From Christensenellaceae bacterium (GTDB lineage: Bacteria; Bacillota; Clostridia; Christensenellales; CAG-138): a DNA stretch of 64,000 nucleotides. The stretch lies in the NCBI GenBank assembly GCA_963675855.1, contig OY776633.1:538546-602545 (forward strand), given 5' to 3'. This document shows positions 1 through 64,000 of this stretch, piece after piece. Numbering within the stretch: position 1 is the stretch's first letter; the number at the start of each line of letters is the position of its first letter. The translations under genes were made by a program, and so were the position numbers. Under the pieces are notes generated by a model. It saw nothing but the letters and a program-made list of their open reading frames with translations. It did not search any database and was not told where the DNA came from.

Positions 1-660
1 GAGCTTGTCGATATGCTCTTCGACCTGAGCGAACCGGATTCCGGAACGGCGACGGTGAACGGCACGGACGTGATCAACGCCTCGCAGGCGCGCATCCGCG
101 CGCTTGGCGTATCGCTTGTTCCGGAGGACCGCATGACCTACGGCATCGCGGACGCGGCGACGATTGAAGAAAACCTCATCTCCGACCGTTTTGAGGAGAA
201 ACGCTTCAACTCAGGCCCGCTGTTCAATATGAAGGCTCTGCACGCCGAAAGCGACAGGCTGATCAAAGACTACACCGTGCTCTGCAAGTCCAGGAAACAG
301 AAGGTAAAGATGCTCTCCGGCGGCAATATCCAGAAAGTCGTCGTCGCGCGCGAGTTTTCGAGCGAACCTACGCTGATCATCGCCGATCAGCCGACGCGCG
401 GCATCGACGTCGGCGCGACGGAGTTTATCCGCAAAAAACTCGTCGACCTTTCCCGCGCGGGCGCGGCGGTGCTGCTCGTTTCCGCCGACCTCAACGAGGT
501 CATGGAGTTAAGCGACAGCCTCATCGTGCTATACGGCGGGAAGGTCGCAGCGTATTTCGACGACACCAGCCAGCTCGACGACGTGACGATGGGCGAATAT
601 ATGCTCGGGCTCAAGCGCCAGAGCGACGAGGAAATCGGGAGGGTTTGTCATGAAGGATAA
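1..660 (+). CDS. ABC transporter ATP-binding protein, C-terminal portion (gene begins upstream of window); BMP/sugar-nucleoside importer type
   Basis: Frame 1 is open from base 1 (ELVDMLFDL...); ABC signature LSGGNIQKV and Walker B LIIADQPTRGID; stop at 658-660 overlaps the start of the next permease gene. Confidence 0.85.
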   Translation, partial: ELVDMLFDLSEPDSGTATVNGTDVINASQARIRALGVSLVPEDRMTYGIADAATIEENLISDRFEEKRFNSGPLFNMKALHAESDRLIKDYTVLCKSRKQKVKMLSGGNIQKVVVAREFSSEPTLIIADQPTRGIDVGATEFIRKKLVDLSRAGAAVLLVSADLNEVMELSDSLIVLYGGKVAAYFDDTSQLDDVTMGEYMLGLKRQSDEEIGRVCHEG

Positions 661-1771
661 AAGGATGTTCGCGTTCGAACTCATCCGCGGCGCCGCGGCC
701 ATCGCGGTCGCGCTTGCGGTGGGAACGATCTTTATTTTCCTCAGTTCGGACGAGCCGTTCACGGCGCTGCGGTACCTGCTCATAGGACCGCTGGTCTCGC
801 TCAGGGACGGCGTGGCCAGTTTCAATACGCAAGGGTTTTATACGATCCTCGCGGCGATGATACCGACCATCTTCACGGGTCTTGCGGTCTGCGTGATGTT
901 CTCGAGCAATCAGTTCAACCTCGCCGGCGAGGGCGTCGTCATGACGGGCGGGTTCGTCGCCGCGCTCGCGGGCATCTATATCCATATGAATACCGGATGG
1001 CACGCGGTGCTGTGCGTGCTCATCGCGGCGGCGGTCGGCGGCGTGGTCATGCTGATCCCGGCGCTGTTAAAAGTCAAGCTCGGCGCGAGCGAGATGGTCA
1101 CCAGCCTCATGCTCAACTACGTATGTATGTTCACCGTGCTGCATTTTCTAAACTACACGTTCGCCGACCGCAGCAAAGGTTCCACACAGACGTTTCCGTT
1201 CGCGGAAACGGCGAAGATCGGCTCGCTGGTGCCGGGCGGCAGCAAGCTCAGCTGGGGATTCGTCGTGGCGCTCGTGTTCGTCGTGGTCATCGCGCTGTTT
1301 ATGTACCGCACGCGCTGGGGTTACGCCATCCGCATGATCGGCGTCAACCAGGCGTTCTCCAAATACTCCGGCATGAAGGTCGGGGGCACCATCGTACTCG
1401 CGCAGGTGATCGGCGGCGTGCTGTCCGGCATGGGCGGCAGCATCGAGGTGCTGGGGCGGTATTCGACGTTCCTTTGGAAAGAACTTCCCGGTTACGGCTG
1501 GACGGGCGTGACCATCGCCATCCTTGCCAAGAACAATCCGTTGCTCGTTCCGCTGGCCGCGTTTTTCATCGCCTATCTCAACAAAGGCTGTCAGCTGATG
1601 GCGACGTACTGCGACGTGCCGAGCGAGATGATCGACATCATTCAGGCGGCCATCTTCCTCTTCTTCGCGGCGGAACAGTTCCTCTCCGGCTACCGGCAGA
1701 GGATTGTGGTCAAGAATACACGCGCGGACCTAGCCAAAGCGGTCACGGCTTCGGACGGGGGTGACGAATAA
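650..1771 (+). CDS. ABC transporter permease (BMP-family nucleoside/simple-sugar type)
   Basis: 373-aa multi-TM ORF; start overlaps upstream ATPase stop; co-directional with a second permease. Confidence 0.85.
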   Translation: MKDKRMFAFELIRGAAAIAVALAVGTIFIFLSSDEPFTALRYLLIGPLVSLRDGVASFNTQGFYTILAAMIPTIFTGLAVCVMFSSNQFNLAGEGVVMTGGFVAALAGIYIHMNTGWHAVLCVLIAAAVGGVVMLIPALLKVKLGASEMVTSLMLNYVCMFTVLHFLNYTFADRSKGSTQTFPFAETAKIGSLVPGGSKLSWGFVVALVFVVVIALFMYRTRWGYAIRMIGVNQAFSKYSGMKVGGTIVLAQVIGGVLSGMGGSIEVLGRYSTFLWKELPGYGWTGVTIAILAKNNPLLVPLAAFFIAYLNKGCQLMATYCDVPSEMIDIIQAAIFLFFAAEQFLSGYRQRIVVKNTRADLAKAVTASDGGDE

Positions 1772-2727
1772 TGTGGAGTCAACTGTTTGATACCATCTTT
1801 AAAGCGGAATTTCTCTTCTCCGTGATCCGCATTACCGCGCCGATCCTCTTTGCGGCGCTCGGCGCGGTCATCGCCGGAAAAGCGGGTGTGTTCAACATCG
1901 GCCTTGAGGGCATTATGATGATCTCCGCGCTGTTCGGCGTGCTGTTCAGCTACTGGACGCAGAGCTGGCTCGTCGGCGTCATCGGCGCGATGGTCGTCGG
2001 CGTACTGCTCGGCCTCATGATGGGCTTCTTCGCGCTCAAACTCAAGACGGACATCATCCTCGCCGGTATCGCGGTCAATATGATGGGCGCGGGCGGGACG
2101 ATTTTCCTGCTGTATATGTTCACCGGCATGCGCGGCAACACCGGCGCGCTGGTGAGCCCCAACATCCTGATTCCGACCGTGAATATCCCGCTCATCAAGG
2201 ATATTCCGATTCTCGGCGACATTCTGTCCGGTCACGCGGTGCTCACGTATCTGGCGTTCCTGCTCGTGTGGCTCATCTGGCTGCTGCTTTACCGCACGCC
2301 GCTGGGGCTGAACATCCGCGCCGTGGGCGAAAACGCGAACGCGGCTTCGAGCGTCGGCGTGAGCGTAAAGAGGATCCAGTATATCGCCATCGCGCTCTCC
2401 GGCGCGCTCGCCGGATTCGGCGGCGCGTTCATGTCCATGTATTATTCGCAGGGCTGGAACAGCGGCATGGTCGCCGGGCGCGGATTCATTGCGCTTGCGG
2501 CGCAGGCCATGGGCCGCGGCGAACCGGTTGGCGCGATGCTCAGTTCGCTGCTCTTCGGCCTCGCGCAGGCGCTGCGCACGAAGGTAAGCGGACTGCAGGG
2601 CGTGTCGAGCTATCTCGTGTCGCTGATTCCATACGTGGTCACCATACTCGGCCTTGTGATTTACGCGGCGAGCACGATCAAGCGCGTCAAGAAGGTCCGC
2701 GCGTCGAAATCAGAGGCAAAGCGATGA
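1771..2727 (+). CDS. ABC transporter permease (second membrane subunit)
   Basis: 318-aa hydrophobic ORF; ATG 1771 overlaps stop of preceding permease (TAATG); paralogous to it. Confidence 0.85.
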   Translation: MWSQLFDTIFKAEFLFSVIRITAPILFAALGAVIAGKAGVFNIGLEGIMMISALFGVLFSYWTQSWLVGVIGAMVVGVLLGLMMGFFALKLKTDIILAGIAVNMMGAGGTIFLLYMFTGMRGNTGALVSPNILIPTVNIPLIKDIPILGDILSGHAVLTYLAFLLVWLIWLLLYRTPLGLNIRAVGENANAASSVGVSVKRIQYIAIALSGALAGFGGAFMSMYYSQGWNSGMVAGRGFIALAAQAMGRGEPVGAMLSSLLFGLAQALRTKVSGLQGVSSYLVSLIPYVVTILGLVIYAASTIKRVKKVRASKSEAKR

Positions 2728-3674
2728 CGCGGCGGATTCCTGTGATTCTGGACGGCGACCCCGGCCACGACGACGCGATCGCCTGGGTGCTGGCTAACGC
2801 CAGCCCCATGCTGGAGATCAAAGCCGTCACCTCGGTCTGCGGCAACCAGACGATACAGAAGACGACCTATAACGCGGGCCGCATTAAGGCGTTGATCGGC
2901 CTCGGCGTACCGCTTGCGGCGGGGCGCGTCAAGCCGCTCGTTGCGGATCCCATCATCGCGCCGACGGTACACGGCGCATCCGGTCTGGACGGCCCCGCTT
3001 TGCCGGAACCCGTGGACGAGCCGGTGGCGCAGGACGCCGCGACGCTCATGGCGGAGATTCTGGAAGAGAGCGACGAGCCCGTCGTTCTGGTTCCGACAGG
3101 ACCGCTGACAAACGTTGCCGCGTTGCTGCTTTTGTACCCGCACCTCAAAGCGAAGATCAAACATATCTACCTCATGGGCGGCGGCATCCAGTACGGCAAC
3201 TGGACGCCCGCGGCGGAGTTCAACATCCTCGTCGACCCCGAGGCGGCGGACGTCGTCTTTACCAGCGGCGTGCCGATCACCATGGCGGGACTGGACGTGA
3301 CGGAACAGGCGCTGGTGTTTCCGGAGGATTTCGAACGCATCCGCGCGGTGGGAAACCCCGTGGCAAAGGTCGTTGCGGAGTGGCTCGACTTCTTTTACGG
3401 ATTCCATCGCAGCATCGGCTATCCCGGCGCGCCCGTACACGACGCGGTCGCCGTCGCAGCGCTCGTGCGGCCCGAGATATTGACCATGGAGGACATGTAC
3501 GTGGCTATCGAGACCACGGGCGACTACTGCCGGGGCGCCACGATAGGCGACCGGCTCGGCGTGCTGAACAAACCCGCCAACGCGCGCGTGATCATGGGCA
3601 TCGACCGCGAAGCGTTTGTCGACCTTCTGGTCGAAGCGGCCGAATATTACGGCAAAGGAGGCGATCGCGCATGA
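2724..3674 (+). CDS. nucleoside hydrolase (inosine/uridine-preferring IUNH family)
   Basis: ATG 2724 overlaps permease stop; N-terminal aspartate cluster ILDGDPGHDDAIA; the 468-aa track ORF (from 2268) is an upstream read-through extension. Confidence 0.85.
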   Translation: MTRRIPVILDGDPGHDDAIAWVLANASPMLEIKAVTSVCGNQTIQKTTYNAGRIKALIGLGVPLAAGRVKPLVADPIIAPTVHGASGLDGPALPEPVDEPVAQDAATLMAEILEESDEPVVLVPTGPLTNVAALLLLYPHLKAKIKHIYLMGGGIQYGNWTPAAEFNILVDPEAADVVFTSGVPITMAGLDVTEQALVFPEDFERIRAVGNPVAKVVAEWLDFFYGFHRSIGYPGAPVHDAVAVAALVRPEILTMEDMYVAIETTGDYCRGATIGDRLGVLNKPANARVIMGIDREAFVDLLVEAAEYYGKGGDRA

Positions 3675-4606
3675 AAAAATTCCCGATGCTGCTTGACTGC
3701 GATACGGGTGTGGACGACGCGGCCGCCATCCTGCTTGCAAAACATCTCAAAACGCTGGAGCTCGTCGCGCTTACCAGCGTTGCGGGCAACGTGGAGATCG
3801 AACATACCACGGACAACGCGCTGCGCGTGCTGGAGCTTGCGGGGATGATGGATGTTCCCGTTTTCCGCGGCGCGGAAAAGCCGCTCATCGGCGAACAGGT
3901 CACCGCGCACTACGTGCATGGCAAAAACGGCCTGAACGAAATCGTGTTGCCGCCGTCGAAGCGAAAGACGGAAACGATACCCGCTTGGGATGCGATCTAT
4001 CGGTACGCAAAGCGGTACCCTGGCGAACTCGTGATCGTTGCGATCGGCCCGCTGACCAACCTCGCGCTTGCGATCGCGAAATATAAGGAACTGCCCGAAC
4101 TGGTCAAGCGAATCGTGGTAATGGGCGGCGCGGCCAAGGGCGGAAACATCACGCCAAGCGCGGAGTTCAACATCTACGCAGACCCCGAAGCCGCGGACAT
4201 GGTGCTTACATGCGGCGCGCCGGTGTATCTGTGCGGGCTGGACGTCACGATGGCGTCCTACTTCACGGTCGAGGAGCTCGAAGAACTCGCCGCACAGGGC
4301 ACGAAGCAGGCCGTGTTTGCGCGGGACGTGCTGCAGGGTGTTTTAAAGTATTACCGCGGATTCGGTTTTCCGGGCGTTGCGCTTCACGATCCCGTCACGC
4401 TGCTGTACGCCGACGACGATTCGTATTTTGAGACCAAACACGCGGGAATCCGCGTGGAGACGAAAGGAAAGCTGACACGCGGCAAGACCGTGACCGACCT
4501 CTACAGCGACAAGCAGATGGATCACAACGCACATTTCATAACAAAGGTCGACCGGGAGGAATTCAAGAAACGCGTGTTCGAGTTGATGGCAAAGTACGCA
4601 GAGTAA
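3671..4606 (+). CDS. nucleoside hydrolase (IUNH family), tandem paralogue
   Basis: ATG 3671 overlaps preceding stop (ATGA); N-terminal LLDCDTGVDDAAAI motif; track ORF from 3380 is an extension. Confidence 0.85.
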   Translation: MKKFPMLLDCDTGVDDAAAILLAKHLKTLELVALTSVAGNVEIEHTTDNALRVLELAGMMDVPVFRGAEKPLIGEQVTAHYVHGKNGLNEIVLPPSKRKTETIPAWDAIYRYAKRYPGELVIVAIGPLTNLALAIAKYKELPELVKRIVVMGGAAKGGNITPSAEFNIYADPEAADMVLTCGAPVYLCGLDVTMASYFTVEELEELAAQGTKQAVFARDVLQGVLKYYRGFGFPGVALHDPVTLLYADDDSYFETKHAGIRVETKGKLTRGKTVTDLYSDKQMDHNAHFITKVDREEFKKRVFELMAKYAE

Positions 4607-4608
4607 GG

Positions 4609-4647
4609 AAAACGGCTTTTGCCAAATGGCAAAAGCCGTTTTGTTTT
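4609..4647. terminator. bidirectional rho-independent terminator
   Basis: Perfect hairpin aaaacggcttttgcc-aaat-ggcaaaagccgtttt flanked by A/T runs, between convergent genes. Confidence 0.75.
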
Positions 4648-4672
4648 ATGCAAAAAAACGGTACAATAAGAG

Positions 4673-5416
4673 TTAGACGAGCCGCAGTACTTTCGTAAAC
4701 GCGTCGAGCGCGGTCAGTATCTCGCTCTCCTCACCGCGCATGGCTGCGGTTTCGCCGTCGACATAGCTGCCGATGGCTTCAAGCGTGTCGGTTTCAAACG
4801 CGACGACGTTGTTGAGGATGCTCATCGTGCGCACGCCGCGCAGGTGCCCGATGGTATAGAGCGCGGCGGTCTCCATGTCCGCGCCGAGCACGCCTTGCTT
4901 CGACCAATACGCGTCGATCTCCTCTTCGCGGTCGGTGTAAAAGCTGTCGTGGCTTCTGGCGATGCCGATATGGTGCGCGTATCCCCTTTCCTTCGCGGCG
5001 GCCGCGCAGGCAAAGAGCAGCCCATAGTCCGGCACGGCGGGAAAAACGGGTTCTATATACGTTTTGCTCGTGCCGTCGTCGCGCACCGCGCCGGATACGA
5101 GGATCAAATCGCCGATCTTCACGCTAGGCTGCAGCGCGCCGCAGCTGCCGATGCGGATCATGTTTTGTACGCCGAGGTTATGAAGTTCCTCGAGCGCGAT
5201 TCCGGCGGACGCGCCGCCGATACCGGTTGATACGGCGAGCATGCGGATGCCTTTGTAACCGCCGACGAGGCTGCGGTATTCGCGGTTATATGCGATCTCC
5301 TCCGCGCCGTCGAGAAACGGCTTGATGCGGTCGAGCCGGGCGGGATCGCCCGGCAGAAGCGCGCAGGACGCGCCGTGATTGCTGTCGAGACGGATGTGTG
5401 GCTGTAGCTGCGGCAT
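4673..5416 (-). CDS. udp: uridine phosphorylase (PNP/UDP family)
   Basis: LPGDPAR, STGIGGAS, RIGSCGA, VRDDGTS and DMETAAL motifs match my recollection of E. coli Udp better than DeoD. Confidence 0.75.
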   Translation of the reverse strand: MPQLQPHIRLDSNHGASCALLPGDPARLDRIKPFLDGAEEIAYNREYRSLVGGYKGIRMLAVSTGIGGASAGIALEELHNLGVQNMIRIGSCGALQPSVKIGDLILVSGAVRDDGTSKTYIEPVFPAVPDYGLLFACAAAAKERGYAHHIGIARSHDSFYTDREEEIDAYWSKQGVLGADMETAALYTIGHLRGVRTMSILNNVVAFETDTLEAIGSYVDGETAAMRGEESEILTALDAFTKVLRLV

Positions 5417-5499
5417 ACGCTGATCTCCTTTTTATTTGGAATCGATATAAAGGTATTTTATCATAAAAAGACTGTATGCAGAAAACGGAGGCAACCGCA

Positions 5500-6429
5500 T
5501 TGGCAAGAATTTTAAACTTCGGTTCTTTAAACCTCGACCGGGTCTACCGCGTGGATAAATTCATACAACCCGGAGAAACGAAGCCCTGCCGCTCGCTCGA
5601 GACGCATTGCGGCGGCAAGGGGCTCAACCAGTCCGTCGCGGCGGCGCGCGCGGGCGCAGAGGTTTGGCACGCGGGGATCGTCGGACGCGACGGCGGCATG
5701 CTCTATGATAAACTCGGTGAAAACGGCGTAAACCTGAGCCTGATCGAACGCTCGGAAAACGTCTCCGGCCACGCGATCATTCAGGTGGACGACAGCGGCC
5801 AGAACTGCATTCTGCTCTACGGCGGCACGAACCGGGAATTGACGATTGCGTACATTGACCGCGCGCTGGAGGCGTTTGGAACCGGCGGGCTTGTGCTCGT
5901 GCAGAACGAGACGAACCTCGTTGACGAAATCATCGAACGCGCGCACGAAAAAGGTTTGATGGTCGCCATCAACGCCGCGCCGATGGATAAAAGCGTATTT
6001 TCCTACCCGCTGCAGTACGTAGACTGGCTCGTTGTCAACGAGATCGAAGGCGCGGCGATCGCCGGATGCGAACGAGAGGAGGATATCCTGCCGACGCTTG
6101 CAAAAAAATACCCGAACATGAACGTGCTGCTCACGCTGGGTAAACGCGGCGCGGTCTGCGCGCGCGGAACAGAGCGCGCAAGAAGCGGGATTTATAACAC
6201 CAAGGTCGTAGACACCACGGCGGCGGGAGACACGTTCTCCGGATATTTTCTGACCGAGGTGCTGAACGGGGCCAGCCTGAACGACGCGCTCTCGCTCGCC
6301 ACCGCCGCTTCCTCCATGTGCGTGCAGGTGGCGGGCGCGGCGGACTCCGTGCCGCTGCGAAAAGACGCGCTGCATGCGCAGAAAACGGGTTCGCTCGGCG
6401 AACTAGGAGAATGGGGAGGCTGGAAATGA
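5500..6429 (+). CDS. rbsK: ribokinase (PfkB family)
   Basis: FGSLNLD, GGKGLNQSVAAARAG and TTAAGDTF motifs; TTG 5500 sits 8 nt after GGAGG (alternative ATG 5476 lacks an RBS). Confidence 0.8.
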   Translation: MARILNFGSLNLDRVYRVDKFIQPGETKPCRSLETHCGGKGLNQSVAAARAGAEVWHAGIVGRDGGMLYDKLGENGVNLSLIERSENVSGHAIIQVDDSGQNCILLYGGTNRELTIAYIDRALEAFGTGGLVLVQNETNLVDEIIERAHEKGLMVAINAAPMDKSVFSYPLQYVDWLVVNEIEGAAIAGCEREEDILPTLAKKYPNMNVLLTLGKRGAVCARGTERARSGIYNTKVVDTTAAGDTFSGYFLTEVLNGASLNDALSLATAASSMCVQVAGAADSVPLRKDALHAQKTGSLGELGEWGGWK

Positions 6430-7019
6430 CAAACGTGCTTTATATCGACTGCTGCATCCGCCAGGAGGAGAGCCGAACGCGGCGGCTGGCCGAGGCGTTT
6501 TTATCCGCGCTATCGGAGCGCCCGGACATAAACATCGAGCGGCTGACGCTCATGGACGAGCCGATCATCCCGTTTCAAAACGGCTTCTTCTGGCAGCGGG
6601 AACGGTTGGTCGAAGCGGGCGAATTCGACCATCCGCGCTTTCGTTACGCGCACCAGTTCCAGCAGGCGGACCGGATCGTGGTCGCAGCCCCGTTTTGGGA
6701 TCTGAGCGTACCGGCGCTTCTTAAGGTTTATATCGAGAACGTCAACGTGCAGGGCATCACCTTCGACTGCGACGATCAAAACGGGTGCTTCGGCATGTGC
6801 CGCGCAAAGAAGATGCTGTTTGTTACCACGCGCGGCGGCGCGCTGGAGGGCGATCCGATGGACAATGGAACGAAATACCTCGGCGATATGGCGAAGTTCT
6901 TCGGCATTCCGCAGTTTATGCATATCGCGGCGGACGGGCTCGACCTTGGACTGGAATCGGTGGAGGATATTCTCGGGCGTGCGATCGGCCGCGCGAAAGA
7001 ACAGGCGAAGACATTTTAA
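6426..7019 (+). CDS. NAD(P)H-dependent oxidoreductase, flavodoxin-like fold (azoreductase/ACP-phosphodiesterase-like)
   Basis: ATG 6426 overlaps rbsK stop; about 197 aa; pattern VLYIDCC...ADRIVVAAPFWDLSVPALLK typical of FMN-dependent NADH azoreductase-like proteins. Confidence 0.65.
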   Translation: MTNVLYIDCCIRQEESRTRRLAEAFLSALSERPDINIERLTLMDEPIIPFQNGFFWQRERLVEAGEFDHPRFRYAHQFQQADRIVVAAPFWDLSVPALLKVYIENVNVQGITFDCDDQNGCFGMCRAKKMLFVTTRGGALEGDPMDNGTKYLGDMAKFFGIPQFMHIAADGLDLGLESVEDILGRAIGRAKEQAKTF

Positions 7020-7048
7020 CCCGTGATAAAAAACGGAGAGGAACGCGA

Positions 7049-8119
7049 ATGAAAGCGGTAGTTTACGAAAAAAAAGGCACGGTGCGGTTAAAAGACATGC
7101 CCATGCCGAAAATACAGGAACCCCGGGACGCGATCGTGAAGGTCATGCGCGCGTCCATCTGCTCGAGCGATTTGCATATCCGAAACGGCGGCGTACCGCG
7201 CGCGCAGGAAGGCGTCGTGCTCGGCCACGAGTTCGCGGGCGAAATCGTGGAAACCGGCGCGGGCGTGAAGAAATTCGCGCCGGGCGACCGGGTGGCGGTC
7301 AACGTGGAGAGCTTCTGCGGCGAGTGCTTCTACTGCCGCAGGGGGTTTGTCAACAACTGCGTCGAAGGCGGCTGGGAGCTCGGCTGCCGCATCGACGGCG
7401 GGCAGGCGGAGTACGTGCGCGTACCGACCGCGGACATGAGCTGCACGCGCATTCCGGATGCGATTTCCTACGAGCAGGCGCTATTTGTAGGCGACGTGCT
7501 CGCGACCGGCTACTGGGCGGCGGGCATCGGCGAGATTCAACCCGCCGACGTGGTGCTCGTACTCGGCGCGGGCCCTACGGGGCTTACGACAATGATGTCC
7601 GCGCGGCTGTTCGGCCCGGCTCTCATCGTTGCGGCGGACGTAAACGAAGAGAGGCTCGCGCTGGCAAAGGAACGCGGGCTTTGCGACGTGACGCTCAACC
7701 CGCTGAAAACGGACGTGATCGAGACTGTGCGCGCTCTGACGGACGGACGCGGCGCGGACGTAGTCTTCGAGGTGGCGGGCGCAAAAAACACATTCGAACT
7801 GGCATGGCGAGCGGCGCGGCCGAACGCGGTCGTGGTCGTCGTCGCGCTCTATGAAGAAGCGCAATCTCTGCCGCTGCATCAGATGTATGGAAAAAACCTC
7901 GCCTTTAAAACCGGCGGCGTGGATGCGGGAAAATGCGGCGACATCATGCGCCTCATTGAAGCGGGGCGTCTCGATACGAATCTATTGATCACGCACCGCG
8001 CGCCGCTGAACGATATCATCACGGGCTACGATACGTTCGCTAACCAGAAGGACGGCTGCATCAAGTGGGTCGTCACGCCGTTTGAGCCGGAGAAACCGGT
8101 TTTAAAAGAACAATATTAA
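7049..8119 (+). CDS. zinc-dependent alcohol dehydrogenase (MDR family)
   Basis: RBS GGAGAGG upstream of ATG 7049; GHEFAGEIVE catalytic-Zn motif, CGECFYCRRG structural-Zn cysteines, VLVLGAGPTG Rossmann motif. Confidence 0.85.
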   Translation: MKAVVYEKKGTVRLKDMPMPKIQEPRDAIVKVMRASICSSDLHIRNGGVPRAQEGVVLGHEFAGEIVETGAGVKKFAPGDRVAVNVESFCGECFYCRRGFVNNCVEGGWELGCRIDGGQAEYVRVPTADMSCTRIPDAISYEQALFVGDVLATGYWAAGIGEIQPADVVLVLGAGPTGLTTMMSARLFGPALIVAADVNEERLALAKERGLCDVTLNPLKTDVIETVRALTDGRGADVVFEVAGAKNTFELAWRAARPNAVVVVVALYEEAQSLPLHQMYGKNLAFKTGGVDAGKCGDIMRLIEAGRLDTNLLITHRAPLNDIITGYDTFANQKDGCIKWVVTPFEPEKPVLKEQY

Positions 8120-8140
8120 ACTTAACGCGAGGAGTATGCG

Positions 8141-9340
8141 ATGTTTGATCCCGAAGTTGCGGCAATGGAACACGATGTGATCGCCTGGCGCAGGCACATG
8201 CACCGGCATCCGGAGCTGTCGTTTGAGGAAACTAAGACGACCGCCTGGCTGGAAGCGCGTTTGCGCGAAATCGGCGTCGACGCCATCGAACGCCCGGCGG
8301 AGACGGGGCTGGTCGCGCGCGTGTTCGGTGCGAAACCGGGAAAGCCCGCCGTCGTCGCCTTTCGCGCGGATATCGACGCGCTGCCTGTCGCGGAGGAAAA
8401 CGACCTGTCGTACCGCTCGGAAACCGAGGGCGTCATGCACGCCTGCGGCCACGACGGGCACGCGGCGATGCTGCTCGGCCTGGCTTCCCTGCTTGCCGCG
8501 CACAGGGAACAATTTTGCGGCGAAGCGAGGCTGATCTTTCAGCACGCGGAGGAGCAGCCGCCGGGCGGTGCGATCGAGCTCGTCCGCGCGGGCGCGCTTT
8601 CCGGCGCGGAGGCTGTGCTCGGACTGCATCTTTCGAGCAACTTCGACACAGGGGTGTTCGCGCTGAAAAACGGCGTGCTGACATCCAACGTCGACCGCTT
8701 CACAATCGAAGTGACCGGAAAAGGCGGACACTGCGCATTTCCGGAGCAGTGCGCAGACCCGCTTTTGGCCGCGAGTGAAATCGTGCTCGCGCTGCAGAGC
8801 GTCGTCTCGCGGCGCGTGCCCGCATCAGAACCCGCCGTGGTTTCCGTGTGCGAGTTTCACGCCGGCACGGCGTACAACATCATCCCGTCGAAAGCGCGGC
8901 TCAACGCATCGGTCCGCTCGTTCGGCGGGACGACGCGGCGGCTGATCGAACGCGAGGCGCGGCTGATCTGCGAGCGCGTCGCCGAGGCGCACGGCTGCAC
9001 GGCGCGGCTGGATTGGATCGAAGGATACCCGAGCGTGGTCAACGACGAGAAGCTGACCGGTCGCGCGGAGCGGACGATTGCGGAGAGGTTCGGCGCGGAA
9101 CGCGCCAAGCGGATCGGCGTGATCATGCCGGGCGAGGACTTTTCGTACATGCTCGACGGCAGGCCGGGCGTATTCGTCGAGCTGGGCACGAAGAACGCGG
9201 AGATGGGAACGGACAAACCGCATCACAACCCGGCTTACCGCATGGACGAAAACGCGCTTCTTTCCGGGTTGCAGTATCAGTACGACATGGCGCGCGCCCT
9301 GCTCGACGGCACGCGGAATTACTGGGAGAATAAAGCATGA
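8141..9340 (+). CDS. M20-family amidohydrolase (N-acyl-L-amino acid amidohydrolase / hippurate hydrolase-like)
   Basis: MHACGHDGH metal-binding motif, FQHAEE, 399 aa. Confidence 0.8.
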   Translation: MFDPEVAAMEHDVIAWRRHMHRHPELSFEETKTTAWLEARLREIGVDAIERPAETGLVARVFGAKPGKPAVVAFRADIDALPVAEENDLSYRSETEGVMHACGHDGHAAMLLGLASLLAAHREQFCGEARLIFQHAEEQPPGGAIELVRAGALSGAEAVLGLHLSSNFDTGVFALKNGVLTSNVDRFTIEVTGKGGHCAFPEQCADPLLAASEIVLALQSVVSRRVPASEPAVVSVCEFHAGTAYNIIPSKARLNASVRSFGGTTRRLIEREARLICERVAEAHGCTARLDWIEGYPSVVNDEKLTGRAERTIAERFGAERAKRIGVIMPGEDFSYMLDGRPGVFVELGTKNAEMGTDKPHHNPAYRMDENALLSGLQYQYDMARALLDGTRNYWENKA

Positions 9341-10140
9341 AACTCACGGTGCTCATGGACAACCACACCTATATCGACCGCTATTACCTCGGCGAACCGG
9401 CGGTCTGCTATCTGATCGAGGACGGCGGGCGCACGATTCTGTTCGACGCGGGGTATTCGGACGCGTTTATCGAAAACGCCGCGCGTATGGAAATCGATCT
9501 TGGGCGCGTGACGGACGTCGTGCTCTCGCACGGGCACAACGACCACACGGGCGGGCTGCCCGCGTTTATCAAACGTTTCCCGCAGACCGTGCGCCTCTGG
9601 GCGCACCCGAATGCGCTTTCGCCAAAACGGTATGAAGGACTGGATGTTGGATCACCCATGCCGCCTGACGGCTTACCGGCGCAGGTACAGCCGAGGGTTA
9701 CGGCAAATCCTGCCGTCGTGAGCGAGCACGTGCTGTTTCTTGGTGAGATTCCGCGCGTCCATGCCTTCGAGCGCGACCGCGCGATCGGTCAAACGCTCCG
9801 CGGCGGCCGCTGGGAGACGGACGATCTGGCGGACGATACGTCGCTGGCGCTGACGCTGAAAGACGGCGTATTCGTCGTCACCGGCTGCGCACACGCCGGA
9901 ATATGCAATACGGTCGCATACGCAAAACAGGCGACTGGGAAGGACCGCGTGTTGGGCGTGCTCGGCGGATTTCACCTGTTTGAAACGGGGGAGGCGCTCG
10001 AAAAAACGATAAAAATGCTGGAGGAGCTGGGCGTGGAGAAGGTGTATCCGGCGCACTGCACGTCGCTTGCGGTAAAGTGCGCGTTTTTCAACGCGTTCGA
10101 CGCCGCAGAGGTCGGCGTGGGGCTGACGCTGGAGTGGTGA
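9337..10140 (+). CDS. MBL-fold metallo-hydrolase
   Basis: ATGA overlap with upstream gene; SHGHNDHTGG (HxHxDH) motif. Confidence 0.8.
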   Translation: MKLTVLMDNHTYIDRYYLGEPAVCYLIEDGGRTILFDAGYSDAFIENAARMEIDLGRVTDVVLSHGHNDHTGGLPAFIKRFPQTVRLWAHPNALSPKRYEGLDVGSPMPPDGLPAQVQPRVTANPAVVSEHVLFLGEIPRVHAFERDRAIGQTLRGGRWETDDLADDTSLALTLKDGVFVVTGCAHAGICNTVAYAKQATGKDRVLGVLGGFHLFETGEALEKTIKMLEELGVEKVYPAHCTSLAVKCAFFNAFDAAEVGVGLTLEW

Positions 10141-10446
10141 GAGGCGAAAGCCGTTAAGACGGGAAGCATGTACATCGGTACGCGTAATAATAACCTGAAT
10201 AACGGATCAGAAGGCGCGAATACGCATATAACCTGTATATACGCGTCCGGCGGCTTAACGCAACCGCCTTGCCGTGAAAAGTGAAAACTTCTTTAACAGG
10301 TTGTAACGCTTCTGTTTTTTTCATGGAAAAGACTTGAAAAGATATGGAAAACCAATATACTGTCCATAGATGTCAGTTCATCTAGTATCATTTCAAAGCT
10401 TGCTGCGTTACTGGAATCGACGCGTTTTGTATCGGGGGAGGAAATC

Positions 10447-11238
10447 ATGAGAAGAAGATCTGTGCGTATTACACCGCTTGGTTATATCGTGCTGACCATC
10501 ATCATCCTGGTGATGGCGGTCGGCATCTATTTCATCGTCTGGTCCATGCGCAATTCGACCGGCGAACAGCCGGAGGGGAACCTCAACAGCATGTCGGTGC
10601 AGATCACACCGACGCCGTCCATCGCGCCCGTAGGCTCGAACACGGCGACGCCCGCTTCAACGAACCAGACGACCGTCGCGCCGCAGGAAACGCCGACCAT
10701 GACGCCAAAGCTGGACGATACGCCGGAACCCGACGTGAAAACGCCGAGCCCTTCGCAGGTGCAGACCGCCGTGGACGGCACGCTCAACGCCAGCGGCGTC
10801 GTGCTGCGCAAAGGCCCCGAGGCGACCTACAGCATCATCGGAAAATATTCCTCCGGCACGCAGCTGAAGGTTTATGAAGTGGACGGCGACTATTATTTCG
10901 TCAAGGTCGTCAAGGAGAATATCTACGGATATTTCGCTTCGAAGTTCGTCGATAAGGCGGGCCTGCTGCCCGGCGAAGACGCGACGCCGACGCCGAAGGC
11001 CATCGCGGGAACGATCCCCGGTACCGTATCCGCCAGCGTGCTCGCGCTGCGCACCATGCCAAGCACGGAGGGCAATACGCCCATCGGGGAAATATACAAG
11101 GGCGATTCCGTGCTGATCTACTTCAAAACGGGCGATTTCTATTATATTCAGGTGGTCGCGACCGGCGTAAACTGCTACGCCGCGGCGAAGTACATCACGC
11201 CGAGCACCACGGTGCCGACCGGCACGCCCGTGCCGTAA
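10447..11238 (+). CDS. membrane-anchored SH3b-domain protein with Thr/Pro-rich linker
   Basis: RBS GGGGGAGG; N-terminal TM helix; low-complexity TP-rich spacer; two SH3b-like repeats (GVVLRKGP...YKV.., VLALRTMPS...GDSVLIY). Confidence 0.7.
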   Translation: MRRRSVRITPLGYIVLTIIILVMAVGIYFIVWSMRNSTGEQPEGNLNSMSVQITPTPSIAPVGSNTATPASTNQTTVAPQETPTMTPKLDDTPEPDVKTPSPSQVQTAVDGTLNASGVVLRKGPEATYSIIGKYSSGTQLKVYEVDGDYYFVKVVKENIYGYFASKFVDKAGLLPGEDATPTPKAIAGTIPGTVSASVLALRTMPSTEGNTPIGEIYKGDSVLIYFKTGDFYYIQVVATGVNCYAAAKYITPSTTVPTGTPVP

Positions 11239-11254
11239 GCGGACGAAATACAAC

Positions 11255-11291
11255 AAAGCGCCCTGCGGTTGAATCCGCAGGGCGCTTTTTC
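11255..11291 (+). terminator. rho-independent terminator
   Basis: aaagcgccctgcgg-ttgaat-ccgcagggcgcttttt. Confidence 0.75.
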
Positions 11292-11300
11292 GCGCGCCGA

Positions 11301-12821
11301 TTATCCCGTAATATCACCGGGAGGTTCCGGCGCGCGGCTGATCAATACGCCGAGCAGAACGAAGAACACCGGCGTGCTGGCGGGCTGGGCGATATTGACC
11401 GCCGACTGCACCGCGTAAGCGACGACGGCTGCGGCTAATCCGCGAAAAACGGGGGACGAGACGCTCCGGCGCACACCCGTGCGGACGGCAAGAACGAGCG
11501 CGGCGAGGTAACAGGCAAGCCCCAGCGCACCGTTTGTAACGAGATATTGCAGGTATTCGCTGTGCGCCGTATCGAGGGACGCGTCCGGAAAAAGCGGGCG
11601 CAGCGCGTCCGCGTGGAACAGCGCGCCGGAACCCGCGCCGAAAAGCTTCTGCACAGGCGGCAGCGAGGCGTAAAACTGTGAGACGAACATCCAGATCTTG
11701 CCCCGGTCGGTGCCCCAGCTTTCGGAAAAGCGCGCATAGCGCTCGAGTCCGCCAAGCGGCAGGCCGCTAAGCGCGGTGTTGAACAATACGAGCGCGAAAA
11801 CGCCCAGCGCGAACGCGGAAGCGAGCGCGATGACGTAAGGTTTCTTCATCAGCACCAGACGTTCCGGCTTGGAACGGCGCAGGCCGAGCCAGAGGAGGAG
11901 CATGAGCGCCGCGAGCGGCAGGGAGACCACCGCGCGGCTGATCAGCGTCGTGAAGCCGGACAGATACGTCGCGGAGGGAAGCCAACGTGAAAACAGGCCG
12001 AAAATGAAAGAACAGAGAAAGAAGATCCCCCATCCGAGCGGGAGCCGCCGCAGCGCGGCGGGATCGGAAAACGACAGCATAGGAAACACCGCCGCCGCGG
12101 CGAAAAGCGCAAGCGCGACGCTGTCGCTGCCGGATACGAGCGCGCCGAAGGAGGCGCTTGCGAGCGCAAGCGCGGGCAGGACGCGCGCGCGCGGAAGCGG
12201 GGCGCGCAGAAACCAGCCGAGTGTGACGCAGAAAGCGAGCGAAAGATAGCTGCCGTAGAAGTTTGCGTTGCCGAGCGTTGACAGAAAACGCCCCCGGTCG
12301 GCCTGACGTAGGTTTTCATAAAATCCGAAGGGATCGACGCCGAAATGGTTGATCAGGCCTAAAAGGCCAGCCAGCGCCGCGCCGAGCACGAGCGCGCGCT
12401 CCGGCCAGCGCAAATCGACGGTTTGCTGCGAAAGCGACAGTACGGCGAGCGCGTATACGCATATGGTGAGCAGTCCCTGGTAGCGGTTGTTTTCGCCCCA
12501 GAACACTTCGCCGGGATACCGGCTGATCAGCCCGCCGACGACGCTGACGGCGAAGAATGCGCAAATTGCGAGCGCGGCGGGATGCAACGCGGCGCGCGGT
12601 GCGGCAACCCCGTAATCCGGCGGGAAAGAGATGCGCAATAAGAGCAGCGAGAGCAGATATACGCCGCTGGAAATCAGGAAAAACACATGTTTGGTTTCGG
12701 TGATGTTGAAATAGTAATCGCTGAATACGAGCGGCAGGCCGAGGAACACGGCGATGAGATACGCCGCTGTCAAAGCGGTCGCCGCGTTGCGGTAACGCTG
12801 CCGGTTGGTGGCTGGCTGCAT
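11301..12821 (-). CDS. O-antigen ligase / Wzy_C-family polytopic membrane protein
   Basis: Many TM segments; start moved to ATG 12821 (MQPATN...) preceded by AGGAG; the track ORF start at 12923 has no RBS. Confidence 0.65.
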   Translation of the reverse strand: MQPATNRQRYRNAATALTAAYLIAVFLGLPLVFSDYYFNITETKHVFFLISSGVYLLSLLLLRISFPPDYGVAAPRAALHPAALAICAFFAVSVVGGLISRYPGEVFWGENNRYQGLLTICVYALAVLSLSQQTVDLRWPERALVLGAALAGLLGLINHFGVDPFGFYENLRQADRGRFLSTLGNANFYGSYLSLAFCVTLGWFLRAPLPRARVLPALALASASFGALVSGSDSVALALFAAAAVFPMLSFSDPAALRRLPLGWGIFFLCSFIFGLFSRWLPSATYLSGFTTLISRAVVSLPLAALMLLLWLGLRRSKPERLVLMKKPYVIALASAFALGVFALVLFNTALSGLPLGGLERYARFSESWGTDRGKIWMFVSQFYASLPPVQKLFGAGSGALFHADALRPLFPDASLDTAHSEYLQYLVTNGALGLACYLAALVLAVRTGVRRSVSSPVFRGLAAAVVAYAVQSAVNIAQPASTPVFFVLLGVLISRAPEPPGDITG

Positions 12822-13012
12822 GGGGCTTACTCCTCGCCGTACCGCGCGCCTTGTGTCGGGCGGGCGTACAAACTGTGATCCTATTATGAATTTTATCATA
12901 AGCGGGCGCTTTTTGTTTGACAATCCAGAAACGATCGATTATCATACAAGCGTACTAACACATATAGTACACTTAGTAAATAAAAAAATCAAGATCTTAG
13001 GAGGCACAAAAC

Positions 13013-13192
13013 ATGAAAAAAGGTATGATTCTGATTGCGCTGGCGGTTTTAAGCGCGGTTACCCTCGCTGCCTGCGGGCCGAAAGGCGTCGAATCCGACA
13101 ACAACGCGCTTTCCACCTACGGCAACGCCATATCTACGAGCGGCAACGCCGTATCCGCGGGCGACGCCGTGTCCACAGGCGACGCGGGTTGA
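13013..13192 (+). CDS. small lipoprotein (59 aa), absent from the ORF track
   Basis: AGGAGG 8 nt upstream of ATG 13013; signal peptide with lipobox LAAC; mature part has repeated GNA(I/V)S / GDAVS units; followed by a terminator. Confidence 0.6.
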   Translation: MKKGMILIALAVLSAVTLAACGPKGVESDNNALSTYGNAISTSGNAVSAGDAVSTGDAG

Positions 13193-13247
13193 ACAAAAAG
13201 GAGCACGAACGGATCAAATCCGCGTTATGCGGCATAGCTTGGAGAAT

Positions 13248-13276
13248 AAAAGACGCGGCGTTTGCCGCGTCTTTTA
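13248..13276. terminator. bidirectional rho-independent terminator
   Basis: aaaagacgcggc-gttt-gccgcgtctttt between convergent genes. Confidence 0.75.
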
Positions 13277-14203
13277 TCAATCTAGTAACTTTCGATCGGG
13301 ATATGCGCCCGCATCGGTGAGTTCACCCAGCGCGCGCTGCACTTCAGGCCGGTCCTCGCGGTAGGTGACGCCGTACCAGCGGTCCGGCGAAGATAGGACG
13401 CGCACGCTCGCCGCATTCGCCTGCAGCATGCGCCCGACCTCCTGCGGAATTAAGAATTCGCCTTTGAGCGGATTGTTCGCCGCAGCGTCTTCTAAAAACA
13501 CGGGAAAACGCGCTTCCAGCGCGTCGAAGAGCGACGGCATAAAACCGAAGAAATTCATGGAAACGAGGTTGTCCCCCGAAAAATGCACAAACGTCTGCCC
13601 GTCGTCCTCGGTATAGGCGGGGCCTTCCGGGGTTTTGTAGATCTTAAGCCGCTCCACGATATTCACCAGCTCGCCGGATGCGTCCACCTCACAGACGCCG
13701 CGCGCGACGGAACCGTTTTCGGTGAGCGTGTTCTTGGCGAGATAGCCGACCATAGAGAAGTCCGCTTTTTCGCCGTCCCTGGCGTTTTCCAGGTAATCGA
13801 ACAGAACGGAGAACGCGCGCTTGCCGTAGTAGTCGTCCGCGTTGATGGCGGCGAACGGCTCGCTTACGTCGTTTTTACAGCAGAGCAGTGCGTGCGCGGT
13901 GCCCCAGGGCTTTACGCGGCCTTCGGGAACGGAGAAGCCGGCGGGCAGCATAGCGTCCGGCTGTTGAAAGACGTAGCGAACCTCCATATGTTTCTCCGCG
14001 CGGCGGCCGACAATCTCGTAAAAATCCTGTTCGATCTTGCGGTTGATGATGAACACGACCTTTTCAAAGCCTGCGGCCATCGCGTCGAACAGCGAATAAT
14101 CCATGATGATTTCGCCGTGACGGCCGATGGGGTCGATCTGCTTGAGCCCGCCGTAGCGGCTGCCCATGCCGGCCGCCATGACTACGAGAGAAGGTTTCTT
14201 CAT
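13277..14203 (-). CDS. sugar-1-phosphate nucleotidyltransferase (NTP_transferase family)
   Basis: Start at ATG 14203 (MKKPSLVV) after AAGGAGA; MAAGMGSRYGGLKQ nucleotide-binding loop. Confidence 0.7.
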   Translation of the reverse strand: MKKPSLVVMAAGMGSRYGGLKQIDPIGRHGEIIMDYSLFDAMAAGFEKVVFIINRKIEQDFYEIVGRRAEKHMEVRYVFQQPDAMLPAGFSVPEGRVKPWGTAHALLCCKNDVSEPFAAINADDYYGKRAFSVLFDYLENARDGEKADFSMVGYLAKNTLTENGSVARGVCEVDASGELVNIVERLKIYKTPEGPAYTEDDGQTFVHFSGDNLVSMNFFGFMPSLFDALEARFPVFLEDAAANNPLKGEFLIPQEVGRMLQANAASVRVLSSPDRWYGVTYREDRPEVQRALGELTDAGAYPDRKLLD

Positions 14204-14247
14204 ATCAAAAAATTCTCCTTGCAAATATTAAAGAATCGGACGGGCGG

Positions 14248-15267
14248 TTACGCCTCGTCCTGAAAACCGTTCGGATTTTGACTCTGCCAGCGCCAGGCGT
14301 CCCGGCACATGCGTTGGATGCCGAACTCGGCGCGCCAGTCGAGTTCCCGCGCGGCTTTGCCCGGCTCGGCGTAACAGGCGGCTATGTCGCCCGGGCGGCG
14401 GGGCGCGAATTCAAACGGCAGCGTTTTGCCGCAGGCTTTTTCAAACGCGTGCAGTACGTCCAGCACGGAGTAGCCGACGCCGGTTCCGAGGTTGTAGGTG
14501 GAAACGCCGGCGCCGCTTTCGAGTTTTTTCAGCGCGGCGACGTGCCCTTTGGCAAGATCCACGACATGGATATAATCCCGCACGCCCGTGCCGTCCGGGG
14601 TCGGGTAATCGCTTCCGAACACGCGCAGCTTCGGGAGCTTGCCGACGGCCACCTGCGCGATAAAGGGCATGAGGTTGTTGGGTATGCCGTTGGGGTCCTC
14701 GCCGATCAGGCCGGATTCGTGCGCGCCGACGGGGTTGAAGTAACGCAGCAGACACACGCGCATCCCGGGGTTCGCCGCGGCGGTATCGCGCAGCATATCC
14801 TCGATCATGAGTTTCGTGCGCCCGTAGGGATTCGTTGCCGAGAGCGGGAAATCCTCGCTGATGGGCACGCTCGCGGGGTCGCCGTACACCGTAGCGCTGG
14901 AGGAGAAGACAAACCGCGTTACGCCGTGCTTCTGCATGGCAAGCAGGAGGCCGAGCGTGGAGATGAGGTTGTTGCGGTAGTATTCGAGCGGCATGAGAAC
15001 GCTTTCGCCGACCGCCTTGAGCCCGGCAAAGTGGATCACCGCGTCAATATCATAACGCGTGAAGAGCGTATCGGCCGCATCCCGGTCGGTCAAGTCGGTT
15101 TCCTCAAAATCAAAAGGCTTGCAGGCGAGCTCACGGAGCCTGTTCAGCGCCGCCGGTTTGCTGTTGACGAAATTGTCCGCAACGACGACCTGATACCCCG
15201 CGTCCAGCAGTTCCAGCACGGTATGGCTGCCGATGTATCCGGCGCCGCCGGCTACCAGAATCCTCAT
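14248..15267 (-). CDS. galE: UDP-glucose 4-epimerase
   Basis: GGAGYIGSH Rossmann motif, YGRTK (YxxxK) catalytic motif, 339 aa. Confidence 0.9.
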   Translation of the reverse strand: MRILVAGGAGYIGSHTVLELLDAGYQVVVADNFVNSKPAALNRLRELACKPFDFEETDLTDRDAADTLFTRYDIDAVIHFAGLKAVGESVLMPLEYYRNNLISTLGLLLAMQKHGVTRFVFSSSATVYGDPASVPISEDFPLSATNPYGRTKLMIEDMLRDTAAANPGMRVCLLRYFNPVGAHESGLIGEDPNGIPNNLMPFIAQVAVGKLPKLRVFGSDYPTPDGTGVRDYIHVVDLAKGHVAALKKLESGAGVSTYNLGTGVGYSVLDVLHAFEKACGKTLPFEFAPRRPGDIAACYAEPGKAARELDWRAEFGIQRMCRDAWRWQSQNPNGFQDEA

Positions 15268-15537
15268 AAAAAAAGGGATTCTCCTTTCGCGTATTTGGGA
15301 GAAACAAAGCGGACTGCACGCGGGCAGGCGAAGCGGTGTTGTCGATACAACCGTGACGCGCCGGTAAAAGCGTGCAGTTCATGCGCGGCGACGGTCAATA
15401 AACGATCTCGCGCACCTTTATTATAGGCGTACGGGCAAAGTCTGTCAAAGGAGCCAATAAATAAACAAAAATCGATAATGAAATAGCGATATTTTACAAA
15501 AATTGTGCTTTTTCAGCTTTCCTAAATAATATTGCTG

Positions 15538-15546
15538 TGTTATAAT
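15538..15546 (+). promoter_or_regulatory. extended -10 promoter element (TGTTATAAT) of the hydrogenase operon
   Basis: tgt+tataat about 58 nt upstream of hydC ATG in an AT-rich gap; weak -35. Confidence 0.4.
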
Positions 15547-15603
15547 CCTTACTGGCTTGTACCGGCTGGCCGGCCGGTTTGAATCAGACCGAGGAGGAAG
15601 AAT

Positions 15604-16098
15604 ATGGCTAAGCAGAAGACTGTCGTTCCCTTTCGCGGAACACAGGAACAGGAAAAACAGCTTTTAAAGATCATCGACGACCACAAAGAAGTCCCCGGCG
15701 CGCTGATGCCGGTGCTCCAGCAGGCGCAGGAGCTGTACGGCTATTTGCCCATCGAGGTGCAGACCAAAATCGCGGAGGGTCTCGGCATTTCGATCGAAGA
15801 GGTCTATCAGGTCGTTACGTTTTACGCGCAGTTTTCGCTTAACCCGACCGGCAAGCACCGCGTCGCGGTCTGCCTCGGCACTGCCTGCTATGTGAAAGGC
15901 GCGCAGGACATCCTCGAAGAACTTGAAAAAGAACTCGGTATCAAAGCCGGCAGCACCACACCGGACGGTATCTTTACGCTGGAAGCGACGCGCTGCCTCG
16001 GCTGCTGCGGCCTGGCTCCCGTCATCGTGGTGGACGAAGAGGTTTACGGTCGTCTTGTTCCCGCGGACATCAAGGGGATCCTCGCCAAATACAACTGA
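15604..16098 (+). CDS. hydC: NuoE-like [2Fe-2S] subunit of NADH/ferredoxin-dependent [FeFe]-hydrogenase (HydC / HndA type)
   Basis: RBS GAGGAGG; thioredoxin-like 2Fe-2S cysteines VCLGTACYV and RCLGCCGLAP. Confidence 0.85.
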   Translation: MAKQKTVVPFRGTQEQEKQLLKIIDDHKEVPGALMPVLQQAQELYGYLPIEVQTKIAEGLGISIEEVYQVVTFYAQFSLNPTGKHRVAVCLGTACYVKGAQDILEELEKELGIKAGSTTPDGIFTLEATRCLGCCGLAPVIVVDEEVYGRLVPADIKGILAKYN

Positions 16099-16175
16099 TT
16101 TGCTGGCTCGCCGCATCCACCCCGCCGGGCGGAACAACACTCGCCCGGCGCAACCGGACGAAGGGACGGATTCGA

Positions 16176-16526
16176 ATGAAGATTCGTGAAATCGCATCTC
16201 TGCTCGATGCAAAGATTCTCTGCGGGGAATTATTGCTTGACGACGAGGTACAGAGCGCCTGCGGAAGCGATATGATGAGCGACGTGCTCGCCTTTGTAAA
16301 AGACCAGGGCGTACTCGTTACGGGCCTCATCAATCCGCAGGTGATCCGCACCGCCATGATGATGGACATGCGCTGCGTCATATTCGTCCGGGGAAAGACC
16401 CCTACGGCGGAGATGGTGGAGCTGGCGAAAGATCATCATATCGCCGTTCTTGCCAGCGCGTCTCGCATGTATGAGGCATGCGGCAAGCTCTATGCGGGCG
16501 GCCTCGGCAGCGGGGTCTGCCGGTGA
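16176..16526 (+). CDS. DRTGG domain-containing protein
   Basis: 116 aa; pattern CGSDMMSDVL...VLVTGL..PQVIRTA resembles DRTGG domain; stop overlaps next start (TGATG). Confidence 0.65.
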   Translation: MKIREIASLLDAKILCGELLLDDEVQSACGSDMMSDVLAFVKDQGVLVTGLINPQVIRTAMMMDMRCVIFVRGKTPTAEMVELAKDHHIAVLASASRMYEACGKLYAGGLGSGVCR

Positions 16527-16960
16527 TGGCGGAGACGCTGAAATTTCACTACGACGTGGACGGGGACAACTTCACATCCGCCGGCGCCGCGTCCGTGGAG
16601 GTCAAGCGAAAGCTGCGGCAGCTCGGCCTGAATACGGAGACGATCCGGCGCGTTTCCATCGCGATGTACGAAGGCGAAATCAACATGGTCGTACACGCGC
16701 GCGGCGGTTCCGCAGACGTATACGTCGATCAGAACTGCGTTACGATTATACTGGCCGACCGAGGCCCGGGCATACCGGACATCGATCTGGCGATGCAGGA
16801 AGGATTCTCGACAGCGCCGGATAACATCCGCGCGCTGGGGTTTGGGGCGGGCATGGGCCTGCCGAACATGCAGCGATATACGGATGAAATGAAGATTGAA
16901 ACCAAGCTCGGCAAGGGCACAACGGTCACAATGAAGGTTTATATCAAGACGGATGGCTGA
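16526..16960 (+). CDS. GHKL-type ATP-binding protein (anti-sigma-factor/serine-kinase-like, no DHp domain)
   Basis: 144 aa; N-box-like YEGEINMVVHA, G1 DRGPGI, G2 GFGAGMGLPN; no His phospho-acceptor region. Confidence 0.7.
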   Translation: MAETLKFHYDVDGDNFTSAGAASVEVKRKLRQLGLNTETIRRVSIAMYEGEINMVVHARGGSADVYVDQNCVTIILADRGPGIPDIDLAMQEGFSTAPDNIRALGFGAGMGLPNMQRYTDEMKIETKLGKGTTVTMKVYIKTDG

Positions 16961-17073
16961 TATCCGAAACCCGTTACCAAACGAACAGGCGCGAATGTAT
17001 GAGCGAGCGCACCGGAACAGGACGGAGGCCGAACCCGCGCCAAAGGCGCCGCGCACGGCCGACGGAAAGGCGA

Positions 17074-18372
17074 ATGATACCGCGCATGAAGCAATATCAA
17101 CACTCGGTCTCACTCGACATCGAAAAATGCAAAGGCTGCACCAACTGCCTCAAACGCTGCCCGACCGAAGCCATCCGCATACGCGACGGTCACGCGGTGA
17201 TCGATTCGGACGTGTGCATCGACTGCGGCGAGTGCATCCGCCGCTGCCCCTATCAGGCGAAAAAAGCGAACTTCGACCGCTTTGAAGATATTCCCGCGGC
17301 AAAGCACCGCATCGCGCTGCCCGCGCCGTCGTTTTACGGACAGTTTGCCGATCTCGACGATGTGGACTATATCCTCCAGGGGCTTCTGGACATCGGATTC
17401 GACGACGTGTTCGAGGTCGCCCGCGCGGCGGAGATCGTAACCGAGTACACGCGCCGGTATATGAGCGGTGAGAACATCAGCTACCCGGTCATCAACTCCG
17501 CCTGCCCGGCGGTCGTCCGGCTCATTACACTGCGTTTCCCCTATCTTTGCGGCCATGTGATACCGCTGATGCCGCCCATCGAGGTGGCGGGAAAACTGGC
17601 GAGAGAGGAAGCGCTCGAAAAGCATCCGGATCTCAAGCCGGAGGACGTCGCGGTGGTGTTCGTTTCCCCGTGCCCCGCGAAAGCGAGCTATGTCAAAAAC
17701 GGTTTTCTGGGCGAGAAGAGTCATGTGGACTACGTCGTTTCGATGAGCGATATCTACTTCAAGCTCATCGGTACGATGAAGAAAAACACGATTCCGCAAA
17801 CAGCGAGCCGGAGCGGTATGATCGGCATGAGCTGGGCAAGCACGGGAGGCGAAGCGAGCGCGCTGTTCAACGATAAATACCTCGCGGCGGACGGCATCGA
17901 AAACGTCATCCGTGTGCTCGACCAGATCGAGACGGGACACTTCCCGATGCTGCAGTACGTAGAGCTCAACGCATGCCCGGGCGGCTGCGTCGGCGGGGTT
18001 GCGACGGTGGAGAATCCCTATATCGCGCGCGTGCGGCTGCAGGCGCTGCGGCGGTACTTGCCGGTATCACAGAATCGATTGGAGAAGGACGATATCGGAA
18101 CGTTCCCGGAGGAAATGCTCTTTCCGAAAGACCTCGAATATCGACCGGTCGGCAAATTGGACGAAGATTTGAACACGGCGATGCAGAAGATGAGCGAAAT
18201 CGAAGCGCTCACCGCATCCCTGCCCGCGCTGGACTGCGGCTCCTGCGGCGCCCCGACCTGCCGCGCGTTTGCCGAGGACGTCGTGCTCGGCGGTCGGAAC
18301 GTGGACGAGTGCATCGTCTATATGCGCGAGCGGATTTCGGAACTCGCCGGGCGCATGGAGGAAAAGCCTTGA
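17074..18372 (+). CDS. [FeFe]-hydrogenase-like protein (2x[4Fe-4S] ferredoxin domain + H-cluster domain + C-terminal Fe-S domain), putative sensory paralogue
   Basis: CKGCTNCLKRCP and CIDCGECIRRCP; degenerate H-cluster motifs NSACPAV / SPCPAK / ELNACPGGCVGG; C-terminal CGSCGAPTCRAF...C; start 17074 (GGAAAGG RBS), alternatives 16999/17086. Confidence 0.75.
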   Translation: MIPRMKQYQHSVSLDIEKCKGCTNCLKRCPTEAIRIRDGHAVIDSDVCIDCGECIRRCPYQAKKANFDRFEDIPAAKHRIALPAPSFYGQFADLDDVDYILQGLLDIGFDDVFEVARAAEIVTEYTRRYMSGENISYPVINSACPAVVRLITLRFPYLCGHVIPLMPPIEVAGKLAREEALEKHPDLKPEDVAVVFVSPCPAKASYVKNGFLGEKSHVDYVVSMSDIYFKLIGTMKKNTIPQTASRSGMIGMSWASTGGEASALFNDKYLAADGIENVIRVLDQIETGHFPMLQYVELNACPGGCVGGVATVENPYIARVRLQALRRYLPVSQNRLEKDDIGTFPEEMLFPKDLEYRPVGKLDEDLNTAMQKMSEIEALTASLPALDCGSCGAPTCRAFAEDVVLGGRNVDECIVYMRERISELAGRMEEKP

Positions 18373-18695
18373 CCGCCCTCGGCCTGAAAGAGGCGCTTTC
18401 GCTTACCGCGTTTGCGTTGCCGGAAAGCGGCAGGCGCGTATGCGGCGGATATACGGGCGATCTTTTGAGCTGGGTCATGGGGCGGGCCAAAGCGGATGAC
18501 GCATGGCTGACCATCATGTCCAACGCCAACATCGTCGCCGTCGCAAGCCTTGCGGACGTAAGCTGCGTCATCCTCTGCGAAGGCGTGGTGCCGGACGCGG
18601 GCGTACGGGATCTCGCCGCGGAAAAAGGCGTCAACCTCTTCGGCAGCGGCGAAACCATGTTTGAACTCTCCGCGCGGGTGAAAAACCTGCTATGA
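18369..18695 (+). CDS. DRTGG domain-containing protein (second copy)
   Basis: TTG 18369 overlaps upstream TGA; paralogous to 16176-16526 (GDLLSWVM...WLTIMSNANIVAVA). Confidence 0.55.
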   Translation: MTALGLKEALSLTAFALPESGRRVCGGYTGDLLSWVMGRAKADDAWLTIMSNANIVAVASLADVSCVILCEGVVPDAGVRDLAAEKGVNLFGSGETMFELSARVKNLL

Positions 18696-19447
18696 GCGAG
18701 TTTTTATGCGACCTTCACATTCACTCCTGCCTGTCCCCCTGCGGGGAAGAGGAGATGACGCCGTGGTCGATCGCGGGAATGGCCCGGTTGAACGGGCTGG
18801 ACATCGCCGCGCTGACCGACCATAATGCCTGCGGCAACTGTGCCCCCTTTTTCACCGCCTGCGCGCGCTACGGCGTGGTGCCTGTGGCGGGAATGGAGCT
18901 TACCACCAGCGAAGACGTACACCTGCTCTGCCTCTTTCGTACGCTCGCGGGCGCAAACGCGTTTGCCGCCGTCGTGGAACAAAAGCGCGTGAGGATGCGT
19001 AACCGGCCGGAGATCTTCGGCAGGCAGCAGTTCATCGGGCCCGACGACGGACCGGACGGCGAGGAAGAGGACCTGCTTGTCAACGCGACGAGCCTTTCGC
19101 TCGATGAAGCGGCGCAGCTGACGCTTGACAACAGCGGCGCGGCGATCCCCGCGCACATCGACCGCGAGGCAAACGGCGTGCTCGCCATTCTGGGCGAACT
19201 GCCGGAAAAACCGGATTTTCCCACTGTGGAGATCCGGAATCCGGAACGGGTCGACGGGTTGAAACGGGAGCATCCGAACCTGTACGGAAAGCGGATGATC
19301 ATATCCTCGGACGCGCACAGCCTCTGGCGGATACTCGAGCCGGGATACCCGATCGAACTGCCGTGCCCGTCGGACGCGGACGAACAGGCGGTGCGGGACG
19401 CGCTGATCGACTATCTCAACGGCGTGCCGGACGGAGGGCGCGCATGA
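18692..19447 (+). CDS. PHP-domain metal-dependent phosphoesterase
   Basis: ATGA overlap; N-terminal DLHIHS...TDHN histidine motifs typical of PHP domains. Confidence 0.75.
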   Translation: MSEFLCDLHIHSCLSPCGEEEMTPWSIAGMARLNGLDIAALTDHNACGNCAPFFTACARYGVVPVAGMELTTSEDVHLLCLFRTLAGANAFAAVVEQKRVRMRNRPEIFGRQQFIGPDDGPDGEEEDLLVNATSLSLDEAAQLTLDNSGAAIPAHIDREANGVLAILGELPEKPDFPTVEIRNPERVDGLKREHPNLYGKRMIISSDAHSLWRILEPGYPIELPCPSDADEQAVRDALIDYLNGVPDGGRA

Positions 19448-19995
19448 AGGAACTCTCGCTCAACATCCTCGATATCGCACAGAATTCGATCAAGGCGGAC
19501 GCGAGCCGCCTGACCATCGAACTTGAGCAGACCGGAAACCTGTTGACCGTCAATATAACCGACGACGGTACGGGCATGAGCCCGGAATTCGCGGCCGGCG
19601 CTGCGAACCCCTTTGTTACGACGCGCACGACCAGAAAGGTCGGCATGGGGCTGTCGTTGTTCAAGCTGGCGGCGGAACAGACGGGCAGAACGTTTTCCAT
19701 AGAGTCCCGCCGCGCAGAGAAAGACGGAGAAGCGCACGGCACCACCGTGACCGCGTCGTTCGATACGAGCCACTTGGACTGCGAACCGCTCGGGGACGTC
19801 GCTTCCACCGTCGTGACCCTGATCCAGGGCAACCCCGGACTGTCCCTTACGTATATCTATAGGAAGGACGGAACCGAACTGCGCCTTTGCACGGACGAAA
19901 TGCGCGAAGCGCTCGGGGAGGAATTGCCCCTGAACAGCCCGGAAGTGCTGGCCTGGGCGAGAGAATATATAGAAGAAATGGCATTGGCTGAATAA
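19444..19995 (+). CDS. GHKL-type ATP-binding protein (second copy, no DHp domain)
   Basis: ATGA overlap; N-box LNILDIAQNSIKA, G1 DDGTGM, G2 GMGLSLFK. Confidence 0.7.
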   Translation: MKELSLNILDIAQNSIKADASRLTIELEQTGNLLTVNITDDGTGMSPEFAAGAANPFVTTRTTRKVGMGLSLFKLAAEQTGRTFSIESRRAEKDGEAHGTTVTASFDTSHLDCEPLGDVASTVVTLIQGNPGLSLTYIYRKDGTELRLCTDEMREALGEELPLNSPEVLAWAREYIEEMALAE

Positions 19996-20106
19996 GCGGA
20001 ACCGCTTTTCAAATATACAGGCCGCAGCCGGAGTGAAATTGCCGGTCCGGCCGGCGGCAACATCGAAATTACGGGATCAATCATCAGTGAGGAAGGGACA
20101 CAGAAC

Positions 20107-20472
20107 ATGAAATCATTGCAGGAACTTGCGGAACTCCGCGAGAAGATGAAGGGCAAGGTTGCGCTTCGCGAAGGCCAGAACGACATCCGCGTCGTCGTCG
20201 GTATGGCGACCTGCGGCATCGCGGCAGGTGCGCGCCCCGTGCTGAACACGCTGGTTGAAGAGGTGCAAAAGCAGGGCCTTGACAATAAGGTGACCGTCAC
20301 GCAGACCGGCTGCATCGGCATCTGCCGGCTGGAACCCATCGTGGAAGTCTTTGAACCGGGCAAGGAAAAAATCACTTATGTGAAGATGACCTCCGAAAAG
20401 GCAAAGCAGGTGGTCGGCGAGCACCTCAAGGGCGGCAGGCCCGTTTACGAATATACGATCGGCGAGAAATAG
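20107..20472 (+). CDS. thioredoxin-like (2Fe-2S) ferredoxin-domain protein (HydD-like small subunit)
   Basis: 121 aa; MATCGIAAGA and TGCIGICRLEP cysteine pairs. Confidence 0.75.
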   Translation: MKSLQELAELREKMKGKVALREGQNDIRVVVGMATCGIAAGARPVLNTLVEEVQKQGLDNKVTVTQTGCIGICRLEPIVEVFEPGKEKITYVKMTSEKAKQVVGEHLKGGRPVYEYTIGEK

Positions 20473-20487
20473 CGGGAGGATAGACCT

Positions 20488-22281
20488 ATGATTCGTTCAC
20501 ACGTACTCGTTTGCGGCGGAACCGGATGCACATCCAGCGGCAGCCCGGCCATACGCGAACGCCTGGAAAAAGAGATCCAGAAACAGGGCCTCGACGAGGA
20601 GATCAAAGTCGTCCAGACCGGATGCTTCGGCCTCTGCGAACTCGGCCCTATCATGATCGTCTATCCCGACGGCACGTTCTACAGCCGGGTGACGGAAGAG
20701 GACGTCGAGGAGATCGTCAGAGAGCACCTGCTCAAGGGCCGTCCCGTCGAGCGCCTTGTCTACAACCCGCGGTCCGAGGAGGCGCCCCACGGCGTTACCT
20801 CGCTGTCCGAAACGCCGTTTTATAAAAGCCAGCTTCGCATCGCGCTTCGCAACTGCGGCGTGATCAACCCCGAAGACATTGACGAATACATCGCGCTCGA
20901 CGGCTATCTTGCGCTGGGCAAGGTGCTCACCGAGATGAAACCGCAGGAAGTCATCGATCTCATGAAGGCAAGCGGCCTTCGCGGTCGCGGCGGAGCGGGG
21001 TTCCCGACCGGCACGAAGTGGCAGTTTGCCGCCAATAACGACGCGGATGAAAAATTCGTCATCTGCAACGCGGACGAGGGCGACCCCGGTGCGTTCATGG
21101 ACCGCTCCGTACTTGAGGGCGACCCCCACGCGGTGCTCGAGGCAATGGCCATCGCGGGTTACGCCATCGGCGGCACGCACGGCTATATCTACGTCCGTGC
21201 GGAGTACCCCATCGCGGTCAAGCGCCTCAAGATCGCCATCGAACAGGCGCGCGCGTACGGCCTGCTCGGCAAGAATATCTTCGGCACAAAGTTCGACTTC
21301 GACATCGATATCCGCCTCGGCGCCGGCGCGTTTGTCTGCGGCGAAGAGACGGCGCTGATGACCAGCATCGAAGGCTTCCGCGGCGAACCGCGCAACAAGC
21401 CCCCGTTCCCGGCGGTCAAGGGCCTCTTTGGCAAACCGACGATCATCAACAACGTGGAAACGCTCGCCAACGTGCCGCAGATCATCATCAAGGGCGCGGA
21501 TTGGTTTGCAAAGATGGGCACGGACTGCGCCAAAGGCACAAAGGTCTTCGCGCTTGGCGGCAAGATCAACAACACCGGCCTCGTCGAGATTCCGATGGGT
21601 ACGACGCTGCGCCAGATCCTCTTTGAAATCGGCGGCGGCATTCCAAACGGCAAGAAGTTCAAAGCCGCGCAGACCGGCGGCCCTTCGGGCGGCTGCATTC
21701 CGGAGCAGCATCTGGACACGCCGATCGACTACGAAAACCTCAAGTCCATCGGTTCCATGATGGGCAGCGGCGGCCTCATCGTCATGGACGAGGACAACTG
21801 CATGGTGGACGTGGCGCGCTTCTTTCTCGAATTCACGGTGGACGAGAGCTGCGGAAAGTGCACCCCCTGCCGCATCGGCACGCGGCGTTTGCTGGAGATG
21901 CTCAACAAAATCACCGAAGGCAACGGCACGCTCGAAGACCTCGACAAGATGGAAGAGCTCTGCCACTATATCGCAAACAACGCGCTCTGCGGCCTCGGCC
22001 AGACCGCGCCGAACCCCGTGCTTTCCACGCTGAAGTATTTCCGGAAGGAATACGAGGCGCACGTGGTGGACAAGCGCTGCCCGGCGGGCGTGTGTAAAAA
22101 GCTGCTGCACTATGTGATCGATCCGAATAAGTGCACGGGCTGCACGCTCTGCGCCAGAAGGTGTCCGGTGAGCTGTATCGCCGGCAAGGTGAAGGAGCCG
22201 CATGTCATCGATCAGAGCAAGTGCATCAAATGCGGCGCCTGCATGGAAAACTGCAAATTCGGCGCCATTTCGAAGAAGTAA
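20488..22281 (+). CDS. hydB: NuoF-like flavoprotein subunit of [FeFe]-hydrogenase (NADH-binding, FMN, Fe-S)
   Basis: GRGGAGFPTGTKW, ESCGKCTPCRIG, C-terminal CTGCTLCARRCP and CIKCGACMENC; N-terminal 2Fe-2S module. Confidence 0.9.
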   Translation: MIRSHVLVCGGTGCTSSGSPAIRERLEKEIQKQGLDEEIKVVQTGCFGLCELGPIMIVYPDGTFYSRVTEEDVEEIVREHLLKGRPVERLVYNPRSEEAPHGVTSLSETPFYKSQLRIALRNCGVINPEDIDEYIALDGYLALGKVLTEMKPQEVIDLMKASGLRGRGGAGFPTGTKWQFAANNDADEKFVICNADEGDPGAFMDRSVLEGDPHAVLEAMAIAGYAIGGTHGYIYVRAEYPIAVKRLKIAIEQARAYGLLGKNIFGTKFDFDIDIRLGAGAFVCGEETALMTSIEGFRGEPRNKPPFPAVKGLFGKPTIINNVETLANVPQIIIKGADWFAKMGTDCAKGTKVFALGGKINNTGLVEIPMGTTLRQILFEIGGGIPNGKKFKAAQTGGPSGGCIPEQHLDTPIDYENLKSIGSMMGSGGLIVMDEDNCMVDVARFFLEFTVDESCGKCTPCRIGTRRLLEMLNKITEGNGTLEDLDKMEELCHYIANNALCGLGQTAPNPVLSTLKYFRKEYEAHVVDKRCPAGVCKKLLHYVIDPNKCTGCTLCARRCPVSCIAGKVKEPHVIDQSKCIKCGACMENCKFGAISKK

Positions 22282-22293
22282 GGAGGCAGGAAC

Positions 22294-24036
22294 ATGGATC
22301 AGGTAACGGTAAAAATCAACGGGATCGAAACAAAGGTTCCCGCCAACTCGACCATACTGGAAGCGGCTTACAAAGCCGGCGTGCGCATTCCGACGCTGTG
22401 CTACCTAAAGGATATCAACGCCATCGCGGCGTGCCGCATATGCCTCGTGCAGGCGACCGGCGTGCGCGGGCACGCGGCCGCATGCGTGCAGCAGGTAGCG
22501 GACGGCATGGAGGTGCAGACCAACACGCCGGAACTCCAGGCGGCGAGAAAGACCACGCTGGAGCTCATATTGAGCAACCACCGCATGGACTGCCTCAGCT
22601 GCGAACGGAACCAGGCCTGTGAACTGCAGGCGCTGGCGCATGAGTACGGCGTCGACCAGTTCAAGTACATGGGCAGCGAAAACCTCAAGCCGCAGTATGA
22701 AGCAAGCGCGCCGCACCTCGTTCGCGACAACAGCAAGTGTATTCTCTGCCGCCGTTGCGTCGCGGTTTGCCACGCGAACCAGCACGTCGCCGTCATCGGC
22801 ACCAATGAGCGCGGCTTTGACACGCATGTCGGCAGCGCATTCGACATGCCGCTCAATAACACGAGCTGCATCAACTGCGGCCAGTGCATCTCCGTCTGCC
22901 CGACGGGCGCGCTCTCCGAGCGGGACGACACCCATCTCGTGTGGGACGCGCTCGCGGACAAAAGCAAGCACGTCATCGTCGCGCCCGCGCCAAGCGTACG
23001 CGTACAGCTCGGCGAATGCTTCGGCATGCCGATTGGCACCAACGTACAGGGCAAGCTCGTCACGGCGCTTCGACGCCTCGGCTTTGAGAAAGTGTTCGAC
23101 GTGGACTTCGCGGCGGACGTGACCATCATGGAGGAAGGCACCGAGCTGCTCAACCGGCTCAAGAACGGCGGCAAGCTGCCGCTGATCACCTCCTGCTCGC
23201 CGGGTTGGGTCAAGTTCTGTGAATACTACTTCCCGGATATGATCGAAAACCTTTCCAGCTGCAAGAGCCCGCAGCAGATGTTCGGCGCGCTTACGAAAAC
23301 CTATTACGCCGAGAAGATGGGCATCGACCCGAAAGACCTGTTCGTGGTCTCCATCATGCCCTGCACCGCGAAAAAATTCGAGTGCACGCGGGACAACGAA
23401 GCCGCGGCGGGCGTTCCGGACGTGGATGTTTCACTCACCACGCGCGAACTGGCGACCATGATCAAGCGTGCGGGCATTCGCTTTACCGAGCTGAAGGACG
23501 AGGAATTCGACCCCATGCTCGGCGTCGCGTCCGGTGCGGGCCACATCTTTGGCGCGACCGGCGGCGTCATGGAGGCGGCGCTTCGCACCGTCGCCGAGAT
23601 CGTCACCGGCAAGCCGCTCGATAACCTCGACTTCACCGCCGTGCGCGGCATCGAGGGCTGCAAGGAAGCGGAATACGACCTTGCGGGCACGAAAGTACGC
23701 GTGGCGGTCACAAGCGGTACGGAAAACGCATTTCAGCTGCTCGAAATGGTTAAAAAAGGCGAAGCGGATTACCACTTCATCGAAGTCATGGCCTGCCCGG
23801 GCGGCTGCGTCAACGGCGGCGGGCAGCCCCGCCAGCCGGGCGAAATCCGCAACTTCGTCGACCTGCGCGCGGAACGCGCCAAGGGCCTCTACGGCCAGGA
23901 CAAGAAGATGAAGCTGAGGAAAAGCCACGAAAACCCCTTCGTCAAGGAACTATACGATAACTACCTGGAAAAACCCGGTTCGCACAAGGCGCACCACATC
24001 CTGCACACCAAGTACGTCAAGAGAAAGGTGTACTGA
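22294..24036 (+). CDS. hydA: [FeFe]-hydrogenase catalytic subunit, M3 architecture (2Fe-2S, His-ligated 4Fe-4S, 2x4Fe-4S, H-domain)
   Basis: RBS AAGGAGG; H-cluster motifs TSCSPGW (non-canonical), MPCTAKKFE, EVMACPGGCVNGGGQP; CILCRRCVAVC and CINCGQCISVCP. Confidence 0.9.
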   Translation: MDQVTVKINGIETKVPANSTILEAAYKAGVRIPTLCYLKDINAIAACRICLVQATGVRGHAAACVQQVADGMEVQTNTPELQAARKTTLELILSNHRMDCLSCERNQACELQALAHEYGVDQFKYMGSENLKPQYEASAPHLVRDNSKCILCRRCVAVCHANQHVAVIGTNERGFDTHVGSAFDMPLNNTSCINCGQCISVCPTGALSERDDTHLVWDALADKSKHVIVAPAPSVRVQLGECFGMPIGTNVQGKLVTALRRLGFEKVFDVDFAADVTIMEEGTELLNRLKNGGKLPLITSCSPGWVKFCEYYFPDMIENLSSCKSPQQMFGALTKTYYAEKMGIDPKDLFVVSIMPCTAKKFECTRDNEAAAGVPDVDVSLTTRELATMIKRAGIRFTELKDEEFDPMLGVASGAGHIFGATGGVMEAALRTVAEIVTGKPLDNLDFTAVRGIEGCKEAEYDLAGTKVRVAVTSGTENAFQLLEMVKKGEADYHFIEVMACPGGCVNGGGQPRQPGEIRNFVDLRAERAKGLYGQDKKMKLRKSHENPFVKELYDNYLEKPGSHKAHHILHTKYVKRKVY

Positions 24037-24050
24037 CACAAAATACCGAC

Positions 24051-24083
24051 AAAGCCCCTGCAGGAAATTGCGGGGGCTTTTTG
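24051..24083 (+). terminator. rho-independent terminator of the hyd operon
   Basis: aaagcccctgc-aggaaatt-gcgggggcttttt. Confidence 0.7.
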
Positions 24084-24176
24084 ATAAAGGTGGATTCCCT
24101 CGCTTTTTTATACAACGCGTGATATAATCAAACGCTGATATAAACAAGCCCGTTTTACGGGAAAGGGGATATTTGA

Positions 24177-24452
24177 ATGATGACCGGAGCGGAGCGCGCG
24201 GTATTTCGCAAGGCCGCAAATTCGTTGAAGCCGATCTTCCAGATCGGGAAAGAGGACATCGGGGAGAACCTGATCGGCAGCGTGGACGCCGCGCTGAACA
24301 AGCGCGAGCTCATTAAGCTCGCCGTGCTGGAGACGAGCACGCTCACCGCGCGGGACGCTGCCAACCGGCTCTCGCAGGCGCTGGGCGCGGATGTAATCCA
24401 ATGCATCGGCAGGAAATTCGTACTCTACCGTAAAAAGCCGGAAGAGGAATAA
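24177..24452 (+). CDS. yhbY: YhbY/CRS1-type RNA-binding protein (ribosome assembly)
   Basis: 91 aa; IGKEDIGENLI...ALNKRELIKL pattern typical of YhbY. Confidence 0.75.
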   Translation: MMTGAERAVFRKAANSLKPIFQIGKEDIGENLIGSVDAALNKRELIKLAVLETSTLTARDAANRLSQALGADVIQCIGRKFVLYRKKPEEE

Positions 24453-24460
24453 AAGAAACT

Positions 24461-24488
24461 AAAAAAGGCCGGTTTACCGGCCTTTTTA
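24461..24488. terminator. bidirectional rho-independent terminator
   Basis: aaaaaaggccgg-ttta-ccggcctttttt. Confidence 0.8.
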
Positions 24489-24504
24489 TATGCGTATGAA
24501 GGGC

Positions 24505-25161
24505 TCAGAACATCTTGAACAGATGTTGGTTGAACCAGGAATACCCGAGGTCGTAAAACGGGATCATCCGCATCGCCATCGCGACGCCGGCGACCATCCA
24601 TAAAAGCAGCAGGCTCAACAGAACGAGCAAAAAGATCGTTGCCGGATGCCCTCCGCTTTTCTGCTTTTTCTGGTAAGGATCGTCGAAGACCTCTTCCTTG
24701 GTCTTGGCGTTCTTGGCCGGCTTTTTCTTGCGGGATTTTTTATCTTGTTTGGGCGCATCCAGCGGGCGCCAGATCTCGTCTTCAAGCGGTTCCGGAGGCT
24801 CGGGCTTCGGCTGCGCCGCGGGCTTCGGCTGTGCCGCGGGCTTCGGTGGCAGGGGCGTGCCGATTTCATGATCCAGCTCGCTTTCTATGGTGCGCATGTC
24901 GGTGCTGATCTGCGCGTACGTGGTGATGTTGCGCTCGATCAGATCGCCGAACCATAAGGACCAGCCGTCGTCGTCGGGCTGCTGCTGCACGATGGCGACA
25001 AACTGGCCGAACGTCTGACGCGAGGCTTCGCGCGCGAGTTCCTTATCGTGCGTTCGTTCATACGCCCGGTGATAGACCGCGCTGCCGTAAGCTGAAACGA
25101 GCTCTTTGACGGCGTCTTTGTCACCGCGCCGAATTCTGGAAACCAATTCTTCGAGCTGCAT
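24505..25161 (-). CDS. hypothetical C-terminally membrane-anchored protein; sigma-70 region-2-like N-terminus and Pro/Lys-rich linker
   Basis: Start at ATG 25161 (MQLEELVSRIRRGDKDAV...) after AGGAG; PKPAAQ repeats; C-terminal TM helix; only this part of the 712-aa track ORF looks real. Confidence 0.6.
   Translation of the reverse strand: MQLEELVSRIRRGDKDAVKELVSAYGSAVYHRAYERTHDKELAREASRQTFGQFVAIVQQQPDDDGWSLWFGDLIERNITTYAQISTDMRTIESELDHEIGTPLPPKPAAQPKPAAQPKPEPPEPLEDEIWRPLDAPKQDKKSRKKKPAKNAKTKEEVFDDPYQKKQKSGGHPATIFLLVLLSLLLLWMVAGVAMAMRMIPFYDLGYSWFNQHLFKMF
24802..24850. repeat. 18-nt tandem repeat (about 2.7 copies) inside a CDS, encoding PKPAAQ units
   Basis: gggcttcggctgcgccgc / gggcttcggctgtgccgc / gggcttcggtggc read directly. 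Confidence 0.85.
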
Positions 25162-25338
25162 ATTTGAGGCGCTCCTGTCTATATAATACCTGATGATATC
25201 ATATTTTACTGCCGCTGAAAAGAGCGATCGGACAACCGCGCTTCCTTCGCTTTTTTGTTGACAAACAGCATCCTTCGTTATTATAGTTATACTTTGTTGG
25301 CATCGATTTAACCGGATCCCGACCAAGGAGGAATATAC

Positions 25339-26739
25339 ATGCAGACGGATGTCGTCATCGTCGGCGCGGGCCCATCGGGCATCTTCACCGCGCTCGAAAT
25401 GATCAGGCGCGGCACCAAACAGCACATTGTCATCGTGGAAAAAGGCGTAGCGGTGGAGCAGCGCCGCTGCCCCAAGGCCGTTACCGGCCGCTGCGTCAGC
25501 TGCAAGCCGTACTGCCACATTACGACGGGTTTTTCCGGCGCGGGCGCGTTTTCGGACGGCAAGCTTTCGCTCTCCTTCGAGGTAGGCGGTGATCTGCCGT
25601 CTCTGATCGGGCCGGACAAGGCGCAGGCCGCCATCGACTATACCGACGGCATCTACCTCGAATTCGGCGCGGACAAGCACGTCGAAGGCGTGAGCGACAC
25701 TGCCGCGCTCAAGGAGATACGCCGCCGCGCGATTCAGGCGGGGCTCAAGCTCGTGGACTGCCCTATCCGCCATCTCGGCACGGAAAAAGCGCAGGATATC
25801 TACTATGCCATCGAACAGTACCTGCTCAAAAACGGCGTGGAGATGCTGTTCGGGCACGCCTGCGACAACCTGATCCTCGAAAACAACGTCTGTAAGGGCG
25901 TGCTTCTCAACGACGGCAAAAAGGAATTCGAGCTGTTTGCCAAGAACACCATCGTCGCGACCGGACGGCGCGGCGCGGACTGGCTCGAGAGCATCTGCGC
26001 CGAGCACGGCATCGCGCACCAACCCGGCACCGTGGACATCGGCGTGCGCGTCGAGGTGCGCAACGAGGTCATGGAAACCGTCAACGAAGTGCTCTACGAA
26101 AGCAAGCTCATCGGCTACCCGCAGCCGTTTCGCAACAAGGTGCGCACCTTCTGCCAGAACCCCGGCGGATTTGTGAGCCAGGAAAATTACGACAACGATC
26201 TCGCGGTGGTCAACGGGCACGCGTATAAGGAGAAGAAGTCCGCCAACACGAATCTCGCTATCCTGTGTTCGCATAACTTCAATATTCCGTTCGACCAGCC
26301 GATTGCGTACGCGCAGAAGGTAGGCGAGCTGACCAACATGCTCGGCGCCGGGCATATCCTCGTGCAGCGCTACGGCGACATCCTCGACGGCAAGCGCACC
26401 TGGCAGAGGGAGCTGTCGTTTTCCAACGTGGTGCCGACGCTGCCCGACGCGGTCGCGGGGGACATCACGGCGGCCATGCCGTACCGCTCGATGACGAACA
26501 TCATCAACTTCATTCAGGCCGTCGACCAGGTCGTGCCGGGGTTTGCCGCGGCGGAGACGCTGCTCTACTCGCCGGAGCTGAAGTTTTATTCTAACCGCGT
26601 GAAGATGGACGAGGACTTCACGACCAATATCGCGGGCTTCCATTCGCTCGGCGATTCCAGCGGCTGGACGCGCGGGCTCATGATGGCCTCCGTCATGGGC
26701 GTACTCATGGGACGAAGGCTCGTTGCGGAAGAGAAGTAA
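25339..26739 (+). CDS. NAD(P)/FAD-dependent oxidoreductase
   Basis: RBS AAGGAGG; VVIVGAGPSGIF dinucleotide-binding motif; 466 aa. Confidence 0.8.
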   Translation: MQTDVVIVGAGPSGIFTALEMIRRGTKQHIVIVEKGVAVEQRRCPKAVTGRCVSCKPYCHITTGFSGAGAFSDGKLSLSFEVGGDLPSLIGPDKAQAAIDYTDGIYLEFGADKHVEGVSDTAALKEIRRRAIQAGLKLVDCPIRHLGTEKAQDIYYAIEQYLLKNGVEMLFGHACDNLILENNVCKGVLLNDGKKEFELFAKNTIVATGRRGADWLESICAEHGIAHQPGTVDIGVRVEVRNEVMETVNEVLYESKLIGYPQPFRNKVRTFCQNPGGFVSQENYDNDLAVVNGHAYKEKKSANTNLAILCSHNFNIPFDQPIAYAQKVGELTNMLGAGHILVQRYGDILDGKRTWQRELSFSNVVPTLPDAVAGDITAAMPYRSMTNIINFIQAVDQVVPGFAAAETLLYSPELKFYSNRVKMDEDFTTNIAGFHSLGDSSGWTRGLMMASVMGVLMGRRLVAEEK

Positions 26740-26746
26740 ACAGACT

Positions 26747-26779
26747 AAAAAAAGCTCACCATATGGTGAGCCTTTTTTA
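26747..26779. terminator. bidirectional rho-independent terminator
   Basis: aaaaaaagctcacc-atat-ggtgagcctttttt. Confidence 0.8.
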
Positions 26780-26785
26780 TTTCGG

Positions 26786-28051
26786 TCAATCTAAAAAATC
26801 GAACTCCCACTCGCCGAGGCGGATGCTGTCGCCGTCTTTGGCGCCCATCTCCCGAAGCGCCGATATGATGCCGTTTTTGACCAGCAGCTGCTGAAAGCGG
26901 CGCATGGAGATCTCGTCGTCCGGGTCGGTAGTGTCGAGAAGTTTTTCCACATCTCCGCCGGTGACGACGTATACGCCGCCGTCGTCCCGCTCGATATGGA
27001 ACCCCGGCTCGTAAGCGGACGCTTCCACGAGGTCGGTTTCCTCATACATGAGCACGGGCGGCAGCGTGTCGAGCACCTGCACCACGCGATCAAGCAGCGC
27101 GTCGAACCCCTGAACGGTCGCAGCCGATACGGGGAACACCTCCGCGTCCGGATACGCTTTTTGAAACCGTGCGAGGTTCTCTTCCGATTCCGGCAGGTCG
27201 GTCTTGTTCGCGGCGACGAGCTGCGGGATCTCGGCGAGCTTTGGCGAGAACTTTTCCAGCTCGCCGTTGATTTTTTCGTAATCCTCCACGGGGTCGCGCA
27301 GTTCGCTGCCGGAGATGTCGACGACGTGCACGAGCATGCGCGTGCGCTCGATGTGCCGCAAAAAATCGTGCCCCAGGCCAGCGCCTTCCGCCGCGCCCTC
27401 GATCAGCCCGGGGATGTCCGCGAGCACAAACGAGCGGCCGTGCCGCGAGGCCACGCCGAGATTGGGCGAGAGCGTCGTGAAATGATACGCTGCGATCTTC
27501 GGTCTGGCGGATGTAAGCACGGAGAGAATCGTGGATTTTCCCACAGACGGCAGACCGACGAGGCCCACGTCCGCGATGGTTTTCAGCTCCAGCTCCACCT
27601 CGTATTCCTGCGTTTTAACGCCCGGCTGCGCGAAGCGCGGCGCCTGCCGCGTCGCGGTGGCGAACTTGGCGTTGCCCTTGCCGCCGCGCCCGCCGTGCAG
27701 GACGGGGCGTTCCTTGTCCGCCTCGCTCATATCCGCGAGGATAGAACCGCTCTCCACGTCGCGTACGATCGTGCCGACGGGTACTCGGATAACGAGCGGC
27801 TTGCCGTTTTTGCCTGTGCAGAGCTCAGGTTTGCCCGGCTCGCCGTTTTCCGCGCGGTAAAAGCGCTGAAATTTAAAATCGAGCAGCGTGCTCAGCTGCG
27901 GATCGGCGAAAAAAACGACGTCGCCGCCGCGTCCTCCGTCGCCGCCGCTCGGTCCGCCCTGCTGCACATATTTTTCACGATGGAAGGATGCGTGTCCGTC
28001 GCCGCCGTTCCCGGCTTTTAAGACGATGCGCGCTTTATCGACAAACTGCAT
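26786..28051 (-). CDS. obg: GTPase Obg/CgtA
   Basis: Start at ATG 28051 (MQFVDKARIVLKAGNGGDGHASFHREKYV); G1 GLPSVGKST; C-terminal OCT-like domain; track ORF start 28246 is an extension. Confidence 0.9.
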   Translation of the reverse strand: MQFVDKARIVLKAGNGGDGHASFHREKYVQQGGPSGGDGGRGGDVVFFADPQLSTLLDFKFQRFYRAENGEPGKPELCTGKNGKPLVIRVPVGTIVRDVESGSILADMSEADKERPVLHGGRGGKGNAKFATATRQAPRFAQPGVKTQEYEVELELKTIADVGLVGLPSVGKSTILSVLTSARPKIAAYHFTTLSPNLGVASRHGRSFVLADIPGLIEGAAEGAGLGHDFLRHIERTRMLVHVVDISGSELRDPVEDYEKINGELEKFSPKLAEIPQLVAANKTDLPESEENLARFQKAYPDAEVFPVSAATVQGFDALLDRVVQVLDTLPPVLMYEETDLVEASAYEPGFHIERDDGGVYVVTGGDVEKLLDTTDPDDEISMRRFQQLLVKNGIISALREMGAKDGDSIRLGEWEFDFLD

Positions 28052-28080
28052 TGGATACCTGATCTTTCTATATCTTTCTA

Positions 28081-28779
28081 TTAACTGAGTTTCGTTTTGC
28101 CGGATTTCGCCGAGGCTTTTTTTGCCGCGGGTTTCGCCGCCGCTTCCAGCCCCGCCCGAAAATGCTCGCAGATGTGGCTGACAGGGCAGATTTCGCACGC
28201 CGGTTTTCTCGCGTGGCAGATCTGCCGGCCGTGATAGATGAGCCAATGGTGCGCAGCCGACCAGTCCTGTTTCGGGATGGCTTTTTGAAGCTGCTCCTCG
28301 GTTTTTTCCACGTTGCTTGCGTGCGCCAGCCCGATGCGGTTGGATACGCGGAACACGTGCGTGTCCACCGCGATGGCGGGGATGCCGAAGGCGTTGCTGC
28401 CGACCACGTTGGCGGTCTTGCGTCCCACGCCCGGCAGGGTTTGCAGCGTCCCCAGATCGGCGGGCACCTGTCCGCCGTATTGCGCGACGAGGATGCGCGC
28501 GGTTTCGAGGATATGCCGGCCTTTCGTGTTGTAGAATCCGCAGCGTTTGATATACGGAAAGAGTTCCTCCTCGGTCATAGCGGCGACCTGCTCAGGCGTG
28601 CTGGCAACGGGGAAAAGCTCGCGCGTGCAGAGGTTGACCATCACGTCCGTGCTCTGCGCGGAGAGAATGGTCGCCACCAGCAGCTCAAACGGCGAAGAGA
28701 ATTCGAGCGCGGGTTTCGCGTTTGGATAAGTCGCCGCGAGGATGGCGAGGGCTTCGGTTTTTTGCGCCTTTGTAAGCAT
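28081..28779 (-). CDS. nth: endonuclease III
   Basis: HhH-GPD LPGVGRKTANVV; Fe-S cluster loop CHARKPACEICPVSHIC; Lys/Ala-rich C-terminal tail. Confidence 0.9.
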   Translation of the reverse strand: MLTKAQKTEALAILAATYPNAKPALEFSSPFELLVATILSAQSTDVMVNLCTRELFPVASTPEQVAAMTEEELFPYIKRCGFYNTKGRHILETARILVAQYGGQVPADLGTLQTLPGVGRKTANVVGSNAFGIPAIAVDTHVFRVSNRIGLAHASNVEKTEEQLQKAIPKQDWSAAHHWLIYHGRQICHARKPACEICPVSHICEHFRAGLEAAAKPAAKKASAKSGKTKLS

Positions 28780-30137
28780 CAGGTGCGGATTTTTCCGTTG
28801 TATTTACGCACGACGACGTGCGCCAGCGATAGCGCCTGGTCGAGGATCTCCTGCTCGCTCTGCCCTTCGATCATGATGCGCACCAGCGGTTCCGTACCGG
28901 AGGCGCGGATGAGCACGCGGCCGTTCTTGCCGAGACGCGTTTCGACTTCTTTGGTGAGCCGCGTCAATTCTTCGTCCGCCAGCGCGGCGTCTTTTGCGCC
29001 GTTTTTCACGGTCACGTTGACGAGCACCTGCGGATACTGCGGGATGCGCGCGGCAAGCTTGCTGAGCCGCTTCTTCGTTTCGGCGACCACGCCGAGCAGC
29101 GCGATGGCGCTCATCAGCCCGTCGCCCGTGGTGTTTTTATTCAGCAGGATGATGTGCCCGCTCTGTTCTCCGCCGATGGAGTAATCGTTTTGCAGCATGC
29201 TCTCTAATACGTAGCGGTCGCCGACCTTCGTCTCCACGATGTCGATGCCCGCCTCCTTGAGCGCGTTTTTCAGGCCGAGGTTGCTCATGACGGTGAGCAC
29301 GAGCGTGTTTTTCGCCAGCGTGACTTTGCTGTGCATATGCAGCGCTAAGATGCCCATGGCCTGGTCGCCGTCGACGATGTTGCCGTACTCGTCGCACGAG
29401 ATCAGCCGGTCCGCGTCGCCGTCGAACGCGAAGCCAAGGTCCGCGCCGTAATTGACCACCATCTCCTGCAGCCGCTCGGGGTGCGTGCTGCCGCAGTGGT
29501 CGTTGATGTTGATGCCGTCCGGCGCACAGGATTTCGCGATGACCTCCGCGCCGAGCCGTTCGAATACGTCCTTTGCGATGAACGAAGCCGCGCCGTTGGC
29601 GCAGTCCGCTACGATGCGAAGCCCTTCAAACCGGTATTCCGACTGTTCTACGAGATAGTCGCAGTAATCTTTTTTCGCGCGCACGGCGGAGATGATGCGG
29701 CCGACTTCACGCCCCTCTGGCCGCGGAACATCCGCGCCGCCGGTGATGATGGATTCGATGCGGTCCTCGATCTCGTCCGAGAGCTTAAAGCCGTTTTTAT
29801 CGAACCATTTGATGCCGTTATATTCCATGGGGTTGTGGCTTGCGGAGATCATGACCGCCGCGTCAGCCTCGTAAAGCCGCACGAGGTAGGCCAGCGCGGG
29901 CGTCGGCAGGATGCCGACGTCGAGCACCTCGCCGCCGACGGAGCACACGCCCGCCGAGAGCGCGGCGCCGAGCATGGGCCCGGATTTGCGGGTGTCCATG
30001 CCGACGAGGATGCGGGGCGAGTGTACTTCGTTGGTCAGCACATACGCGCCGACCGCGCCGATTTGATACGCCAGCTCGCAGCTGAGGTCGCGGTTTGCAA
30101 CGCCGCGTATGCCGTCCGTTCCGAACAGTCTTGCCAT
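28779..30137 (-). CDS. glmM: phosphoglucosamine mutase
   Basis: MARLFGTDGIRG N-terminus, phosphoserine loop ISASHNP; 1-nt overlap with nth start. Confidence 0.9.
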   Translation of the reverse strand: MARLFGTDGIRGVANRDLSCELAYQIGAVGAYVLTNEVHSPRILVGMDTRKSGPMLGAALSAGVCSVGGEVLDVGILPTPALAYLVRLYEADAAVMISASHNPMEYNGIKWFDKNGFKLSDEIEDRIESIITGGADVPRPEGREVGRIISAVRAKKDYCDYLVEQSEYRFEGLRIVADCANGAASFIAKDVFERLGAEVIAKSCAPDGININDHCGSTHPERLQEMVVNYGADLGFAFDGDADRLISCDEYGNIVDGDQAMGILALHMHSKVTLAKNTLVLTVMSNLGLKNALKEAGIDIVETKVGDRYVLESMLQNDYSIGGEQSGHIILLNKNTTGDGLMSAIALLGVVAETKKRLSKLAARIPQYPQVLVNVTVKNGAKDAALADEELTRLTKEVETRLGKNGRVLIRASGTEPLVRIMIEGQSEQEILDQALSLAHVVVRKYNGKIRT

Positions 30138-30172
30138 ATGGTTATATTTCTCCTAATATGTGTTTGGGTGGT

Positions 30173-31087
30173 TCAGTGGCTGGAGATGAACTCCAGCGCG
30201 CTGTTTGCGGCGATTGCGCCGTCCGCGCAGGCCGTGATGACCTGTCTTAGCGGCGTGTTGCGGATATCGCCCGCGGCGAAAACGCCTGGGATGTTCGTCT
30301 TCATGAATTCATCGGTTACGATGTTGCGGCCTTCATTGAGCGTGACCATGTCCTTGACCAGATCGGTCTGCGGCGAGATGCCGACGGCCACGAATACGCC
30401 GGAGACAGGCAAGACGCGCTTTTCTTCGGTTTTTTTGTCCTGTATCTCCAACCCTTCCACCTGCTTTTCCCCGACGAGGGAAACGGGCACGCACGAGAGC
30501 GCAAGATCGATGTTCGGCGTTTGTTTGGCTTTGTCGGAAAGAACCGGGGAAGCGCGGAATTCGTCGCGCCGGTGTACGATGGTTACCTTCGAGCAGAAGC
30601 GCGAAAGGTACAGCGCGTCGGACACCGCCGTGTCGCCGCCGCCGATGACCGCGACCGCCTTTTCCTTAAAGAACGCGCCGTCGCAGGTTGCGCAATAGCT
30701 CACGCCCGCGCCGGTGAGTTCCTCCTCGCGCGCGATACCGAGCATGCGCGCGTGCGCGCCCATGCATAGGATGACGGTCGTTGCGGTATCCTCGCGGTCC
30801 GGCAGCAGGATGCGCTTGGGTGTTTCTTCCAGAACAAGCCCCGTTGCGCCGGCGTATTCCACCTTGAGGCCGAATTTTTCCGCCTGCTTCTGAATCGTGG
30901 AACCGACTTCGTAGCCGACGATGCCGTCCGGAAAACCGGGATAGTTCTCCACAAGCGGGGTCTTGGCGATCTGCCCGCCGGGGAAGAGTTCTTCGTAGAG
31001 CGTGACGCTCGCGCCGCCGCGCGCGGCATACAGTCCCGCGGTCAGCCCAGCCGGGCCCCCGCCGATGATTGCGATATCAGAATGCAT
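30173..31087 (-). CDS. trxB: thioredoxin-disulfide reductase
   Basis: Start at ATG 31087 (MHSDIAIIGGGPAGLTAG) after GGAGG; redox-active CATCDG. Confidence 0.9.
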   Translation of the reverse strand: MHSDIAIIGGGPAGLTAGLYAARGGASVTLYEELFPGGQIAKTPLVENYPGFPDGIVGYEVGSTIQKQAEKFGLKVEYAGATGLVLEETPKRILLPDREDTATTVILCMGAHARMLGIAREEELTGAGVSYCATCDGAFFKEKAVAVIGGGDTAVSDALYLSRFCSKVTIVHRRDEFRASPVLSDKAKQTPNIDLALSCVPVSLVGEKQVEGLEIQDKKTEEKRVLPVSGVFVAVGISPQTDLVKDMVTLNEGRNIVTDEFMKTNIPGVFAAGDIRNTPLRQVITACADGAIAANSALEFISSH

Positions 31088-31322
31088 AAAAACAAAACCT
31101 CCGTGTAACGCACAAAAAGTACTTATTAGTATAACGAAGAGCGGCATAAAAAGCAACGAACACGGCGGCGGCGAACGGTGACTTGCGCACAGATACGGGT
31201 TTTGCGGAAATATAAGTGGAATCAAGACCGGCTGCGTTTGACGGGGGGACGCGCTGCACTTATACTACTATTGGCGGCGGCAAAGCGCAGGAACCAAACG
31301 CACAGCGACGGAGGAAAACCAA

Positions 31323-32087
31323 ATGAAGGAATCCTATCAGGACATCAACGCAAAAACCGTTGATCAATGGGTCGAAAACGGCTGGGAGTGGGGCGTGCCG
31401 ATTACGCACGAGCAGTTTCTTGCGGCAAAATCGGGAAATTGGAGCATCGTGCTTACGCCGACAAAACCCGTGCCGGCGAACTGGTTTCCGGAATTAAACG
31501 GCGCCGCGCTGCTCGGCCTTGCGTGCGGCGGCGGGCAGCAGATGCCGCTCTTTGCGGCGGCGGGCGCGCGCTGTACGGTGCTGGACTATTCCGAGCGGCA
31601 GCTTGAGAGCGAGCGTGCGGTGGCGGAGCGCGAGGGATATGAAATTAAAATCATTCGCGCGGATATGTCCAAACCGCTTCCGTTTACAGACGAATCGTTC
31701 GATGTAATCGTACACCCCGTTTCAAATTGCTATATTCGCGAGGTGGAGCCGCTCTGGCGCGAATGCTTCCGTATTCTCAAACCCGGCGGCATCCTGCTCG
31801 CTGGTGTGGACAACAGTGTCAACTACATGTTTGACGACGAGGAGACGACGCTCACGCACCGCCTTCCGTTCGATCCGACGACCGACGAGGCGTTGTATGA
31901 AGCGAGCGTCGCCAACGGCGACGGCGTGCAGTTTTCCCACACGCTAGAAGAGCAGATCGGCGGTCAGCTCAAGGCGGGCTTCACGCTTACGCACCTGTAC
32001 GAAGATACCAACGGCAGCGGCAGGCTGCATGCGTTCAATATTCCGACGTTCATCGCCACCCGCGCGGTCAAGCCGGACAAACAGTAA
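31323..32087 (+). CDS. class I SAM-dependent methyltransferase
   Basis: RBS GGAGGAAAA; motif I LLGLACGGGQQ; 254 aa. Confidence 0.75.
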   Translation: MKESYQDINAKTVDQWVENGWEWGVPITHEQFLAAKSGNWSIVLTPTKPVPANWFPELNGAALLGLACGGGQQMPLFAAAGARCTVLDYSERQLESERAVAEREGYEIKIIRADMSKPLPFTDESFDVIVHPVSNCYIREVEPLWRECFRILKPGGILLAGVDNSVNYMFDDEETTLTHRLPFDPTTDEALYEASVANGDGVQFSHTLEEQIGGQLKAGFTLTHLYEDTNGSGRLHAFNIPTFIATRAVKPDKQ

Positions 32088-32125
32088 AATAAAACAAAAA
32101 AGCGCATTATGATAAAGAGCCGCCT

Positions 32126-32779
32126 TTATTCGGCGGCTTTTTTGCGCAGACCGCGTTCATTTATGATGAGGTAACCGTTCGGCTGCTTCTTTAGTATCCC
32201 TGCGTCGCAGAGGTTTCGAAGCGAGCGCAGAAGATGGCGGTAGCTCACGCCGAGCTGTTCGGATACATCCAGCAGCCGCTCGGAGAACAATCCGTCCTGC
32301 GCGCTTTGCAGAAGGTATGAACAAAGCCGCGCCTCAAAGGGGCGCAGTATGATCTCCGTCGTGTTCGCCACGCTGTCGTGCAGCTTGTTTGCAAGCCCTT
32401 TGCCGACGCGCAGCAGGAACGGCGGATGCGCCAGCAGCGCGGGCGCATAGACGCCCATCGGCAGGCCGATGCAGACGACCTGCGTGAGCGCCTGTACGGA
32501 CGAGATGGCCTCCCGCCTGCCCATCATGAGCTCCACGTCGCCCAGGATGCCGTCGGAGATGTAGTAACACAGCAGCAGGTTGCGCCCGCCCGTTTCGCTC
32601 GTGCACACCTTCGCCTTGCCGGAGAGGAGGATGTACAGATATTTTAATTCCTGTTCGGCAAGCATCAGCCACTCGCCGCGCTCAAAGCGGATGAGCAGCG
32701 CGCGGGACGGGTCGAGCGCGACGAGGTCGTATTCTTGCAGCTTCGCCTCATACTGGCGGGGAAGCGTTTCCTTTCGCAT
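32126..32779 (-). CDS. Crp/Fnr-family transcriptional regulator
   Basis: N-terminal cNMP-binding-like barrel, C-terminal HTH (VSYRHLLRSLRNLCDAGILKK). Confidence 0.75.
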   Translation of the reverse strand: MRKETLPRQYEAKLQEYDLVALDPSRALLIRFERGEWLMLAEQELKYLYILLSGKAKVCTSETGGRNLLLCYYISDGILGDVELMMGRREAISSVQALTQVVCIGLPMGVYAPALLAHPPFLLRVGKGLANKLHDSVANTTEIILRPFEARLCSYLLQSAQDGLFSERLLDVSEQLGVSYRHLLRSLRNLCDAGILKKQPNGYLIINERGLRKKAAE

Positions 32780-32928
32780 GCGCGGATCTCCCTTTTCTAT
32801 TATTTACCCGTATTGTGACATATGTCATATGACGCGTCAAGCAATCGTCCTATACTCAGGGTGTCATACGTTGCGGCCGGGACAAAAAACGCATCCCTGC
32901 CGAGCGACATTGACACGGAGAGACCCTT

Positions 32929-33828
32929 ATGTATTACCTTTTATCCCTGCTTATTGGCATAGTAGTCGCCGTTATGATTACCGCCAACGGCGGATTGACC
33001 GTGTTTTACGGCGTCTATTCGGCAACGGTGATCATCCATATCGTGGGGCTTTGCCTCATCGGCGCGATCGTTTTTTTGCGCCGCGAGAAGCCCTTTGCCA
33101 AGGCGCAGCCGTGGTATCTCTACATCGGCGGCGTGCTCGGCGTTGCGACGACCGCGGCGACGAACTACGGTTTCGGAAAGATCAGCGTTTCCGCCATCCT
33201 CGCGCTGGGGTTGCTCGGGCAGAGTCTCGGAGGCGCGCTGGTCGACCAGTTCGGCCTCTTCGGCATGCGCAAACACCCGTTTCGGGCGCACCAGATCCCC
33301 GGCATCCTGCTCGTCGCCGGCGGCATCGCGTGGATGATTGGCGGTGACTTTGCGCTGCTGCCCGTACTCGCGGTGTTCGGTTCCGGCCTGCTGCTCGTCG
33401 TCTCGCGCTCCTACAACGCGCGGCTGGCGAACAATACGAGCGTCTATGTCAGCACGTTTTTCAACTATGTTTTCGGGCTGCTCGCTTCGATTCCCGTGTT
33501 CCTCCTGCTCGGCATGCGCGAGCCGATCCATCAGGGGTTCGTGTTCGCGCCGCACTGGTGGGCGTATCTTGGCGGGGCGCTGGGCGTTTGCGCCGTCTGG
33601 CTGAGCAACGTCGTGGTGGTAAAAATTCCGCAGCTGTATGTTTCGCTGCTCATGTTCGTGGGCCAGGTGTTCACAGGCGTGCTGCTCGACGCGCTGCTCG
33701 ACGGCGCGTTTTCCATGGCGAATATCATGGGCGGCGTGCTGGTCGCGCTCGGGCTTTCGCTCAACCTCCTGCTGGAGCGGCGCGCCTCGCGGCGGCTTAC
33801 GGCTCAAATCAACGCGCGGGAGCTATAG
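32929..33828 (+). CDS. DMT-superfamily transporter (duplicated DUF606/YdcZ-like)
   Basis: 299-aa, about 10 TM segments in two similar halves. Confidence 0.6.
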   Translation: MYYLLSLLIGIVVAVMITANGGLTVFYGVYSATVIIHIVGLCLIGAIVFLRREKPFAKAQPWYLYIGGVLGVATTAATNYGFGKISVSAILALGLLGQSLGGALVDQFGLFGMRKHPFRAHQIPGILLVAGGIAWMIGGDFALLPVLAVFGSGLLLVVSRSYNARLANNTSVYVSTFFNYVFGLLASIPVFLLLGMREPIHQGFVFAPHWWAYLGGALGVCAVWLSNVVVVKIPQLYVSLLMFVGQVFTGVLLDALLDGAFSMANIMGGVLVALGLSLNLLLERRASRRLTAQINAREL

Positions 33829-33881
33829 CTGCCGCCCATACAAAAACGCACCCGAATGGGTGCGTTTTTAGCTGCTCGCCG

Positions 33882-35084
33882 TCAATACCCCGCGAGGATA
33901 TCCCCGATGTGGTTTTTCAGGTATTTATCCTTCGTGTAGACGAAGTTCTGGGAGACGATATAGTCTTTTCCGTCGTCCCAGCGGACGGTCTCGGTTTTGT
34001 CGTCGGGGTTGGCGCGGCCCGTCACCGTGGTCGCGCGGTTGTGGATGCGGTTTGCCAGCAGTATCATAAACTGGTTTTTCTCCGGATCGACGGAAAAGTG
34101 GTTGCCCGTAAAACCGTTGAGCGCGATGGTCCGTTCGCCGAAATATGCGGGAACTTCGCTGAAGGTCTGCACGGGTTGTTTGGAGTAGCAAAGATACCCC
34201 ATATACTGCGAATCGCCGCCGTTGGGCAGCTTGCCGCCCGTGCGGTTGACGCCGATTTCGAGCAGCGTCTTGCGATGAAGCAGCGCGCCGGAGAGCAGCC
34301 CGCGCGCGAGGATGGTCATGTCGTTTAAGCTCGAAAACAGCCCCGCGTGCCCGCACGGGGCGGGGCGCCCTGCGTTGAGCAGGCGCGCTTTCGGATCGTG
34401 TACCGTGCCGGGCGGGCAGGCCGTGTCCAGCAGGTATTTTCTGTTGATGATGCGCCGCTCGTAGTTGCAGTTCACGGTTTCAGGCAGCAGCGCGGCGGGC
34501 ACCTCGGCAAACGTTCGCTCCATTCCCAGCGGGTGTATTATGTTTTCATATATATAGGTCCAAAACGATTGGTCCGCGGCGGACTCGACGACGTATTTGA
34601 GCACCATGGACCCCATGTCGGAGTAATACTTACGCGTTGGCGGCGGGCCGGCGCGGATACCGAACAGCAGCGCCTCCGCCTCGTCCGCGCTTGCCGCCGC
34701 GTCTATGCGCGAAACGGTGTGCAGAGCAGCGCGGAAGGAAAGCAGGTCTTCGATCGAAACATCCATGATATGCACAAACCGCTTGTCGACGCTGCCGAGA
34801 GTCTGATCCAGCCGGAGTTTGCCGCGCTCGCACAGCTGCAGCACGGCGATGCAGGTAAAGAGCTTTGTGACCGAGGCAAGGTCGAATACGGAGCCGGTTT
34901 TCATCGGCGCGGCGTCAGGCACGAACACGCCGTTTTCGAGCCGGACCTCGCGGATGTTGCCGCGCGCGAACGCTTCGCCGCGCGTCAAATCGCCGTAGGA
35001 CACGGCGACGCCGCTGACGATCCTGCGTTCGTCCACCAGATACGATACGCCTTCTTCCAGCCGCTGCCTGGCAAGATTCGTCAT
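33882..35084 (-). CDS. serine hydrolase, beta-lactamase/PBP-like family
   Basis: SxxK motif in FDLASVTKLF; 400 aa; ATGA overlap with upstream gene. Confidence 0.75.
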   Translation of the reverse strand: MTNLARQRLEEGVSYLVDERRIVSGVAVSYGDLTRGEAFARGNIREVRLENGVFVPDAAPMKTGSVFDLASVTKLFTCIAVLQLCERGKLRLDQTLGSVDKRFVHIMDVSIEDLLSFRAALHTVSRIDAAASADEAEALLFGIRAGPPPTRKYYSDMGSMVLKYVVESAADQSFWTYIYENIIHPLGMERTFAEVPAALLPETVNCNYERRIINRKYLLDTACPPGTVHDPKARLLNAGRPAPCGHAGLFSSLNDMTILARGLLSGALLHRKTLLEIGVNRTGGKLPNGGDSQYMGYLCYSKQPVQTFSEVPAYFGERTIALNGFTGNHFSVDPEKNQFMILLANRIHNRATTVTGRANPDDKTETVRWDDGKDYIVSQNFVYTKDKYLKNHIGDILAGY

Positions 35085-36313
35085 GCGTTTGCTCCGGTTG
35101 TGTCCTGCGGTAAAATGAACGCCGCGTTTTTCTTTTTCCAGTTCTTCAAAAACGCTTTTTTAACCGGCGCGGTTGCAAACGACGCCGGATCGTACTTTGC
35201 GAAAAACGCCGCTTCTTGTGCCAGCGTGCGCTCGAGCAGCTCGTCCATCGCCTTCGCGTCGCCGGAGGCGTTGTTTAGCCAGCTCTGTTCGAGCGCGTCT
35301 CGCTCGGCGTAGAACTCCGCGGGTACGGTCTTGCCGACCAGTGCGCGGCGAAATCGCTCCGCCTCGCGCCAGTAGCGAAGCCCCGCTTCATCGCCGGGCG
35401 AAACCACGGGCAGGCGGGCGGGATTGCCGAAGCGGTACGGCTTGTAGAGCGAAACGCAGGGTACCGACGTTCCGGTGAGATATGCCGTCGGTGTGCCGCC
35501 GCCGAGGCGGACGATCATGCTTGCGGTCGACTGGTCGCCGATCATGCCGCCGTAATGCATGCAGCAACTCGACACGGAACTCTTTGCAAACGGGTTTTGC
35601 ACATCCTCGTCGTGCGTGCGCAGCGCCCGCGCCATGTCCGCCGCGCCGGCGATCGCCGGCAGCGCGCAGCCGCTCTGGCGTTGCCTGCGCTTTGAGCCTG
35701 AGAAGAAGGTGTACAGCGGATCGGTATACTCTTTGGCAAAGTCGCAGACAGGGCCTCCGTAGCGCTCTCCATCCGCGCCGATCGAGAGCCGGTTGCTGAT
35801 GGAGGCGCGCCGGTATGACTTGACAACCCAGTTTCGCTGACTGGTTTCGAGTACGAAGAGTTTATCCTGATCGATGACGAGGAACGAGTTGTCGTAATAG
35901 AACGTATGATCGTAACCGCAGTTGCCGCCCTGGCCGTAGGTTTCGAGCAGCTCGATGATCACGTTGACCGCGCGTTCGGCGCTCTCCCCGCGCTCGAGCG
36001 CGAGCCGCAGAAGATCCATGCCGGTCAGCGACGGGGGGCCGTATCTGCCCCTGGTGAACACCGCCTCGTTGCCGATGGCGACGCCCGCTTCGTTGACGCC
36101 GATCTCCGCGCCCCACATCCATACCGGGCGGGAAAGCAGCACGGCGAGCGTTTCGCCCGCCTGCGGGATTCGCCGGTAGGTGCAGGCCACGTCTCCGCCG
36201 TCGTATACGCGCGCGGGATAGTATTCCGTTACCTGCGGTTCATTCGGGTTGCGGTCGCTGTTTTTGCCGAAGATCGCGCCGGAATCAAGGAGTACGCCGA
36301 GCGTGTCACACAT
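35081..36313 (-). CDS. C69-family (secernin-like) Ntn-hydrolase dipeptidase
   Basis: N-terminal nucleophile Cys2 (MCDTLGV) and FGKNSDRNPNEPQ motif as in C69/secernin peptidases. Confidence 0.65.
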   Translation of the reverse strand: MCDTLGVLLDSGAIFGKNSDRNPNEPQVTEYYPARVYDGGDVACTYRRIPQAGETLAVLLSRPVWMWGAEIGVNEAGVAIGNEAVFTRGRYGPPSLTGMDLLRLALERGESAERAVNVIIELLETYGQGGNCGYDHTFYYDNSFLVIDQDKLFVLETSQRNWVVKSYRRASISNRLSIGADGERYGGPVCDFAKEYTDPLYTFFSGSKRRQRQSGCALPAIAGAADMARALRTHDEDVQNPFAKSSVSSCCMHYGGMIGDQSTASMIVRLGGGTPTAYLTGTSVPCVSLYKPYRFGNPARLPVVSPGDEAGLRYWREAERFRRALVGKTVPAEFYAERDALEQSWLNNASGDAKAMDELLERTLAQEAAFFAKYDPASFATAPVKKAFLKNWKKKNAAFILPQDTTGANA

Positions 36314-36528
36314 ATCGATTTGCCTCCTGAAATATGAGTATGATAACGCATGAAAATTACTGTCGGAAACCGTTTATTTGAGGGTGCGGTGTTGTTACAT
36401 AGTATACCATAGGCAAATGCGCGAAAAAAGCGGCGCAGGCTGTAAACGCGCTTCTTTCGGATCGCAAACGGTTGTAGGCGCCGCGGCGGTGTGATACAAT
36501 ACCTTGCGAAAAGGGATGGAGGCGGCGC

Positions 36529-37431
36529 ATGGAAAACCTGCAACTGGATCCGCTGGCGATACGCAATCTGCTCATCTGGACCGGGCTCGCATTCGGCGGC
36601 ACGATCCTGCTTGGCGGCGTGCCGAGCTGGATGCGCTCGGCGGCCAAGCGCGCGGATCCGTCCGCGGCGGCGGCGGTGTTCGCGCTCGTATACGCGCTCG
36701 CCATGGCGGCGCTCGTATACCTCAGCGGCAATCTGGAGCGCGCGGTTCTGTTGACAGGCGCGCAGATTGCCTGGCTTGCGCTTTGCGGGCTGCTCTCCGC
36801 GCTGACATGGCTTTGCCTGTTTACCGCGCTGACAGGCGGAAAAGTGAGCAAGGTAATGCCGGTCTACGCCGTGTCCGCGCTGGTCACGCTTGCGGCGTCG
36901 CATTTTCTATTCGGCGAGCCGATGGGGATCTGGAAGATCTGCTGCATGGTGCTCATATTGATCGGCATCGTGTTCATCGAGAGCCGTACGCCGCAGCTGC
37001 AGGGGCAGCTCTGGTTTATCTACGCGCTCGTCGCGGTGATCGCGGGAACCGGCGCGCAGCTGCTGAATAAAGCCATGGTCGGCGAAGCGCTGAATACCGA
37101 ATCGTATCAGGCCTGGCGCGCGGCGTTTGCCGCCGTGTTTCTCTGGATCTTCGTGTTCGCGCGCAAAAAGCAGGCGGCTTTGGGTGATTTTACGGCGCGC
37201 GCGTGGGTGGGGACGTTTCTTGCGGCGTTGTTTTTCGCGGGGAGCTTCGCTCTGAATTATCTGACGTCCCTGCGCGGTGAGATAAGTTACCTCGCGCCAA
37301 TCGGCGTGCTGACTAGCCTGTTTGTGATGCTCTTTGCGCGCATGTTTCAGAAGGAGAAGCTGCCCGGCTCCGCCGTGTTCGGTACGCTTTTGGTGCTCAT
37401 GGGCCAGTTCGGGATATTGATGGGGCTCTGA
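36529..37431 (+). CDS. EamA/DMT-family transporter
   Basis: 300 aa, 10 predicted TM segments, two EamA-like halves. Confidence 0.7.
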   Translation: MENLQLDPLAIRNLLIWTGLAFGGTILLGGVPSWMRSAAKRADPSAAAAVFALVYALAMAALVYLSGNLERAVLLTGAQIAWLALCGLLSALTWLCLFTALTGGKVSKVMPVYAVSALVTLAASHFLFGEPMGIWKICCMVLILIGIVFIESRTPQLQGQLWFIYALVAVIAGTGAQLLNKAMVGEALNTESYQAWRAAFAAVFLWIFVFARKKQAALGDFTARAWVGTFLAALFFAGSFALNYLTSLRGEISYLAPIGVLTSLFVMLFARMFQKEKLPGSAVFGTLLVLMGQFGILMGL

Positions 37432-37504
37432 TCCGCCCTCTGGTGCGGCGGTTTTACAACAAACGATATTCGTTGCGACAACGGGAAAGATAACGGTTTA
37501 CGAT

Positions 37505-38176
37505 ATGGTAAAACTCTGCGTATTCGACCTTGACGGCACGCTCGTCAACACGCTTCACGATCTCACCGACAGCCTGAATTACGCGCTTGACGAAAGCGGG
37601 TTTCCGGCGTTGAGCGAGCCGCGTGTCGCGGCGATCGTTGGACACAGCGTGGAATACATGATCCATCATGCGCTGCCAGAGGGGATGGGGGATTCGTACC
37701 AGACCGTGTACGATGCCTTTATGGAGCGCTATAGAGACCATAATCTCGACCGTTCGCATCCTTACGACGGCATGATCGAGGTGGTAGAGCGCATCAAAGC
37801 CGCGGGCGTGACGGTTGCTATCGCATCCAACAAACCGCACGCGGATACGGTGAAGGTCGCTAAAATGCTCTATCCGAAGGGGTTGTTTTCGCTCGTGCTC
37901 GGGCGGACGGAAAAGTTTGCCATCAAACCCGCGCCGGACGCGCTGCTCTTCATCATGGACTTCTTCGGCGCAGCGCCGGAGGAGACGGTCTATGTGGGCG
38001 ATTCGGACGTGGACGTGATCTTTGCCCGAAATGCGGGCATCCGCTGCGTGTCCGTCGATTGGGGATTTCGGACGAAAGAGGAGATTCTCGCCGCGGGCGC
38101 GGCCTGCGTCACGAGCGATCCGGCAAAGGTGCCGGAACTGGTGCTCGGCGACGCGGGAAAGGAGACCGTTTGCTGA
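37505..38176 (+). CDS. HAD-family hydrolase (phosphoglycolate phosphatase-like)
   Basis: Motif I FDLDGTLV, motif IV GDSDVDV. Confidence 0.8.
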   Translation: MVKLCVFDLDGTLVNTLHDLTDSLNYALDESGFPALSEPRVAAIVGHSVEYMIHHALPEGMGDSYQTVYDAFMERYRDHNLDRSHPYDGMIEVVERIKAAGVTVAIASNKPHADTVKVAKMLYPKGLFSLVLGRTEKFAIKPAPDALLFIMDFFGAAPEETVYVGDSDVDVIFARNAGIRCVSVDWGFRTKEEILAAGAACVTSDPAKVPELVLGDAGKETVC

Positions 38177-38733
38177 TCAACGTTTACGACTTCGACAATA
38201 CGATCTACCGCGGGGACTCGAGCTTCGATTTTTTCCGCCACTGCGCGGTGAAATACCCGCGCGCGCTGCTTTCGGCCCTCGCGAGCGCGCCCGCCATGAT
38301 CGCCCTGACGCTCGGGTTGATCGATAAAACACGCGCCAAGCAGCGTTTTTACCGGTATCTAAGGCATGTGCCGGACGTTAAACAGGAGGTGGAACTCTTC
38401 TGGATGACGCACGACAAAAACCTGAAAGACTGGTACTTCGATCAGAAACAGCCGGACGATCTGATCATCTCCGCATCGCCGGTGTTTCTGATTGAACCGA
38501 TCGCACGGCGGTTGGGCCTGAAGCTGATCGCATCCCGCGTAGACGCCGCCACGGGCCGTTACGAGGGTGTAAACTGCCACGGGCAGGAGAAGGTGCGCCG
38601 CATGCGGGAGCTGTATCCCGAGGTGCGGATCGCACGTTTTTATTCGGACAGCATGAACGATTCGCCGCTGGCGCGCCTGGCAGAAGAGGCGTTTCTGGTC
38701 AAGGACGATTTGATCAGCCCGTATCCGCTGTAA
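38170..38733 (+). CDS. HAD-IB family hydrolase
   Basis: TTG 38170 five nt after AAGGAG, overlapping the upstream stop; motif I YDFDNTIY; motif IV-like YSDSMNDSP. Confidence 0.65.
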   Translation: MLINVYDFDNTIYRGDSSFDFFRHCAVKYPRALLSALASAPAMIALTLGLIDKTRAKQRFYRYLRHVPDVKQEVELFWMTHDKNLKDWYFDQKQPDDLIISASPVFLIEPIARRLGLKLIASRVDAATGRYEGVNCHGQEKVRRMRELYPEVRIARFYSDSMNDSPLARLAEEAFLVKDDLISPYPL

Positions 38734-38777
38734 ATGCCGCATAGCAATACGCGACCGACAGGAAAGGACGGCATACC

Positions 38778-39404
38778 ATGAAAGTAATCGCAATCAACGG
38801 CAGCCCGCGCTTCGACGGCAACACGACGACGGCGCTGCGGACCATGACGGACGAACTGGAACGGCAGGGAATCGAAACCGAGACGATCCAGATCGGAAAC
38901 CGGAGCATCCGCGGTTGTATCGCGTGCGGGCGGTGCAGAACGTCCGAGGGCAACTTTTGCGTGTTTGACGATGACTGCGTAAACGAAATATCCGCAAAAA
39001 TGCGGACGGCGGACGGATTTATCCTGGGCTGCCCGACGTATTACGCGGGCATACCGGGAACGATGAAATCGTTTCTCGACAGGGTTTTTTACTCAAGCAC
39101 CAGATACTTTAACCTGAAGGTGGCGACGAGCGCGGCGGTCGTGCGGCGCGCGGGCGGCGTAGACGTCGTGCACCAGCTCAACAACTACCTCAATCTTGCG
39201 CAGACCGTGATTCCGCCCTCGCAGTATTGGACGATCGCCTACGGCAGGGACAAGGCCGAAGCCGCGCGCGACGAGGAAGGCATGCAGACGCTGAAAAGAA
39301 ACGCGCGCGCCATGGCCTGGCTTCTCAAGCTCATAGAAGCCGGCAGGGATACGGTGCCTCTGCCGGAGTTTGAGAAACGGTTGATGACGAATTTCATTCG
39401 ATAA
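38778..39404 (+). CDS. flavodoxin-family / NADPH-dependent FMN reductase (iron-sulfur flavoprotein-like)
   Basis: MKVIAINGSPR N-terminus; Cys cluster CIACGRC...C; 208 aa. Confidence 0.75.
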   Translation: MKVIAINGSPRFDGNTTTALRTMTDELERQGIETETIQIGNRSIRGCIACGRCRTSEGNFCVFDDDCVNEISAKMRTADGFILGCPTYYAGIPGTMKSFLDRVFYSSTRYFNLKVATSAAVVRRAGGVDVVHQLNNYLNLAQTVIPPSQYWTIAYGRDKAEAARDEEGMQTLKRNARAMAWLLKLIEAGRDTVPLPEFEKRLMTNFIR

Positions 39405-39425
39405 GAACATCTGCAACAAAGCCGC

Positions 39426-39454
39426 AAAGCCGCGCGTACCGCGGCTTTATTTTG
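39426..39454 (+). terminator. rho-independent terminator
   Basis: aaagccgcg-cgtac-cgcggctttatttt. Confidence 0.7.
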
Positions 39455-39631
39455 CATGCGGGCAAAAAGATATATTTACGTGAAAACCACACAATGCATA
39501 AAATCCCTGTTACAATATGGATATGCGTTCCAAAACGAGATGTTTTGGGGCGATTTGCAGCTAAGGCGCATATAAGCGGCGCTGTTATTCGCTGTAAAAA
39601 ATCAGGAAAACCCCCTTTCAGGAGGAAACGC

Positions 39632-40840
39632 ATGGAATCTCCCATTCGTGTTAAAAGCGAAACCGGCAAACTCAGGCGCGTTCTGCTGCACCGCCCGGGG
39701 CAGGAGCTGGAAAACCTCATGCCGCAGTACCTCTCGCGCCAGCTCTTTGAGGATATCCCCTATCTCGTGCACGCGCGCGAGGAGCACGACCAGTTTGCAA
39801 ATACGCTGCGCGAAAGCGGCGTAGAGGTCGTATACCTTTTAGACCTCGTCGCCGAAGCCGTCGAGCGTTCCGGCGCGCAGGAGCAGTTTGTAGACGACTT
39901 CATCAAAGAGATCGGCAACTCGGTGCGCGGCGCGGAAGGCGCGGTTCGAAAATATCTGCTGGACCTGCCCGTGCCGCAAATGCTCAGCGCGATGGTGCGC
40001 GGCGTTCGCAAGAGCGACCTCGGCAAACGCGAACACCGGCACCTTGTGGATTATATCGACGACGCGTACCCCTTTTTCGTCGATCCCATGCCGAATCTCT
40101 ATTTCACGCGCGACGCGTTCTTCACCATCGACGGCGGCGTGTGCCTTTCAAGCATGGCCAACGCCGTGCGCGCACGGGAGACGCTGTTCGGGCAGTACCT
40201 GTTTACGAAGCACCCCGTCTATCGGGATACGCAGATCTACCACGAGCGGAGCGATCCGTTTTCCATCGAGGGCGGCGATGTGCTCGTGCTGTCCCCGGAA
40301 GTCGTCGCCGTCGGCATTTCGCAGCGCACCGACCCGAACGCGGTGGAGGCGCTCGCCGGAAGGCTCGTCAGCGAGGAAACGGGGATCACCCGCGTGATCG
40401 CAATCGACATCCCCAAGACGCGCTCCTATATGCACCTCGACACGGTCATGACGATGGTCGATCTCGACAAGTTCACGATCCACCCGTCGATCCTGCCGAC
40501 GCTGCGCACATTTTCGCTCATAAAAAAGGGCGGCAAACTGGTCGTTCAGCCGGAAAAGCGCAAGCTGAACGAGACGCTGGCGGACGCGCTGCACCTGGAC
40601 AAGGTCACCATGATCTACTGCGGCGGCGGCAGCGCGATCGACGCCGCACGCGAACAGTGGAACGACGGCACGAACACGCTCGCCGTCGCACCGGGCGAGG
40701 TGATCGCGTTTTCACGAAACTACGTGACAAACGGCATCCTGCGCGACCACGGGATCGTCGTGCACGAAATCCCCTCCGCGGAGCTCTCGCGCGGGCGGGG
40801 CGGGCCGAGGTGTATGAGCATGCCGCTCTGGCGCGAATGA
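39632..40840 (+). CDS. arcA: arginine deiminase
   Basis: ATG 39632 after AGGAGGAAA; KSETGKLRRVLLHRPG N-terminus; catalytic Cys in GGPRCMSMPL. Confidence 0.9.
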   Translation: MESPIRVKSETGKLRRVLLHRPGQELENLMPQYLSRQLFEDIPYLVHAREEHDQFANTLRESGVEVVYLLDLVAEAVERSGAQEQFVDDFIKEIGNSVRGAEGAVRKYLLDLPVPQMLSAMVRGVRKSDLGKREHRHLVDYIDDAYPFFVDPMPNLYFTRDAFFTIDGGVCLSSMANAVRARETLFGQYLFTKHPVYRDTQIYHERSDPFSIEGGDVLVLSPEVVAVGISQRTDPNAVEALAGRLVSEETGITRVIAIDIPKTRSYMHLDTVMTMVDLDKFTIHPSILPTLRTFSLIKKGGKLVVQPEKRKLNETLADALHLDKVTMIYCGGGSAIDAAREQWNDGTNTLAVAPGEVIAFSRNYVTNGILRDHGIVVHEIPSAELSRGRGGPRCMSMPLWRE

Positions 40841-40890
40841 CCCTGCCATATTAACCGGCACGACTGAATGAACAGATTTGGAGGAACCGT

Positions 40891-41874
40891 ATGGACCTGC
40901 GCGGAAGAAGTTTTCTGACCCTGTTGGATTACACACCCGGGGAGATTCGCCATCTGCTCGATTTGAGCCATGCGCTCAAGCGCGAAAAACGCGGGCGGAT
41001 ATTTCCGGAGCGGCTGAAGCACCGCAACATCGTGCTCATCTTCGATAAAACCAGCACGCGCACGCGCTGCGCCTTCGAAACGGCCGCGCTGGACGAAGGC
41101 GCGCACGTCACCTATCTGAGCAACAGCCAGATGGGCAAGAAGGAGTCGATCGAGGATACGGCAAAAGTGCTCGGCCGCTATTACGACGGCATCGAATACC
41201 GCGGGTATTCGCAGGATCTGGTGGAAGACCTTGCGCGCTATTCCGGCGTTCCGGTCTGGAACGGGCTGACGGACAGCGACCACCCCACGCAGGTGCTCGC
41301 GGATCTCATGACCATCGAGGAGCATGTGAAAAAGCCGCTTGCGGATGTGAAGCTGGTCTACGTGGGCGACGCGCGTAACAACATGGGCAATTCGCTTATG
41401 ATCGGCTGCGTCAAGATGGGCATGGCGTTTACGGCCGTCGCGCCGCGCGCGCTCTGGCCGGAGGAAGCGCTCGCGCGGCGCATGGCCGAACTGGGGGAAA
41501 CCACCGGTGGTTCGGTCGAGTTTTCGGAGTCCCCGGACGCGGTGGCGGGCGCTGATGCGGTGTATACGGACGTATGGGTTTCCATGGGCGAGGAGTCGCA
41601 ATTCGCGGAACGCATCGCGCTGCTCGAACCCTACCGCGTGACCATGGATATGCTGCAAAAAACCGGCAATCCTGACGTGTTGTTTTTACATTGCCTGCCG
41701 TCGTTCCATGACCTTGAGACCGCCGTCGGCAGGGAGATCTACGAAACATTCGGCATTCGTGAGATGGAAGCGAGCGACGAGGTGTTCCGTTCGCGCCACA
41801 GCGTAGTTTTTGACGAGGCGGAGAACCGCATGCACACGATCAAGGCTGTGATGGTCGCCGCGCTGGGAGACTGA
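40891..41874 (+). CDS. arcB: ornithine carbamoyltransferase (probably catabolic, next to arcA)
   Basis: STRTRCAFE carbamoyl-phosphate motif, HPTQ, HCLPSFH; 327 aa. Confidence 0.88.
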
Positions 41875-41906
41875 GTTGAGATAAATATATTTTTAAATAT
41901 ATTTGG

Positions 41907-41978
41907 ATGGTATTCGACGAGACGGAAAACCGGATGCATACGATCAAGGCGGTGATGGTCGCCGCGCTGGGAGACTGA
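41907..41978 (+). pseudogene. relic 3' end of a second ornithine carbamoyltransferase gene (encodes ...[22 protein letters not shown])
   Basis: 41910-41978 matches 41806-41874 at 62/69 nt; 6 of the 7 differences are synonymous third-position changes. Confidence 0.8.
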
Positions 41979-42065
41979 GCGGCGGGTTTATACGGTATAA
42001 GGGTGTGTATATGCATATAATTCAGAAGAAAATCCGCAGCAAAGCCAAATTTTCACCGGATATGA

Positions 42066-42094
42066 TTGAAAGCGAAATACAGATGCGGTATAAT
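42066..42094 (+). promoter_or_regulatory. sigma-70-type promoter (TTGAAA-17 nt-TATAAT) for the DUF1015/aspartokinase operon
   Basis: Near-consensus hexamers with 17-nt spacer, about 100 nt upstream of ATG 42194. Confidence 0.55.
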
Positions 42095-42193
42095 ACCCGC
42101 AATACGTTTAAAATAAGGTATGCGGCGTGTATCAATATGGGATAACGCGGCATACGGAATACAAACAAGTTTTACGGAGGAACAGGAGTACAA

Positions 42194-43528
42194 ATGGAAG
42201 ACCGGTATCGTAACGACGTAGCAGTGCAGGTGCCGCTTGTATTACTGCCGAAGCGGGGCACGGACTATTATAAGTGGGCGGTCGTCGCCTGCGACCAGTA
42301 CACATCGCAGCCGGCGTACTGGGAGGACGCCAAGCGCATCGTCGGGAAATCCCCTTCGACGCTGGAGCTCATCCTGCCGGAAGCCTATCTGGAGAAACCC
42401 GACGAAGAGGAACGTATCCAGAGCATCAAGGACCATATGCGCAGCTATCTCGACACGGGCGTGCTGGTAGAAAAACCCCAGGGCTTCGTTCTCGTGACAA
42501 GAACGGCGGGGGGCGTCGTGCGCACAGGCCTCATGCTGGCGCTCGACCTTGAGGCCTACGACTACGCCAAGGGGTCGACGACGCTGATACGCGCTTCGGA
42601 GGGAACCATCGTTTCCCGCATCCCGCCGCGGCTGAGAATCCGCGAGGGCGCGCCGATCGAGCTGCCGCACATCCTCGTGCTTATCGACGATCCGGACCGC
42701 ACGGTCATCGAGCCGCTCGCGCAGAAGAAGACGCACCTGAAAAAACTTTACGACACCGACCTGATGCTCGACGGCGGCCATATCACCGGCCACCTTGTGG
42801 ACGGGGAGAACGATATCCTGGGCGTGCTGGATGCGCTCGCGGCGCTGAAAGACGAAACGCGGTTCTCCAAAAAATACGGCGAACGCGCGCCGCTGCTCTT
42901 TGCCATGGGCGACGGCAACCACAGCTTTGCAACCGCGAAAGCAAACTGGGAAAAGATCAAAGAATCGCTGCCGGAGAGCGAGCGTGCGGATCATCCCGCG
43001 CGGTATGCGCTCGTAGAGGTGGAAAATGTGCACGACGAAGGAATCGTTTTCGAGCCGATCCACCGCGTGGTGTTCGGCATCAGCGGCAACCGTGCCATAG
43101 AAACCGTGCTCCGCCACTTAAAGGCTCAGAACGACGGCTGCGCGCGGGTGGAGCTAGGACGCCTTCCCTGCGCGCAAAGCGGGGACACGCATATCATGCC
43201 GTTTATCACGGGCGAGGTCGAGGGCGCGTTCATCGTCAACTGCCCGAAAACCCAGCTTGCGGTCGGCACGCTGCAGGCGGCGCTGGACGAGACGGCCAAG
43301 GAGATCTGCGGCGTGGAGGTGGACTATATCCACGGCGCGGACGTGGTCAAGGAGCTATCGCGCAAGGGCGGGACGATCGGCTTTTTGCTGCCCGCCATGA
43401 AAAAGAGCGAATTTTTCTCAACCGTCATCTACGACGGCGCGCTGCCGCGAAAGACGTTCTCCATGGGAGAAGCAAACGAAAAGCGATATTATTTGGAATG
43501 CCGGTCGCTCGAAAAAAACCAGGGCTAA
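42194..43528 (+). CDS. DUF1015 domain-containing protein
   Basis: 444 aa; RBS GGAGGAACAGGAG; N-terminal VVACDQYTSQP and central FAMGDGNHSFATAK patterns as I recall for DUF1015. Confidence 0.65.
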   Translation: MEDRYRNDVAVQVPLVLLPKRGTDYYKWAVVACDQYTSQPAYWEDAKRIVGKSPSTLELILPEAYLEKPDEEERIQSIKDHMRSYLDTGVLVEKPQGFVLVTRTAGGVVRTGLMLALDLEAYDYAKGSTTLIRASEGTIVSRIPPRLRIREGAPIELPHILVLIDDPDRTVIEPLAQKKTHLKKLYDTDLMLDGGHITGHLVDGENDILGVLDALAALKDETRFSKKYGERAPLLFAMGDGNHSFATAKANWEKIKESLPESERADHPARYALVEVENVHDEGIVFEPIHRVVFGISGNRAIETVLRHLKAQNDGCARVELGRLPCAQSGDTHIMPFITGEVEGAFIVNCPKTQLAVGTLQAALDETAKEICGVEVDYIHGADVVKELSRKGGTIGFLLPAMKKSEFFSTVIYDGALPRKTFSMGEANEKRYYLECRSLEKNQG

Positions 43529-43588
43529 ACATACTTTAACGCAAGCGCGCGCAATAAACGCATGCGGCGTGAACGCAGAACAGGGGAG

Positions 43589-44911
43589 ATGCCAGTGGCG
43601 GTTAAAACGGTAAAATTCGGCGGAACAAGCCTTTGTAACGCCGAGAGCTTTGCAAAAGTCAAAAATATCGTCATGTCCGACAAAGCACGCAAGTACGTGG
43701 TGCCCTCCGCGCCGGGCAAACGCTTTCCCGGCGACGAGAAGATCACCGACCTTCTATATCTTTGCCATGCGAAAAATTCAAACGGGCTTTCGTTTGACGA
43801 TACGTTCGATCAGATTATGGAGCGCTATGTCGCCATCGAAACCGAACTGAACCTGAATACCGGCATCAAAGACGAACTGATCGCCATCAAGAAAAACATC
43901 ATCGCGGGCGCGAGCGAAGACTATATCGCGAGCCGCGGGGAGTACCTCAGCGGGCTGCTGCTGGCGGATTATCTCGGTTTTTCGTTCTTCGACGCGGCGG
44001 AACTCATCAGTTTCCACGCCGACGGCACTTACGACGACGAGACCACGCAGAAGTGGACGCAGAAGCTCGCGGAGACGCCAAACGTAGTCGTCCCCGGGTT
44101 TTATGGGCGCAAGCGGGACGGCAGCATCAAGACCTTTTCCCGCGGGGGCAGCGACATCACCGGCGCCATTGTCGCGCGCGCGGTGCAGGCGGACGTGTAC
44201 GAAAACTGGACCGACGTGAGCGGTTTTCTCATGGCGGATCCGCGTATCGTGGACAATCCAAAGGTCATATCGGTCGTTACGTATTCCGAACTCCGCGAGC
44301 TGAGCTACATGGGCGCGACCGTGCTGCACGAGGACGCGATATTCCCGGTGCGCCGCGCGCAGATACCGATCAACGTACGCAACACCAACCACCCGGAGGA
44401 CGAGGGCACGATGGTCATCCCCGACGCGTTCCTCAGGTACTATAAACGCGAGGGTGTGCTCACAGGCGTGGCCGGGCGCAGAGGGTTCACGGTCATCTCC
44501 GTCTACAAGGACAACATGCACAACGAGGTTGGCTTTGGCTACCGCCTGCTTCGCGTGCTGCAGCATTATAACATTTCGTTTGAACATATCCCCAGCGGGA
44601 TCGACACCATGAGCCTCGTCATCTCCGACAGCAAGCTCAAAGAACATCTCGAGCAGGTGCTGCGCGAGATACAGCACGACTGCGAACCGCAGAGTATCGA
44701 GGTGCATTCCAATATGGCGCTCATCGCCACGGTCGGCAAGGGCATGATCCATACGCTCGGCGTAGCCGCGCGTATCTTCAACTCGCTGTTTCAGGCGGGC
44801 GTCAACATCCGCATGATCGACCAGGGTTCTTCGGAGATGAACATCATCGTCGGCATCGAAAACGACGACCTCGAAACCGCGGTCAGGGCGATCTATCACG
44901 AGTTTGCATAA
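43589..44911 (+). CDS. aspartate kinase
   Basis: VKFGGTSL N-terminal motif, amino-acid-kinase fold, C-terminal ACT-like repeats; start 43589 (alternative 43562). Confidence 0.85.
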   Translation: MPVAVKTVKFGGTSLCNAESFAKVKNIVMSDKARKYVVPSAPGKRFPGDEKITDLLYLCHAKNSNGLSFDDTFDQIMERYVAIETELNLNTGIKDELIAIKKNIIAGASEDYIASRGEYLSGLLLADYLGFSFFDAAELISFHADGTYDDETTQKWTQKLAETPNVVVPGFYGRKRDGSIKTFSRGGSDITGAIVARAVQADVYENWTDVSGFLMADPRIVDNPKVISVVTYSELRELSYMGATVLHEDAIFPVRRAQIPINVRNTNHPEDEGTMVIPDAFLRYYKREGVLTGVAGRRGFTVISVYKDNMHNEVGFGYRLLRVLQHYNISFEHIPSGIDTMSLVISDSKLKEHLEQVLREIQHDCEPQSIEVHSNMALIATVGKGMIHTLGVAARIFNSLFQAGVNIRMIDQGSSEMNIIVGIENDDLETAVRAIYHEFA

Positions 44912-44929
44912 CAAGAATCCATGCTTTGA

Positions 44930-44956
44930 AGGCTCCCCTGAACAGGGGAGCTTTTT
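44930..44956 (+). terminator. rho-independent terminator
   Basis: ggctcccc-tgaaca-ggggagcttttt. Confidence 0.75.
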
Positions 44957-45049
44957 AACGGGCGTATGGACGCGGCGACATTGACAATGCCGCGCGGCGG
45001 GGATAAAATGAGCTGACAATCGAGCATGCGGAAAGTGAAGTGACGTTTT

Positions 45050-45277
45050 GTGTCCATAAAAGACGCGCATACGGCCGTACCGGTCGACTGGAGCGATCGG
45101 GAACAGGCATCGCTGCAGGCGAAGATCGACGTGCTGCGAAATATGATCAACGGCAACCCCATGACCTACTCGGAAAAAGAAGAGATGGTCAAAAAACATC
45201 TTTCCGACGAAACGCGCCGCGCGGGAGCGAAACTGGACGCAAAGGTCAAAGACCTTGCGAAAAAATGGAAGATTTGA
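45050..45277 (+). CDS. hypothetical small protein (75 aa, charged/helical)
   Basis: GTG start, weak RBS; own terminator downstream; no recognisable family. Confidence 0.35.
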   Translation: MSIKDAHTAVPVDWSDREQASLQAKIDVLRNMINGNPMTYSEKEEMVKKHLSDETRRAGAKLDAKVKDLAKKWKI

Positions 45278-45293
45278 TCCATGAAAACAAACA

Positions 45294-45327
45294 AAAAAGA
45301 CTCTCCTGTCAGGGAGAGTCTTTTTTT
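45294..45327. terminator. bidirectional rho-independent terminator
   Basis: aaaaaagactctcc-tgtca-gggagagtcttttttt. Confidence 0.8.
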
Positions 45328-45332
45328 ATCGG

Positions 45333-46544
45333 CTATTTCACAAACGACGTAACCAGCGCCGTCAGGATGTCCACCACTTTCTCCATCGCCTGCACACAGA
45401 TGAACTCGTACCGCCCGTGGAAGTTATGCCCGCCGGTGCAGAGATTCGGGCAGGGAAGGCCCATGTAGCTTAACCGCGCGCCGTCCGTACCGCCGCGGAT
45501 GGCGGAGATTTGCGGCGTGACGCCGACGGCTTCCATCGCGCGCTCTGCGGCGGACACGACAAATTCCGGCACTTTGGATTTCATGTTGTAGTACGTGTCG
45601 CTCATTTCCAGCGAGATTGTGCCCGCGCCGTATTTATCGTTGAGAAACGCGCAGGCCTTCTGCATCAGCGCCTTTTTTTGCTCAAACTTTTCCATATCGT
45701 GATCGCGCAGGATATACGACATGTCCGCGTGATCCACGCAACCTTCCAGCTTGTCCAAATGAAAGAATCCCTCGTACCCCTCGGTACAGGCTGGGTTTTC
45801 AAAGCGGGGCAGCAGATCCTGCAGCTCCATGGCGACGAGCAGGGCGTTGACCATCCGCCCCTTTGCGGAGCCGGTATGCAGGCTCAGCCCCTGAATGCGA
45901 ATCTCGGCGCCGGCCGCGTTGAAGCACTCGTAATTGATATCCCCAAGCGCGCCGCCGTCCACGGTGTATGCAAAATCGGCGTTGAATGCGGATACGTCGA
46001 ACAGGTCGACCCCGTGGCCGACTTCCTCGTCCGGCGTAAAACCGATACGGATCGTCCCGTGCTCCGGCGCATCGGGCGCGAGCAAGCGCTGTGCCAGCGT
46101 CATGATCTCGGCCACGCCCGCCTTGTCGTCCGCGCCGAGCAGTGTCATTCCGTCCGTGCAGATGATCTCCTGCCCGAGGCAGTCCGCCAGCGCGGGCGAG
46201 TCCGCGGGCGAACGCGTATAGCCGTTGCCCATGTCGATCTCCCCGCCGCCGTAATCCGGCGTGAGAACGGGTTTCACGTTCGCGCCGCTGACCGCGTCGG
46301 CCGTATCGACATGCGCAAGCAGGCCGACGACGGGCGCTTTTTTATCCGTGTTGGCGGGTATGCTCGCGGTCACGTAGCCGTGCGCGTCCAGCGTAACGTC
46401 CGCCGCGCCGAGCGCGATTAGTTCGTCGCGCAGCAGACGGCACAAATCGAGCTGTTTTGCTGTGCTCGGCACCGAATCGGCGTGCTGTTTCGACTGGGTG
46501 TCGATCTTCGCATACCGCAAGAAGCGGTCTTTTACGGATTCCAT
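45333..46544 (-). CDS. pepT: peptidase T (tripeptide aminopeptidase, M20B)
   Basis: Start ATG 46544 (MESVKDRFLRYAKIDTQS) after AGGAG; M20 metal ligands (HVDTAD, DDKAG, EE). Confidence 0.85.
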   Translation of the reverse strand: MESVKDRFLRYAKIDTQSKQHADSVPSTAKQLDLCRLLRDELIALGAADVTLDAHGYVTASIPANTDKKAPVVGLLAHVDTADAVSGANVKPVLTPDYGGGEIDMGNGYTRSPADSPALADCLGQEIICTDGMTLLGADDKAGVAEIMTLAQRLLAPDAPEHGTIRIGFTPDEEVGHGVDLFDVSAFNADFAYTVDGGALGDINYECFNAAGAEIRIQGLSLHTGSAKGRMVNALLVAMELQDLLPRFENPACTEGYEGFFHLDKLEGCVDHADMSYILRDHDMEKFEQKKALMQKACAFLNDKYGAGTISLEMSDTYYNMKSKVPEFVVSAAERAMEAVGVTPQISAIRGGTDGARLSYMGLPCPNLCTGGHNFHGRYEFICVQAMEKVVDILTALVTSFVK

Positions 46545-46639
46545 ATTTGATATTCTCCTGTTGTTTGATGTATGCCAAAGAGAGCATACCACGCGCTTGA
46601 GCGGATAGCAAGCCGGACGAAAGCAGGGAAAAGGCGGTC

Positions 46640-46676
46640 AAAATTCGGAAAAGGCGCTTCCCCTGCGGGAAACGCC
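46640..46676 (-). terminator. rho-independent terminator of the zinc-ribbon gene
   Basis: Minus strand: ggcgtttccc-gcag-gggaagcgcc followed by ttttccgaatttt. Confidence 0.6.
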
Positions 46677-46737
46677 TCTTTGTCGGTTCTTTAAGTCCGA
46701 TTCCGATTATATCCGAGAACGGAATAAGGGGAATGCG

Positions 46738-47013
46738 TCAGCGGTTTTTGTGGTTCTGGAAGCAGGTGCTGCAGTAAACGGGACGGTCGTTTCTGGGTTG
46801 GAACGGGATCTTGGTGGGTGCGCCGCACTCCGCGCAGATCGCGTCGAACATTTCGCGCTCTCCGCTGCGTGAGGTTTTACGGCTGGCACGGCAATCTTTG
46901 CAACGGACGGGTTCGTTCTGGAAGCCCTTCTCCGCGTAGAATTCCTGCTCGCCTGCCGTGAATACGAATTCCTTACCGCAATCCTTGCATACCAGTGTCT
47001 TGTCTTGGAACAT
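46738..47013 (-). CDS. zinc-ribbon domain protein (two CxxC...CxxC units)
   Basis: 91 aa; CKDCGKEF...CKDC and CAECGAP...CSTC; RBS AGGGGAA. Confidence 0.75.
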   Translation of the reverse strand: MFQDKTLVCKDCGKEFVFTAGEQEFYAEKGFQNEPVRCKDCRASRKTSRSGEREMFDAICAECGAPTKIPFQPRNDRPVYCSTCFQNHKNR

Positions 47014-47284
47014 TTGGATTTTCCCCTTTTCGGTTCATGAAATTTCTGATATCCGAGTGACGGCTGACCTGGTTTTTGCCCCCACACCCGCCAACTGGAA
47101 GGGTCGCTACCCGGCGAAATGCCTCTCACTACTGCCTCTCTCGAAATGCACGTTAGATATGCTTCGGTTGGACTTACATCTAGACCGCACCATGCTCACG
47201 GGGCTTTGCCCGCTTACGTGGATCGTTTTGCCTGCGACTGGCGTCGATTTTCAACCACAGACCCGAAACGCGGATACCAAAACC
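47014..47284 (-). other. long (about 270 nt) 5' leader or independent structured RNA upstream of the zinc-ribbon gene
   Basis: Runs from a near-consensus promoter to the RBS; no credible ORF; several local hairpins and a possible closing helix (47271-47278 with 47048-47055). Confidence 0.35.
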
Positions 47285-47314
47285 ATTATAATGCACACAA
47301 TTGGAAAATTGCAA
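47285..47314 (-). promoter_or_regulatory. sigma-70-type promoter (TTGCAA-18 nt-TATAAT) with upstream A-tract
   Basis: Minus strand reads aaaaaaaaatacaTTGCAAttttccaattgtgtgcatTATAATggtt. Confidence 0.5.
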
Positions 47315-47369
47315 TGTATTTTTTTTAGCGGCTTGTTCGCACAAATGCTTTGATTCGGGCGTTTTACAC

Positions 47370-47939
47370 TTATTTATGCGCGTCTTCGTTATGAATATAC
47401 TGCGCGCGCGGGCCACCGACATATTTCGGGCGCGTCTTGGCGAGCACAAGCGTCGCCTCTTTGATACTGCGCTTTTCGGTATGCACGGGTACGACCACGG
47501 GGCGCAGGTGCATGCCGATGAGCGTGCCGCCGATGTCCATGCCGAGCGCGGCCTTTGCGTTGAGGTTTTCCACCATCACGCGATCCGGAATACGCGCGTA
47601 CGCCTCGGTCGCAAACGCGCCGCCCGCGTGCAGCCAGGGCCGCACCCAGACTTCCTGGAGGCCGTAGCGCTCCGCGCAAGCGCGGCTCGTGCAGAGCGCG
47701 CGGTTGATATGCTCGCAGCCCTGTACGGCGAGAAACAGCCCCGCGGCGGCCACTTTCGGAAGAACCGCGTCCATGACGGCTTTGGCGACTTCTTCGTTAG
47801 ACGCCGAGCCGATGCGTTTTCCGACGATTTCGCTCGTCGAACAGCCGACGATAAAGATATCGCCTTCGCGATAGATCGCGCTGGAGAGGAGGATGTCGAC
47901 GGCCTCGGCCGCCTGACGGGTCAATTCGCTGTAATCCAC
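47370..47939 (-). CDS. TIGR01440 / UPF0340 (DUF436) family protein
   Basis: GTG 47939 eleven nt after GAAGGAG; IVGCSTSEI and QGCEHINRAL patterns typical of the family. Confidence 0.7.
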   Translation of the reverse strand: MDYSELTRQAAEAVDILLSSAIYREGDIFIVGCSTSEIVGKRIGSASNEEVAKAVMDAVLPKVAAAGLFLAVQGCEHINRALCTSRACAERYGLQEVWVRPWLHAGGAFATEAYARIPDRVMVENLNAKAALGMDIGGTLIGMHLRPVVVPVHTEKRSIKEATLVLAKTRPKYVGGPRAQYIHNEDAHK

Positions 47940-48090
47940 TTGAAAAAACACTCCTTCGATGAGCTGAAGAAGGCGCCTTGCACAACGGGCAGGGTACCCG
48001 CCTTCAATCACACAGTATAGCACAAATCGCGCTGTTTGACTGCGTATTTTTTCGCGCGGGCTATGACGGTTCGTGTGTTATACTGCTGGT

Positions 48091-49095
48091 ATGAACTGGA
48101 TCGCGCCTCTGATCGACTGGTACAAACATAACGCGCGGGATCTGCCCTGGCGCGCGACAAACGACGCATACGCCGTCTGGATCAGCGAAATCATGCTGCA
48201 GCAGACGCGGGTAGCCGCCGTCGTGCCGTACTACGAACGCTTCATGCGGGAACTGCCGGATGTAACCGCGCTTGCAAACGTCGAAGACGACCGGCTGCAC
48301 AAACTCTGGGAAGGCCTAGGCTACTACAGCCGCGCGAAGAACCTCAAACGCGCCGCAAATGAGACTCTGAATCGTTTCGGCGGCAGTATGCCGATGCATT
48401 ACGAGGAGCTTTTGACCCTGCCCGGAATCGGCGAATACACCGCGGGTGCAATCGCGTCCATCGCGCTTGGCGAGGCGGTGCCGGCCGTAGACGGAAACGT
48501 GATGCGCGTCTGGGCGAGGCTGCATGCGGTTGATAGGGATATCCGCGATCCCGCGTTAAAAAAAGACGTGCGCGCCGCGCTTATTCCGCTGGTTCCGCAG
48601 AAAGATCCGGGCGCGTTCAACGCGGCGCTGATGGAGCTCGGTGCGACGATCTGCCTGCCAAACGGCGCACCAAAGTGCGAGCTGTGTCCTGTTCGCCCGT
48701 GGTGCGAAGCGTTCAAACAGGAGAGGACCGGAGATCTTCCCGTCATATCTCGCAAAAAAGCAAGGCGGATCGAGCGAAAGACCGTGTTTGCTCTTGCGTC
48801 CAGAAAAGGTTTTCTGGGTTATCGCCGCCCGGACAGCGGCTTGCTCGCGGGATTATGGCAGCTGCCGGAGGCGGCGGGGGAATTATCGGACGCCGAAGCC
48901 GCGGCATGGCTCGGCGAGCGGGGCATCCCGCCCGTCGGCGAACTGCGTTTTTACGAACGGAAGCATATCTTTACGCATATCGAGTGGCACATGCGCGTGT
49001 GCGCCGCGCGGGTTTCGGCGGATACTCTGCCGGAGGGATGGGTGGTTCTAAACGAATCCCACGCGCTACCGACGGCGTTTAAAATCTGCATATAA
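48091..49095 (+). CDS. mutY: A/G-specific adenine DNA glycosylase
   Basis: WISEIMLQQT, HhH LPGIGEYTAGAI, Fe-S loop CLPNGAPKCELCPVRPWC, C-terminal NUDIX-like domain. Confidence 0.9.
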   Translation: MNWIAPLIDWYKHNARDLPWRATNDAYAVWISEIMLQQTRVAAVVPYYERFMRELPDVTALANVEDDRLHKLWEGLGYYSRAKNLKRAANETLNRFGGSMPMHYEELLTLPGIGEYTAGAIASIALGEAVPAVDGNVMRVWARLHAVDRDIRDPALKKDVRAALIPLVPQKDPGAFNAALMELGATICLPNGAPKCELCPVRPWCEAFKQERTGDLPVISRKKARRIERKTVFALASRKGFLGYRRPDSGLLAGLWQLPEAAGELSDAEAAAWLGERGIPPVGELRFYERKHIFTHIEWHMRVCAARVSADTLPEGWVVLNESHALPTAFKICI

Positions 49096-49123
49096 AAACA
49101 GCGGCCTGCGCCGCTGTTTTTTT
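49095..49123. terminator. bidirectional rho-independent terminator
   Basis: aaaaacagcggc-ctgc-gccgctgttttttt. Confidence 0.8.
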
Positions 49124-49126
49124 GTG

Positions 49127-49726
49127 TTAATAGAGCGGCCTTCGCCCTTCCATGGCCTTGGCGAGCGTGACTTCGTCCGCGTATTCGAGATTGCCGCCGA
49201 TGGGGATGCCGTGCGCGATGCGCGAACAGCTTACGCCCATGGGCTTGAGCAGCCGCGCGATATAGGATGCCGTCGCCTCGCCCTCTACGTCCGGATTGGT
49301 GGCGATGATGACCTCTTTTAACTCGCCCGCTTTGACACGCTCGACGAGCTCGTTGATGCGGATGTCGTTCGGGCCGATGCCGTCCACCGGAGAGAGCACG
49401 CCGTGCAGCACGTGGTACTTTCCGCGGTATTCGCGCGTGCGCTCCATGGCGACGACGTCCTTTGCGTCGCAAACGACGCAGAGCACGCTGTTGTCGCGCG
49501 CCGTGTCCGCGCAGATGGCGCACGGGCTGACGTCGGTATACGTACCGCAGACGGGGCAGTCCACGACCTTTTCGCGCGCGGCTACGATCGCGGCGGCGAG
49601 TTCCTGCGCCTGCGCCGCGGGCATATCCAATATATGGTACGCGAGCCTTTGCGCGGTTTTCTGCCCGATACCGGGCAGGCGCGAAAGCTGCGTGACGAGA
49701 CGAACGATGGGTTCTATGGTGAGCAT
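49127..49726 (-). CDS. recR: recombination protein RecR
   Basis: HhH LPGIGQKTAQRLA, zinc finger CPVCGTYTDVSPCAIC, Toprim domain. Confidence 0.92.
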   Translation of the reverse strand: MLTIEPIVRLVTQLSRLPGIGQKTAQRLAYHILDMPAAQAQELAAAIVAAREKVVDCPVCGTYTDVSPCAICADTARDNSVLCVVCDAKDVVAMERTREYRGKYHVLHGVLSPVDGIGPNDIRINELVERVKAGELKEVIIATNPDVEGEATASYIARLLKPMGVSCSRIAHGIPIGGNLEYADEVTLAKAMEGRRPLY

Positions 49727-49728
49727 AA

Positions 49729-50067
49729 CTACATGCCGAGCCCGAGGCCGCCGGTGATCTTATTGATCTCGTCTTCGATGGTCTTCGTCGCGGTTCTAAG
49801 CGCTTCGTTGACGGCGGAGAGCACGAGATCCTGCAGCATCTCCACGTCGTCCGGATCGACGCACGCGGGATTGATGACGACGGACTTCACGTCCTTGCCG
49901 CCGCTGACGGTGACGCTGACCATGCCGCCGCCGCTGCTGGCGGTGAACTCGCGTTCGTTAAGTTCCGCCTGCGCGCGCTGCACGTCCTGCTGCATCTTTT
50001 GTGCTTTCATCATGAGCTGCTGCATGCTGCCGCCACCCAATCCTCCGGGGAATCCACCTTTGGCCAT
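49729..50067 (-). CDS. ybaB: YbaB/EbfC nucleoid-associated protein
   Basis: 112 aa; MQQLMMKAQKMQQDVQ...GGGMVSVTVSG pattern; classic dnaX-ybaB-recR synteny. Confidence 0.9.
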   Translation of the reverse strand: MAKGGFPGGLGGGSMQQLMMKAQKMQQDVQRAQAELNEREFTASSGGGMVSVTVSGGKDVKSVVINPACVDPDDVEMLQDLVLSAVNEALRTATKTIEDEINKITGGLGLGM

Positions 50068-50132
50068 ATGAAAAATACCTCCTGATACGGTTCTTCTGAT
50101 ATAATACGCGTCCGCCGTTTAAGCGGCGCGGT

Positions 50133-51827
50133 TCATTCGATCGTCAGTTTATCGCCGAATAACTCCTTAGCCAGAGATTCGGCCTTTTCGCTCGCCGGCG
50201 AGACTTTCGTCACGGTGACGATGAGTTTCGCGTCGGGCTTGAGCGATTGCAGCGCGCGCTGCGCGGGCTCGAAATTGACCGGCGCGGTGAGATTTTTCAG
50301 CTTGGATTCCTGCGCCTGCGCAAAGCCCACCGTGAGCGTGTTTTCCTCGAATTTTAACGCGACGGCGTCCCGCGCCAGCGCCTGGATAAAGAAATTCGGG
50401 ATGTTTTCGATGGTCTTGCGCCAGATGGACGCAGCGTCGCCGGAACCCTCCGGCTGCGGCGCCGCTTTTTGCACGGGCGCGGTTTTTGGTTGTTCTTTTT
50501 GCGGGGCGATTGCCGCTTCGGCGGGCTGCTCCGGCGGAGTTTCGCCTTCCGCCCGGACGGGTTCGGGCCGTGGCGCAGGCTCCGGTTTCGCTTTTATATT
50601 GCCGTCGCTTTTATATTGCCGCTCAAGGACGGGTTCGGGTTTCGCCGCAGGTGCGGGCTGTGCTTGAGCGGGAACGCCTTCCTTCATCTGCGCTTCCAGC
50701 CGGTCGAGCCGCGCTTCGATATTGGCCAGAGATACCGTGTCCTCGGGGCGGCAGATATGGATCAGCGCTGTTTCGAGCAGCGCGCGGGGCGACGGCAGGT
50801 AGCGCATGTCGCTCTGCGCGGCAATCAGCCGGTTTGTTGCGAGTAGCAGGCGCGCTTCGGACGCGGGTTTTGCCTGCGCGAGGTAATTCGTCATCGCGTC
50901 TTCGGTGCAGTCCAGAAGATCCTCGCACCGGCCGCAGGCTTTGGCAAGCAGCAGCGCGCGAAAATGCGCCGAAAGGTCGGACGCGAACACCGAAAGGTCG
51001 CGGCCGTTCTGCACGATGGCGTCGAGCATCTTCAGCGCGGCCGCCGCGTCGGAGCGAAGAAGCGCGCCGGAGATATCGAACAGGAACGCGTCCTCCATGC
51101 TGCCGAGCACATCGTATACGTCCCTGGTGGTTACCTGATCGCCGCAGAAAGCGAGACACTGGTCTGAAAGCGACAGCGCGTCGCGCATGCTGCCCTGCGC
51201 CGTGCGCGCAATCAGCGCCAGGCCGCCGTCCTCGATGGCTGCGCCGGCGCGGGTTAATACGCTCTGCAGCGTGCGTTTGATGTCGGCTACCGAGAGGCGG
51301 TGAAAATCGAACCGCTGGCAGCGGGAAATGATGGTGGCGGGGAGCTTTTGCGGCTCCGTCGTGGCGAGGATGAAGAGGATATGCTCCGGCGGCTCTTCGA
51401 GCGTTTTTAACAGCGCGTTGAACGCCGGGCCGGAGAGCATATGCACCTCGTCAATGATATATACGCGGCGGCGAAGCCTGAGCGGTGCGTACTGCGCGTT
51501 TTCGATGAGGTCGCGTACGTCGTTGACGCTGTTGTTGCTCGCCGCGTCGATCTCCGTGATGTCCGCCGCGCTCTCGGATGCGCTGATCAGGCACGCCTCG
51601 CATTTGCCGCAGGGTTCGCCGTTTTCGGGGGAAAGGCAGTTGACCGCGCGCGCGAGGATGCGCGCCGAAGTGGTCTTGCCCGTGCCGCGCGTGCCGCAGA
51701 AGAGATAGGCGTGCGCGGGCCGGTCGGAAGCCACCTGATGCGTCAGCGTGGTCGTGATGTGATCCTGCCCGATTACCTCTGCAAAGCGGGCGGGGCGGTA
51801 TTGGCGGTACAGCGCGCGGTAGGCCAT
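50133..51827 (-). CDS. dnaX: DNA polymerase III subunit gamma/tau
   Basis: Walker A GTRGTGKTT, zinc module CGKCEAC, SRC motif (ISRCQRF). Confidence 0.92.
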   Translation of the reverse strand: MAYRALYRQYRPARFAEVIGQDHITTTLTHQVASDRPAHAYLFCGTRGTGKTTSARILARAVNCLSPENGEPCGKCEACLISASESAADITEIDAASNNSVNDVRDLIENAQYAPLRLRRRVYIIDEVHMLSGPAFNALLKTLEEPPEHILFILATTEPQKLPATIISRCQRFDFHRLSVADIKRTLQSVLTRAGAAIEDGGLALIARTAQGSMRDALSLSDQCLAFCGDQVTTRDVYDVLGSMEDAFLFDISGALLRSDAAAALKMLDAIVQNGRDLSVFASDLSAHFRALLLAKACGRCEDLLDCTEDAMTNYLAQAKPASEARLLLATNRLIAAQSDMRYLPSPRALLETALIHICRPEDTVSLANIEARLDRLEAQMKEGVPAQAQPAPAAKPEPVLERQYKSDGNIKAKPEPAPRPEPVRAEGETPPEQPAEAAIAPQKEQPKTAPVQKAAPQPEGSGDAASIWRKTIENIPNFFIQALARDAVALKFEENTLTVGFAQAQESKLKNLTAPVNFEPAQRALQSLKPDAKLIVTVTKVSPASEKAESLAKELFGDKLTIE

Positions 51828-51953
51828 CTGAACTCGTTTCTCCGTCGTTTGGATTCAACCATCATAATACCATATTTTGTAGGCGAGCAAAAGCACGAAT
51901 CACAAACCGTATCGCCAGGCGGAAAGTGAGTCGTTCGTTCATGCTTTCTTTCG

Positions 51954-53153
51954 TTGACCGCACACCGCGCTTGGGGTAAAATGATTACCGTGAAACATAT
52001 GAGTAAAAATCTGAAGTATATCCCGCGGCGGAAGCTGAACCTGGATGCGACGCGATTCGGCCCTGCTTTAAAACTGGCCGTGGCAATCGTGTTGCTGGCG
52101 GCCTTCGTGCTGCTGGCGGTATTCGTCGTCGTACCGGCGGTCAGAGCGCGGCTGGACAGCGGCGCGCCCCTGTTTGGCAGCACGCCCGTTGTAACGGGCG
52201 CAAAAGAGACCGCTGCGCCGGTCAATCCGATTTTGACCAACGAGGTAAAAACCGTGCAGTTCGGCGAAGGTTACGGCCTTCCGGCTGCGGTAGTCGACCC
52301 GAGCGTATACGGCGGGCAGATCCTCTTTGCCACAGGCACGGGCGAGGACGACTGCGACCGGCTTGTGCGGCTCGACCCCGGGACAGGCGCGTTTGTCAAC
52401 ATCGAAATACCGCTCGTCAACGATACGATCCGCTATCCTGTTGAGAATGACGACATCATCCTCTACGCGGACTGTAAAACGTCCGGCGGCGGCAGCGTCA
52501 TACGCCTCGACAAGGTGACGGGTGAAACGGCAGCGCTTGCCGAGTTTGCGATGGAAGCGCCGAAGATTTCGCTGGAAGCGCCCTACGCGGTATGGACGGA
52601 GCGTACGGACGAGGCGACCGCGAAGCTGACGGTCTGCGAGGTGGAAACTGGCGAACTGCTTACGCTTGCGGTGTTTACGGATTCCCCATATGCCGAAAGC
52701 AGCCCGTCGATCAAAAGCGGGCAGGTGATCTACGCGGACGAAGACACAACCGATCCGGGTTCGAGTCTCATTCGAACCGTGCTGCTTAGCGATAACAGCC
52801 GGTGGGATTACTCGGCGGGCAGCTTCGTGCACGATCCCAAATCGGCGGGCGATCGCTGGGCGTTTCTCAGCGGCAACCACGACGAAAAAAGCGACCTGTA
52901 CGTCAGCGTCGGCGGCGAGGCGGCAAGGCGCGTGGCAAGCGGGGTGATCGACTTCGATATCACGCCGCTGTGCGTGGTGTTCAGCCGGGATGAGACGGTA
53001 TACGCCTACGTCTTTTCGGAAGACAGGACGTACGTCATCAGCGAAACGGGCAGCAACGCGCAGTTCGTCATGGCGGGCGGAGACTATGCACTCTGGCGCG
53101 ATATGACCACCCCCGATACCCCGCTCTGGAAATACATCAAGGTGGTCGGCTGA
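51954..53153 (+). CDS. hypothetical membrane-anchored protein (possible beta-propeller ectodomain)
   Basis: One N-terminal TM helix then repeated strand-rich segments; start uncertain (51954, 51981 or 51999). Confidence 0.5.
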   Translation: MTAHRAWGKMITVKHMSKNLKYIPRRKLNLDATRFGPALKLAVAIVLLAAFVLLAVFVVVPAVRARLDSGAPLFGSTPVVTGAKETAAPVNPILTNEVKTVQFGEGYGLPAAVVDPSVYGGQILFATGTGEDDCDRLVRLDPGTGAFVNIEIPLVNDTIRYPVENDDIILYADCKTSGGGSVIRLDKVTGETAALAEFAMEAPKISLEAPYAVWTERTDEATAKLTVCEVETGELLTLAVFTDSPYAESSPSIKSGQVIYADEDTTDPGSSLIRTVLLSDNSRWDYSAGSFVHDPKSAGDRWAFLSGNHDEKSDLYVSVGGEAARRVASGVIDFDITPLCVVFSRDETVYAYVFSEDRTYVISETGSNAQFVMAGGDYALWRDMTTPDTPLWKYIKVVG

Positions 53154-53154
53154 T

Positions 53155-54507
53155 ATGGCGGCGAAAGACAGAGTCACGTTCATCTGCGGGGAATGCGGCT
53201 ACGAGTCCGCCAAGTGGATGGGCAAATGCCCGCAGTGCGGAAGCTGGAACACGATGACGGAGTTTTCGCAGGTCAAGGTGAAGAGCGCCGCGCCCGCGGG
53301 CTCCGCCGTTTCACAGAAATTGAGCAAGGTGGTTCCGCTTCCGCTCAAGCGCGTCTGTGCGGGCATGGGCGAACTCAACCGCGTGCTCGGCGGCGGGCTG
53401 ATTCGCGGCATGGTGGTGCTGCTCGGCGGCGATCCCGGCATCGGGAAATCGACGCTGCTGTTACAGGCGGCGGATACGCTCGCGGCCGAGGGCGGCGTTT
53501 TATACGTATCCGGCGAGGAGAGCGCGTCCCAGATCAAGCTGCGCGCGGACCGGCTCGGCATGAAGAACGACATCGACATCCTCTGCGAAACCGATCTCGA
53601 CCAGATACTCGACGAGGCGGTAAATACGCGCTGCTCCGTGCTCATCATAGATTCGATCCAAACGATTTACTCCGGAGAAAGTGCCGGCGCGCCCGCGAGC
53701 GTGAGCCAGGTGCGCGGGGCGACCGCTCGGCTGACGCGATATGCCAAGGAAACCGGCGTGATCGTGCTCATCGTTGGCCACGTGACCAAGGACGGCAACA
53801 TCGCGGGGCCGCGCGTGCTCGAGCACATCGTGGACACCGTTTTGTATTTTGAAGGCGACCGGCACGAAGGACTGCGGCTTCTGCGCGCGGTGAAGAACCG
53901 CTTCGGTTCGACCAACGAAGTCGGCGTGTTCGAGATGACCGACGTCGGCATGCGCGAGGTGGGCGATCCATCGCGGCTGTTCCTCTCGGGGCAGAACGCG
54001 CCCGGTTGCTGCGTGACCTGCGCCATGGAGGGCTCAAGGCCGATCCTGGCCGAGGTGCAGTCGCTGCTCACCGACAACGCGTTCGGCAACCCGCGCCGCA
54101 CGAGTGCGGGCGTGGATACGGGCAGATTGAGCCTGCTGCTTGCGGTGCTGGAGAAAAAAGCGCATCTGCGGCTTTCAACGAAGGATGTCTACCTCAACGT
54201 GGTCGGCGGCCTCCGGCTGGACGAACGCAGCGTCGATCTGGCGGTCGCGTTGTGCGTCGCCTCGGCGATGATGGATCTTCCGCTGCCGAAACGTACCGCC
54301 GCGCTTGGCGAGGTGGGGTTAACAGGCGAGGTGCGTTCGTTGAGCCGCATCGAAACGCGGCTCAACGAGTGCGTGCGCTTAGGCTACGATACCGTACTGC
54401 TGCCCAAATCCGCCAAAGCGCCGAAGATCGACGGGCTCAAGACCGTGCCCGTCGCCACCGTCGGCGAGGCGATCGCCTATTGCTACGAAAAGAAACCTGT
54501 GGTATAA
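53155..54507 (+). CDS. radA: DNA repair protein RadA/Sms
   Basis: Zn ribbon CGECGYESAKWMGKCPQCGSWN, Walker A GGDPGIGKSTL, KNRFG motif, Lon-like C-terminus. Confidence 0.92.
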   Translation: MAAKDRVTFICGECGYESAKWMGKCPQCGSWNTMTEFSQVKVKSAAPAGSAVSQKLSKVVPLPLKRVCAGMGELNRVLGGGLIRGMVVLLGGDPGIGKSTLLLQAADTLAAEGGVLYVSGEESASQIKLRADRLGMKNDIDILCETDLDQILDEAVNTRCSVLIIDSIQTIYSGESAGAPASVSQVRGATARLTRYAKETGVIVLIVGHVTKDGNIAGPRVLEHIVDTVLYFEGDRHEGLRLLRAVKNRFGSTNEVGVFEMTDVGMREVGDPSRLFLSGQNAPGCCVTCAMEGSRPILAEVQSLLTDNAFGNPRRTSAGVDTGRLSLLLAVLEKKAHLRLSTKDVYLNVVGGLRLDERSVDLAVALCVASAMMDLPLPKRTAALGEVGLTGEVRSLSRIETRLNECVRLGYDTVLLPKSAKAPKIDGLKTVPVATVGEAIAYCYEKKPVV

Positions 54508-54574
54508 TCCCTCTTGCGCGTTTTCGGGGAGTTTGACCGGAAATCGCGGTATCTTTACAAATCAAATATCGTTT

Positions 54575-54640
54575 GTGCCCGTAGCCCAGCTGGATAGAGC
54601 GACAGACTCCGACATTGCTGGTTGCAGGTACGAAATTGAA
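54575..54640 (+). pseudogene. decayed, 3'-truncated tRNA-Arg-like copy
   Basis: First 27 nt match the downstream tRNA at 26/27; anticodon loop CTCCGAC kept, but anticodon stem, T-arm and 3' acceptor strand do not pair. Confidence 0.7.
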
Positions 54641-54652
54641 AACAAAATACTT

Positions 54653-54729
54653 GTGCCCGTAGCTCAGCTGGATAGAGCGTTGGACTCCGACTCCAAAGGT
54701 CAGAGGTTCGAATCCTCCCGGGCACGCCA
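54653..54729 (+). tRNA. tRNA-Arg (anticodon CCG), CCA encoded
   Basis: Hand-folded cloverleaf: acceptor GTGCCCG/CGGGCAC, D-arm GCTC..GAGC, anticodon stem TTGGA/TCCAA with loop CTCCGAC, T-arm AGAGG-TTCGAAT-CCTCC, discriminator G + CCA. Confidence 0.9.
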
Positions 54730-54731
54730 AA

Positions 54732-54770
54732 AACCCCCTAAATAGGCGACTTTTTAGGGGGTTCAATTTT
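54732..54770 (+). terminator. hairpin/terminator after the tRNA
   Basis: ccccctaaa-10 nt loop-tttaggggg followed by ttcaatttt. Confidence 0.55.
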
Positions 54771-55329
54771 AGCTCATTTTTCAAAACGTGCGACAATGCG
54801 ACAAACCAGAAAAATGCTATTCGGGGTAGCAAGAGAAAGGCCTGCGAGGGGGTATGCTCGCAGGCCGGTTTTAGCTTTTGTCGCATTTTTGACATGCGAG
54901 GGGGTTGAAAATTTTTCCTGTCGTATGCATGAAAAAAAGGATTTGCCACATGCTGATGATTGACCCAAAAGGCAGAACCAACGACCTCCGGGTTATGAGT
55001 GCGAATTTTTACGAAATATCGCTATGATTATACGATGATAATTGAAGATACTCGCCTATCTTTGCGAATAATCCGAAATATATTTTTGATGATTGTTAGC
55101 GATTATTAGCCGTTATTGATGACGATAAACATCAAATAAACATCAGGCAGTAGGTTTCATTTTCACATTACTTAAAGTATGTTTATATTAAGCGAAAATT
55201 GATCCAGTCATAATATTTGAAAACGGTCTACTAGAGAAACTTAAGATTTGCGTTTCATGCTCATATTAGTGCGATTTCCTATTAACACAAAAGTTATCCT
55301 TCTCCGTAAGTAGATGATTTTTCAACTAT

Positions 55330-55480
55330 AATTTTATGCTTTTTTTGACCATTTTTGAATTAGCATACACAACTTCAGCGCTGCGGTCCCGAACTTCCGG
55401 CGCATCTGCGATATCGGCGTGCCAAGTTCCATCTGCTTCAGCGCAAAAGCGAATTGTTCCTTAGAGAAATTACTCTTCTT
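55330..55480 (-). mobile_element. fragment of an IS3-family transposase OrfA (N-terminal HTH region only)
   Basis: Minus strand translates to KKSNFSKEQFAFALKQMELGTPISQMRRKFG..., like IS3-family OrfA N-termini; no start codon, no remainder, no inverted repeats found. Confidence 0.55.
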
Positions 55481-55563
55481 CCTTTCGTCTCCTTTTTCAA
55501 TTTCTCAGTTTGTCATTTCCTCTCATTATAGGTGGCGACTTCTTTTCGGTGAGCAGGCAATTA

Positions 55564-56295
55564 TCAGAATTGATCAATCTGGTTGATTGAGAACTGGAAC
55601 TTATCACTGCGGATAAGTTCTTTGCAGACATGCAAAATTTTCCGATTCTGATCATAGGCGCATTCATAAACCAATAAAAGCGCGTCGTCAGGGTTAACGT
55701 GCAGGTGCTTTGCCTCTTTTTCCGTTGCATAACAGATTCCGATTGTTGCTTTGCCGGCTTGGGGATAGATATGATGTAATCTCAGGATTTCGTACAGCGA
55801 ACCATCGAGGTTTTTTTCCAGCAGGAAGGCATAGTCCGTTGTAAAGTAGTTGATTTCGATGATGGCCGGTTCGTTATCCATCAGACGGATGCGCTCGATG
55901 ACCACCAGATCGGAGCCTTCTGGAACGTTCAGGTCTTTACAGACCTTTCTGCTGGCGGGTTTAATCTTTGCCGACAGTGTTTGGGTTCCAGGGATGTGAC
56001 CGCGGCTGATGCAGGTTTTGGTGAAGTCGCTGAAGGTGCTCAGATCCCTGTCGATACGTTTTCCTACGACATAAGTTCCTTTGCCTTGATGTTTGGCTAA
56101 AAGCCCCTCGTCGACCAATTCCGCTATAGCGTTACGGACGGTGATACGACTGACGGAATATTGGACACCCAGTTCGATCTCTGAAGGAATCTGATCGCCT
56201 GTCTTCCAGATATTATTTTGAATATTGTCCCGGATCAGCTGCATAAGTTGCCGATATAGTGGTACTTCACTATTACTCAGCAATAGTTCACCCAT
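55564..56295 (-). CDS. GntR-family (HutC/FrlR-like) transcriptional regulator
   Basis: Start ATG 56295 (MGELLLSNSEVPLYRQL); wHTH LPSEIELGVQYSVSRITVRNAIAELVDEGLL; UTRA-type C-terminal domain. Confidence 0.85.
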   Translation of the reverse strand: MGELLLSNSEVPLYRQLMQLIRDNIQNNIWKTGDQIPSEIELGVQYSVSRITVRNAIAELVDEGLLAKHQGKGTYVVGKRIDRDLSTFSDFTKTCISRGHIPGTQTLSAKIKPASRKVCKDLNVPEGSDLVVIERIRLMDNEPAIIEINYFTTDYAFLLEKNLDGSLYEILRLHHIYPQAGKATIGICYATEKEAKHLHVNPDDALLLVYECAYDQNRKILHVCKELIRSDKFQFSINQIDQF

Positions 56296-56528
56296 AAAAC
56301 ATTCCCCAAGTTCGTAAATATCGTTATTATTATACGCAAAAAAACGGTTAAATAGCAATGCTTGAAACAAAAAAGTCGATTAAATCATATTAAAACGAGA
56401 TAGGACGTATTATAAGAGATAAAATTAACACAATTTCATCATTTACACAAAACAACAAATATAATTGTTGATTTATCCAAAATACCCCGAATAACAGTTA
56501 AATATCAATGTCAATTTATTTTTTATTG

Positions 56529-56557
56529 TTGACTATTACATTACAAATGGTTATAAT
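56529..56557 (+). promoter_or_regulatory. sigma-70-type promoter (TTGACT-17 nt-TATAAT) for the SIS/kinase operon
   Basis: Near-consensus hexamers about 60 nt upstream of ATG 56617 in the divergent intergenic region. Confidence 0.55.
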
Positions 56558-56558
56558 A

Positions 56559-56570
56559 CGTTATATAACG
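56559..56570. promoter_or_regulatory. candidate GntR-family operator: perfect palindrome CGTTATATAACG
   Basis: 12-bp perfect palindrome of GT-N-AC type immediately downstream of the -10; related half-site GTTATAA overlaps the -10. Confidence 0.4.
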
Positions 56571-56616
56571 TGTTGGCAATAAAAAGAAGCCAGCCTGAAT
56601 TTTAGGAGGTTCTGTA

Positions 56617-57594
56617 ATGAACATCAAAGAAGTTGCAGCTCAAGCGATTGCGGCGAGAAAAGAAACCGGCGGTATCAAAAAGATCTGCTACGTGGGGTGC
56701 GGAGGATCTTTGGCAGCACTATACCCTGCTAAATATCTGTTGGAAAAAGAAAGCAATTCGCTGACGCGCATCGGCTTTTTTACGGCCAATGAATTTGTTC
56801 AGGCAACGCCGGCATATATTGACCGCAACACGCTGGTTATTGGCAGCTCGCACGAAGGCAAAACGCCTGAAACCATTGCCGCGCTGCAACTTGCCAGGGA
56901 GTTAGGTGCCGAGACAATTGGATTCACCTATTTTCCGGATGCGATTATCAAAACGGTCAGTGACCAGGTAGTAGTCTACAGCTTTGGCCCCAATGCTGTA
57001 TTTTCGCAGAAAAAAGAATCTTTGGTCCTGCGTCTGGCCATGGAACTGCTCAATCAGCTCGAAGGGTGGAGCCATTACGATCAGGCGATGGCGGGCTTTG
57101 ACCGCTATGACGATGTGGCGCTTGCCGCCAGGGAAAAAGCAATTCCTGACGCTCAGGCTTTTGCCGATAATTTTGCGCAGGAGAAGGTTCTATACACGGT
57201 TGGTTCGGGTGCTAGCTGGGCCTCGGCTTATATTGAATGCACTTGTATCCTGCTGGAAATGCAATGGATCAACTCCCACTGTATCCATGCCGGTGAATTT
57301 TTCCATGGACCGCTGGAAATTGTTGATTCCGAATCGCCGTTCCTGCTCTTCATGGGCGAAGGACCTACCAGGGTTATGGATGAAAGAGTCAAGGACTTCC
57401 TTAACAAATGGGGCCGTAAAGTGGCTATTATCGATGTAAAAGACCTGGGCATCAACGTGATAGACGATACGGTTGTTGAATACTTCGCACCCTTGCTGCT
57501 GATGGCCGTTGTCGACATCTACAATCAGAAATTGGCGTTTATCCGCAAGCACCCGATGACAACGCGGCGCTACATGTGGAAAATCAAGTATTGA
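56617..57594 (+). CDS. SIS domain-containing protein, FrlB/FraB-like fructosamine-6-phosphate deglycase
   Basis: RBS TAGGAGG; two SIS halves; GEFFHGPLEIVD..PFLLFMG and C-terminal RRYMWKIKY resemble my recollection of E. coli FrlB (GEFRHGPLEIVE...RRYYGGLVEY). Confidence 0.8.
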   Translation: MNIKEVAAQAIAARKETGGIKKICYVGCGGSLAALYPAKYLLEKESNSLTRIGFFTANEFVQATPAYIDRNTLVIGSSHEGKTPETIAALQLARELGAETIGFTYFPDAIIKTVSDQVVVYSFGPNAVFSQKKESLVLRLAMELLNQLEGWSHYDQAMAGFDRYDDVALAAREKAIPDAQAFADNFAQEKVLYTVGSGASWASAYIECTCILLEMQWINSHCIHAGEFFHGPLEIVDSESPFLLFMGEGPTRVMDERVKDFLNKWGRKVAIIDVKDLGINVIDDTVVEYFAPLLLMAVVDIYNQKLAFIRKHPMTTRRYMWKIKY

Positions 57595-57869
57595 TCTAGA
57601 GTGAAGCTGTATTTCAAGAGGGAGGAAAAGCCTCCGGCTTTCCCCCTCCCACAATACATAATCCAAGCCTTGAACGGCTTGTTAATGACAAAGAACCCGT
57701 CAGTGCGAACGCTGCAAGCTTCTTCACCACAACTGCCGAAAAGAATGTCACAATAAATAAAAGTAATTGAACACACTTGGTTAAATTGCTTGTATCATGT
57801 GACTGTATCGAAAAAGCGATACAAATACACTTCGAAATTTGCATTAAGCTATAGTGAGGGAGAACGAGA

Positions 57870-58688
57870 ATGGTGAAATTCGCTGCAGCAGGATATGTTT
57901 GTATTGATTATTATCCTGATTTTGACCAACGCAGTTACGTAACGGGAAACGGCGTTGACGTACTTTTCAATCTGCTTGACCTGAGAAATGACATTCAATC
58001 ATCTATTGTTTCCGCTGTTTCCGATGATGCATATGGGAAAATGTGCGTGGAAGCATTTCAGAAACGGAATATTGATTGCTCCCATCTGGAAATTATCCCG
58101 GGAGGGTTAACGCCTCGTGTACCGTTATATCTGAAAAACAACGACCGCGTACACGGAGATCCTGTTCGAGGCATTATGAAGAACTATGCGTTTTCTGATG
58201 AAGCCATAGATTTTATCTGCCGGCACGACATGATGCACAGTGATTTTACCGGACGCCTGATTCCGCGTCTGGAGAGCATTAAAAAACGGAACGTAAAGAT
58301 CTTTTTTGATTTGGGTAATCAGCGGGATCACCCGGACGTGAAGCACGTTTTAAGCAATATTGAATGCGGACTGGTTTCCTTTGAGGATGATTTGGAAAAG
58401 GGAAAAGAGTTTTTGCGTTACGCATGCGCGTTAGGCGCAAAGCTGATGATTGCTACATTTGCAAAAAATGGTTCAATTGCTTACGATGGTTCTTCCTTTT
58501 ATAAAGGGGAGATTGTACCGGTTGAATCTGTGATAAATACTGTAGGAGCAGGAGATTCTTATTTCGCAGGTTTCATTTCCGCCTTACTCGATGAAAAGCC
58601 GATTCCCGAATGCATGTTAAGCGGAGCAAAAAGAGCGGCTCAGGTTATTTCTGTTTTTGACCCATACTTGGAATACAACAAAAAATAG
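57870..58688 (+). CDS. PfkB-family carbohydrate kinase, FrlD-like fructosamine kinase
   Basis: RBS GAGGGAG; NNDRVHGDPVRGIM and NTVGAGDSYFAGF resemble E. coli FrlD (NDRVFGDYTEGVM, DTMGAGDSFIAGF) as I recall it. Confidence 0.8.
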   Translation: MVKFAAAGYVCIDYYPDFDQRSYVTGNGVDVLFNLLDLRNDIQSSIVSAVSDDAYGKMCVEAFQKRNIDCSHLEIIPGGLTPRVPLYLKNNDRVHGDPVRGIMKNYAFSDEAIDFICRHDMMHSDFTGRLIPRLESIKKRNVKIFFDLGNQRDHPDVKHVLSNIECGLVSFEDDLEKGKEFLRYACALGAKLMIATFAKNGSIAYDGSSFYKGEIVPVESVINTVGAGDSYFAGFISALLDEKPIPECMLSGAKRAAQVISVFDPYLEYNKK

Positions 58689-58707
58689 AGAATAGAGGAA
58701 TTAAGAT

Positions 58708-59559
58708 ATGGTGATCGACATTCACGCGCATCCGTTACTGTTTGACGAAATTAATGGCAATTCAGAGGATTTAGAATTCCGGAAACAGCAGTTTGGCGTT
58801 TATAAATCGGGGATCATGACGATTGATTTTGAGATGATCCTTCTGGAGGATGCACAGATTGATAAGGTTGTGCTTTTACCCGAGGATTATTCCGCAGAAG
58901 CGGGACGTGCCATCGTAAGCAACGATGAGATGGTTCGGATTGTTGCCAGAAGCCCGGAGCATTTCATTGGATTCGCCAGCGTCGATCCAAGACGTGTAGA
59001 TGCTGAAGAAGAACTGATCAGAGCTTTTGATTCACTGAAGCTGGCGGGATTGAAGCTGAATCTTTCACGATTGCATCTGTATCCGGATGATCCGAGCCTT
59101 GCGCCGCTTTATGAGATTTGCGAAAAAAGGAACAGACCGATTATGTTCCACGCCGGATACAGCTGGGAACCAAACACTCCTGCTAAGTATTCCGAACCCA
59201 TCCGGTTTGAAGATGTTGCGACAGGTTATCCGGATCTTCGCTTCTGCTTGGCGCATATGGGATGGCCTTGGTGGGAGGAAACCATCATGATGCTGATGAA
59301 GTATCCGAACGTATACGCTGATACCTCCACGGTATATATGGATTCTCCTAAGAATTTCTATGAGCAACTTTTCTCGGTAAACATGAATCTGAACTGGTTG
59401 CAAAACAGCTTCCAAGATAAGGTGATGTTCGGTTCCAATTGTCCGAGATTCAGGCATGTAAGAAGTCTTGCAGGCATCAAGAATCTTCCGCTGCGTAAGG
59501 ACGTTATGGATGCTGTTATAGGCGGAAACGCGGTTCGCTTCTTAGGATTGGAGGATTGA
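58708..59559 (+). CDS. amidohydrolase-family protein (PF04909-type TIM-barrel metal hydrolase)
   Basis: N-terminal DIHAHP, internal FHAG, LAHMGWPW and YADTS metal-ligand pattern. Confidence 0.8.
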   Translation: MVIDIHAHPLLFDEINGNSEDLEFRKQQFGVYKSGIMTIDFEMILLEDAQIDKVVLLPEDYSAEAGRAIVSNDEMVRIVARSPEHFIGFASVDPRRVDAEEELIRAFDSLKLAGLKLNLSRLHLYPDDPSLAPLYEICEKRNRPIMFHAGYSWEPNTPAKYSEPIRFEDVATGYPDLRFCLAHMGWPWWEETIMMLMKYPNVYADTSTVYMDSPKNFYEQLFSVNMNLNWLQNSFQDKVMFGSNCPRFRHVRSLAGIKNLPLRKDVMDAVIGGNAVRFLGLED

Positions 59560-59560
59560 C

Positions 59561-59989
59561 ATGGTTAAACTGATAGAAAATCAGATTGTAACTCGTAAAG
59601 AGTTCGAAATGATCAAGATCACGGACGAAGTATCAAAGGTCGTTGAAGAAAGCGGGATCACCAATGGCATGGTTGCAGTCATTACGAAGCATACGACAAC
59701 CGGGATAATAGTAAATGAAGCGCTTCCTTGTGTTGAGAAGGACATCGAGCTGCAGTTGGATCGTCTGGTTCCCAACGATTACCCTTATGTCCATACGCAC
59801 ATGCTTCCCACCTATGGAACCTGTTCTGGAAACGCGCCGGGGCACTTGAAGTCCATGTTGGCAGGCAATCACTGTATTTTCCCGGTTATGGATGGGAAAA
59901 TGATCCGTGGAAGAGAACAGAATATTTATTTTGTTGAGATGGACGGTTTGCAAGTCCGCAAATACTTCATCGAGGTCATGGGAGAATAA
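59561..59989 (+). CDS. YjbQ/UPF0047-family protein (secondary thiamine-phosphate synthase enzyme)
   Basis: 142 aa; HTTTGIIVNE and GHLKSML motifs typical of UPF0047. Confidence 0.75.
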   Translation: MVKLIENQIVTRKEFEMIKITDEVSKVVEESGITNGMVAVITKHTTTGIIVNEALPCVEKDIELQLDRLVPNDYPYVHTHMLPTYGTCSGNAPGHLKSMLAGNHCIFPVMDGKMIRGREQNIYFVEMDGLQVRKYFIEVMGE

Positions 59990-60035
59990 GCGCCTATATA
60001 TAGGCTAGAGCATTTTGTGGAATGAGGGATAACGT

Positions 60036-60689
60036 ATGATTTTAGGGTTTGATTTTACTTTCCTGAGCAAATACTGGTTTTTTTATCTGGAAGGTTTGAA
60101 GGTTACGCTGTCGCTGGCGTTCTGGACACTTATTCTGGCGACAATACTGGGGGTGGCCTTAGGGCTGCTTCGCAATCAAAATTATAAAATTGTCAGCGGT
60201 ATTATTGGTGGCTGGATCAACTTCATTCGCGGTGTTCCGGTTATGGTTCAGATTTTCATTGTCTATTATGGCGTTGCAACTGCCTTGCCGCCGTTCTGGG
60301 CAGCAGTAGTTTCATTGACAGTAAATAGCTCCGTATACATTGCAGAACATACCAGAGCCGGCATGCAGGCAGTTAATAAAGGTCAGCTTGAAGCGGCCAG
60401 ATGCATCGGCATGTCAAAGATGAAAGGAACCTGGTACATCATTATTCCGCAGGCCATCAAGAACATTCTGCCTTCGTTATGTAATGAATTTATCCTGTTA
60501 GTAAAGAATACTTCTATCGTGTCCGTAATTGCCCTTCACGAGTTGACGTATACCTCCAATTCTATCAGGGCAAATACGTTCCTGGCATTTGAACCGTTGA
60601 TAGTAACAGCAGTTATATACTTTGTTCTTACATATTCGTTGAAGAGACTGGTTAGTATACTCGAGAGGAGACTGCATGCACATGACTGA
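60036..60689 (+). CDS. amino acid ABC transporter permease (His/Glu/Gln/Arg/opine type)
   Basis: 217 aa, 5 TM; EAA-loop-like [13 protein letters not shown]. Confidence 0.85.
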
Positions 60690-61428
60690 TGGGAAAGAAA
60701 TTATCGTTCAGGTAATAGGATTAAAGAAAAATTTCGGGAAATTGGAAGTCCTCAAAGGCGTGGACATCGAGATTGAACGTGGTGAAGTCGTCGTGGTGAT
60801 CGGCCCATCCGGTTCGGGGAAATCGACATTGTTAAGATGCATGAACCTTCTAGAGATGCCAACGGCGGGCGACATACTGTTTCATGGGGAATCCATTTTA
60901 AGAAAAGACCTAAAGATCAACGAATATCGCGAAAGATTCGGAATGGTATTCCAGCTGTTCAATCTTTTTGATAATCTGTCGGTCCTTGAAAATGTAACCA
61001 TAGGCTTAAGGAAAGTCAGGAATAAAACAAAAGAAGAATCCAACAAAATCGCCATGGAACTGCTCAAGCGGGTAGGACTGGAAAGCAAGGCGAGCGAATA
61101 TCCATCCAGGCTTTCAGGCGGCCAGAAACAACGTGTTGCCATTGCACGTACACTTGCGATGGATCCGGAGGTGATCCTGTTTGATGAGGCGACTTCTGCG
61201 CTGGATCCGGAAATGATCGGTGAGGTTCTGAAAATCATGCGCGAGCTGGCTGTAGACGGCATGACCATGGTAGTTGTAACCCACGAGATGGGGTTTGCCC
61301 GCGAAGTTGGCGACCGTGTGGTATTTATGGATGACGGATTTATCGTTGAAGAGGGGATCGCAAAGGATGTCATTATGAATCCTCAGCATAAGAGAACAAA
61401 AGAGTTTTTAAGTAAGATGCTGATGTAA
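60676..61428 (+). CDS. amino acid ABC transporter ATP-binding protein
   Basis: Walker [10 protein letters not shown], signature [13 protein letters not shown], Walker [12 protein letters not shown]. Confidence 0.9.
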
Positions 61429-61489
61429 ATTTAATTACTGAATTATAAGCGATACGGCTTATATAAAACAAAAAAAAGGAGAAAAAGTC

Positions 61490-62446
61490 ATGAAAAAAAT
61501 CAGGAACCTGGTTTCGCTGTGCCTGGTAGCAATTATGCTGATCCCTCTTGCAGCATGCTCCAGCACTCCGACCACCACGCCCCCGGCAGAAGCAACTGAA
61601 GCAACGACAGAAGAAGCTACGACAGAAGAAGCAACGACAGAAGCGGTAACGACAGAAGAAGCCGAAGATTGGGGCCCGATTTTCGCCGACCTGATTGAGA
61701 ACGGCAAATTGAAAGTTGGCATTATTGGCAACGATCCGACCTTCTGTTTCCATACGCTACAGGATGGAAAAGACGTTCTGGTTGGTTTTGAAGTAGCCGG
61801 TATGTATGAGATGGCAGCCCGTTTGAGCGAGTACCTTGGTCGTGAAATCACCGTGGATTTCTACGAGAGCGATTTTACTGGCTGCATGTCTGCATTGCAG
61901 GCGGGCAAAATATACTTCGTGACGCGGCTCAGCCCCACGGACGAGCGCAAAGAGACATGGTTATTCACTGACGTATATCATAAATCCAATGAATGCTATG
62001 TAGCAAAGGCAGATAATGCAGACAATGATAACTTCACAGGAACTTTAAAAGGCGTTACAATTGCGGGCGCGATGGGTTCTATTGACATCACGATGACGCG
62101 TCACCTTTATCCGGACGCCACGATTCAGGAATTGAGTGCTCTTCCCGATCTTTTGTTGGCGGTGAAAAACGGAAAGGCCGATCTGGCTTGTATGAACGCG
62201 GTTTCCGCAGCGATGTCAGTGGCCGCTAATCCCGATCTGGTTGTAGTTGACAAACTGACCTGGGCGCCTACCGACGAATTCGACAAAGGATGCGGTCTGT
62301 GCATGGAATATGGCAACGAGGATTTTGCACAGTGGGCAAGCGACTTCTTTGCAGATATTACGGCGGAAGGCCTTTGGGCGCAGATGCAGTCTGATGCAGC
62401 AGCGCAACTCGACGAGAAGACCCTGCAGAATTTTATTATTGATTAA
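61490..62446 (+). CDS. ABC transporter substrate-binding lipoprotein (family 3, polar amino acid type) with Thr/Glu-rich linker
   Basis: Signal peptide with lipobox LAAC; EATTE repeats; SBP_bac_3-like body. Confidence 0.8.
   Translation: MKKIRNLVSLCLVAIMLIPLAACSSTPTTTPPAEATEATTEEATTEEATTEAVTTEEAEDWGPIFADLIENGKLKVGIIGNDPTFCFHTLQDGKDVLVGFEVAGMYEMAARLSEYLGREITVDFYESDFTGCMSALQAGKIYFVTRLSPTDERKETWLFTDVYHKSNECYVAKADNADNDNFTGTLKGVTIAGAMGSIDITMTRHLYPDATIQELSALPDLLLAVKNGKADLACMNAVSAAMSVAANPDLVVVDKLTWAPTDEFDKGCGLCMEYGNEDFAQWASDFFADITAEGLWAQMQSDAAAQLDEKTLQNFIID
61598..61657 (+). repeat. 15-nt tandem repeat x4 within the SBP gene (encodes EATTE units)
   Basis: gaagcaacgacagaa / gaagctacgacagaa / gaagcaacgacagaa / gcggtaacgacagaa. 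Confidence 0.85.
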
Positions 62447-62507
62447 GCGTAATGCGAATCAAAAAATACGAGCAGATTCTATTTTGAGTGAAAAACAGCA
62501 TAGAATG

Positions 62508-62541
62508 CCCTGTGTATCCAGCGCTTGCGCTGGATACGGGG
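62508..62541 (+). terminator. hairpin terminator after the SBP gene
   Basis: gtatccagcg-cttg-cgctggatac, weak T-tract (ctttct). Confidence 0.5.
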
Positions 62542-62748
62542 CTTTCTACTATGTATATAAAATGAAATAAAAATGAAATATAGAGATTGGGAGCCTGCTA
62601 AAATAAAAGACTATCTGATATGATACAACGAAACAATGATCCAAATATCGAAAGCAGGAAATGGAAGAGCGCAGGAAGAAATACGGTGAGCATTTCAAGA
62701 AGAATGCCGGTCTGTTATCTTATGCAAATCCAAAGGTATAGAGAAAAT

Positions 62749-63765
62749 ATGAGAAAACTGATGATACTGTCTACCGGCGGAACCATCGCCTGCACGCAGA
62801 CCGAGGACGGCCTGATCCCAACGCTGACCGCCGGCGACATCCTCGCCTTTACGCCGAACGCCAAGCGGCTCGGGCAGCTGGAAACGAAGACGATCTTCAA
62901 CCTGGACAGCTCGAATATTCAGCCCGAGGAGTGGCACATCATCGCAAAAGCCGTTTTCGACTGCCTGCCGGAGTACGACGGTATCGTGATCCTGCACGGT
63001 ACGGATACGATGGCGTATACGGCGTCCATGCTGTCCTTCATGCTGCAAAACGTCGACAAACCCGTGGTGATCACGGGCTCGCAGCTTCCCATCGGTCATC
63101 CGGATACGGACGCGAAGTTGAACCTCAGCCACGCGCTGATCACCGCCGCGAGCGGATTAAAGGGTATATTCGTCGTATTCGACAGAAAGATCATACTCGG
63201 CTGCCGCGCAGCGAAGGTGCGCACGACGAGCCAGAACGCGTTCGAGAGCATCAACCGCCCCGCCGTCGGGCGCATCCGCGCGAACCGCGTTAACATCGCC
63301 GTGCCGCCGGAGAAAAAAACCGCCGCGCCCGTACTGGACGACGCGATCGAGCCGAACGTATTTCTGCTCAAACTGATCCCCGGAACGAGACCGGAGGTGT
63401 TCGACGACATCGCGCGCATGGGCTACCGCGGCGTGGTGATCGAAGGCTTCGGCCTCGGCGGGATACACTGCCTGCGGAGAAACCTGCTCGACGGGATACA
63501 AAAATTGCTGGACGAGAACGTCGCGGTGCTGTTAACCACGCAGTGCCGCTACGAACCGTCCGATCCGGCGGTATACGAAACGGGGCGTCTCGCGCTGGAA
63601 CTCGGTATCATGCAATCCTACGACATGACGAGCGAATGCGCGGTGACCAAGCTTATGTGGGCGCTCGCGCACGCAGAGAATCCCGCGGACGTTCGGAAGT
63701 GGATGTATACGAATCTCTGCGGAGAGATCTCGCTCCCGCGCGGCGCAAAGGCGGCGCACGCTTGA
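62749..63765 (+). CDS. asparaginase, type I (cytoplasmic AnsA-like)
   Basis: ATG 62749 (MRKLMILSTGGTIA); catalytic TGGTIA and HGTDTM motifs; no signal peptide; the track ORF from 62620 is an extension. Confidence 0.85.
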   Translation: MRKLMILSTGGTIACTQTEDGLIPTLTAGDILAFTPNAKRLGQLETKTIFNLDSSNIQPEEWHIIAKAVFDCLPEYDGIVILHGTDTMAYTASMLSFMLQNVDKPVVITGSQLPIGHPDTDAKLNLSHALITAASGLKGIFVVFDRKIILGCRAAKVRTTSQNAFESINRPAVGRIRANRVNIAVPPEKKTAAPVLDDAIEPNVFLLKLIPGTRPEVFDDIARMGYRGVVIEGFGLGGIHCLRRNLLDGIQKLLDENVAVLLTTQCRYEPSDPAVYETGRLALELGIMQSYDMTSECAVTKLMWALAHAENPADVRKWMYTNLCGEISLPRGAKAAHA

Positions 63766-63875
63766 GCGGTTGCTTGAGTGCGACATAGACGCGGAGTTTG
63801 CAAATTTCGGACAACATGATTAGAGAGTTAACATATGGATTAGTATGGAAAAACCATGTTATGGGTGAATAAGCG

Positions 63876-64000
63876 TTGAACGAAGTAAAAAAAACAATTG
63901 CATTGGCAGATAACTGCGTTGATATTTACTACAAATTTAATCGTTTTTATGTTGCCGGAAATAGCATCAACTTCGCCTTGAATTATAGAGCTCTGGGTGG
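63876..64000 (+). CDS. 5' end of a second FrlD-like PfkB kinase (runs off the window)
   Basis: From TTG 63876: NEVKKTIALADNCVDIYYKFNRFYVAGNSINFALNYRALG, close to the E. coli FrlD N-terminus (IGDNCVDIY...GGNAVNVAVY) as I recall it; absent from the ORF track because no stop is reached. Confidence 0.5.
   Translation, partial: MNEVKKTIALADNCVDIYYKFNRFYVAGNSINFALNYRALG

What the first reader, a model, noticed from the sequence alone, without database searches (positions are those of the whole stretch)
16176..19995. Six-gene DRTGG / GHKL-ATPase / HydS-like / PHP module embedded in a HydABC [FeFe]-hydrogenase operon: possible non-canonical partner-switching circuit
Seen: six co-directional ORFs lie between hydC (15604-16098) and the 2Fe-2S/hydB/hydA genes (20107-24036):
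- DRTGG protein (16176-16526)
- GHKL ATPase without a DHp/His domain (16526-16960)
- H-cluster-domain protein (17074-18372)
- second DRTGG protein (18369-18695)
- PHP phosphoesterase (18692-19447)
- second GHKL ATPase (19444-19995)

Four junctions overlap by 1-4 nt (TGATG, TTGA, ATGA, ATGA), implying translational coupling and probably stoichiometric complexes.

Established: stand-alone GHKL proteins of this size resemble SpoIIAB/RsbW-type serine kinases. PHP domains are metal-dependent phosphoesterases. Hydrogenase paralogues with degenerate active sites are proposed H2 sensors.

Inference: a kinase, a phosphatase and a small single-domain partner, duplicated around a sensor-like hydrogenase, looks like a partner-switching or phospho-switch circuit built from unusual parts (DRTGG where STAS would be, PHP where PP2C would be). 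No DNA-binding output is encoded in the operon, so the target may be the hydrogenase complex itself. Similar accessory ORFs are, to my recollection, annotated in other clostridial and Thermotogae hyd operons, but I know of no assigned function.
Basis: partly seen in the sequence, partly recalled or inferred. Interest (0 to 1): 0.7.

Follow-up and report, generated by a model that had tools for sequence, protein, structure and literature searches.

The report
Hydrogen-sensor signalling genes in hydrogenase operon
Six small genes inside an electron-bifurcating hydrogenase operon encode a putative hydrogen-sensing hydrogenase and five conserved helper proteins; these helpers are the best candidates for the sensor's still-unknown signalling partners.

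Summary
All six ORFs, their domains and the four overlapping junctions are real. The ten-gene order hydC-DRTGG-GHKL-HydS-DRTGG-PHP-GHKL-Fdx-hydB-hydA recurs in 67 of 80 related genomes; 12 of the others are cut by contig ends. The same ten genes, with only hydC moved, occur in five distant thermophile genera.

The HydS-like protein is a group D (M2e) putative sensory [FeFe] hydrogenase, 47% identical to TamHydS. The literature already links this class to bifurcating hydrogenases and "kinases", but a 2026 paper still calls its signalling partner unknown.

New here:
- GHKL-1 is a SpoIIAB-type protein, coupled to DRTGG-1 and fused to it in two protein clusters.
- Both DRTGG paralogues share a near-invariant D-[LM]-[LM]-S loop.
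- DRTGG-GHKL-HydS is a separable core.
- The PHP metal site is intact but carries an invariant Cys, and its nearest solved relatives cleave nucleic acids or nucleotides.
- GHKL-2 is not a copy of GHKL-1; its model resembles MutL/TopoVI-B/Hsp90 ATPases.

The partner-switch idea is partly supported (about 0.4). Phosphotransfer, phosphatase substrate and output are untested. The locus is an ordinary member of a widespread but mechanistically uncharacterised operon.

The parts
15538..15546 (+). Candidate extended -10 promoter element (TGtTATAAT) upstream of hydC. Tentative.
   Evidence: Read from the sequence. The simple scan did not list it because the -35 is weak. No Rex-type operator was found.
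15604..16098 (+). hydC, the thioredoxin-like [2Fe-2S] subunit of HydABC. It is the first gene of the operon here. In the thermophile genomes it lies between the PHP gene and GHKL-2.
   Evidence: Pfam 2Fe-2S_thioredx E=1.3e-52. Position compared.
16176..16526 (+). DRTGG-1, a stand-alone 116-aa DRTGG-fold protein. It is the proposed binding partner or substrate of GHKL-1.
   Evidence: Pfam DRTGG E=2.6e-7. AF2 model pLDDT 87. Foldseek: AF1212 (2ioj) TM 0.77, CBS-pyrophosphatase DRTGG domain, HPr kinase N-domain. 1432 representative clusters at E<=0.001.
16266..16289 (+). DRTGG-1 loop motif S31-D-M-M-S35-D-V-L38. Ser35 (16278-16280) is the candidate phospho-acceptor or contact residue.
   Evidence: Invariant in 78 orthologues. 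D32 140/145 and S35 144/147 among representatives clustered at 50% identity. Lowest-confidence, coil region of the model (block 31-40, pLDDT 58).
16526..16960 (+). GHKL-1, a 144-aa SpoIIAB/RsbW-type HATPase_c_2 protein with no DHp/His domain. Its start overlaps the DRTGG-1 stop (TGATG).
   Evidence: PDB best hits are anti-sigma F factor 1til/1l0o/1th8 at E=2.5e-10. NCBIfam spIIAB 62 bits, below the 135-bit cut-off. E-x-x-x-N, D-x-G-P-G-I, AM-x-EG-[YF]-STA and GFGAGMGLPN are invariant across distant orthologues. DRTGG-GHKL fusions P0467 and P0478.
17074..18372 (+). HydS, a group D (M2e) putative sensory [FeFe] hydrogenase. It has two N-terminal [4Fe-4S] motifs, an H-domain and a C-terminal Cx2Cx4Cx16C cluster domain, and no PAS domain. 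Alternative start at 17086.
   Evidence: Pfam. 47% identity to TamHydS over 426 aligned residues, E=8e-133. Motifs SAC144P (C299 replaced by Ala), SPC200P (M353 replaced by Ser), NAC301PGGC305 and C388/391/396/413. All 16 cluster cysteines are 67/67 conserved.
18369..18695 (+). DRTGG-2, a 108-aa paralogue of DRTGG-1 with a TTG start inside the HydS stop (TTGA). Its motif is G30-D-L-L-S34-W-V-M37 (18456-18479; Ser34 at 18468-18470).
   Evidence: BLASTP against DRTGG-1 E=7e-10. Pfam DRTGG 21.9 bits, below the cut-off. The motif is invariant in 78 orthologues and the Ser is kept in all distant orthologues. The HydS-DRTGG-2 junction overlaps in 68/79 loci.
18692..19447 (+). PHP-family metal-dependent phosphoesterase with a complete ligand set and an invariant Cys17 at the third-ligand position (LSPC).
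   Evidence: Pfam PHP E=9.3e-8. Invariant D7, H9, H11, C17, D43, H44, E69, H77, H155, D207 and H209 across distant orthologues. Profile against PDB: EndoQ 5zb8 E=1.5e-8, TM0559, Cv1693, RNase AM.
19444..19995 (+). GHKL-2, a 183-aa Bergerat-fold ATPase of a different subfamily (HATPase_c + HATPase_c_3) with a roughly 75-aa C-terminal extension. In all lineages it lies immediately upstream of Fdx-hydB-hydA.
   Evidence: Pfam. Not similar to GHKL-1. AF2 pLDDT 85. Foldseek top 50 are almost all GHL-type ATPases: PMS2/MutL N-terminal domain, TopoVI-B, GyrB, Hsp90/GRP94, TMq about 0.6 over about 180 columns. D10-x-x-x-N14, D-[DN]-G-x-G and PF-x-TTR-x-x-R-x-x-G-x-G are invariant.
20107..20472 (+). 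Small thioredoxin-like [2Fe-2S] ferredoxin, always found between GHKL-2 and hydB.
   Evidence: Pfam 2Fe-2S_thioredx E=4e-6. NCBIfam 2Fe-2S ferredoxin E=1.7e-10. Position conserved.
20488..22281 (+). hydB, the NADH/FMN-binding subunit of the electron-bifurcating hydrogenase.
   Evidence: Pfam Complex1_51K E=3.9e-46 and NADH_4Fe-4S E=6e-36.
22294..24036 (+). hydA, the catalytic group A [FeFe] hydrogenase subunit.
   Evidence: Pfam Fe_hyd_lg_C E=2.6e-101, Fe_hyd_SSU and Fer2_4.

Best explanation
The six genes are the sensory and regulatory half of a conserved ten-gene operon for an electron-bifurcating HydABC hydrogenase. HydS is a group D [FeFe] hydrogenase that binds a full H-cluster. By analogy with TamHydS, it reports H2 rather than turning it over quickly.

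The invariant core is the triad DRTGG-1, GHKL-1 and HydS.
- GHKL-1 is a SpoIIAB-type ATP-binding protein. It is made together with DRTGG-1 and binds it.
- GHKL-1 most likely phosphorylates the near-invariant loop serine: Ser35 of DRTGG-1 and possibly Ser34 of DRTGG-2.
- DRTGG-2 and the PHP phosphoesterase are translationally coupled to HydS. They probably form a complex with HydS.
- In that complex the H2-dependent state of HydS would control access of the PHP enzyme, which resets the phospho-state.

The result would be a partner-switch-like phospho-switch. No transcription factor is conserved in or beside the operon. The output is therefore more likely post-translational, acting on HydABC or its small ferredoxin and possibly through GHKL-2, than transcriptional. 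GHKL-2 looks like an ATP-driven conformational ATPase rather than a kinase.

Shown: gene content, order, coupling and conservation; the family assignments; intact ATP and metal sites; DRTGG-GHKL fusions.
Inferred: kinase activity, the acceptor serine, PHP acting as a protein phosphatase, HydS gating, and the target.
For: - Operon anatomy and overlaps.
- Conservation: all ten genes in 67/80 genome loci, with 12 others cut by contig ends, and the six-gene module in 74/74. The same ten genes occur in Thermoanaerobacter, Caldicellulosiruptor bescii, Coprothermobacter, Caldicoprobacter, Thermoanaerobacterium and metagenomes.
- Overlapping junctions are conserved at DRTGG-1>GHKL-1, HydS>DRTGG-2, DRTGG-2>PHP and PHP>GHKL-2, and absent or rare (0 to 5 loci) at the other five junctions.
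- HydS belongs to group D. PMC8163306 argues from TamHydS's properties for a sensory role. PMC13104023 cites H2-induced secondary-structure changes and states that the interaction partners are still unidentified.
- GHKL-1 is SpoIIAB-like with all ATP-binding boxes.
- Two divergent single-chain DRTGG-GHKL fusions exist.
- A Peptococcaceae MAG carries the DRTGG-GHKL-HydS triad alone.
- Ser35 is 144/147 conserved among representatives clustered at 50% identity. It is kept in every DRTGG-2 examined and sits in a low-confidence loop.
- The PHP ligand set is complete.
- No HTH protein is found in or beside the operon in any lineage.
Against: - There are no phosphorylation data of any kind.
- The DRTGG fold is unrelated to STAS.
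- The SpoIIAB residue Arg20, which I recall as important for SpoIIAA/sigma-F binding, aligns with Ser in GHKL-1.
- GHKL-1 scores far below the spIIAB equivalog cut-off.
- The PHP protein's closest solved relatives are nucleic-acid or nucleotide phosphoesterases. The PHP protein-tyrosine phosphatases CpsB and YwqE, recalled from memory, did not appear among the hits at E<=1.
- Two other hydroxyl residues, Thr49 and Thr59, are equally conserved. The conserved loop may simply be a binding surface.
- GHKL-2 resembles non-kinase GHL ATPases.
- The triad-only locus has no PHP gene nearby.
- The two fusions could be gene-calling artefacts, since the same library holds obviously chimeric entries.
Confidence: 0.4

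Rival explanations
1. Classical anti-sigma output. GHKL-1 is a true anti-sigma factor for a sigma factor encoded elsewhere, and DRTGG-1 acts as its anti-anti-sigma factor. HydS and H2 would then control transcription of the hyd genes or a wider regulon, not enzyme activity.
For: The closest solved and curated relatives of GHKL-1 are SpoIIAB and RsbW. The gene order antagonist-kinase-third gene mirrors spoIIAA-spoIIAB-sigF (established knowledge). The triad-only locus shows that the output need not be HydABC.
Against: No sigma factor, or any HTH protein, is conserved in or next to the operon in the window, the 80 related loci or the thermophile loci. GHKL-1 is below the spIIAB and RsbW equivalog cut-offs.
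Confidence: 0.15
2. Nucleotide-ligand signalling rather than protein phosphorylation. The DRTGG proteins bind an adenine nucleotide, dinucleotide or redox cofactor. The PHP enzyme degrades a nucleotide messenger or pAp-like compound. The GHKL proteins act as ATP-dependent switches. H2 sensing would thus be combined with energy or redox status.
For: The PHP profile matches EndoQ, Cv1693 (3',5'-bisphosphonucleotide phosphatase), RNase AM and TM0559 best. The DRTGG fold also occurs in the nucleotide-regulated CBS-pyrophosphatase regulatory region and in the HPr kinase N-domain. GHKL-2 resembles non-kinase GHL ATPases.
Against: No cyclase or synthetase for a messenger is present in the operon. No ligand-binding role is established for a DRTGG domain itself (my recollection of the CBS-pyrophosphatase work: nucleotides bind the CBS pair). 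The SpoIIAB-type GHKL-1 and its fusion to DRTGG-1 point to a protein-protein or kinase relationship.
Confidence: 0.2
3. Assembly, protection or quality control of HydABC. GHKL-2 would be an Hsp90/MutL-like ATPase clamp. The other small proteins would help to assemble, stabilise or inactivate the bifurcating complex. HydS would serve as a low-activity auxiliary hydrogenase rather than as a sensor.
For: GHKL-2 has a GHL-like fold and a fixed position directly before Fdx-hydB-hydA in every lineage. TamHydS does catalyse H+/H2 interconversion (PMC8163306).
Against: The DRTGG-GHKL-HydS triad exists without hydABC nearby. From memory (Soboh et al. 2004, not checked here), the GHKL-2 homologue did not co-purify with the Caldanaerobacter enzyme. 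H-cluster maturation is known to need only HydE/F/G (established knowledge). GHKL-2 lacks a transducer domain.
Confidence: 0.12
4. A fortuitous neighbourhood or a mobile or defence cassette inserted into the hyd operon.
For: Weak NCBIfam similarities of the PHP protein to TrlF and of GHKL-2 to MzaB, both defence-associated.
Against: The order is identical in 74/74 loci and across phyla. There are no PADLOC hits. GC content is the same as the surroundings.
Confidence: 0.01

Closest known systems
Group D (M2e) putative sensory [FeFe] hydrogenase, TamHydS of Thermoanaerobacter mathranii, and its operon
   Same: Same domain architecture: 2x[4Fe-4S], H-domain, C-terminal Cx2Cx4Cx16C, no PAS. Same active-site substitutions (C299 replaced by Ala, M353 replaced by Ser). 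47% identity. The same ten genes occur around the Thermoanaerobacter orthologue.
   Different: In the window hydC is the first gene of the operon, not located between the PHP gene and GHKL-2. [quoted passage not shown] They do not discuss the DRTGG or PHP genes or the SpoIIAB affinity (PMC8163306). No AraC gene is present here or in the Thermoanaerobacter locus I fetched.
SpoIIAA/SpoIIAB/SpoIIE and RsbV/RsbW/RsbU partner-switching modules
   Same: A small GHKL protein of the HATPase_c_2 type, about 145 aa, with intact ATP site, whose best structural relatives are SpoIIAB. It is encoded directly after, and overlapping, a small single-domain partner that has a conserved Ser after an acidic residue. 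A metal-dependent phosphoesterase is encoded in the same operon.
   Different: The partner has a DRTGG fold, not STAS. The phosphoesterase is PHP, not PP2C. No sigma factor is present. GHKL-1 is below the family cut-offs. Phosphorylation is unproven.
Group C (M2f) HydS/HfsB sensory hydrogenases with PAS domain and PP2C-type serine phosphatase (Thermotoga maritima, Ruminococcus albus, Thermoanaerobacterium hfs operon)
   Same: An H-cluster protein with the same extra C-terminal cluster, lacking the proton-pathway Cys, placed beside catalytic hydrogenase genes and beside Ser-phospho-signalling genes (PMC8163306, PMC11837493).
   Different: Group D has no PAS domain. The associated proteins here are DRTGG, SpoIIAB-like GHKL and PHP instead of PAS and PP2C.
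[NiFe] regulatory hydrogenase HoxBC-HoxJ-HoxA / HupUV-HupT-HupR
   Same: The logic is the same: a low-activity hydrogenase paralogue that reports H2 to a GHKL-type protein, which controls the catalytic hydrogenase (established knowledge; discussed in PMC8163306).
   Different: The metal site is unrelated. HoxJ is a PAS-containing histidine kinase with DHp and a response regulator. Here there is no HisKA/DHp domain, no receiver domain and no DNA-binding protein.
Stand-alone DRTGG protein AF1212 (PDB 2ioj) and the DRTGG domain of CBS-pyrophosphatase (3l31)
   Same: Same fold, TM 0.72-0.77.
   Different: The TGGDR signature is replaced by T-G-L-x-N. The hyd-linked proteins also carry the extra D-[LM]-M-S-D-V-L loop, which does not align to AF1212 or the pyrophosphatase domain.
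PHP-family phosphoesterases: EndoQ, Cv1693/TrpH-RNase AM, TM0559; and the PHP protein-tyrosine phosphatases CpsB/YwqE
   Same: HxH...H...E...H...H...DxH metal-ligand pattern.
   Different: The third ligand is an invariant Cys (LSPC) instead of the Asp/His of TrpH/YcdX-type enzymes. There was no detectable sequence match to CpsB or YwqE.

Membership tests
Group D (M2e) [FeFe] hydrogenase | H-domain with the four H-cluster cysteines | tested here: met
   Fe_hyd_lg_C E=3.7e-31. C144, C200, C301 and C305 are each conserved 67/67.
Group D (M2e) [FeFe] hydrogenase | Proton-pathway Cys299 absent and Met353 replaced by Ser/Thr (criteria from PMC8163306) | tested here: met
   Motifs NSAC144P and VSPC200P.
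Group D (M2e) [FeFe] hydrogenase | Two N-terminal [4Fe-4S] motifs and a C-terminal Cx2Cx4Cx16C motif | tested here: met
   Fer4 hits and PF04060 E=1.9e-12. C388-x2-C391-x4-C396-x16-C413.
Group D (M2e) [FeFe] hydrogenase | No PAS domain (this distinguishes it from group C/M2f) | tested here: met
   No PAS family among the Pfam hits at E<=0.01.
Group D (M2e) [FeFe] hydrogenase | Actual H2 binding or sensing behaviour | not testable with these tools
   Known only for the 47%-identical TamHydS (PMC8163306, PMC13104023).
SpoIIAB/RsbW anti-sigma serine kinases (for GHKL-1) | HATPase_c_2 Bergerat fold with N, G1 and G2 boxes and ATP lid | tested here: met
   Pfam HATPase_c_2 E=9e-10. Full-length alignment to SpoIIAB. 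Boxes invariant.
SpoIIAB/RsbW anti-sigma serine kinases (for GHKL-1) | Scores above the curated equivalog cut-off | tested here: not met
   spIIAB 62 bits vs cut-off 135; RsbW 24.6 bits vs cut-off 145.
SpoIIAB/RsbW anti-sigma serine kinases (for GHKL-1) | STAS-domain antagonist and a cognate sigma factor | tested here: not met
   No STAS or sigma domain in the operon. The DRTGG-1 model has no STAS-like match.
SpoIIAB/RsbW anti-sigma serine kinases (for GHKL-1) | Serine phosphorylation of the partner | not testable with these tools
   Only a conserved candidate Ser was identified.
Two-component histidine kinases (for GHKL-1 and GHKL-2) | DHp/HisKA domain with phospho-accepting His, and a response regulator | tested here: not met
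   No HisKA or Response_reg hit in any of the ten proteins. The public annotations 'histidine kinase' are therefore misleading.
GHL-type ATPases (MutL/Hsp90/TopoVI-B/GyrB) (for GHKL-2) | Extended Bergerat fold with an acidic residue four positions before the N-box Asn | tested here: met
   HATPase_c_3 E=1.3e-8. Foldseek top hits PMS2/MutL/TopoVI-B/GyrB/Hsp90. D10-x-x-x-N14 invariant.
GHL-type ATPases (MutL/Hsp90/TopoVI-B/GyrB) (for GHKL-2) | Transducer (ribosomal S5 fold) domain contributing a Lys to the ATP site; ATP-driven dimerisation | tested here: not met
   The protein ends at residue 183. Only a roughly 75-aa helix/strand extension follows the ATP-binding core. Dimerisation is not testable here.
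DRTGG domain (Pfam PF07085) | Profile match above the gathering score, and the DRTGG fold | tested here: met
   DRTGG-1: 30.8 bits vs cut-off 25.2, fold TM 0.77 to 2ioj. DRTGG-2: 21.9 bits, below the cut-off, assigned through paralogy and orthologue hits.
PHP phosphoesterases (Pfam PF02811) | Profile match and the conserved His/Asp/Glu metal ligands | tested here: met
   33 bits vs cut-off 26.4. Ligand positions invariant, with Cys17 at the third position.
PHP protein phosphatases (CpsB/YwqE type) | Detectable relationship to the known PHP protein-tyrosine phosphatases | tested here: not met
   Neither name appears among the PDB hits at E<=1, with either the single sequence or the profile. That these enzymes have solved structures is my recollection.

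The most novel reading that the evidence does not exclude
A previously undescribed type of partner-switching phospho-relay. A DRTGG-fold protein takes the place of the STAS antagonist. A Cys-containing trinuclear PHP enzyme takes the place of the PP2C phosphatase. An [FeFe] H-cluster protein is the input sensor. The switch would tell a flavin-based electron-bifurcating hydrogenase, post-translationally and through a MutL/Hsp90-like mini-ATPase, what the ambient H2 level is.
Probability: 0.2. Interest if true: 0.8.

Novelty: new variant of a known kind. Interest (0 to 1): 0.5.

Why it matters
How group D [FeFe] 'sensory' hydrogenases pass on their signal is an open question. Land et al. 2020 asked it, and a 2026 Biochemistry paper states that identifying the interaction partners is critical. 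[quoted passage not shown]

This analysis names five concrete, universally co-encoded candidates and orders them into two translationally coupled blocks. It also points to a specific residue to mutate: Ser35 in DRTGG-1 and Ser34 in DRTGG-2.

The operon controls H2 production by bifurcating hydrogenases in abundant gut, rumen and digester Clostridia, and in biofuel thermophiles such as Thermoanaerobacter, Caldicellulosiruptor and C. thermocellum. Understanding the switch would therefore matter for H2, ethanol and methane yields. If the mechanism holds, it would also give the DRTGG domain its first defined molecular role.

Tried and rejected
- Histidine-kinase or two-component reading: rejected. 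No HisKA/DHp or receiver domain is present.
- 'Duplicated kinase' reading: rejected. GHKL-1 and GHKL-2 are not significantly similar and have different structural neighbours.
- DRTGG as a cryptic STAS fold: rejected by Foldseek.
- Rex operator upstream of hydC: no match beyond chance, none in the promoter region.
- Riboswitch or leader RNA in the operon: no Rfam hit.
- Anti-phage defence cassette: no PADLOC hit.
- Conserved neighbouring transcription factor: none. Upstream genes differ between lineages (SPOR-domain protein, FtsJ/TlyA, ECF transporter, galE).
- Literature on DRTGG with hydrogenase, TamHydS with kinase, and anti-sigma with sensory hydrogenase: nothing relevant.
The models therefore rest on shallow alignments of at least 70% identity.
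- The protein-search tool lists only the 120 closest hits. To get round this, distant contexts were reached through the published TamHydS sequence.
- A metagenome scan seeded with the triad-only HydS found no second triad-only locus.
- Complex prediction (multimer) was not available.

Full report
**1. Observation**

ORF listing and direct reading of the sequence confirm six co-directional ORFs between hydC (15604-16098) and the 2Fe-2S/hydB/hydA genes (20107-24036). They are 16176-16526, 16526-16960, 17074-18372, 18369-18695, 18692-19447 and 19444-19995. For the third, an upstream in-frame ATG at 16999 and a downstream one at 17086 are alternative starts.

The second DRTGG gene uses a TTG start with a GGAGG 7 nt upstream.

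Pfam confirms every domain call:
- DRTGG, E=2.6e-7.
- HATPase_c/HATPase_c_2.
- Two Fer4 motifs, Fe_hyd_lg_C (E=3.7e-31) and PF04060.
- DRTGG again, at 21.9 bits, below the 25.2-bit cut-off.
- PHP, E=9.3e-8.
- HATPase_c plus HATPase_c_3.

No internal terminator stands out, and GC content matches the surroundings.

**2. Conservation**

A scan of one genome per species with the HydS-like protein found 264 relatives. The best 80 loci have 57-90% HydS identity and come from Christensenellaceae, Oscillospiraceae, Acutalibacteraceae and other Clostridia MAGs. I searched them with the ten window proteins.

- All ten genes occur in the same order and orientation in 67 loci.
- Twelve more loci are cut by contig ends, and one lacks a detectable hydC.
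- The six-gene module is complete in 74 of 74 loci with enough flank.

To reach distant lineages I took the TamHydS sequence from the supplement of PMC6984386. I searched with it and fetched contigs for diverse hits. The following all carry DRTGG, GHKL(HATPase_c_2), HydS, DRTGG, PHP, hydC, GHKL(HATPase_c/_3), Fdx, hydB, hydA:
- Thermoanaerobacter
- Caldicellulosiruptor bescii
- Coprothermobacter
- Caldicoprobacter
- Thermoanaerobacterium

These are the same ten genes with only hydC moved. Metagenome contigs with enough flank show the same order.

One Peptococcaceae MAG carries only DRTGG-GHKL-HydS. It has no hydABC within 9 kb, and sits next to a CheW gene and a PAS-GGDEF gene. The module therefore splits into three parts:
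- an invariant triad;
- a DRTGG-2/PHP pair that follows HydS;
- GHKL-2, which always directly precedes Fdx-hydB-hydA.

Overlapping junctions are conserved at the places seen in the window: 52/78, 68/79, 67/77 and 53/77 loci. Two of the other five junctions never overlap and the other three do so in only 2 to 5 loci. This argues for two co-translated blocks, [DRTGG-1, GHKL-1] and [HydS, DRTGG-2, PHP(GHKL-2)].

**3. HydS**

The protein is 47% identical to TamHydS over 426 aligned residues (E=8e-133). It has the published group D (M2e) hallmarks (criteria from PMC8163306):
- two N-terminal [4Fe-4S] motifs;
- SAC144P, with the proton-pathway Cys299 replaced by Ala;
- SPC200P, with Met353 replaced by Ser;
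- NAC301PGGC305;
- C-terminal Cx2Cx4Cx16C;
- no PAS domain.

All 16 cluster cysteines are conserved 67/67. The site is altered, not degenerate.

The literature already knows this class. [quoted passage not shown] The gene Cthe_0339 inside the C. thermocellum hyd cluster is annotated as a histidine kinase.

A 2026 paper shows that the C-terminal cluster is not reduced by H2. [quoted passage not shown] I found no paper that mentions the DRTGG or PHP genes in this context.

**4. GHKL-1**

- Its best solved relatives are SpoIIAB anti-sigma F factors, aligned over the full length (E=2.5e-10).
- Its best curated family is spIIAB at 62 bits, well below the 135-bit equivalog cut-off.
- The Glu-x-x-x-Asn N box, D-x-G-P-G-I G1 box, an AM-x-EG-[YF]-STA lid segment and the GFGAGMGLPN G2 box are invariant from Christensenellaceae to Coprothermobacter.
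- It has no DHp/HisKA domain.

It is thus a member of the SpoIIAB/RsbW-like superfamily but not of either equivalog. It has neither a STAS partner nor a sigma factor beside it.

**5. The DRTGG proteins**

DRTGG-1 and DRTGG-2 are paralogues (E=7e-10). An AlphaFold model of DRTGG-1 (pLDDT 87) matches three folds and shows no STAS resemblance:
- the stand-alone DRTGG protein AF1212 (TM 0.77);
- the DRTGG domain of CBS-pyrophosphatase;
- the HPr-kinase N-domain.

Both paralogues share a D-[LMV]-[LM]-S-x-[VA] motif, S31-D-M-M-S35-D-V-L in DRTGG-1 and G30-D-L-L-S34-W-V-M in DRTGG-2. Its Ser is kept in every sequence compared. Among 150 DRTGG-1 representatives clustered at 50% identity, D32 is 140/145 and S35 is 144/147. 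In the model this segment is the least confident, non-regular part. The motif lies upstream of the region that aligns to AF1212 or the pyrophosphatase domain.

Thr49 and Thr59 are equally conserved, so the acceptor assignment is a hypothesis.

Two divergent representatives, P0467 (270 aa) and P0478 (275 aa), are full-length DRTGG-1 joined by a linker of about 12-18 residues to full-length GHKL-1. This is Rosetta-stone support for a direct DRTGG-1/GHKL-1 relationship. The caveat is that the same library also contains obvious chimeras.

**6. PHP**

The metal-ligand pattern is complete and invariant: D7, H9, H11, D43/H44, E69, H77, H155 and D207/H209. The third-ligand position, six residues after the HxH, is an invariant Cys (LSPC). 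From memory, TrpH/YcdX-type enzymes have Asp or His there.

A profile of six distant orthologues matches the following:
- Endonuclease Q, best hit (E=1.5e-8);
- TM0559;
- the pAp phosphatase Cv1693;
- RNase AM.

The PHP protein-tyrosine phosphatases CpsB and YwqE, recalled from memory, do not appear among the hits. The enzyme is probably active, but sequence gives no support for a phosphoprotein substrate.

**7. GHKL-2**

It is not significantly similar to GHKL-1 (E=0.2). It carries an HATPase_c_3 signature. Its model (pLDDT 85) aligns over about 180 columns with PMS2/MutL N-terminal domains, TopoVI-B, GyrB and Hsp90/GRP94, not with histidine kinases or SpoIIAB.

Its ATP-binding motifs are invariant, but it has no transducer domain. 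I read it as a small ATP-dependent conformational ATPase rather than a second kinase. That reading rests on a model built from a shallow alignment.

**8. Mechanism proposed**

Shown: one conserved operon, two coupled blocks, a separable triad, intact ATP and metal sites, and no DNA-binding protein in or conserved beside the operon.

Inferred:
- HydS senses H2.
- GHKL-1 binds DRTGG-1, and probably phosphorylates the loop Ser of DRTGG-1 and perhaps DRTGG-2.
- The PHP enzyme, made with HydS and DRTGG-2, resets the state under control of HydS.
- The output is post-translational, acting on HydABC or its ferredoxin, possibly via GHKL-2.

I put this partner-switch-like reading at about 0.4. The rivals are:
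- the same switch with an unlinked sigma factor as output (0.15);
- nucleotide-ligand signalling, with the PHP enzyme as a nucleotide phosphoesterase (0.2);
- an assembly or quality-control role (0.12);
- chance or defence cassette (about 0.01).

**9. Comparison and novelty**

The locus is an ordinary member of a widespread operon type whose existence and presumed regulatory nature are in the literature. To that extent the finding is not new.

What is not in the searched literature is the composition and logic of the accessory set:
- a SpoIIAB-like GHKL protein with a DRTGG partner;
- a second DRTGG protein with a Cys-bearing PHP enzyme;
- a GHL-like mini-ATPase.

Compared with known partner-switching modules, two of the three parts are replaced. 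Compared with known H2-sensing systems (HoxJ/HoxA, PAS-HydS with PP2C), the transducers differ. I therefore rate it a new variant of a known kind, conditional on experiments.

Interest is moderate (0.5). A specialist would not be surprised by the cluster. The analysis does, however, turn the open question of how group D HydS signals into specific, cheap experiments.

Noticed in passing
window 47055-47271 (-): A full-length raiA RNA motif (Rfam RF03072, 180 bits, E=9e-46).
   Followed up: no
window 54653-62500: tRNA-Arg(CCG) at 54653-54729 is followed by a low-GC block (44-48% against about 60%). The block encodes a GntR/UTRA regulator, a SIS protein, a PfkB kinase, an Amidohydro_2 protein, UPF0047 and an amino-acid-type ABC transporter with binding protein. 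An asparaginase gene (62620-63765) follows just beyond it. It looks like a horizontally acquired sugar-amine or Amadori-compound utilisation island. No integrase was seen.
   Followed up: partly
window 24505-25161 (-): A 218-aa ORF convergent with the hyd operon. It has no Pfam hit, a Pro/Lys-rich middle and a C-terminal hydrophobic segment. It is embedded in a spurious 712-aa ORF call.
   Followed up: partly
L084 8116-10329 (Peptococcaceae MAG JBMNCQ010000055.1): The DRTGG-GHKL-HydS triad occurs alone, without DRTGG-2, PHP or hydABC. A CheW gene lies upstream and a PAS-GGDEF gene downstream. The group D sensor may feed other outputs in some organisms.
   Followed up: partly
proteins P0467 and P0478 (50%-identity representatives): Single polypeptides with full-length DRTGG-1 joined to full-length SpoIIAB-like GHKL-1 by a short linker. 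P0377 joins a SPOR domain to DRTGG-1, matching the SPOR gene that precedes the module in Caldicoprobacter, Thermoanaerobacter and Thermoanaerobacterium.
   Followed up: partly
window 18692-19447 (PHP), residue Cys17 (18740-18742): The hyd-linked PHP proteins have an invariant Cys at the third metal-ligand position (LSPC). This could mean a different metal (Fe?) or redox sensitivity.
   Followed up: partly
window 15604-16098 versus L081-L083, L085-L089, L092, L093, L096: hydC is the first gene of the operon in the Christensenellales/Oscillospirales-type loci. In the thermophile-type loci it lies between the PHP gene and GHKL-2. This is the only rearrangement among the ten genes.
   Followed up: yes
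public annotations of the module proteins: Names given by sources are inconsistent and partly misleading. DRTGG-1 is called 'predicted transcriptional regulator' although it has no HTH. GHKL-2 is called 'sensor histidine kinase', 'anti-sigma regulatory factor (Ser/Thr protein kinase)' or 'ATP-binding protein'.
   Followed up: no

Follow-up and report, generated by a model that had tools for sequence, protein, structure and literature searches.

A probable horizontally acquired mosaic island for the catabolism of Amadori compounds beside tRNA-Arg in a Christensenellaceae bacterium

We analysed a window of 64,000 nt from the genome of an uncultured Christensenellaceae bacterium (GCA_963675855.1, contig OY776633.1, positions 538,546 to 602,545, forward strand), in which an earlier note had described a low-GC island. 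All nine predicted genes were found as described there. A GntR/HutC-family regulator of 243 aa (55564..56295, minus strand; Pfam GntR and UTRA) is divergent from the operon; it is 32% identical to E. coli FrlR and 61% identical to the regulator adjoining a 79% identical SIS homologue at locus L016. The best promoter-like site of the region lies at 56529..56570 (plus strand; 11/12 matches) and consists of a predicted operon promoter, TTGACT-17-TATAAT, and, 3' of it, the palindrome CGTTATATAACG, which by its sequence is a candidate operator.

The first gene of the operon (56617..57594, plus strand, as are all genes below) encodes a 325-aa SIS protein, a fructosamine-6-phosphate deglycase of the FraB type. 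Its best PDB match was Salmonella FraB (9OTJ; E 6e-94 over the full length, 44% identity, 318 bits), and it keeps G30-G31, K133, E214, H230, P232 and R310, of which E214 and H230 are catalytic. The Salmonella structure 3FKJ and B. subtilis FrlB (PDB 3EUA) scored 294 and 252 bits, whereas identity to E. coli FrlB was 27%, with 109 bits on the FrlB model (cut-off 430). With high scores to FraB, 3FKJ and B. subtilis FrlB alike, the sequence does not point to aspartate in particular as the amino acid released.

A 275-nt spacer with a hairpin (57595..57869, plus strand) separates the deglycase gene from that of a 272-aa FrlD-like PfkB fructosamine 6-kinase (57870..58688). The kinase scored 213.9 bits over its full length on model NF007321 (cut-off 247) and is 30% identical to E. 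coli FrlD. A second FrlD-like kinase of 264 aa begins at 63876..64000 and runs on to window-equivalent position 64670 (216.8 bits on NF007321, GC3 0.475, 25% identity to the first kinase). The FrlD model was the best match of both. The earlier note had considered that the SIS/kinase pair might group with non-fructosamine enzymes; the best matches were characterised fructosamine enzymes. Downstream of the first kinase lie genes for a PF04909 (amidohydrolase-2) TIM-barrel protein (58708..59559; Pfam, 141 bits) and a YjbQ/UPF0047 protein (59561..59989; Pfam and TIGR00149), which comes after the amidohydrolase gene in almost every related locus. The AF2 model of the amidohydrolase (pLDDT 90.9) gave generic PDB fold matches only (BB4693, LigJ, LigW and ACMSD), and an Asn replaces the canonical beta-8 Asp.

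An ABC importer completes the operon. The permease, of the polar-amino-acid type (60036..60689; BPD_transp_1, HEQRo 3-TM domain), is nearest to the GlnP, EhuD and cystine permease models, and the ATPase (60676..61428; ABC_tran) resembles GlnQ/TcyN, though at scores under the cut-offs (309 and 303 bits). The lipoprotein substrate-binding protein (61490..62446) belongs to the amino-acid type SBP_bac_3 (Pfam), has an N-terminus ending in the lipobox LAAC, and has amino-acid binding proteins as its nearest structures. A hairpin was read in the sequence 3' of its gene (62514..62537, plus strand), and the alignment with L101 and L103, two island-bearing loci of a congener, pauses at 62548.

The segment 54730-62770 has a GC content of 44.0%, compared to 55.6% for the genome (z = -2.8 among all 8-kb windows of the 2.85-Mb genome), and just 1.7% of the 8-kb windows are as low. 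These values bear out the earlier description of a low-GC island of about 8 kb next to tRNA-Arg. In a 500-nt profile, GC dropped from 0.64 to 0.35 between 54250 and 55500, starting right after tRNA-Arg(CCG), and was back at 0.59-0.62 at 62750-63750. GC3 was 0.41-0.56 in the eight island genes, on average 0.70 +/- 0.11 in the ORFs of the genome, 0.82 in radA and 0.81 in the asparaginase gene. The genome holds about 25 further regions of at least 8 kb with GC below about 52%; the shift is thus strong but not unique.

The left border of the variable region is tRNA-Arg(CCG) (54653..54729, plus strand; ARAGORN). It is preceded by a decayed 5' half-copy (54575..54640, plus strand) with a 29-nt match of 96.6% to the intact gene and no ARAGORN call; the half-copy predates the island, since homology to congeners continues through it. 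A single tRNA-Arg follows radA in all six congeners checked, and the four compared carry DNA to the right of it that has no relation to that found here. Immediately 3' of the tRNA gene lies a GC-rich 32-nt hairpin (54733..54764, plus strand), which in congeners belongs to the conserved flank of the tRNA gene. It has a single other copy in the genome (93.8%; 605242-605272, window-equivalent 66697-66727), at the opposite end of the variable region. GC is low again 3' of the asparaginase gene, and the variable region runs about 4 kb beyond the end of the window, to about window-equivalent 66.7 kb, with the second kinase, an IS3 relic and a lipoprotein ORF in the part past the window end. The earlier note had let the island end within the start of the asparaginase gene. 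This did not hold, as that gene is part of the locus and the variable region continues. The site is a variable hotspot, with radA-tRNA-Arg(CCG) on one side and a pair of ABC-exporter genes on the other, and congeners G010 and G045 carry other cargo between the same two flanks.

Several repeat relics mark the island. Its non-coding left arm contains a multi-copy repeat relic (54975..55170) that recurs, at 71-92%, in four further places of the genome as well as in congeners. The IS3 OrfA relic reported earlier is real (55371..55557, minus strand): its translation shows the pattern K.S.F..EQ.AFALKQ.ELGT, and it is multi-copy, matching IS copies in the genome at about 77%. Alignment of the window with the loci L101, L103 and L018 begins at 55394, inside this relic. 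A 5' remnant of another IS3-family element, with an orfA-like start in the alignment (62589..62735, plus strand; 80% match to genome 1643112-1643262), lies directly 5' of the asparaginase gene and is absent at the corresponding place in L101.

In searches of 39 other species of the genus, none had the island DNA. A copy, 89% identical over 7.2 kb and including the asparaginase gene, was found on L101 and L103 of another congener, at a different chromosomal site whose left flank is collinear with 14 congeners. Between the two islands, all nine genes had dS of 0.32-0.61 and omega of 0.01-0.12. Outside the genus, the cassette kinase-amidohydrolase-YjbQ-ABC occurs with its order kept and 70-88% identity in about 25 Lachnospiraceae loci, where its GC is near that of the flanks in most cases; the kinases are 62-83% identical to the one described here. 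This similarity begins at the kinase. GntR and SIS proteins of those loci are only about 26-38% and about 40% identical to those of the island, and the L016 GntR(-)|SIS pair (61% and 79% identity) adjoins a sugar-type ABC system. Judged by sequence similarity, the operon is a mosaic in which the GntR+SIS module has another origin than the cassette, the spacer being the joint. These findings support the horizontal acquisition proposed earlier, including against the alternative of a locus at the same site and with similar GC in all relatives; as a single transferred block, however, the island did not survive analysis, since its parts have at least three origins.

The third part is the type I L-asparaginase gene (338 aa, 62749..63765; TIGR00519, 308.7 bits, cut-off 260.5), whose true start is 62749 and not the ORF-caller's 62620. 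It differs from a native copy (2091540-2092553) at 13 of 1014 nt (98.7% identity). The native gene, at 2.09 Mb, retains 10-kb synteny with congeners, and in a tree the island copies nest inside the genus clade (support 97/92). The islands on L101 and L103 carry it at the same place. It arose by duplication of the gene native to the host genus and is part of the island locus rather than the border of the core DNA. Its co-transcription with the operon is uncertain in this genome because a hairpin and the IS remnant lie between them. No asparaginase gene was found within 10 kb of the Lachnospiraceae cassettes; the core cassette can therefore do without it. We infer the direction of transfer, and the history may be as follows. 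A Lachnospiraceae-type cassette would have been combined with a GntR+SIS module that had another origin, the genus's own asparaginase gene would have been copied into the island within the genus, the unit would then have ended up at different sites in two species, and the flanking IS3 elements would have decayed since.

Amadori compounds are 1-deoxy-fructosyl amino acids, the sugar-amino-acid compounds of browning. We consider it probable that the locus is a horizontally acquired mosaic island for their catabolism, with alpha-glycated amino acids of the fructose-asparagine/fructose-aspartate type as likely substrates. These are suggested as the most likely substrates by a deglycase closest to FraB and a gene order like fraR-fraBDAE. 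The Amadori-catabolic reading of the earlier note is therefore retained, but its analogy to fructoselysine (frl) systems is the weaker one, the deglycase being FraB-like and the architecture fra-like. Addition of the asparaginase gene gave the island the same layout as the Salmonella fructose-asparagine pathway. Against this reading stand the points made above on the deglycase scores, the co-transcription of the asparaginase gene and its absence near the Lachnospiraceae cassettes. In addition, the asparaginase is of the cytoplasmic type I, whereas FraE is periplasmic, and the nearest NCBIfam model of the binding protein is, weakly (62 bits), of the lysine/arginine/ornithine type.

We infer the substrate, the reaction order and the regulation of the following scheme. 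The binding lipoprotein, permease and ATPase would import a fructosyl amino acid that retains the amino-acid carboxylate; the FrlD-like kinase would phosphorylate C6 of the sugar, and the FraB-type deglycase would convert the 6-phosphate to glucose-6-phosphate and free amino acid. The asparaginase may deamidate either the glycated substrate (fructose-asparagine to fructose-aspartate) or released asparagine. The amidohydrolase-2/YjbQ pair would add a further step. The divergent GntR/UTRA protein would repress the operon at the promoter-adjacent palindrome until an inducer binds.

The amidohydrolase-2/YjbQ pair raises a possible, if unlikely, alternative: a different or modified Amadori-like substrate (a cyclised, lactone, amide or peptide-bound fructosamine, or fructosyl-glutamine) might need the two proteins before or after the kinase step, with the asparaginase only salvaging nitrogen. 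The kinase-amidohydrolase-YjbQ linkage is indeed retained as identity falls from 88% to about 45%, across loci that differ in their transporters and carry extra FrlC-like, FGGY and BtpA genes, and the change of the catalytic beta-8 Asp to Asn in the Amadori-linked clade suggests non-standard chemistry. However, the amidohydrolase is without a characterised relative, its best PDB matches being an uncharacterised protein, a hydratase and decarboxylases at 14-22% identity. To our knowledge, kinase and deglycase alone suffice in every pathway studied.

It is rather unlikely that the locus serves fructoselysine (epsilon-glycated lysine), as in E. coli frlABCD or the Intestinimonas cluster, with the asparaginase no part of it. 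The model that fits both kinases best (214 and 217 bits) is a fructoselysine 6-kinase model, the top NCBIfam model of the binding protein is of the lysine/arginine/ornithine type, an importer for amino acids suits a substrate whose alpha-amino acid end is free, and Intestinimonas provides a precedent with an ABC importer, kinase and deglycase (PMC4697335). Yet both kinases fall short of the equivalog cut-off (247), the SIS protein is far closer to FraB than to E. coli FrlB (318 against 109 bits), an FrlC epimerase is absent, and purifying selection keeps the asparaginase in the islands of two species.

This selection (omega 0.095, with a dS like that of other island genes) also makes it improbable that the asparaginase gene came to lie beside the operon by an accident of IS-mediated rearrangement or gene conversion and is functionally unrelated. 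The IS3 remnant directly 5' of it in this genome, the decayed IS3 copies flanking the locus, the hairpin after the binding-protein gene and the donor-type cassettes lacking asparaginase would fit such an accident; in the second species, however, the gene has the same position in an island at another site, with homology starting about 8-10 nt before the ATG, and the resulting order is that of the Salmonella fra operon. That the island is an ancestral low-GC segment lost in relatives is hardly credible: the other low-GC regions, the lack of an integrase among the genes scanned and the lack of an empty site in any congener would agree with it, but it would need many independent losses across the 39 species searched, and the different site in the one congener carrying the island, the closest cassette relatives and matching composition in Lachnospiraceae, and the IS relics at the borders all contradict it.

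Among known systems, fra of Salmonella enterica has the gene order of the island: a GntR regulator (fraR) apart, then deglycase, kinase, transporter and, last, asparaginase (fraBDAE; PMC4072780). Like the island, it was acquired horizontally, and a clostridial origin has been stated for the fra genes, Clostridia being consumers of fructose-asparagine in the gut (PMC12755824). It differs in having a DcuA-family transporter (FraA), where the island has an ABC importer of the amino-acid type whose binding protein is a lipoprotein, and a periplasmic type II asparaginase (FraE) instead of a cytoplasmic type I enzyme copied from a host gene; only the island has amidohydrolase-2 and YjbQ between kinase and transporter, and a second kinase downstream. 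The E. coli frlABCD-frlR system for fructoselysine/psicoselysine shares the logic of kinase, SIS deglycase and GntR regulator, but identities are low (FrlB 27%, FrlD 30-31%, FrlR 32%), all scores are below NCBIfam cut-offs, and the island lacks both the FrlC epimerase and the FrlA APC transporter. B. subtilis frlBONMD-frlR has a deglycase of the same subfamily as that of the island and likewise an ABC importer. According to one report it prefers alpha-glycated substrates (PMC12632257), which fits the alpha-glycated reading of the island. Its importer FrlONM is of the sugar type, as beside the SIS homologue in L016 and unlike that of the island, and it lacks asparaginase, amidohydrolase-2 and YjbQ. 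Intestinimonas uses fructoselysine by means of the three components named above. A further counterpart is the uncharacterised cassette of gut Lachnospiraceae (Frisingicoccus, Hungatella, Enterocloster), with six genes in the order of the island and a similar GC (40-50%), accompanied by a regulator and a deglycase that, unlike those of the island, are of another type and located elsewhere.

The host genome (G000) is a single contig (C1) of 2.85 Mb with a GC content of 55.6%, and the window corresponds to G000:C1:538546-602545. The interval 54730-62770 contains 44.0% GC (z = -2.8), a value equally low in only 1.7% of the 8-kb windows of G000. This comparison with all 8-kb windows bore out the compositional shift described in the earlier note, with the caveat that ≈ 25 other low-GC stretches are present elsewhere in the genome. 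Using a 500-nt profile, we found that the GC fraction drops from 0.64 to 0.35 directly 3' of tRNA-Arg(CCG) (54653-54729, the sole tRNA found by ARAGORN), exactly where the onset had been placed, and is back to ≈ 0.6 at 62750. Low GC reappears 3' of the asparaginase gene. GC3 was 0.41 to 0.56 in eight island genes versus a mean of 0.70 ± 0.11 for genome ORFs. Pfam and NCBIfam confirmed every gene that had been named: a GntR/UTRA regulator on the reverse strand, an SIS deglycase, a PfkB kinase, an amidohydrolase-2 (PF04909), YjbQ, the permease, ATPase and binding lipoprotein of an ABC importer, and asparaginase. No second such locus was found elsewhere in G000.

The 7-kb core of the island (55560-62560) had no match among the 39 congener species, apart from ≈ 250 nt of generic ABC-ATPase similarity. 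Copies with 88-89% DNA identity were present on four public contigs (L018, L101, L102 and L103). The left flank of the copy on L103 (GH127, LacI, sugar ABC and DUF624 genes) aligns collinearly with 14 congeners at 76-85%; G000 lacks it. Hence, the island also occurs in a second species of the genus, elsewhere on the chromosome. Comparison of island with island yielded dS values of 0.32-0.61 and ω values of 0.01-0.12 in all nine genes; all nine are kept by selection. Absence from 39 congener species, the other site in the second species and the deviant GC together upheld the proposed horizontal acquisition, and we conclude that the island is real, horizontally acquired and dedicated to Amadori compounds. 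After the asparaginase gene of the congener's island, we observed a second Amadori-type set (L101 14300-17751 and L103 17527-18033) that consists of GntR, DUF624, another SIS protein and a binding protein of the sugar type, with a GC content of 37-41% throughout.

The IS3 OrfA relic reported earlier is real. It is one of two inverted IS3-family relics, located at 55371-55557 (-) and 64702-65613 (+; window numbering extended beyond the window end), which are ≈ 69-77% alike and both truncated. In a composite transposon, two copies of one IS would enclose the cargo. The segment shared with the congener starts within the left-hand relic at 55394, indicating that this relic has travelled with the genes. 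The right-hand copy is missing from the congener's island, and a search of the congener's copies for the left arm (54560-55400) did not find it. Several copies of the left-arm repeats and IS3-type sequences lie in a 103-kb stretch of 46% GC at G000:C1:2464500-2567500, which may be a large mobile-element region.

A single tRNA-Arg after radA was also present in all six congeners checked, and the DNA to its right was unrelated to that of G000 in all four compared. The left border at tRNA-Arg is therefore sound. In two congeners, the corresponding position is occupied by ADP-ribosyl-glycohydrolase/macro-domain genes and by a polysaccharide cluster, respectively. At the same hotspot in congener G017 (L009 4159-8959), we observed ADP-ribosylglycohydrolase, HD-domain and macro-domain genes, which may form an ADP-ribosylation-related module. 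The earlier note let the island end at the asparaginase gene, and here it had to be corrected. Beyond this gene lie a second FrlD-like kinase (running past the window end; GC3 0.475), the right-hand IS3-family relic (orfA truncated at its 5' end, orfB with an internal deletion), a lipoprotein-like ORF of 273 aa (G000:C1:604308-605129, equivalent to 65763-66584; GC3 0.27) without a Pfam or NCBIfam match and, after this ORF, a 32-nt hairpin repeat that is 93.8% identical to the hairpin immediately following the tRNA. An ABC-exporter gene pair comes next. This pair and radA-tRNA-Arg reside on one contig in congeners G010 (30 kb apart) and G045 (12 kb apart). With tRNA-Arg and the exporter pair as its bounds, the site is a hotspot, which spans ≈ 12 kb in G000. 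A junction of the joined flanks was spanned in none of the 40 genomes of the genus searched.

As in a tRNA-linked integrative island, the insertion lies next to a tRNA gene, the composition is deviant and relatives lack the DNA. No integrase was found among the genes scanned from the tRNA to the ABC exporter, in agreement with the earlier reading, and there are no direct repeats duplicating the tRNA 3' end; the hairpin is the sole repeat. The 3' part of tRNA-Arg together with the following hairpin (54684-54806) is multi-copy in several congeners (G017, G044 and G046), and G017 has five more partial copies beyond the one at the radA site. Attachment-site duplicates of integrative elements would have this appearance.

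The island is a mosaic. The best relatives of the amidohydrolase (74-88% identity) belong to Lachnospiraceae (Hungatella, Enterocloster, Frisingicoccus caecimuris and gut MAGs), and the kinase, amidohydrolase-2, YjbQ, permease, ATPase and binding-protein genes occur in the same order, at 70-88% identity, in ≈ 25 Lachnospiraceae loci. The GC fraction of this cassette (0.40-0.50) is near that of the flanks in most of these loci. The cassette is at home in Lachnospiraceae. There, the regulator and the deglycase are only ≈ 26-38% and ≈ 40% identical, respectively, and both are placed elsewhere. A 79% identical SIS relative and a 61% identical GntR protein were found in the same divergent arrangement in a 2.0-Mb genome (locus L016, 10001-14213), beside a sugar-type ABC importer. 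This SIS protein is the closest relative outside the island; its gene lacks an adjacent PfkB kinase gene and has a truncated FGGY kinase gene upstream. The joint between the GntR-SIS module and the cassette is a 275-nt spacer (57595-57869). The host is an uncultured member of Clostridia, and the nearest relatives of its RadA are MAGs labelled Clostridiales, Clostridia or Christensenella sp. The cassette has therefore crossed at least family lines.

The SIS protein matched Salmonella FraB (PDB 9OTJ) over its full length with an E-value of 6e-94 and 44% identity, and it retains E214, H230, P232, K133, R310 and G30-G31. In FraB, E214 is the general base and H230 the general acid (PMC12359202). 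Identity to E. coli FrlB was 27%, and the score against NF008481 was 109 bits versus a cut-off of 430. For both kinases (the first at 57870-58688), the FrlD model was the best match, yet the scores (NF007321, 213.9 and 216.8 bits) fell below the cut-off of 247; identity to E. coli FrlD was 30-31%. According to Pfam and NCBIfam, the importer is a three-component polar-amino-acid-type ABC system whose binding protein is a lipoprotein. High scores against the SIS protein were obtained with FraB, with the Salmonella structure 3FKJ and with B. subtilis FrlB alike, so that the amino-acid moiety of the substrate cannot be read from the sequence by itself. The Ahmer group states that the fra genes probably came from Clostridia and that gut Clostridia consume fructose-asparagine (PMC12755824). 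Taking this link together with the likeness to FraB, the amino-acid-type importer and the fra gene order, we favour an α-glycated amino acid of the fructose-asparagine/fructose-aspartate type. In the proposed route, the substrate would be imported, deamidated, phosphorylated at position 6 and finally deglycated, which would yield glucose-6-phosphate and aspartate.

The two asparaginase copies of G000 are distinguished by 13 of 1014 nt. One of them, at 2.09 Mb, is embedded in a 10-kb segment that is syntenic in congeners and is therefore the native gene. The island copy (62749-63765) has host-like composition (GC 0.606, GC3 0.81), and its homology to the native copy starts 8 nt before the ATG; in G000, a 5' remnant of a further IS3-family element lies just before it. 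An asparaginase gene occupies this position in the congener's island, too (protein identity 91.5%, DNA identity 87%, ω 0.095). In a maximum-likelihood tree, the asparaginases of the genus formed a clade (97/98), within which both G000 copies and the L101/L103 island copies formed an inner clade (97/92). No asparaginase gene was found within 10 kb of the Lachnospiraceae cassettes. Synteny of the native copy, the genus clade, the shared position in the congener and the absence near Lachnospiraceae cassettes together indicate that an asparaginase of the host genus was recruited into the island and then retained. That the G000 copies are so nearly identical suggests gene conversion or re-duplication in the recent past. 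The direction of conversion could not be read from the 13 differing sites, at which L101 agrees with one copy at 7 and with the other at 4. The enzyme is of type I (TIGR00519, 308.7 bits versus a cut-off of 260.5; type II model, 126.5 versus 314), and its N-terminus, MRKLMILSTGG, has no signal peptide. A 381-aa ORF from 62620, whose longer N-terminus could have been a signal peptide or a chimeric extension of the kind expected in an exported FraE-like enzyme, was an artefact of the ORF caller reading through the IS3 remnant. The true start is the ATG at 62749, which follows an RBS-like stretch and aligns with the native copy and L101.

The amidohydrolase-2 and YjbQ genes follow the kinase gene in nearly all related loci, and across Firmicutes, the pair accompanies fructosamine kinases in the loci compared. 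This linkage persists down to 45% identity, in loci whose neighbouring genes are FrlC-like, FGGY, BtpA, PfkB and SIS genes. An AF2 model of the amidohydrolase (58708-59559) had a pLDDT of 90.9, and a fold search returned only generic PF04909 neighbours (TM 0.65-0.74). In the Amadori-linked clade, the canonical FGSD motif, which holds the near-universal catalytic β-8 Asp (residue 244), reads FGSN. Two intermediates (L044 and L051) have N148/D244, reciprocal to H148/N244, and distant environmental homologues keep both H148 and D244 (comparison including L044, L051 and L052-L069). No paper containing both 'Amadori' and 'YjbQ' was found in the literature searched. We tentatively raise the somewhat doubtful possibility that the pair performs an undescribed step of Amadori catabolism and, separately, that recruitment of the host type I asparaginase extended the pathway to fructose-asparagine. 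The pair could act on a modified fructosamine, opening it or converting it into a substrate of the kinase and deglycase, or it could provide a second deglycation route. The locus offers a compact and well-bounded context for the Asn-variant clade of PF04909 and for YjbQ.

The island illustrates how a pathway is assembled in nature: a transporter-kinase cassette of one family became linked to a deglycase-regulator module of other origin, a host housekeeping gene was subsequently copied into the locus, and the outcome is the architecture of the Salmonella fra operon. Heated food or feed and decaying plant matter supply guts and digesters with Amadori compounds, a sizeable source of carbon and nitrogen there. 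The identity of their consumers bears on colonisation resistance: once Clostridia are removed, Salmonella exploits fructose-asparagine as a nutrient (PMC12755824).

The earlier note likened the locus to the frl system. Its assignment to Amadori compounds stood; the likeness to frl proved the weaker one, and both the deglycase and the gene order are fra-like. Compared with E. coli frlABCDR, the island proteins reach neither the FrlB nor the FrlD equivalog cut-off, and a Pfam scan of the locus genes revealed no xylose-isomerase-like TIM barrel (FrlC epimerase) and no APC permease (FrlA). The order fraR-fraBDAE of Salmonella (PMC4072780) equals that of the island, that is, regulator, deglycase, kinase, transporter and asparaginase, and FraB with its catalytic Glu214 and His230 has an equivalent in the island. 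At the position of FraD, a fructose-aspartate kinase, the island encodes a FrlD-type PfkB kinase (below cut-off, as scored here). The transporter and the asparaginase differ. FraA is a transporter of the DcuA family, replaced in the island by the polar-amino-acid-type ABC importer. FraE is a periplasmic type II fructose-asparaginase encoded at the operon end, whereas the terminal asparaginase of the island is of type I; its recruitment would be an independent repeat of the fraE solution. The island is thus a variant of the fra and frl systems, with a mosaic origin, a fra-like architecture and a recruited host asparaginase.
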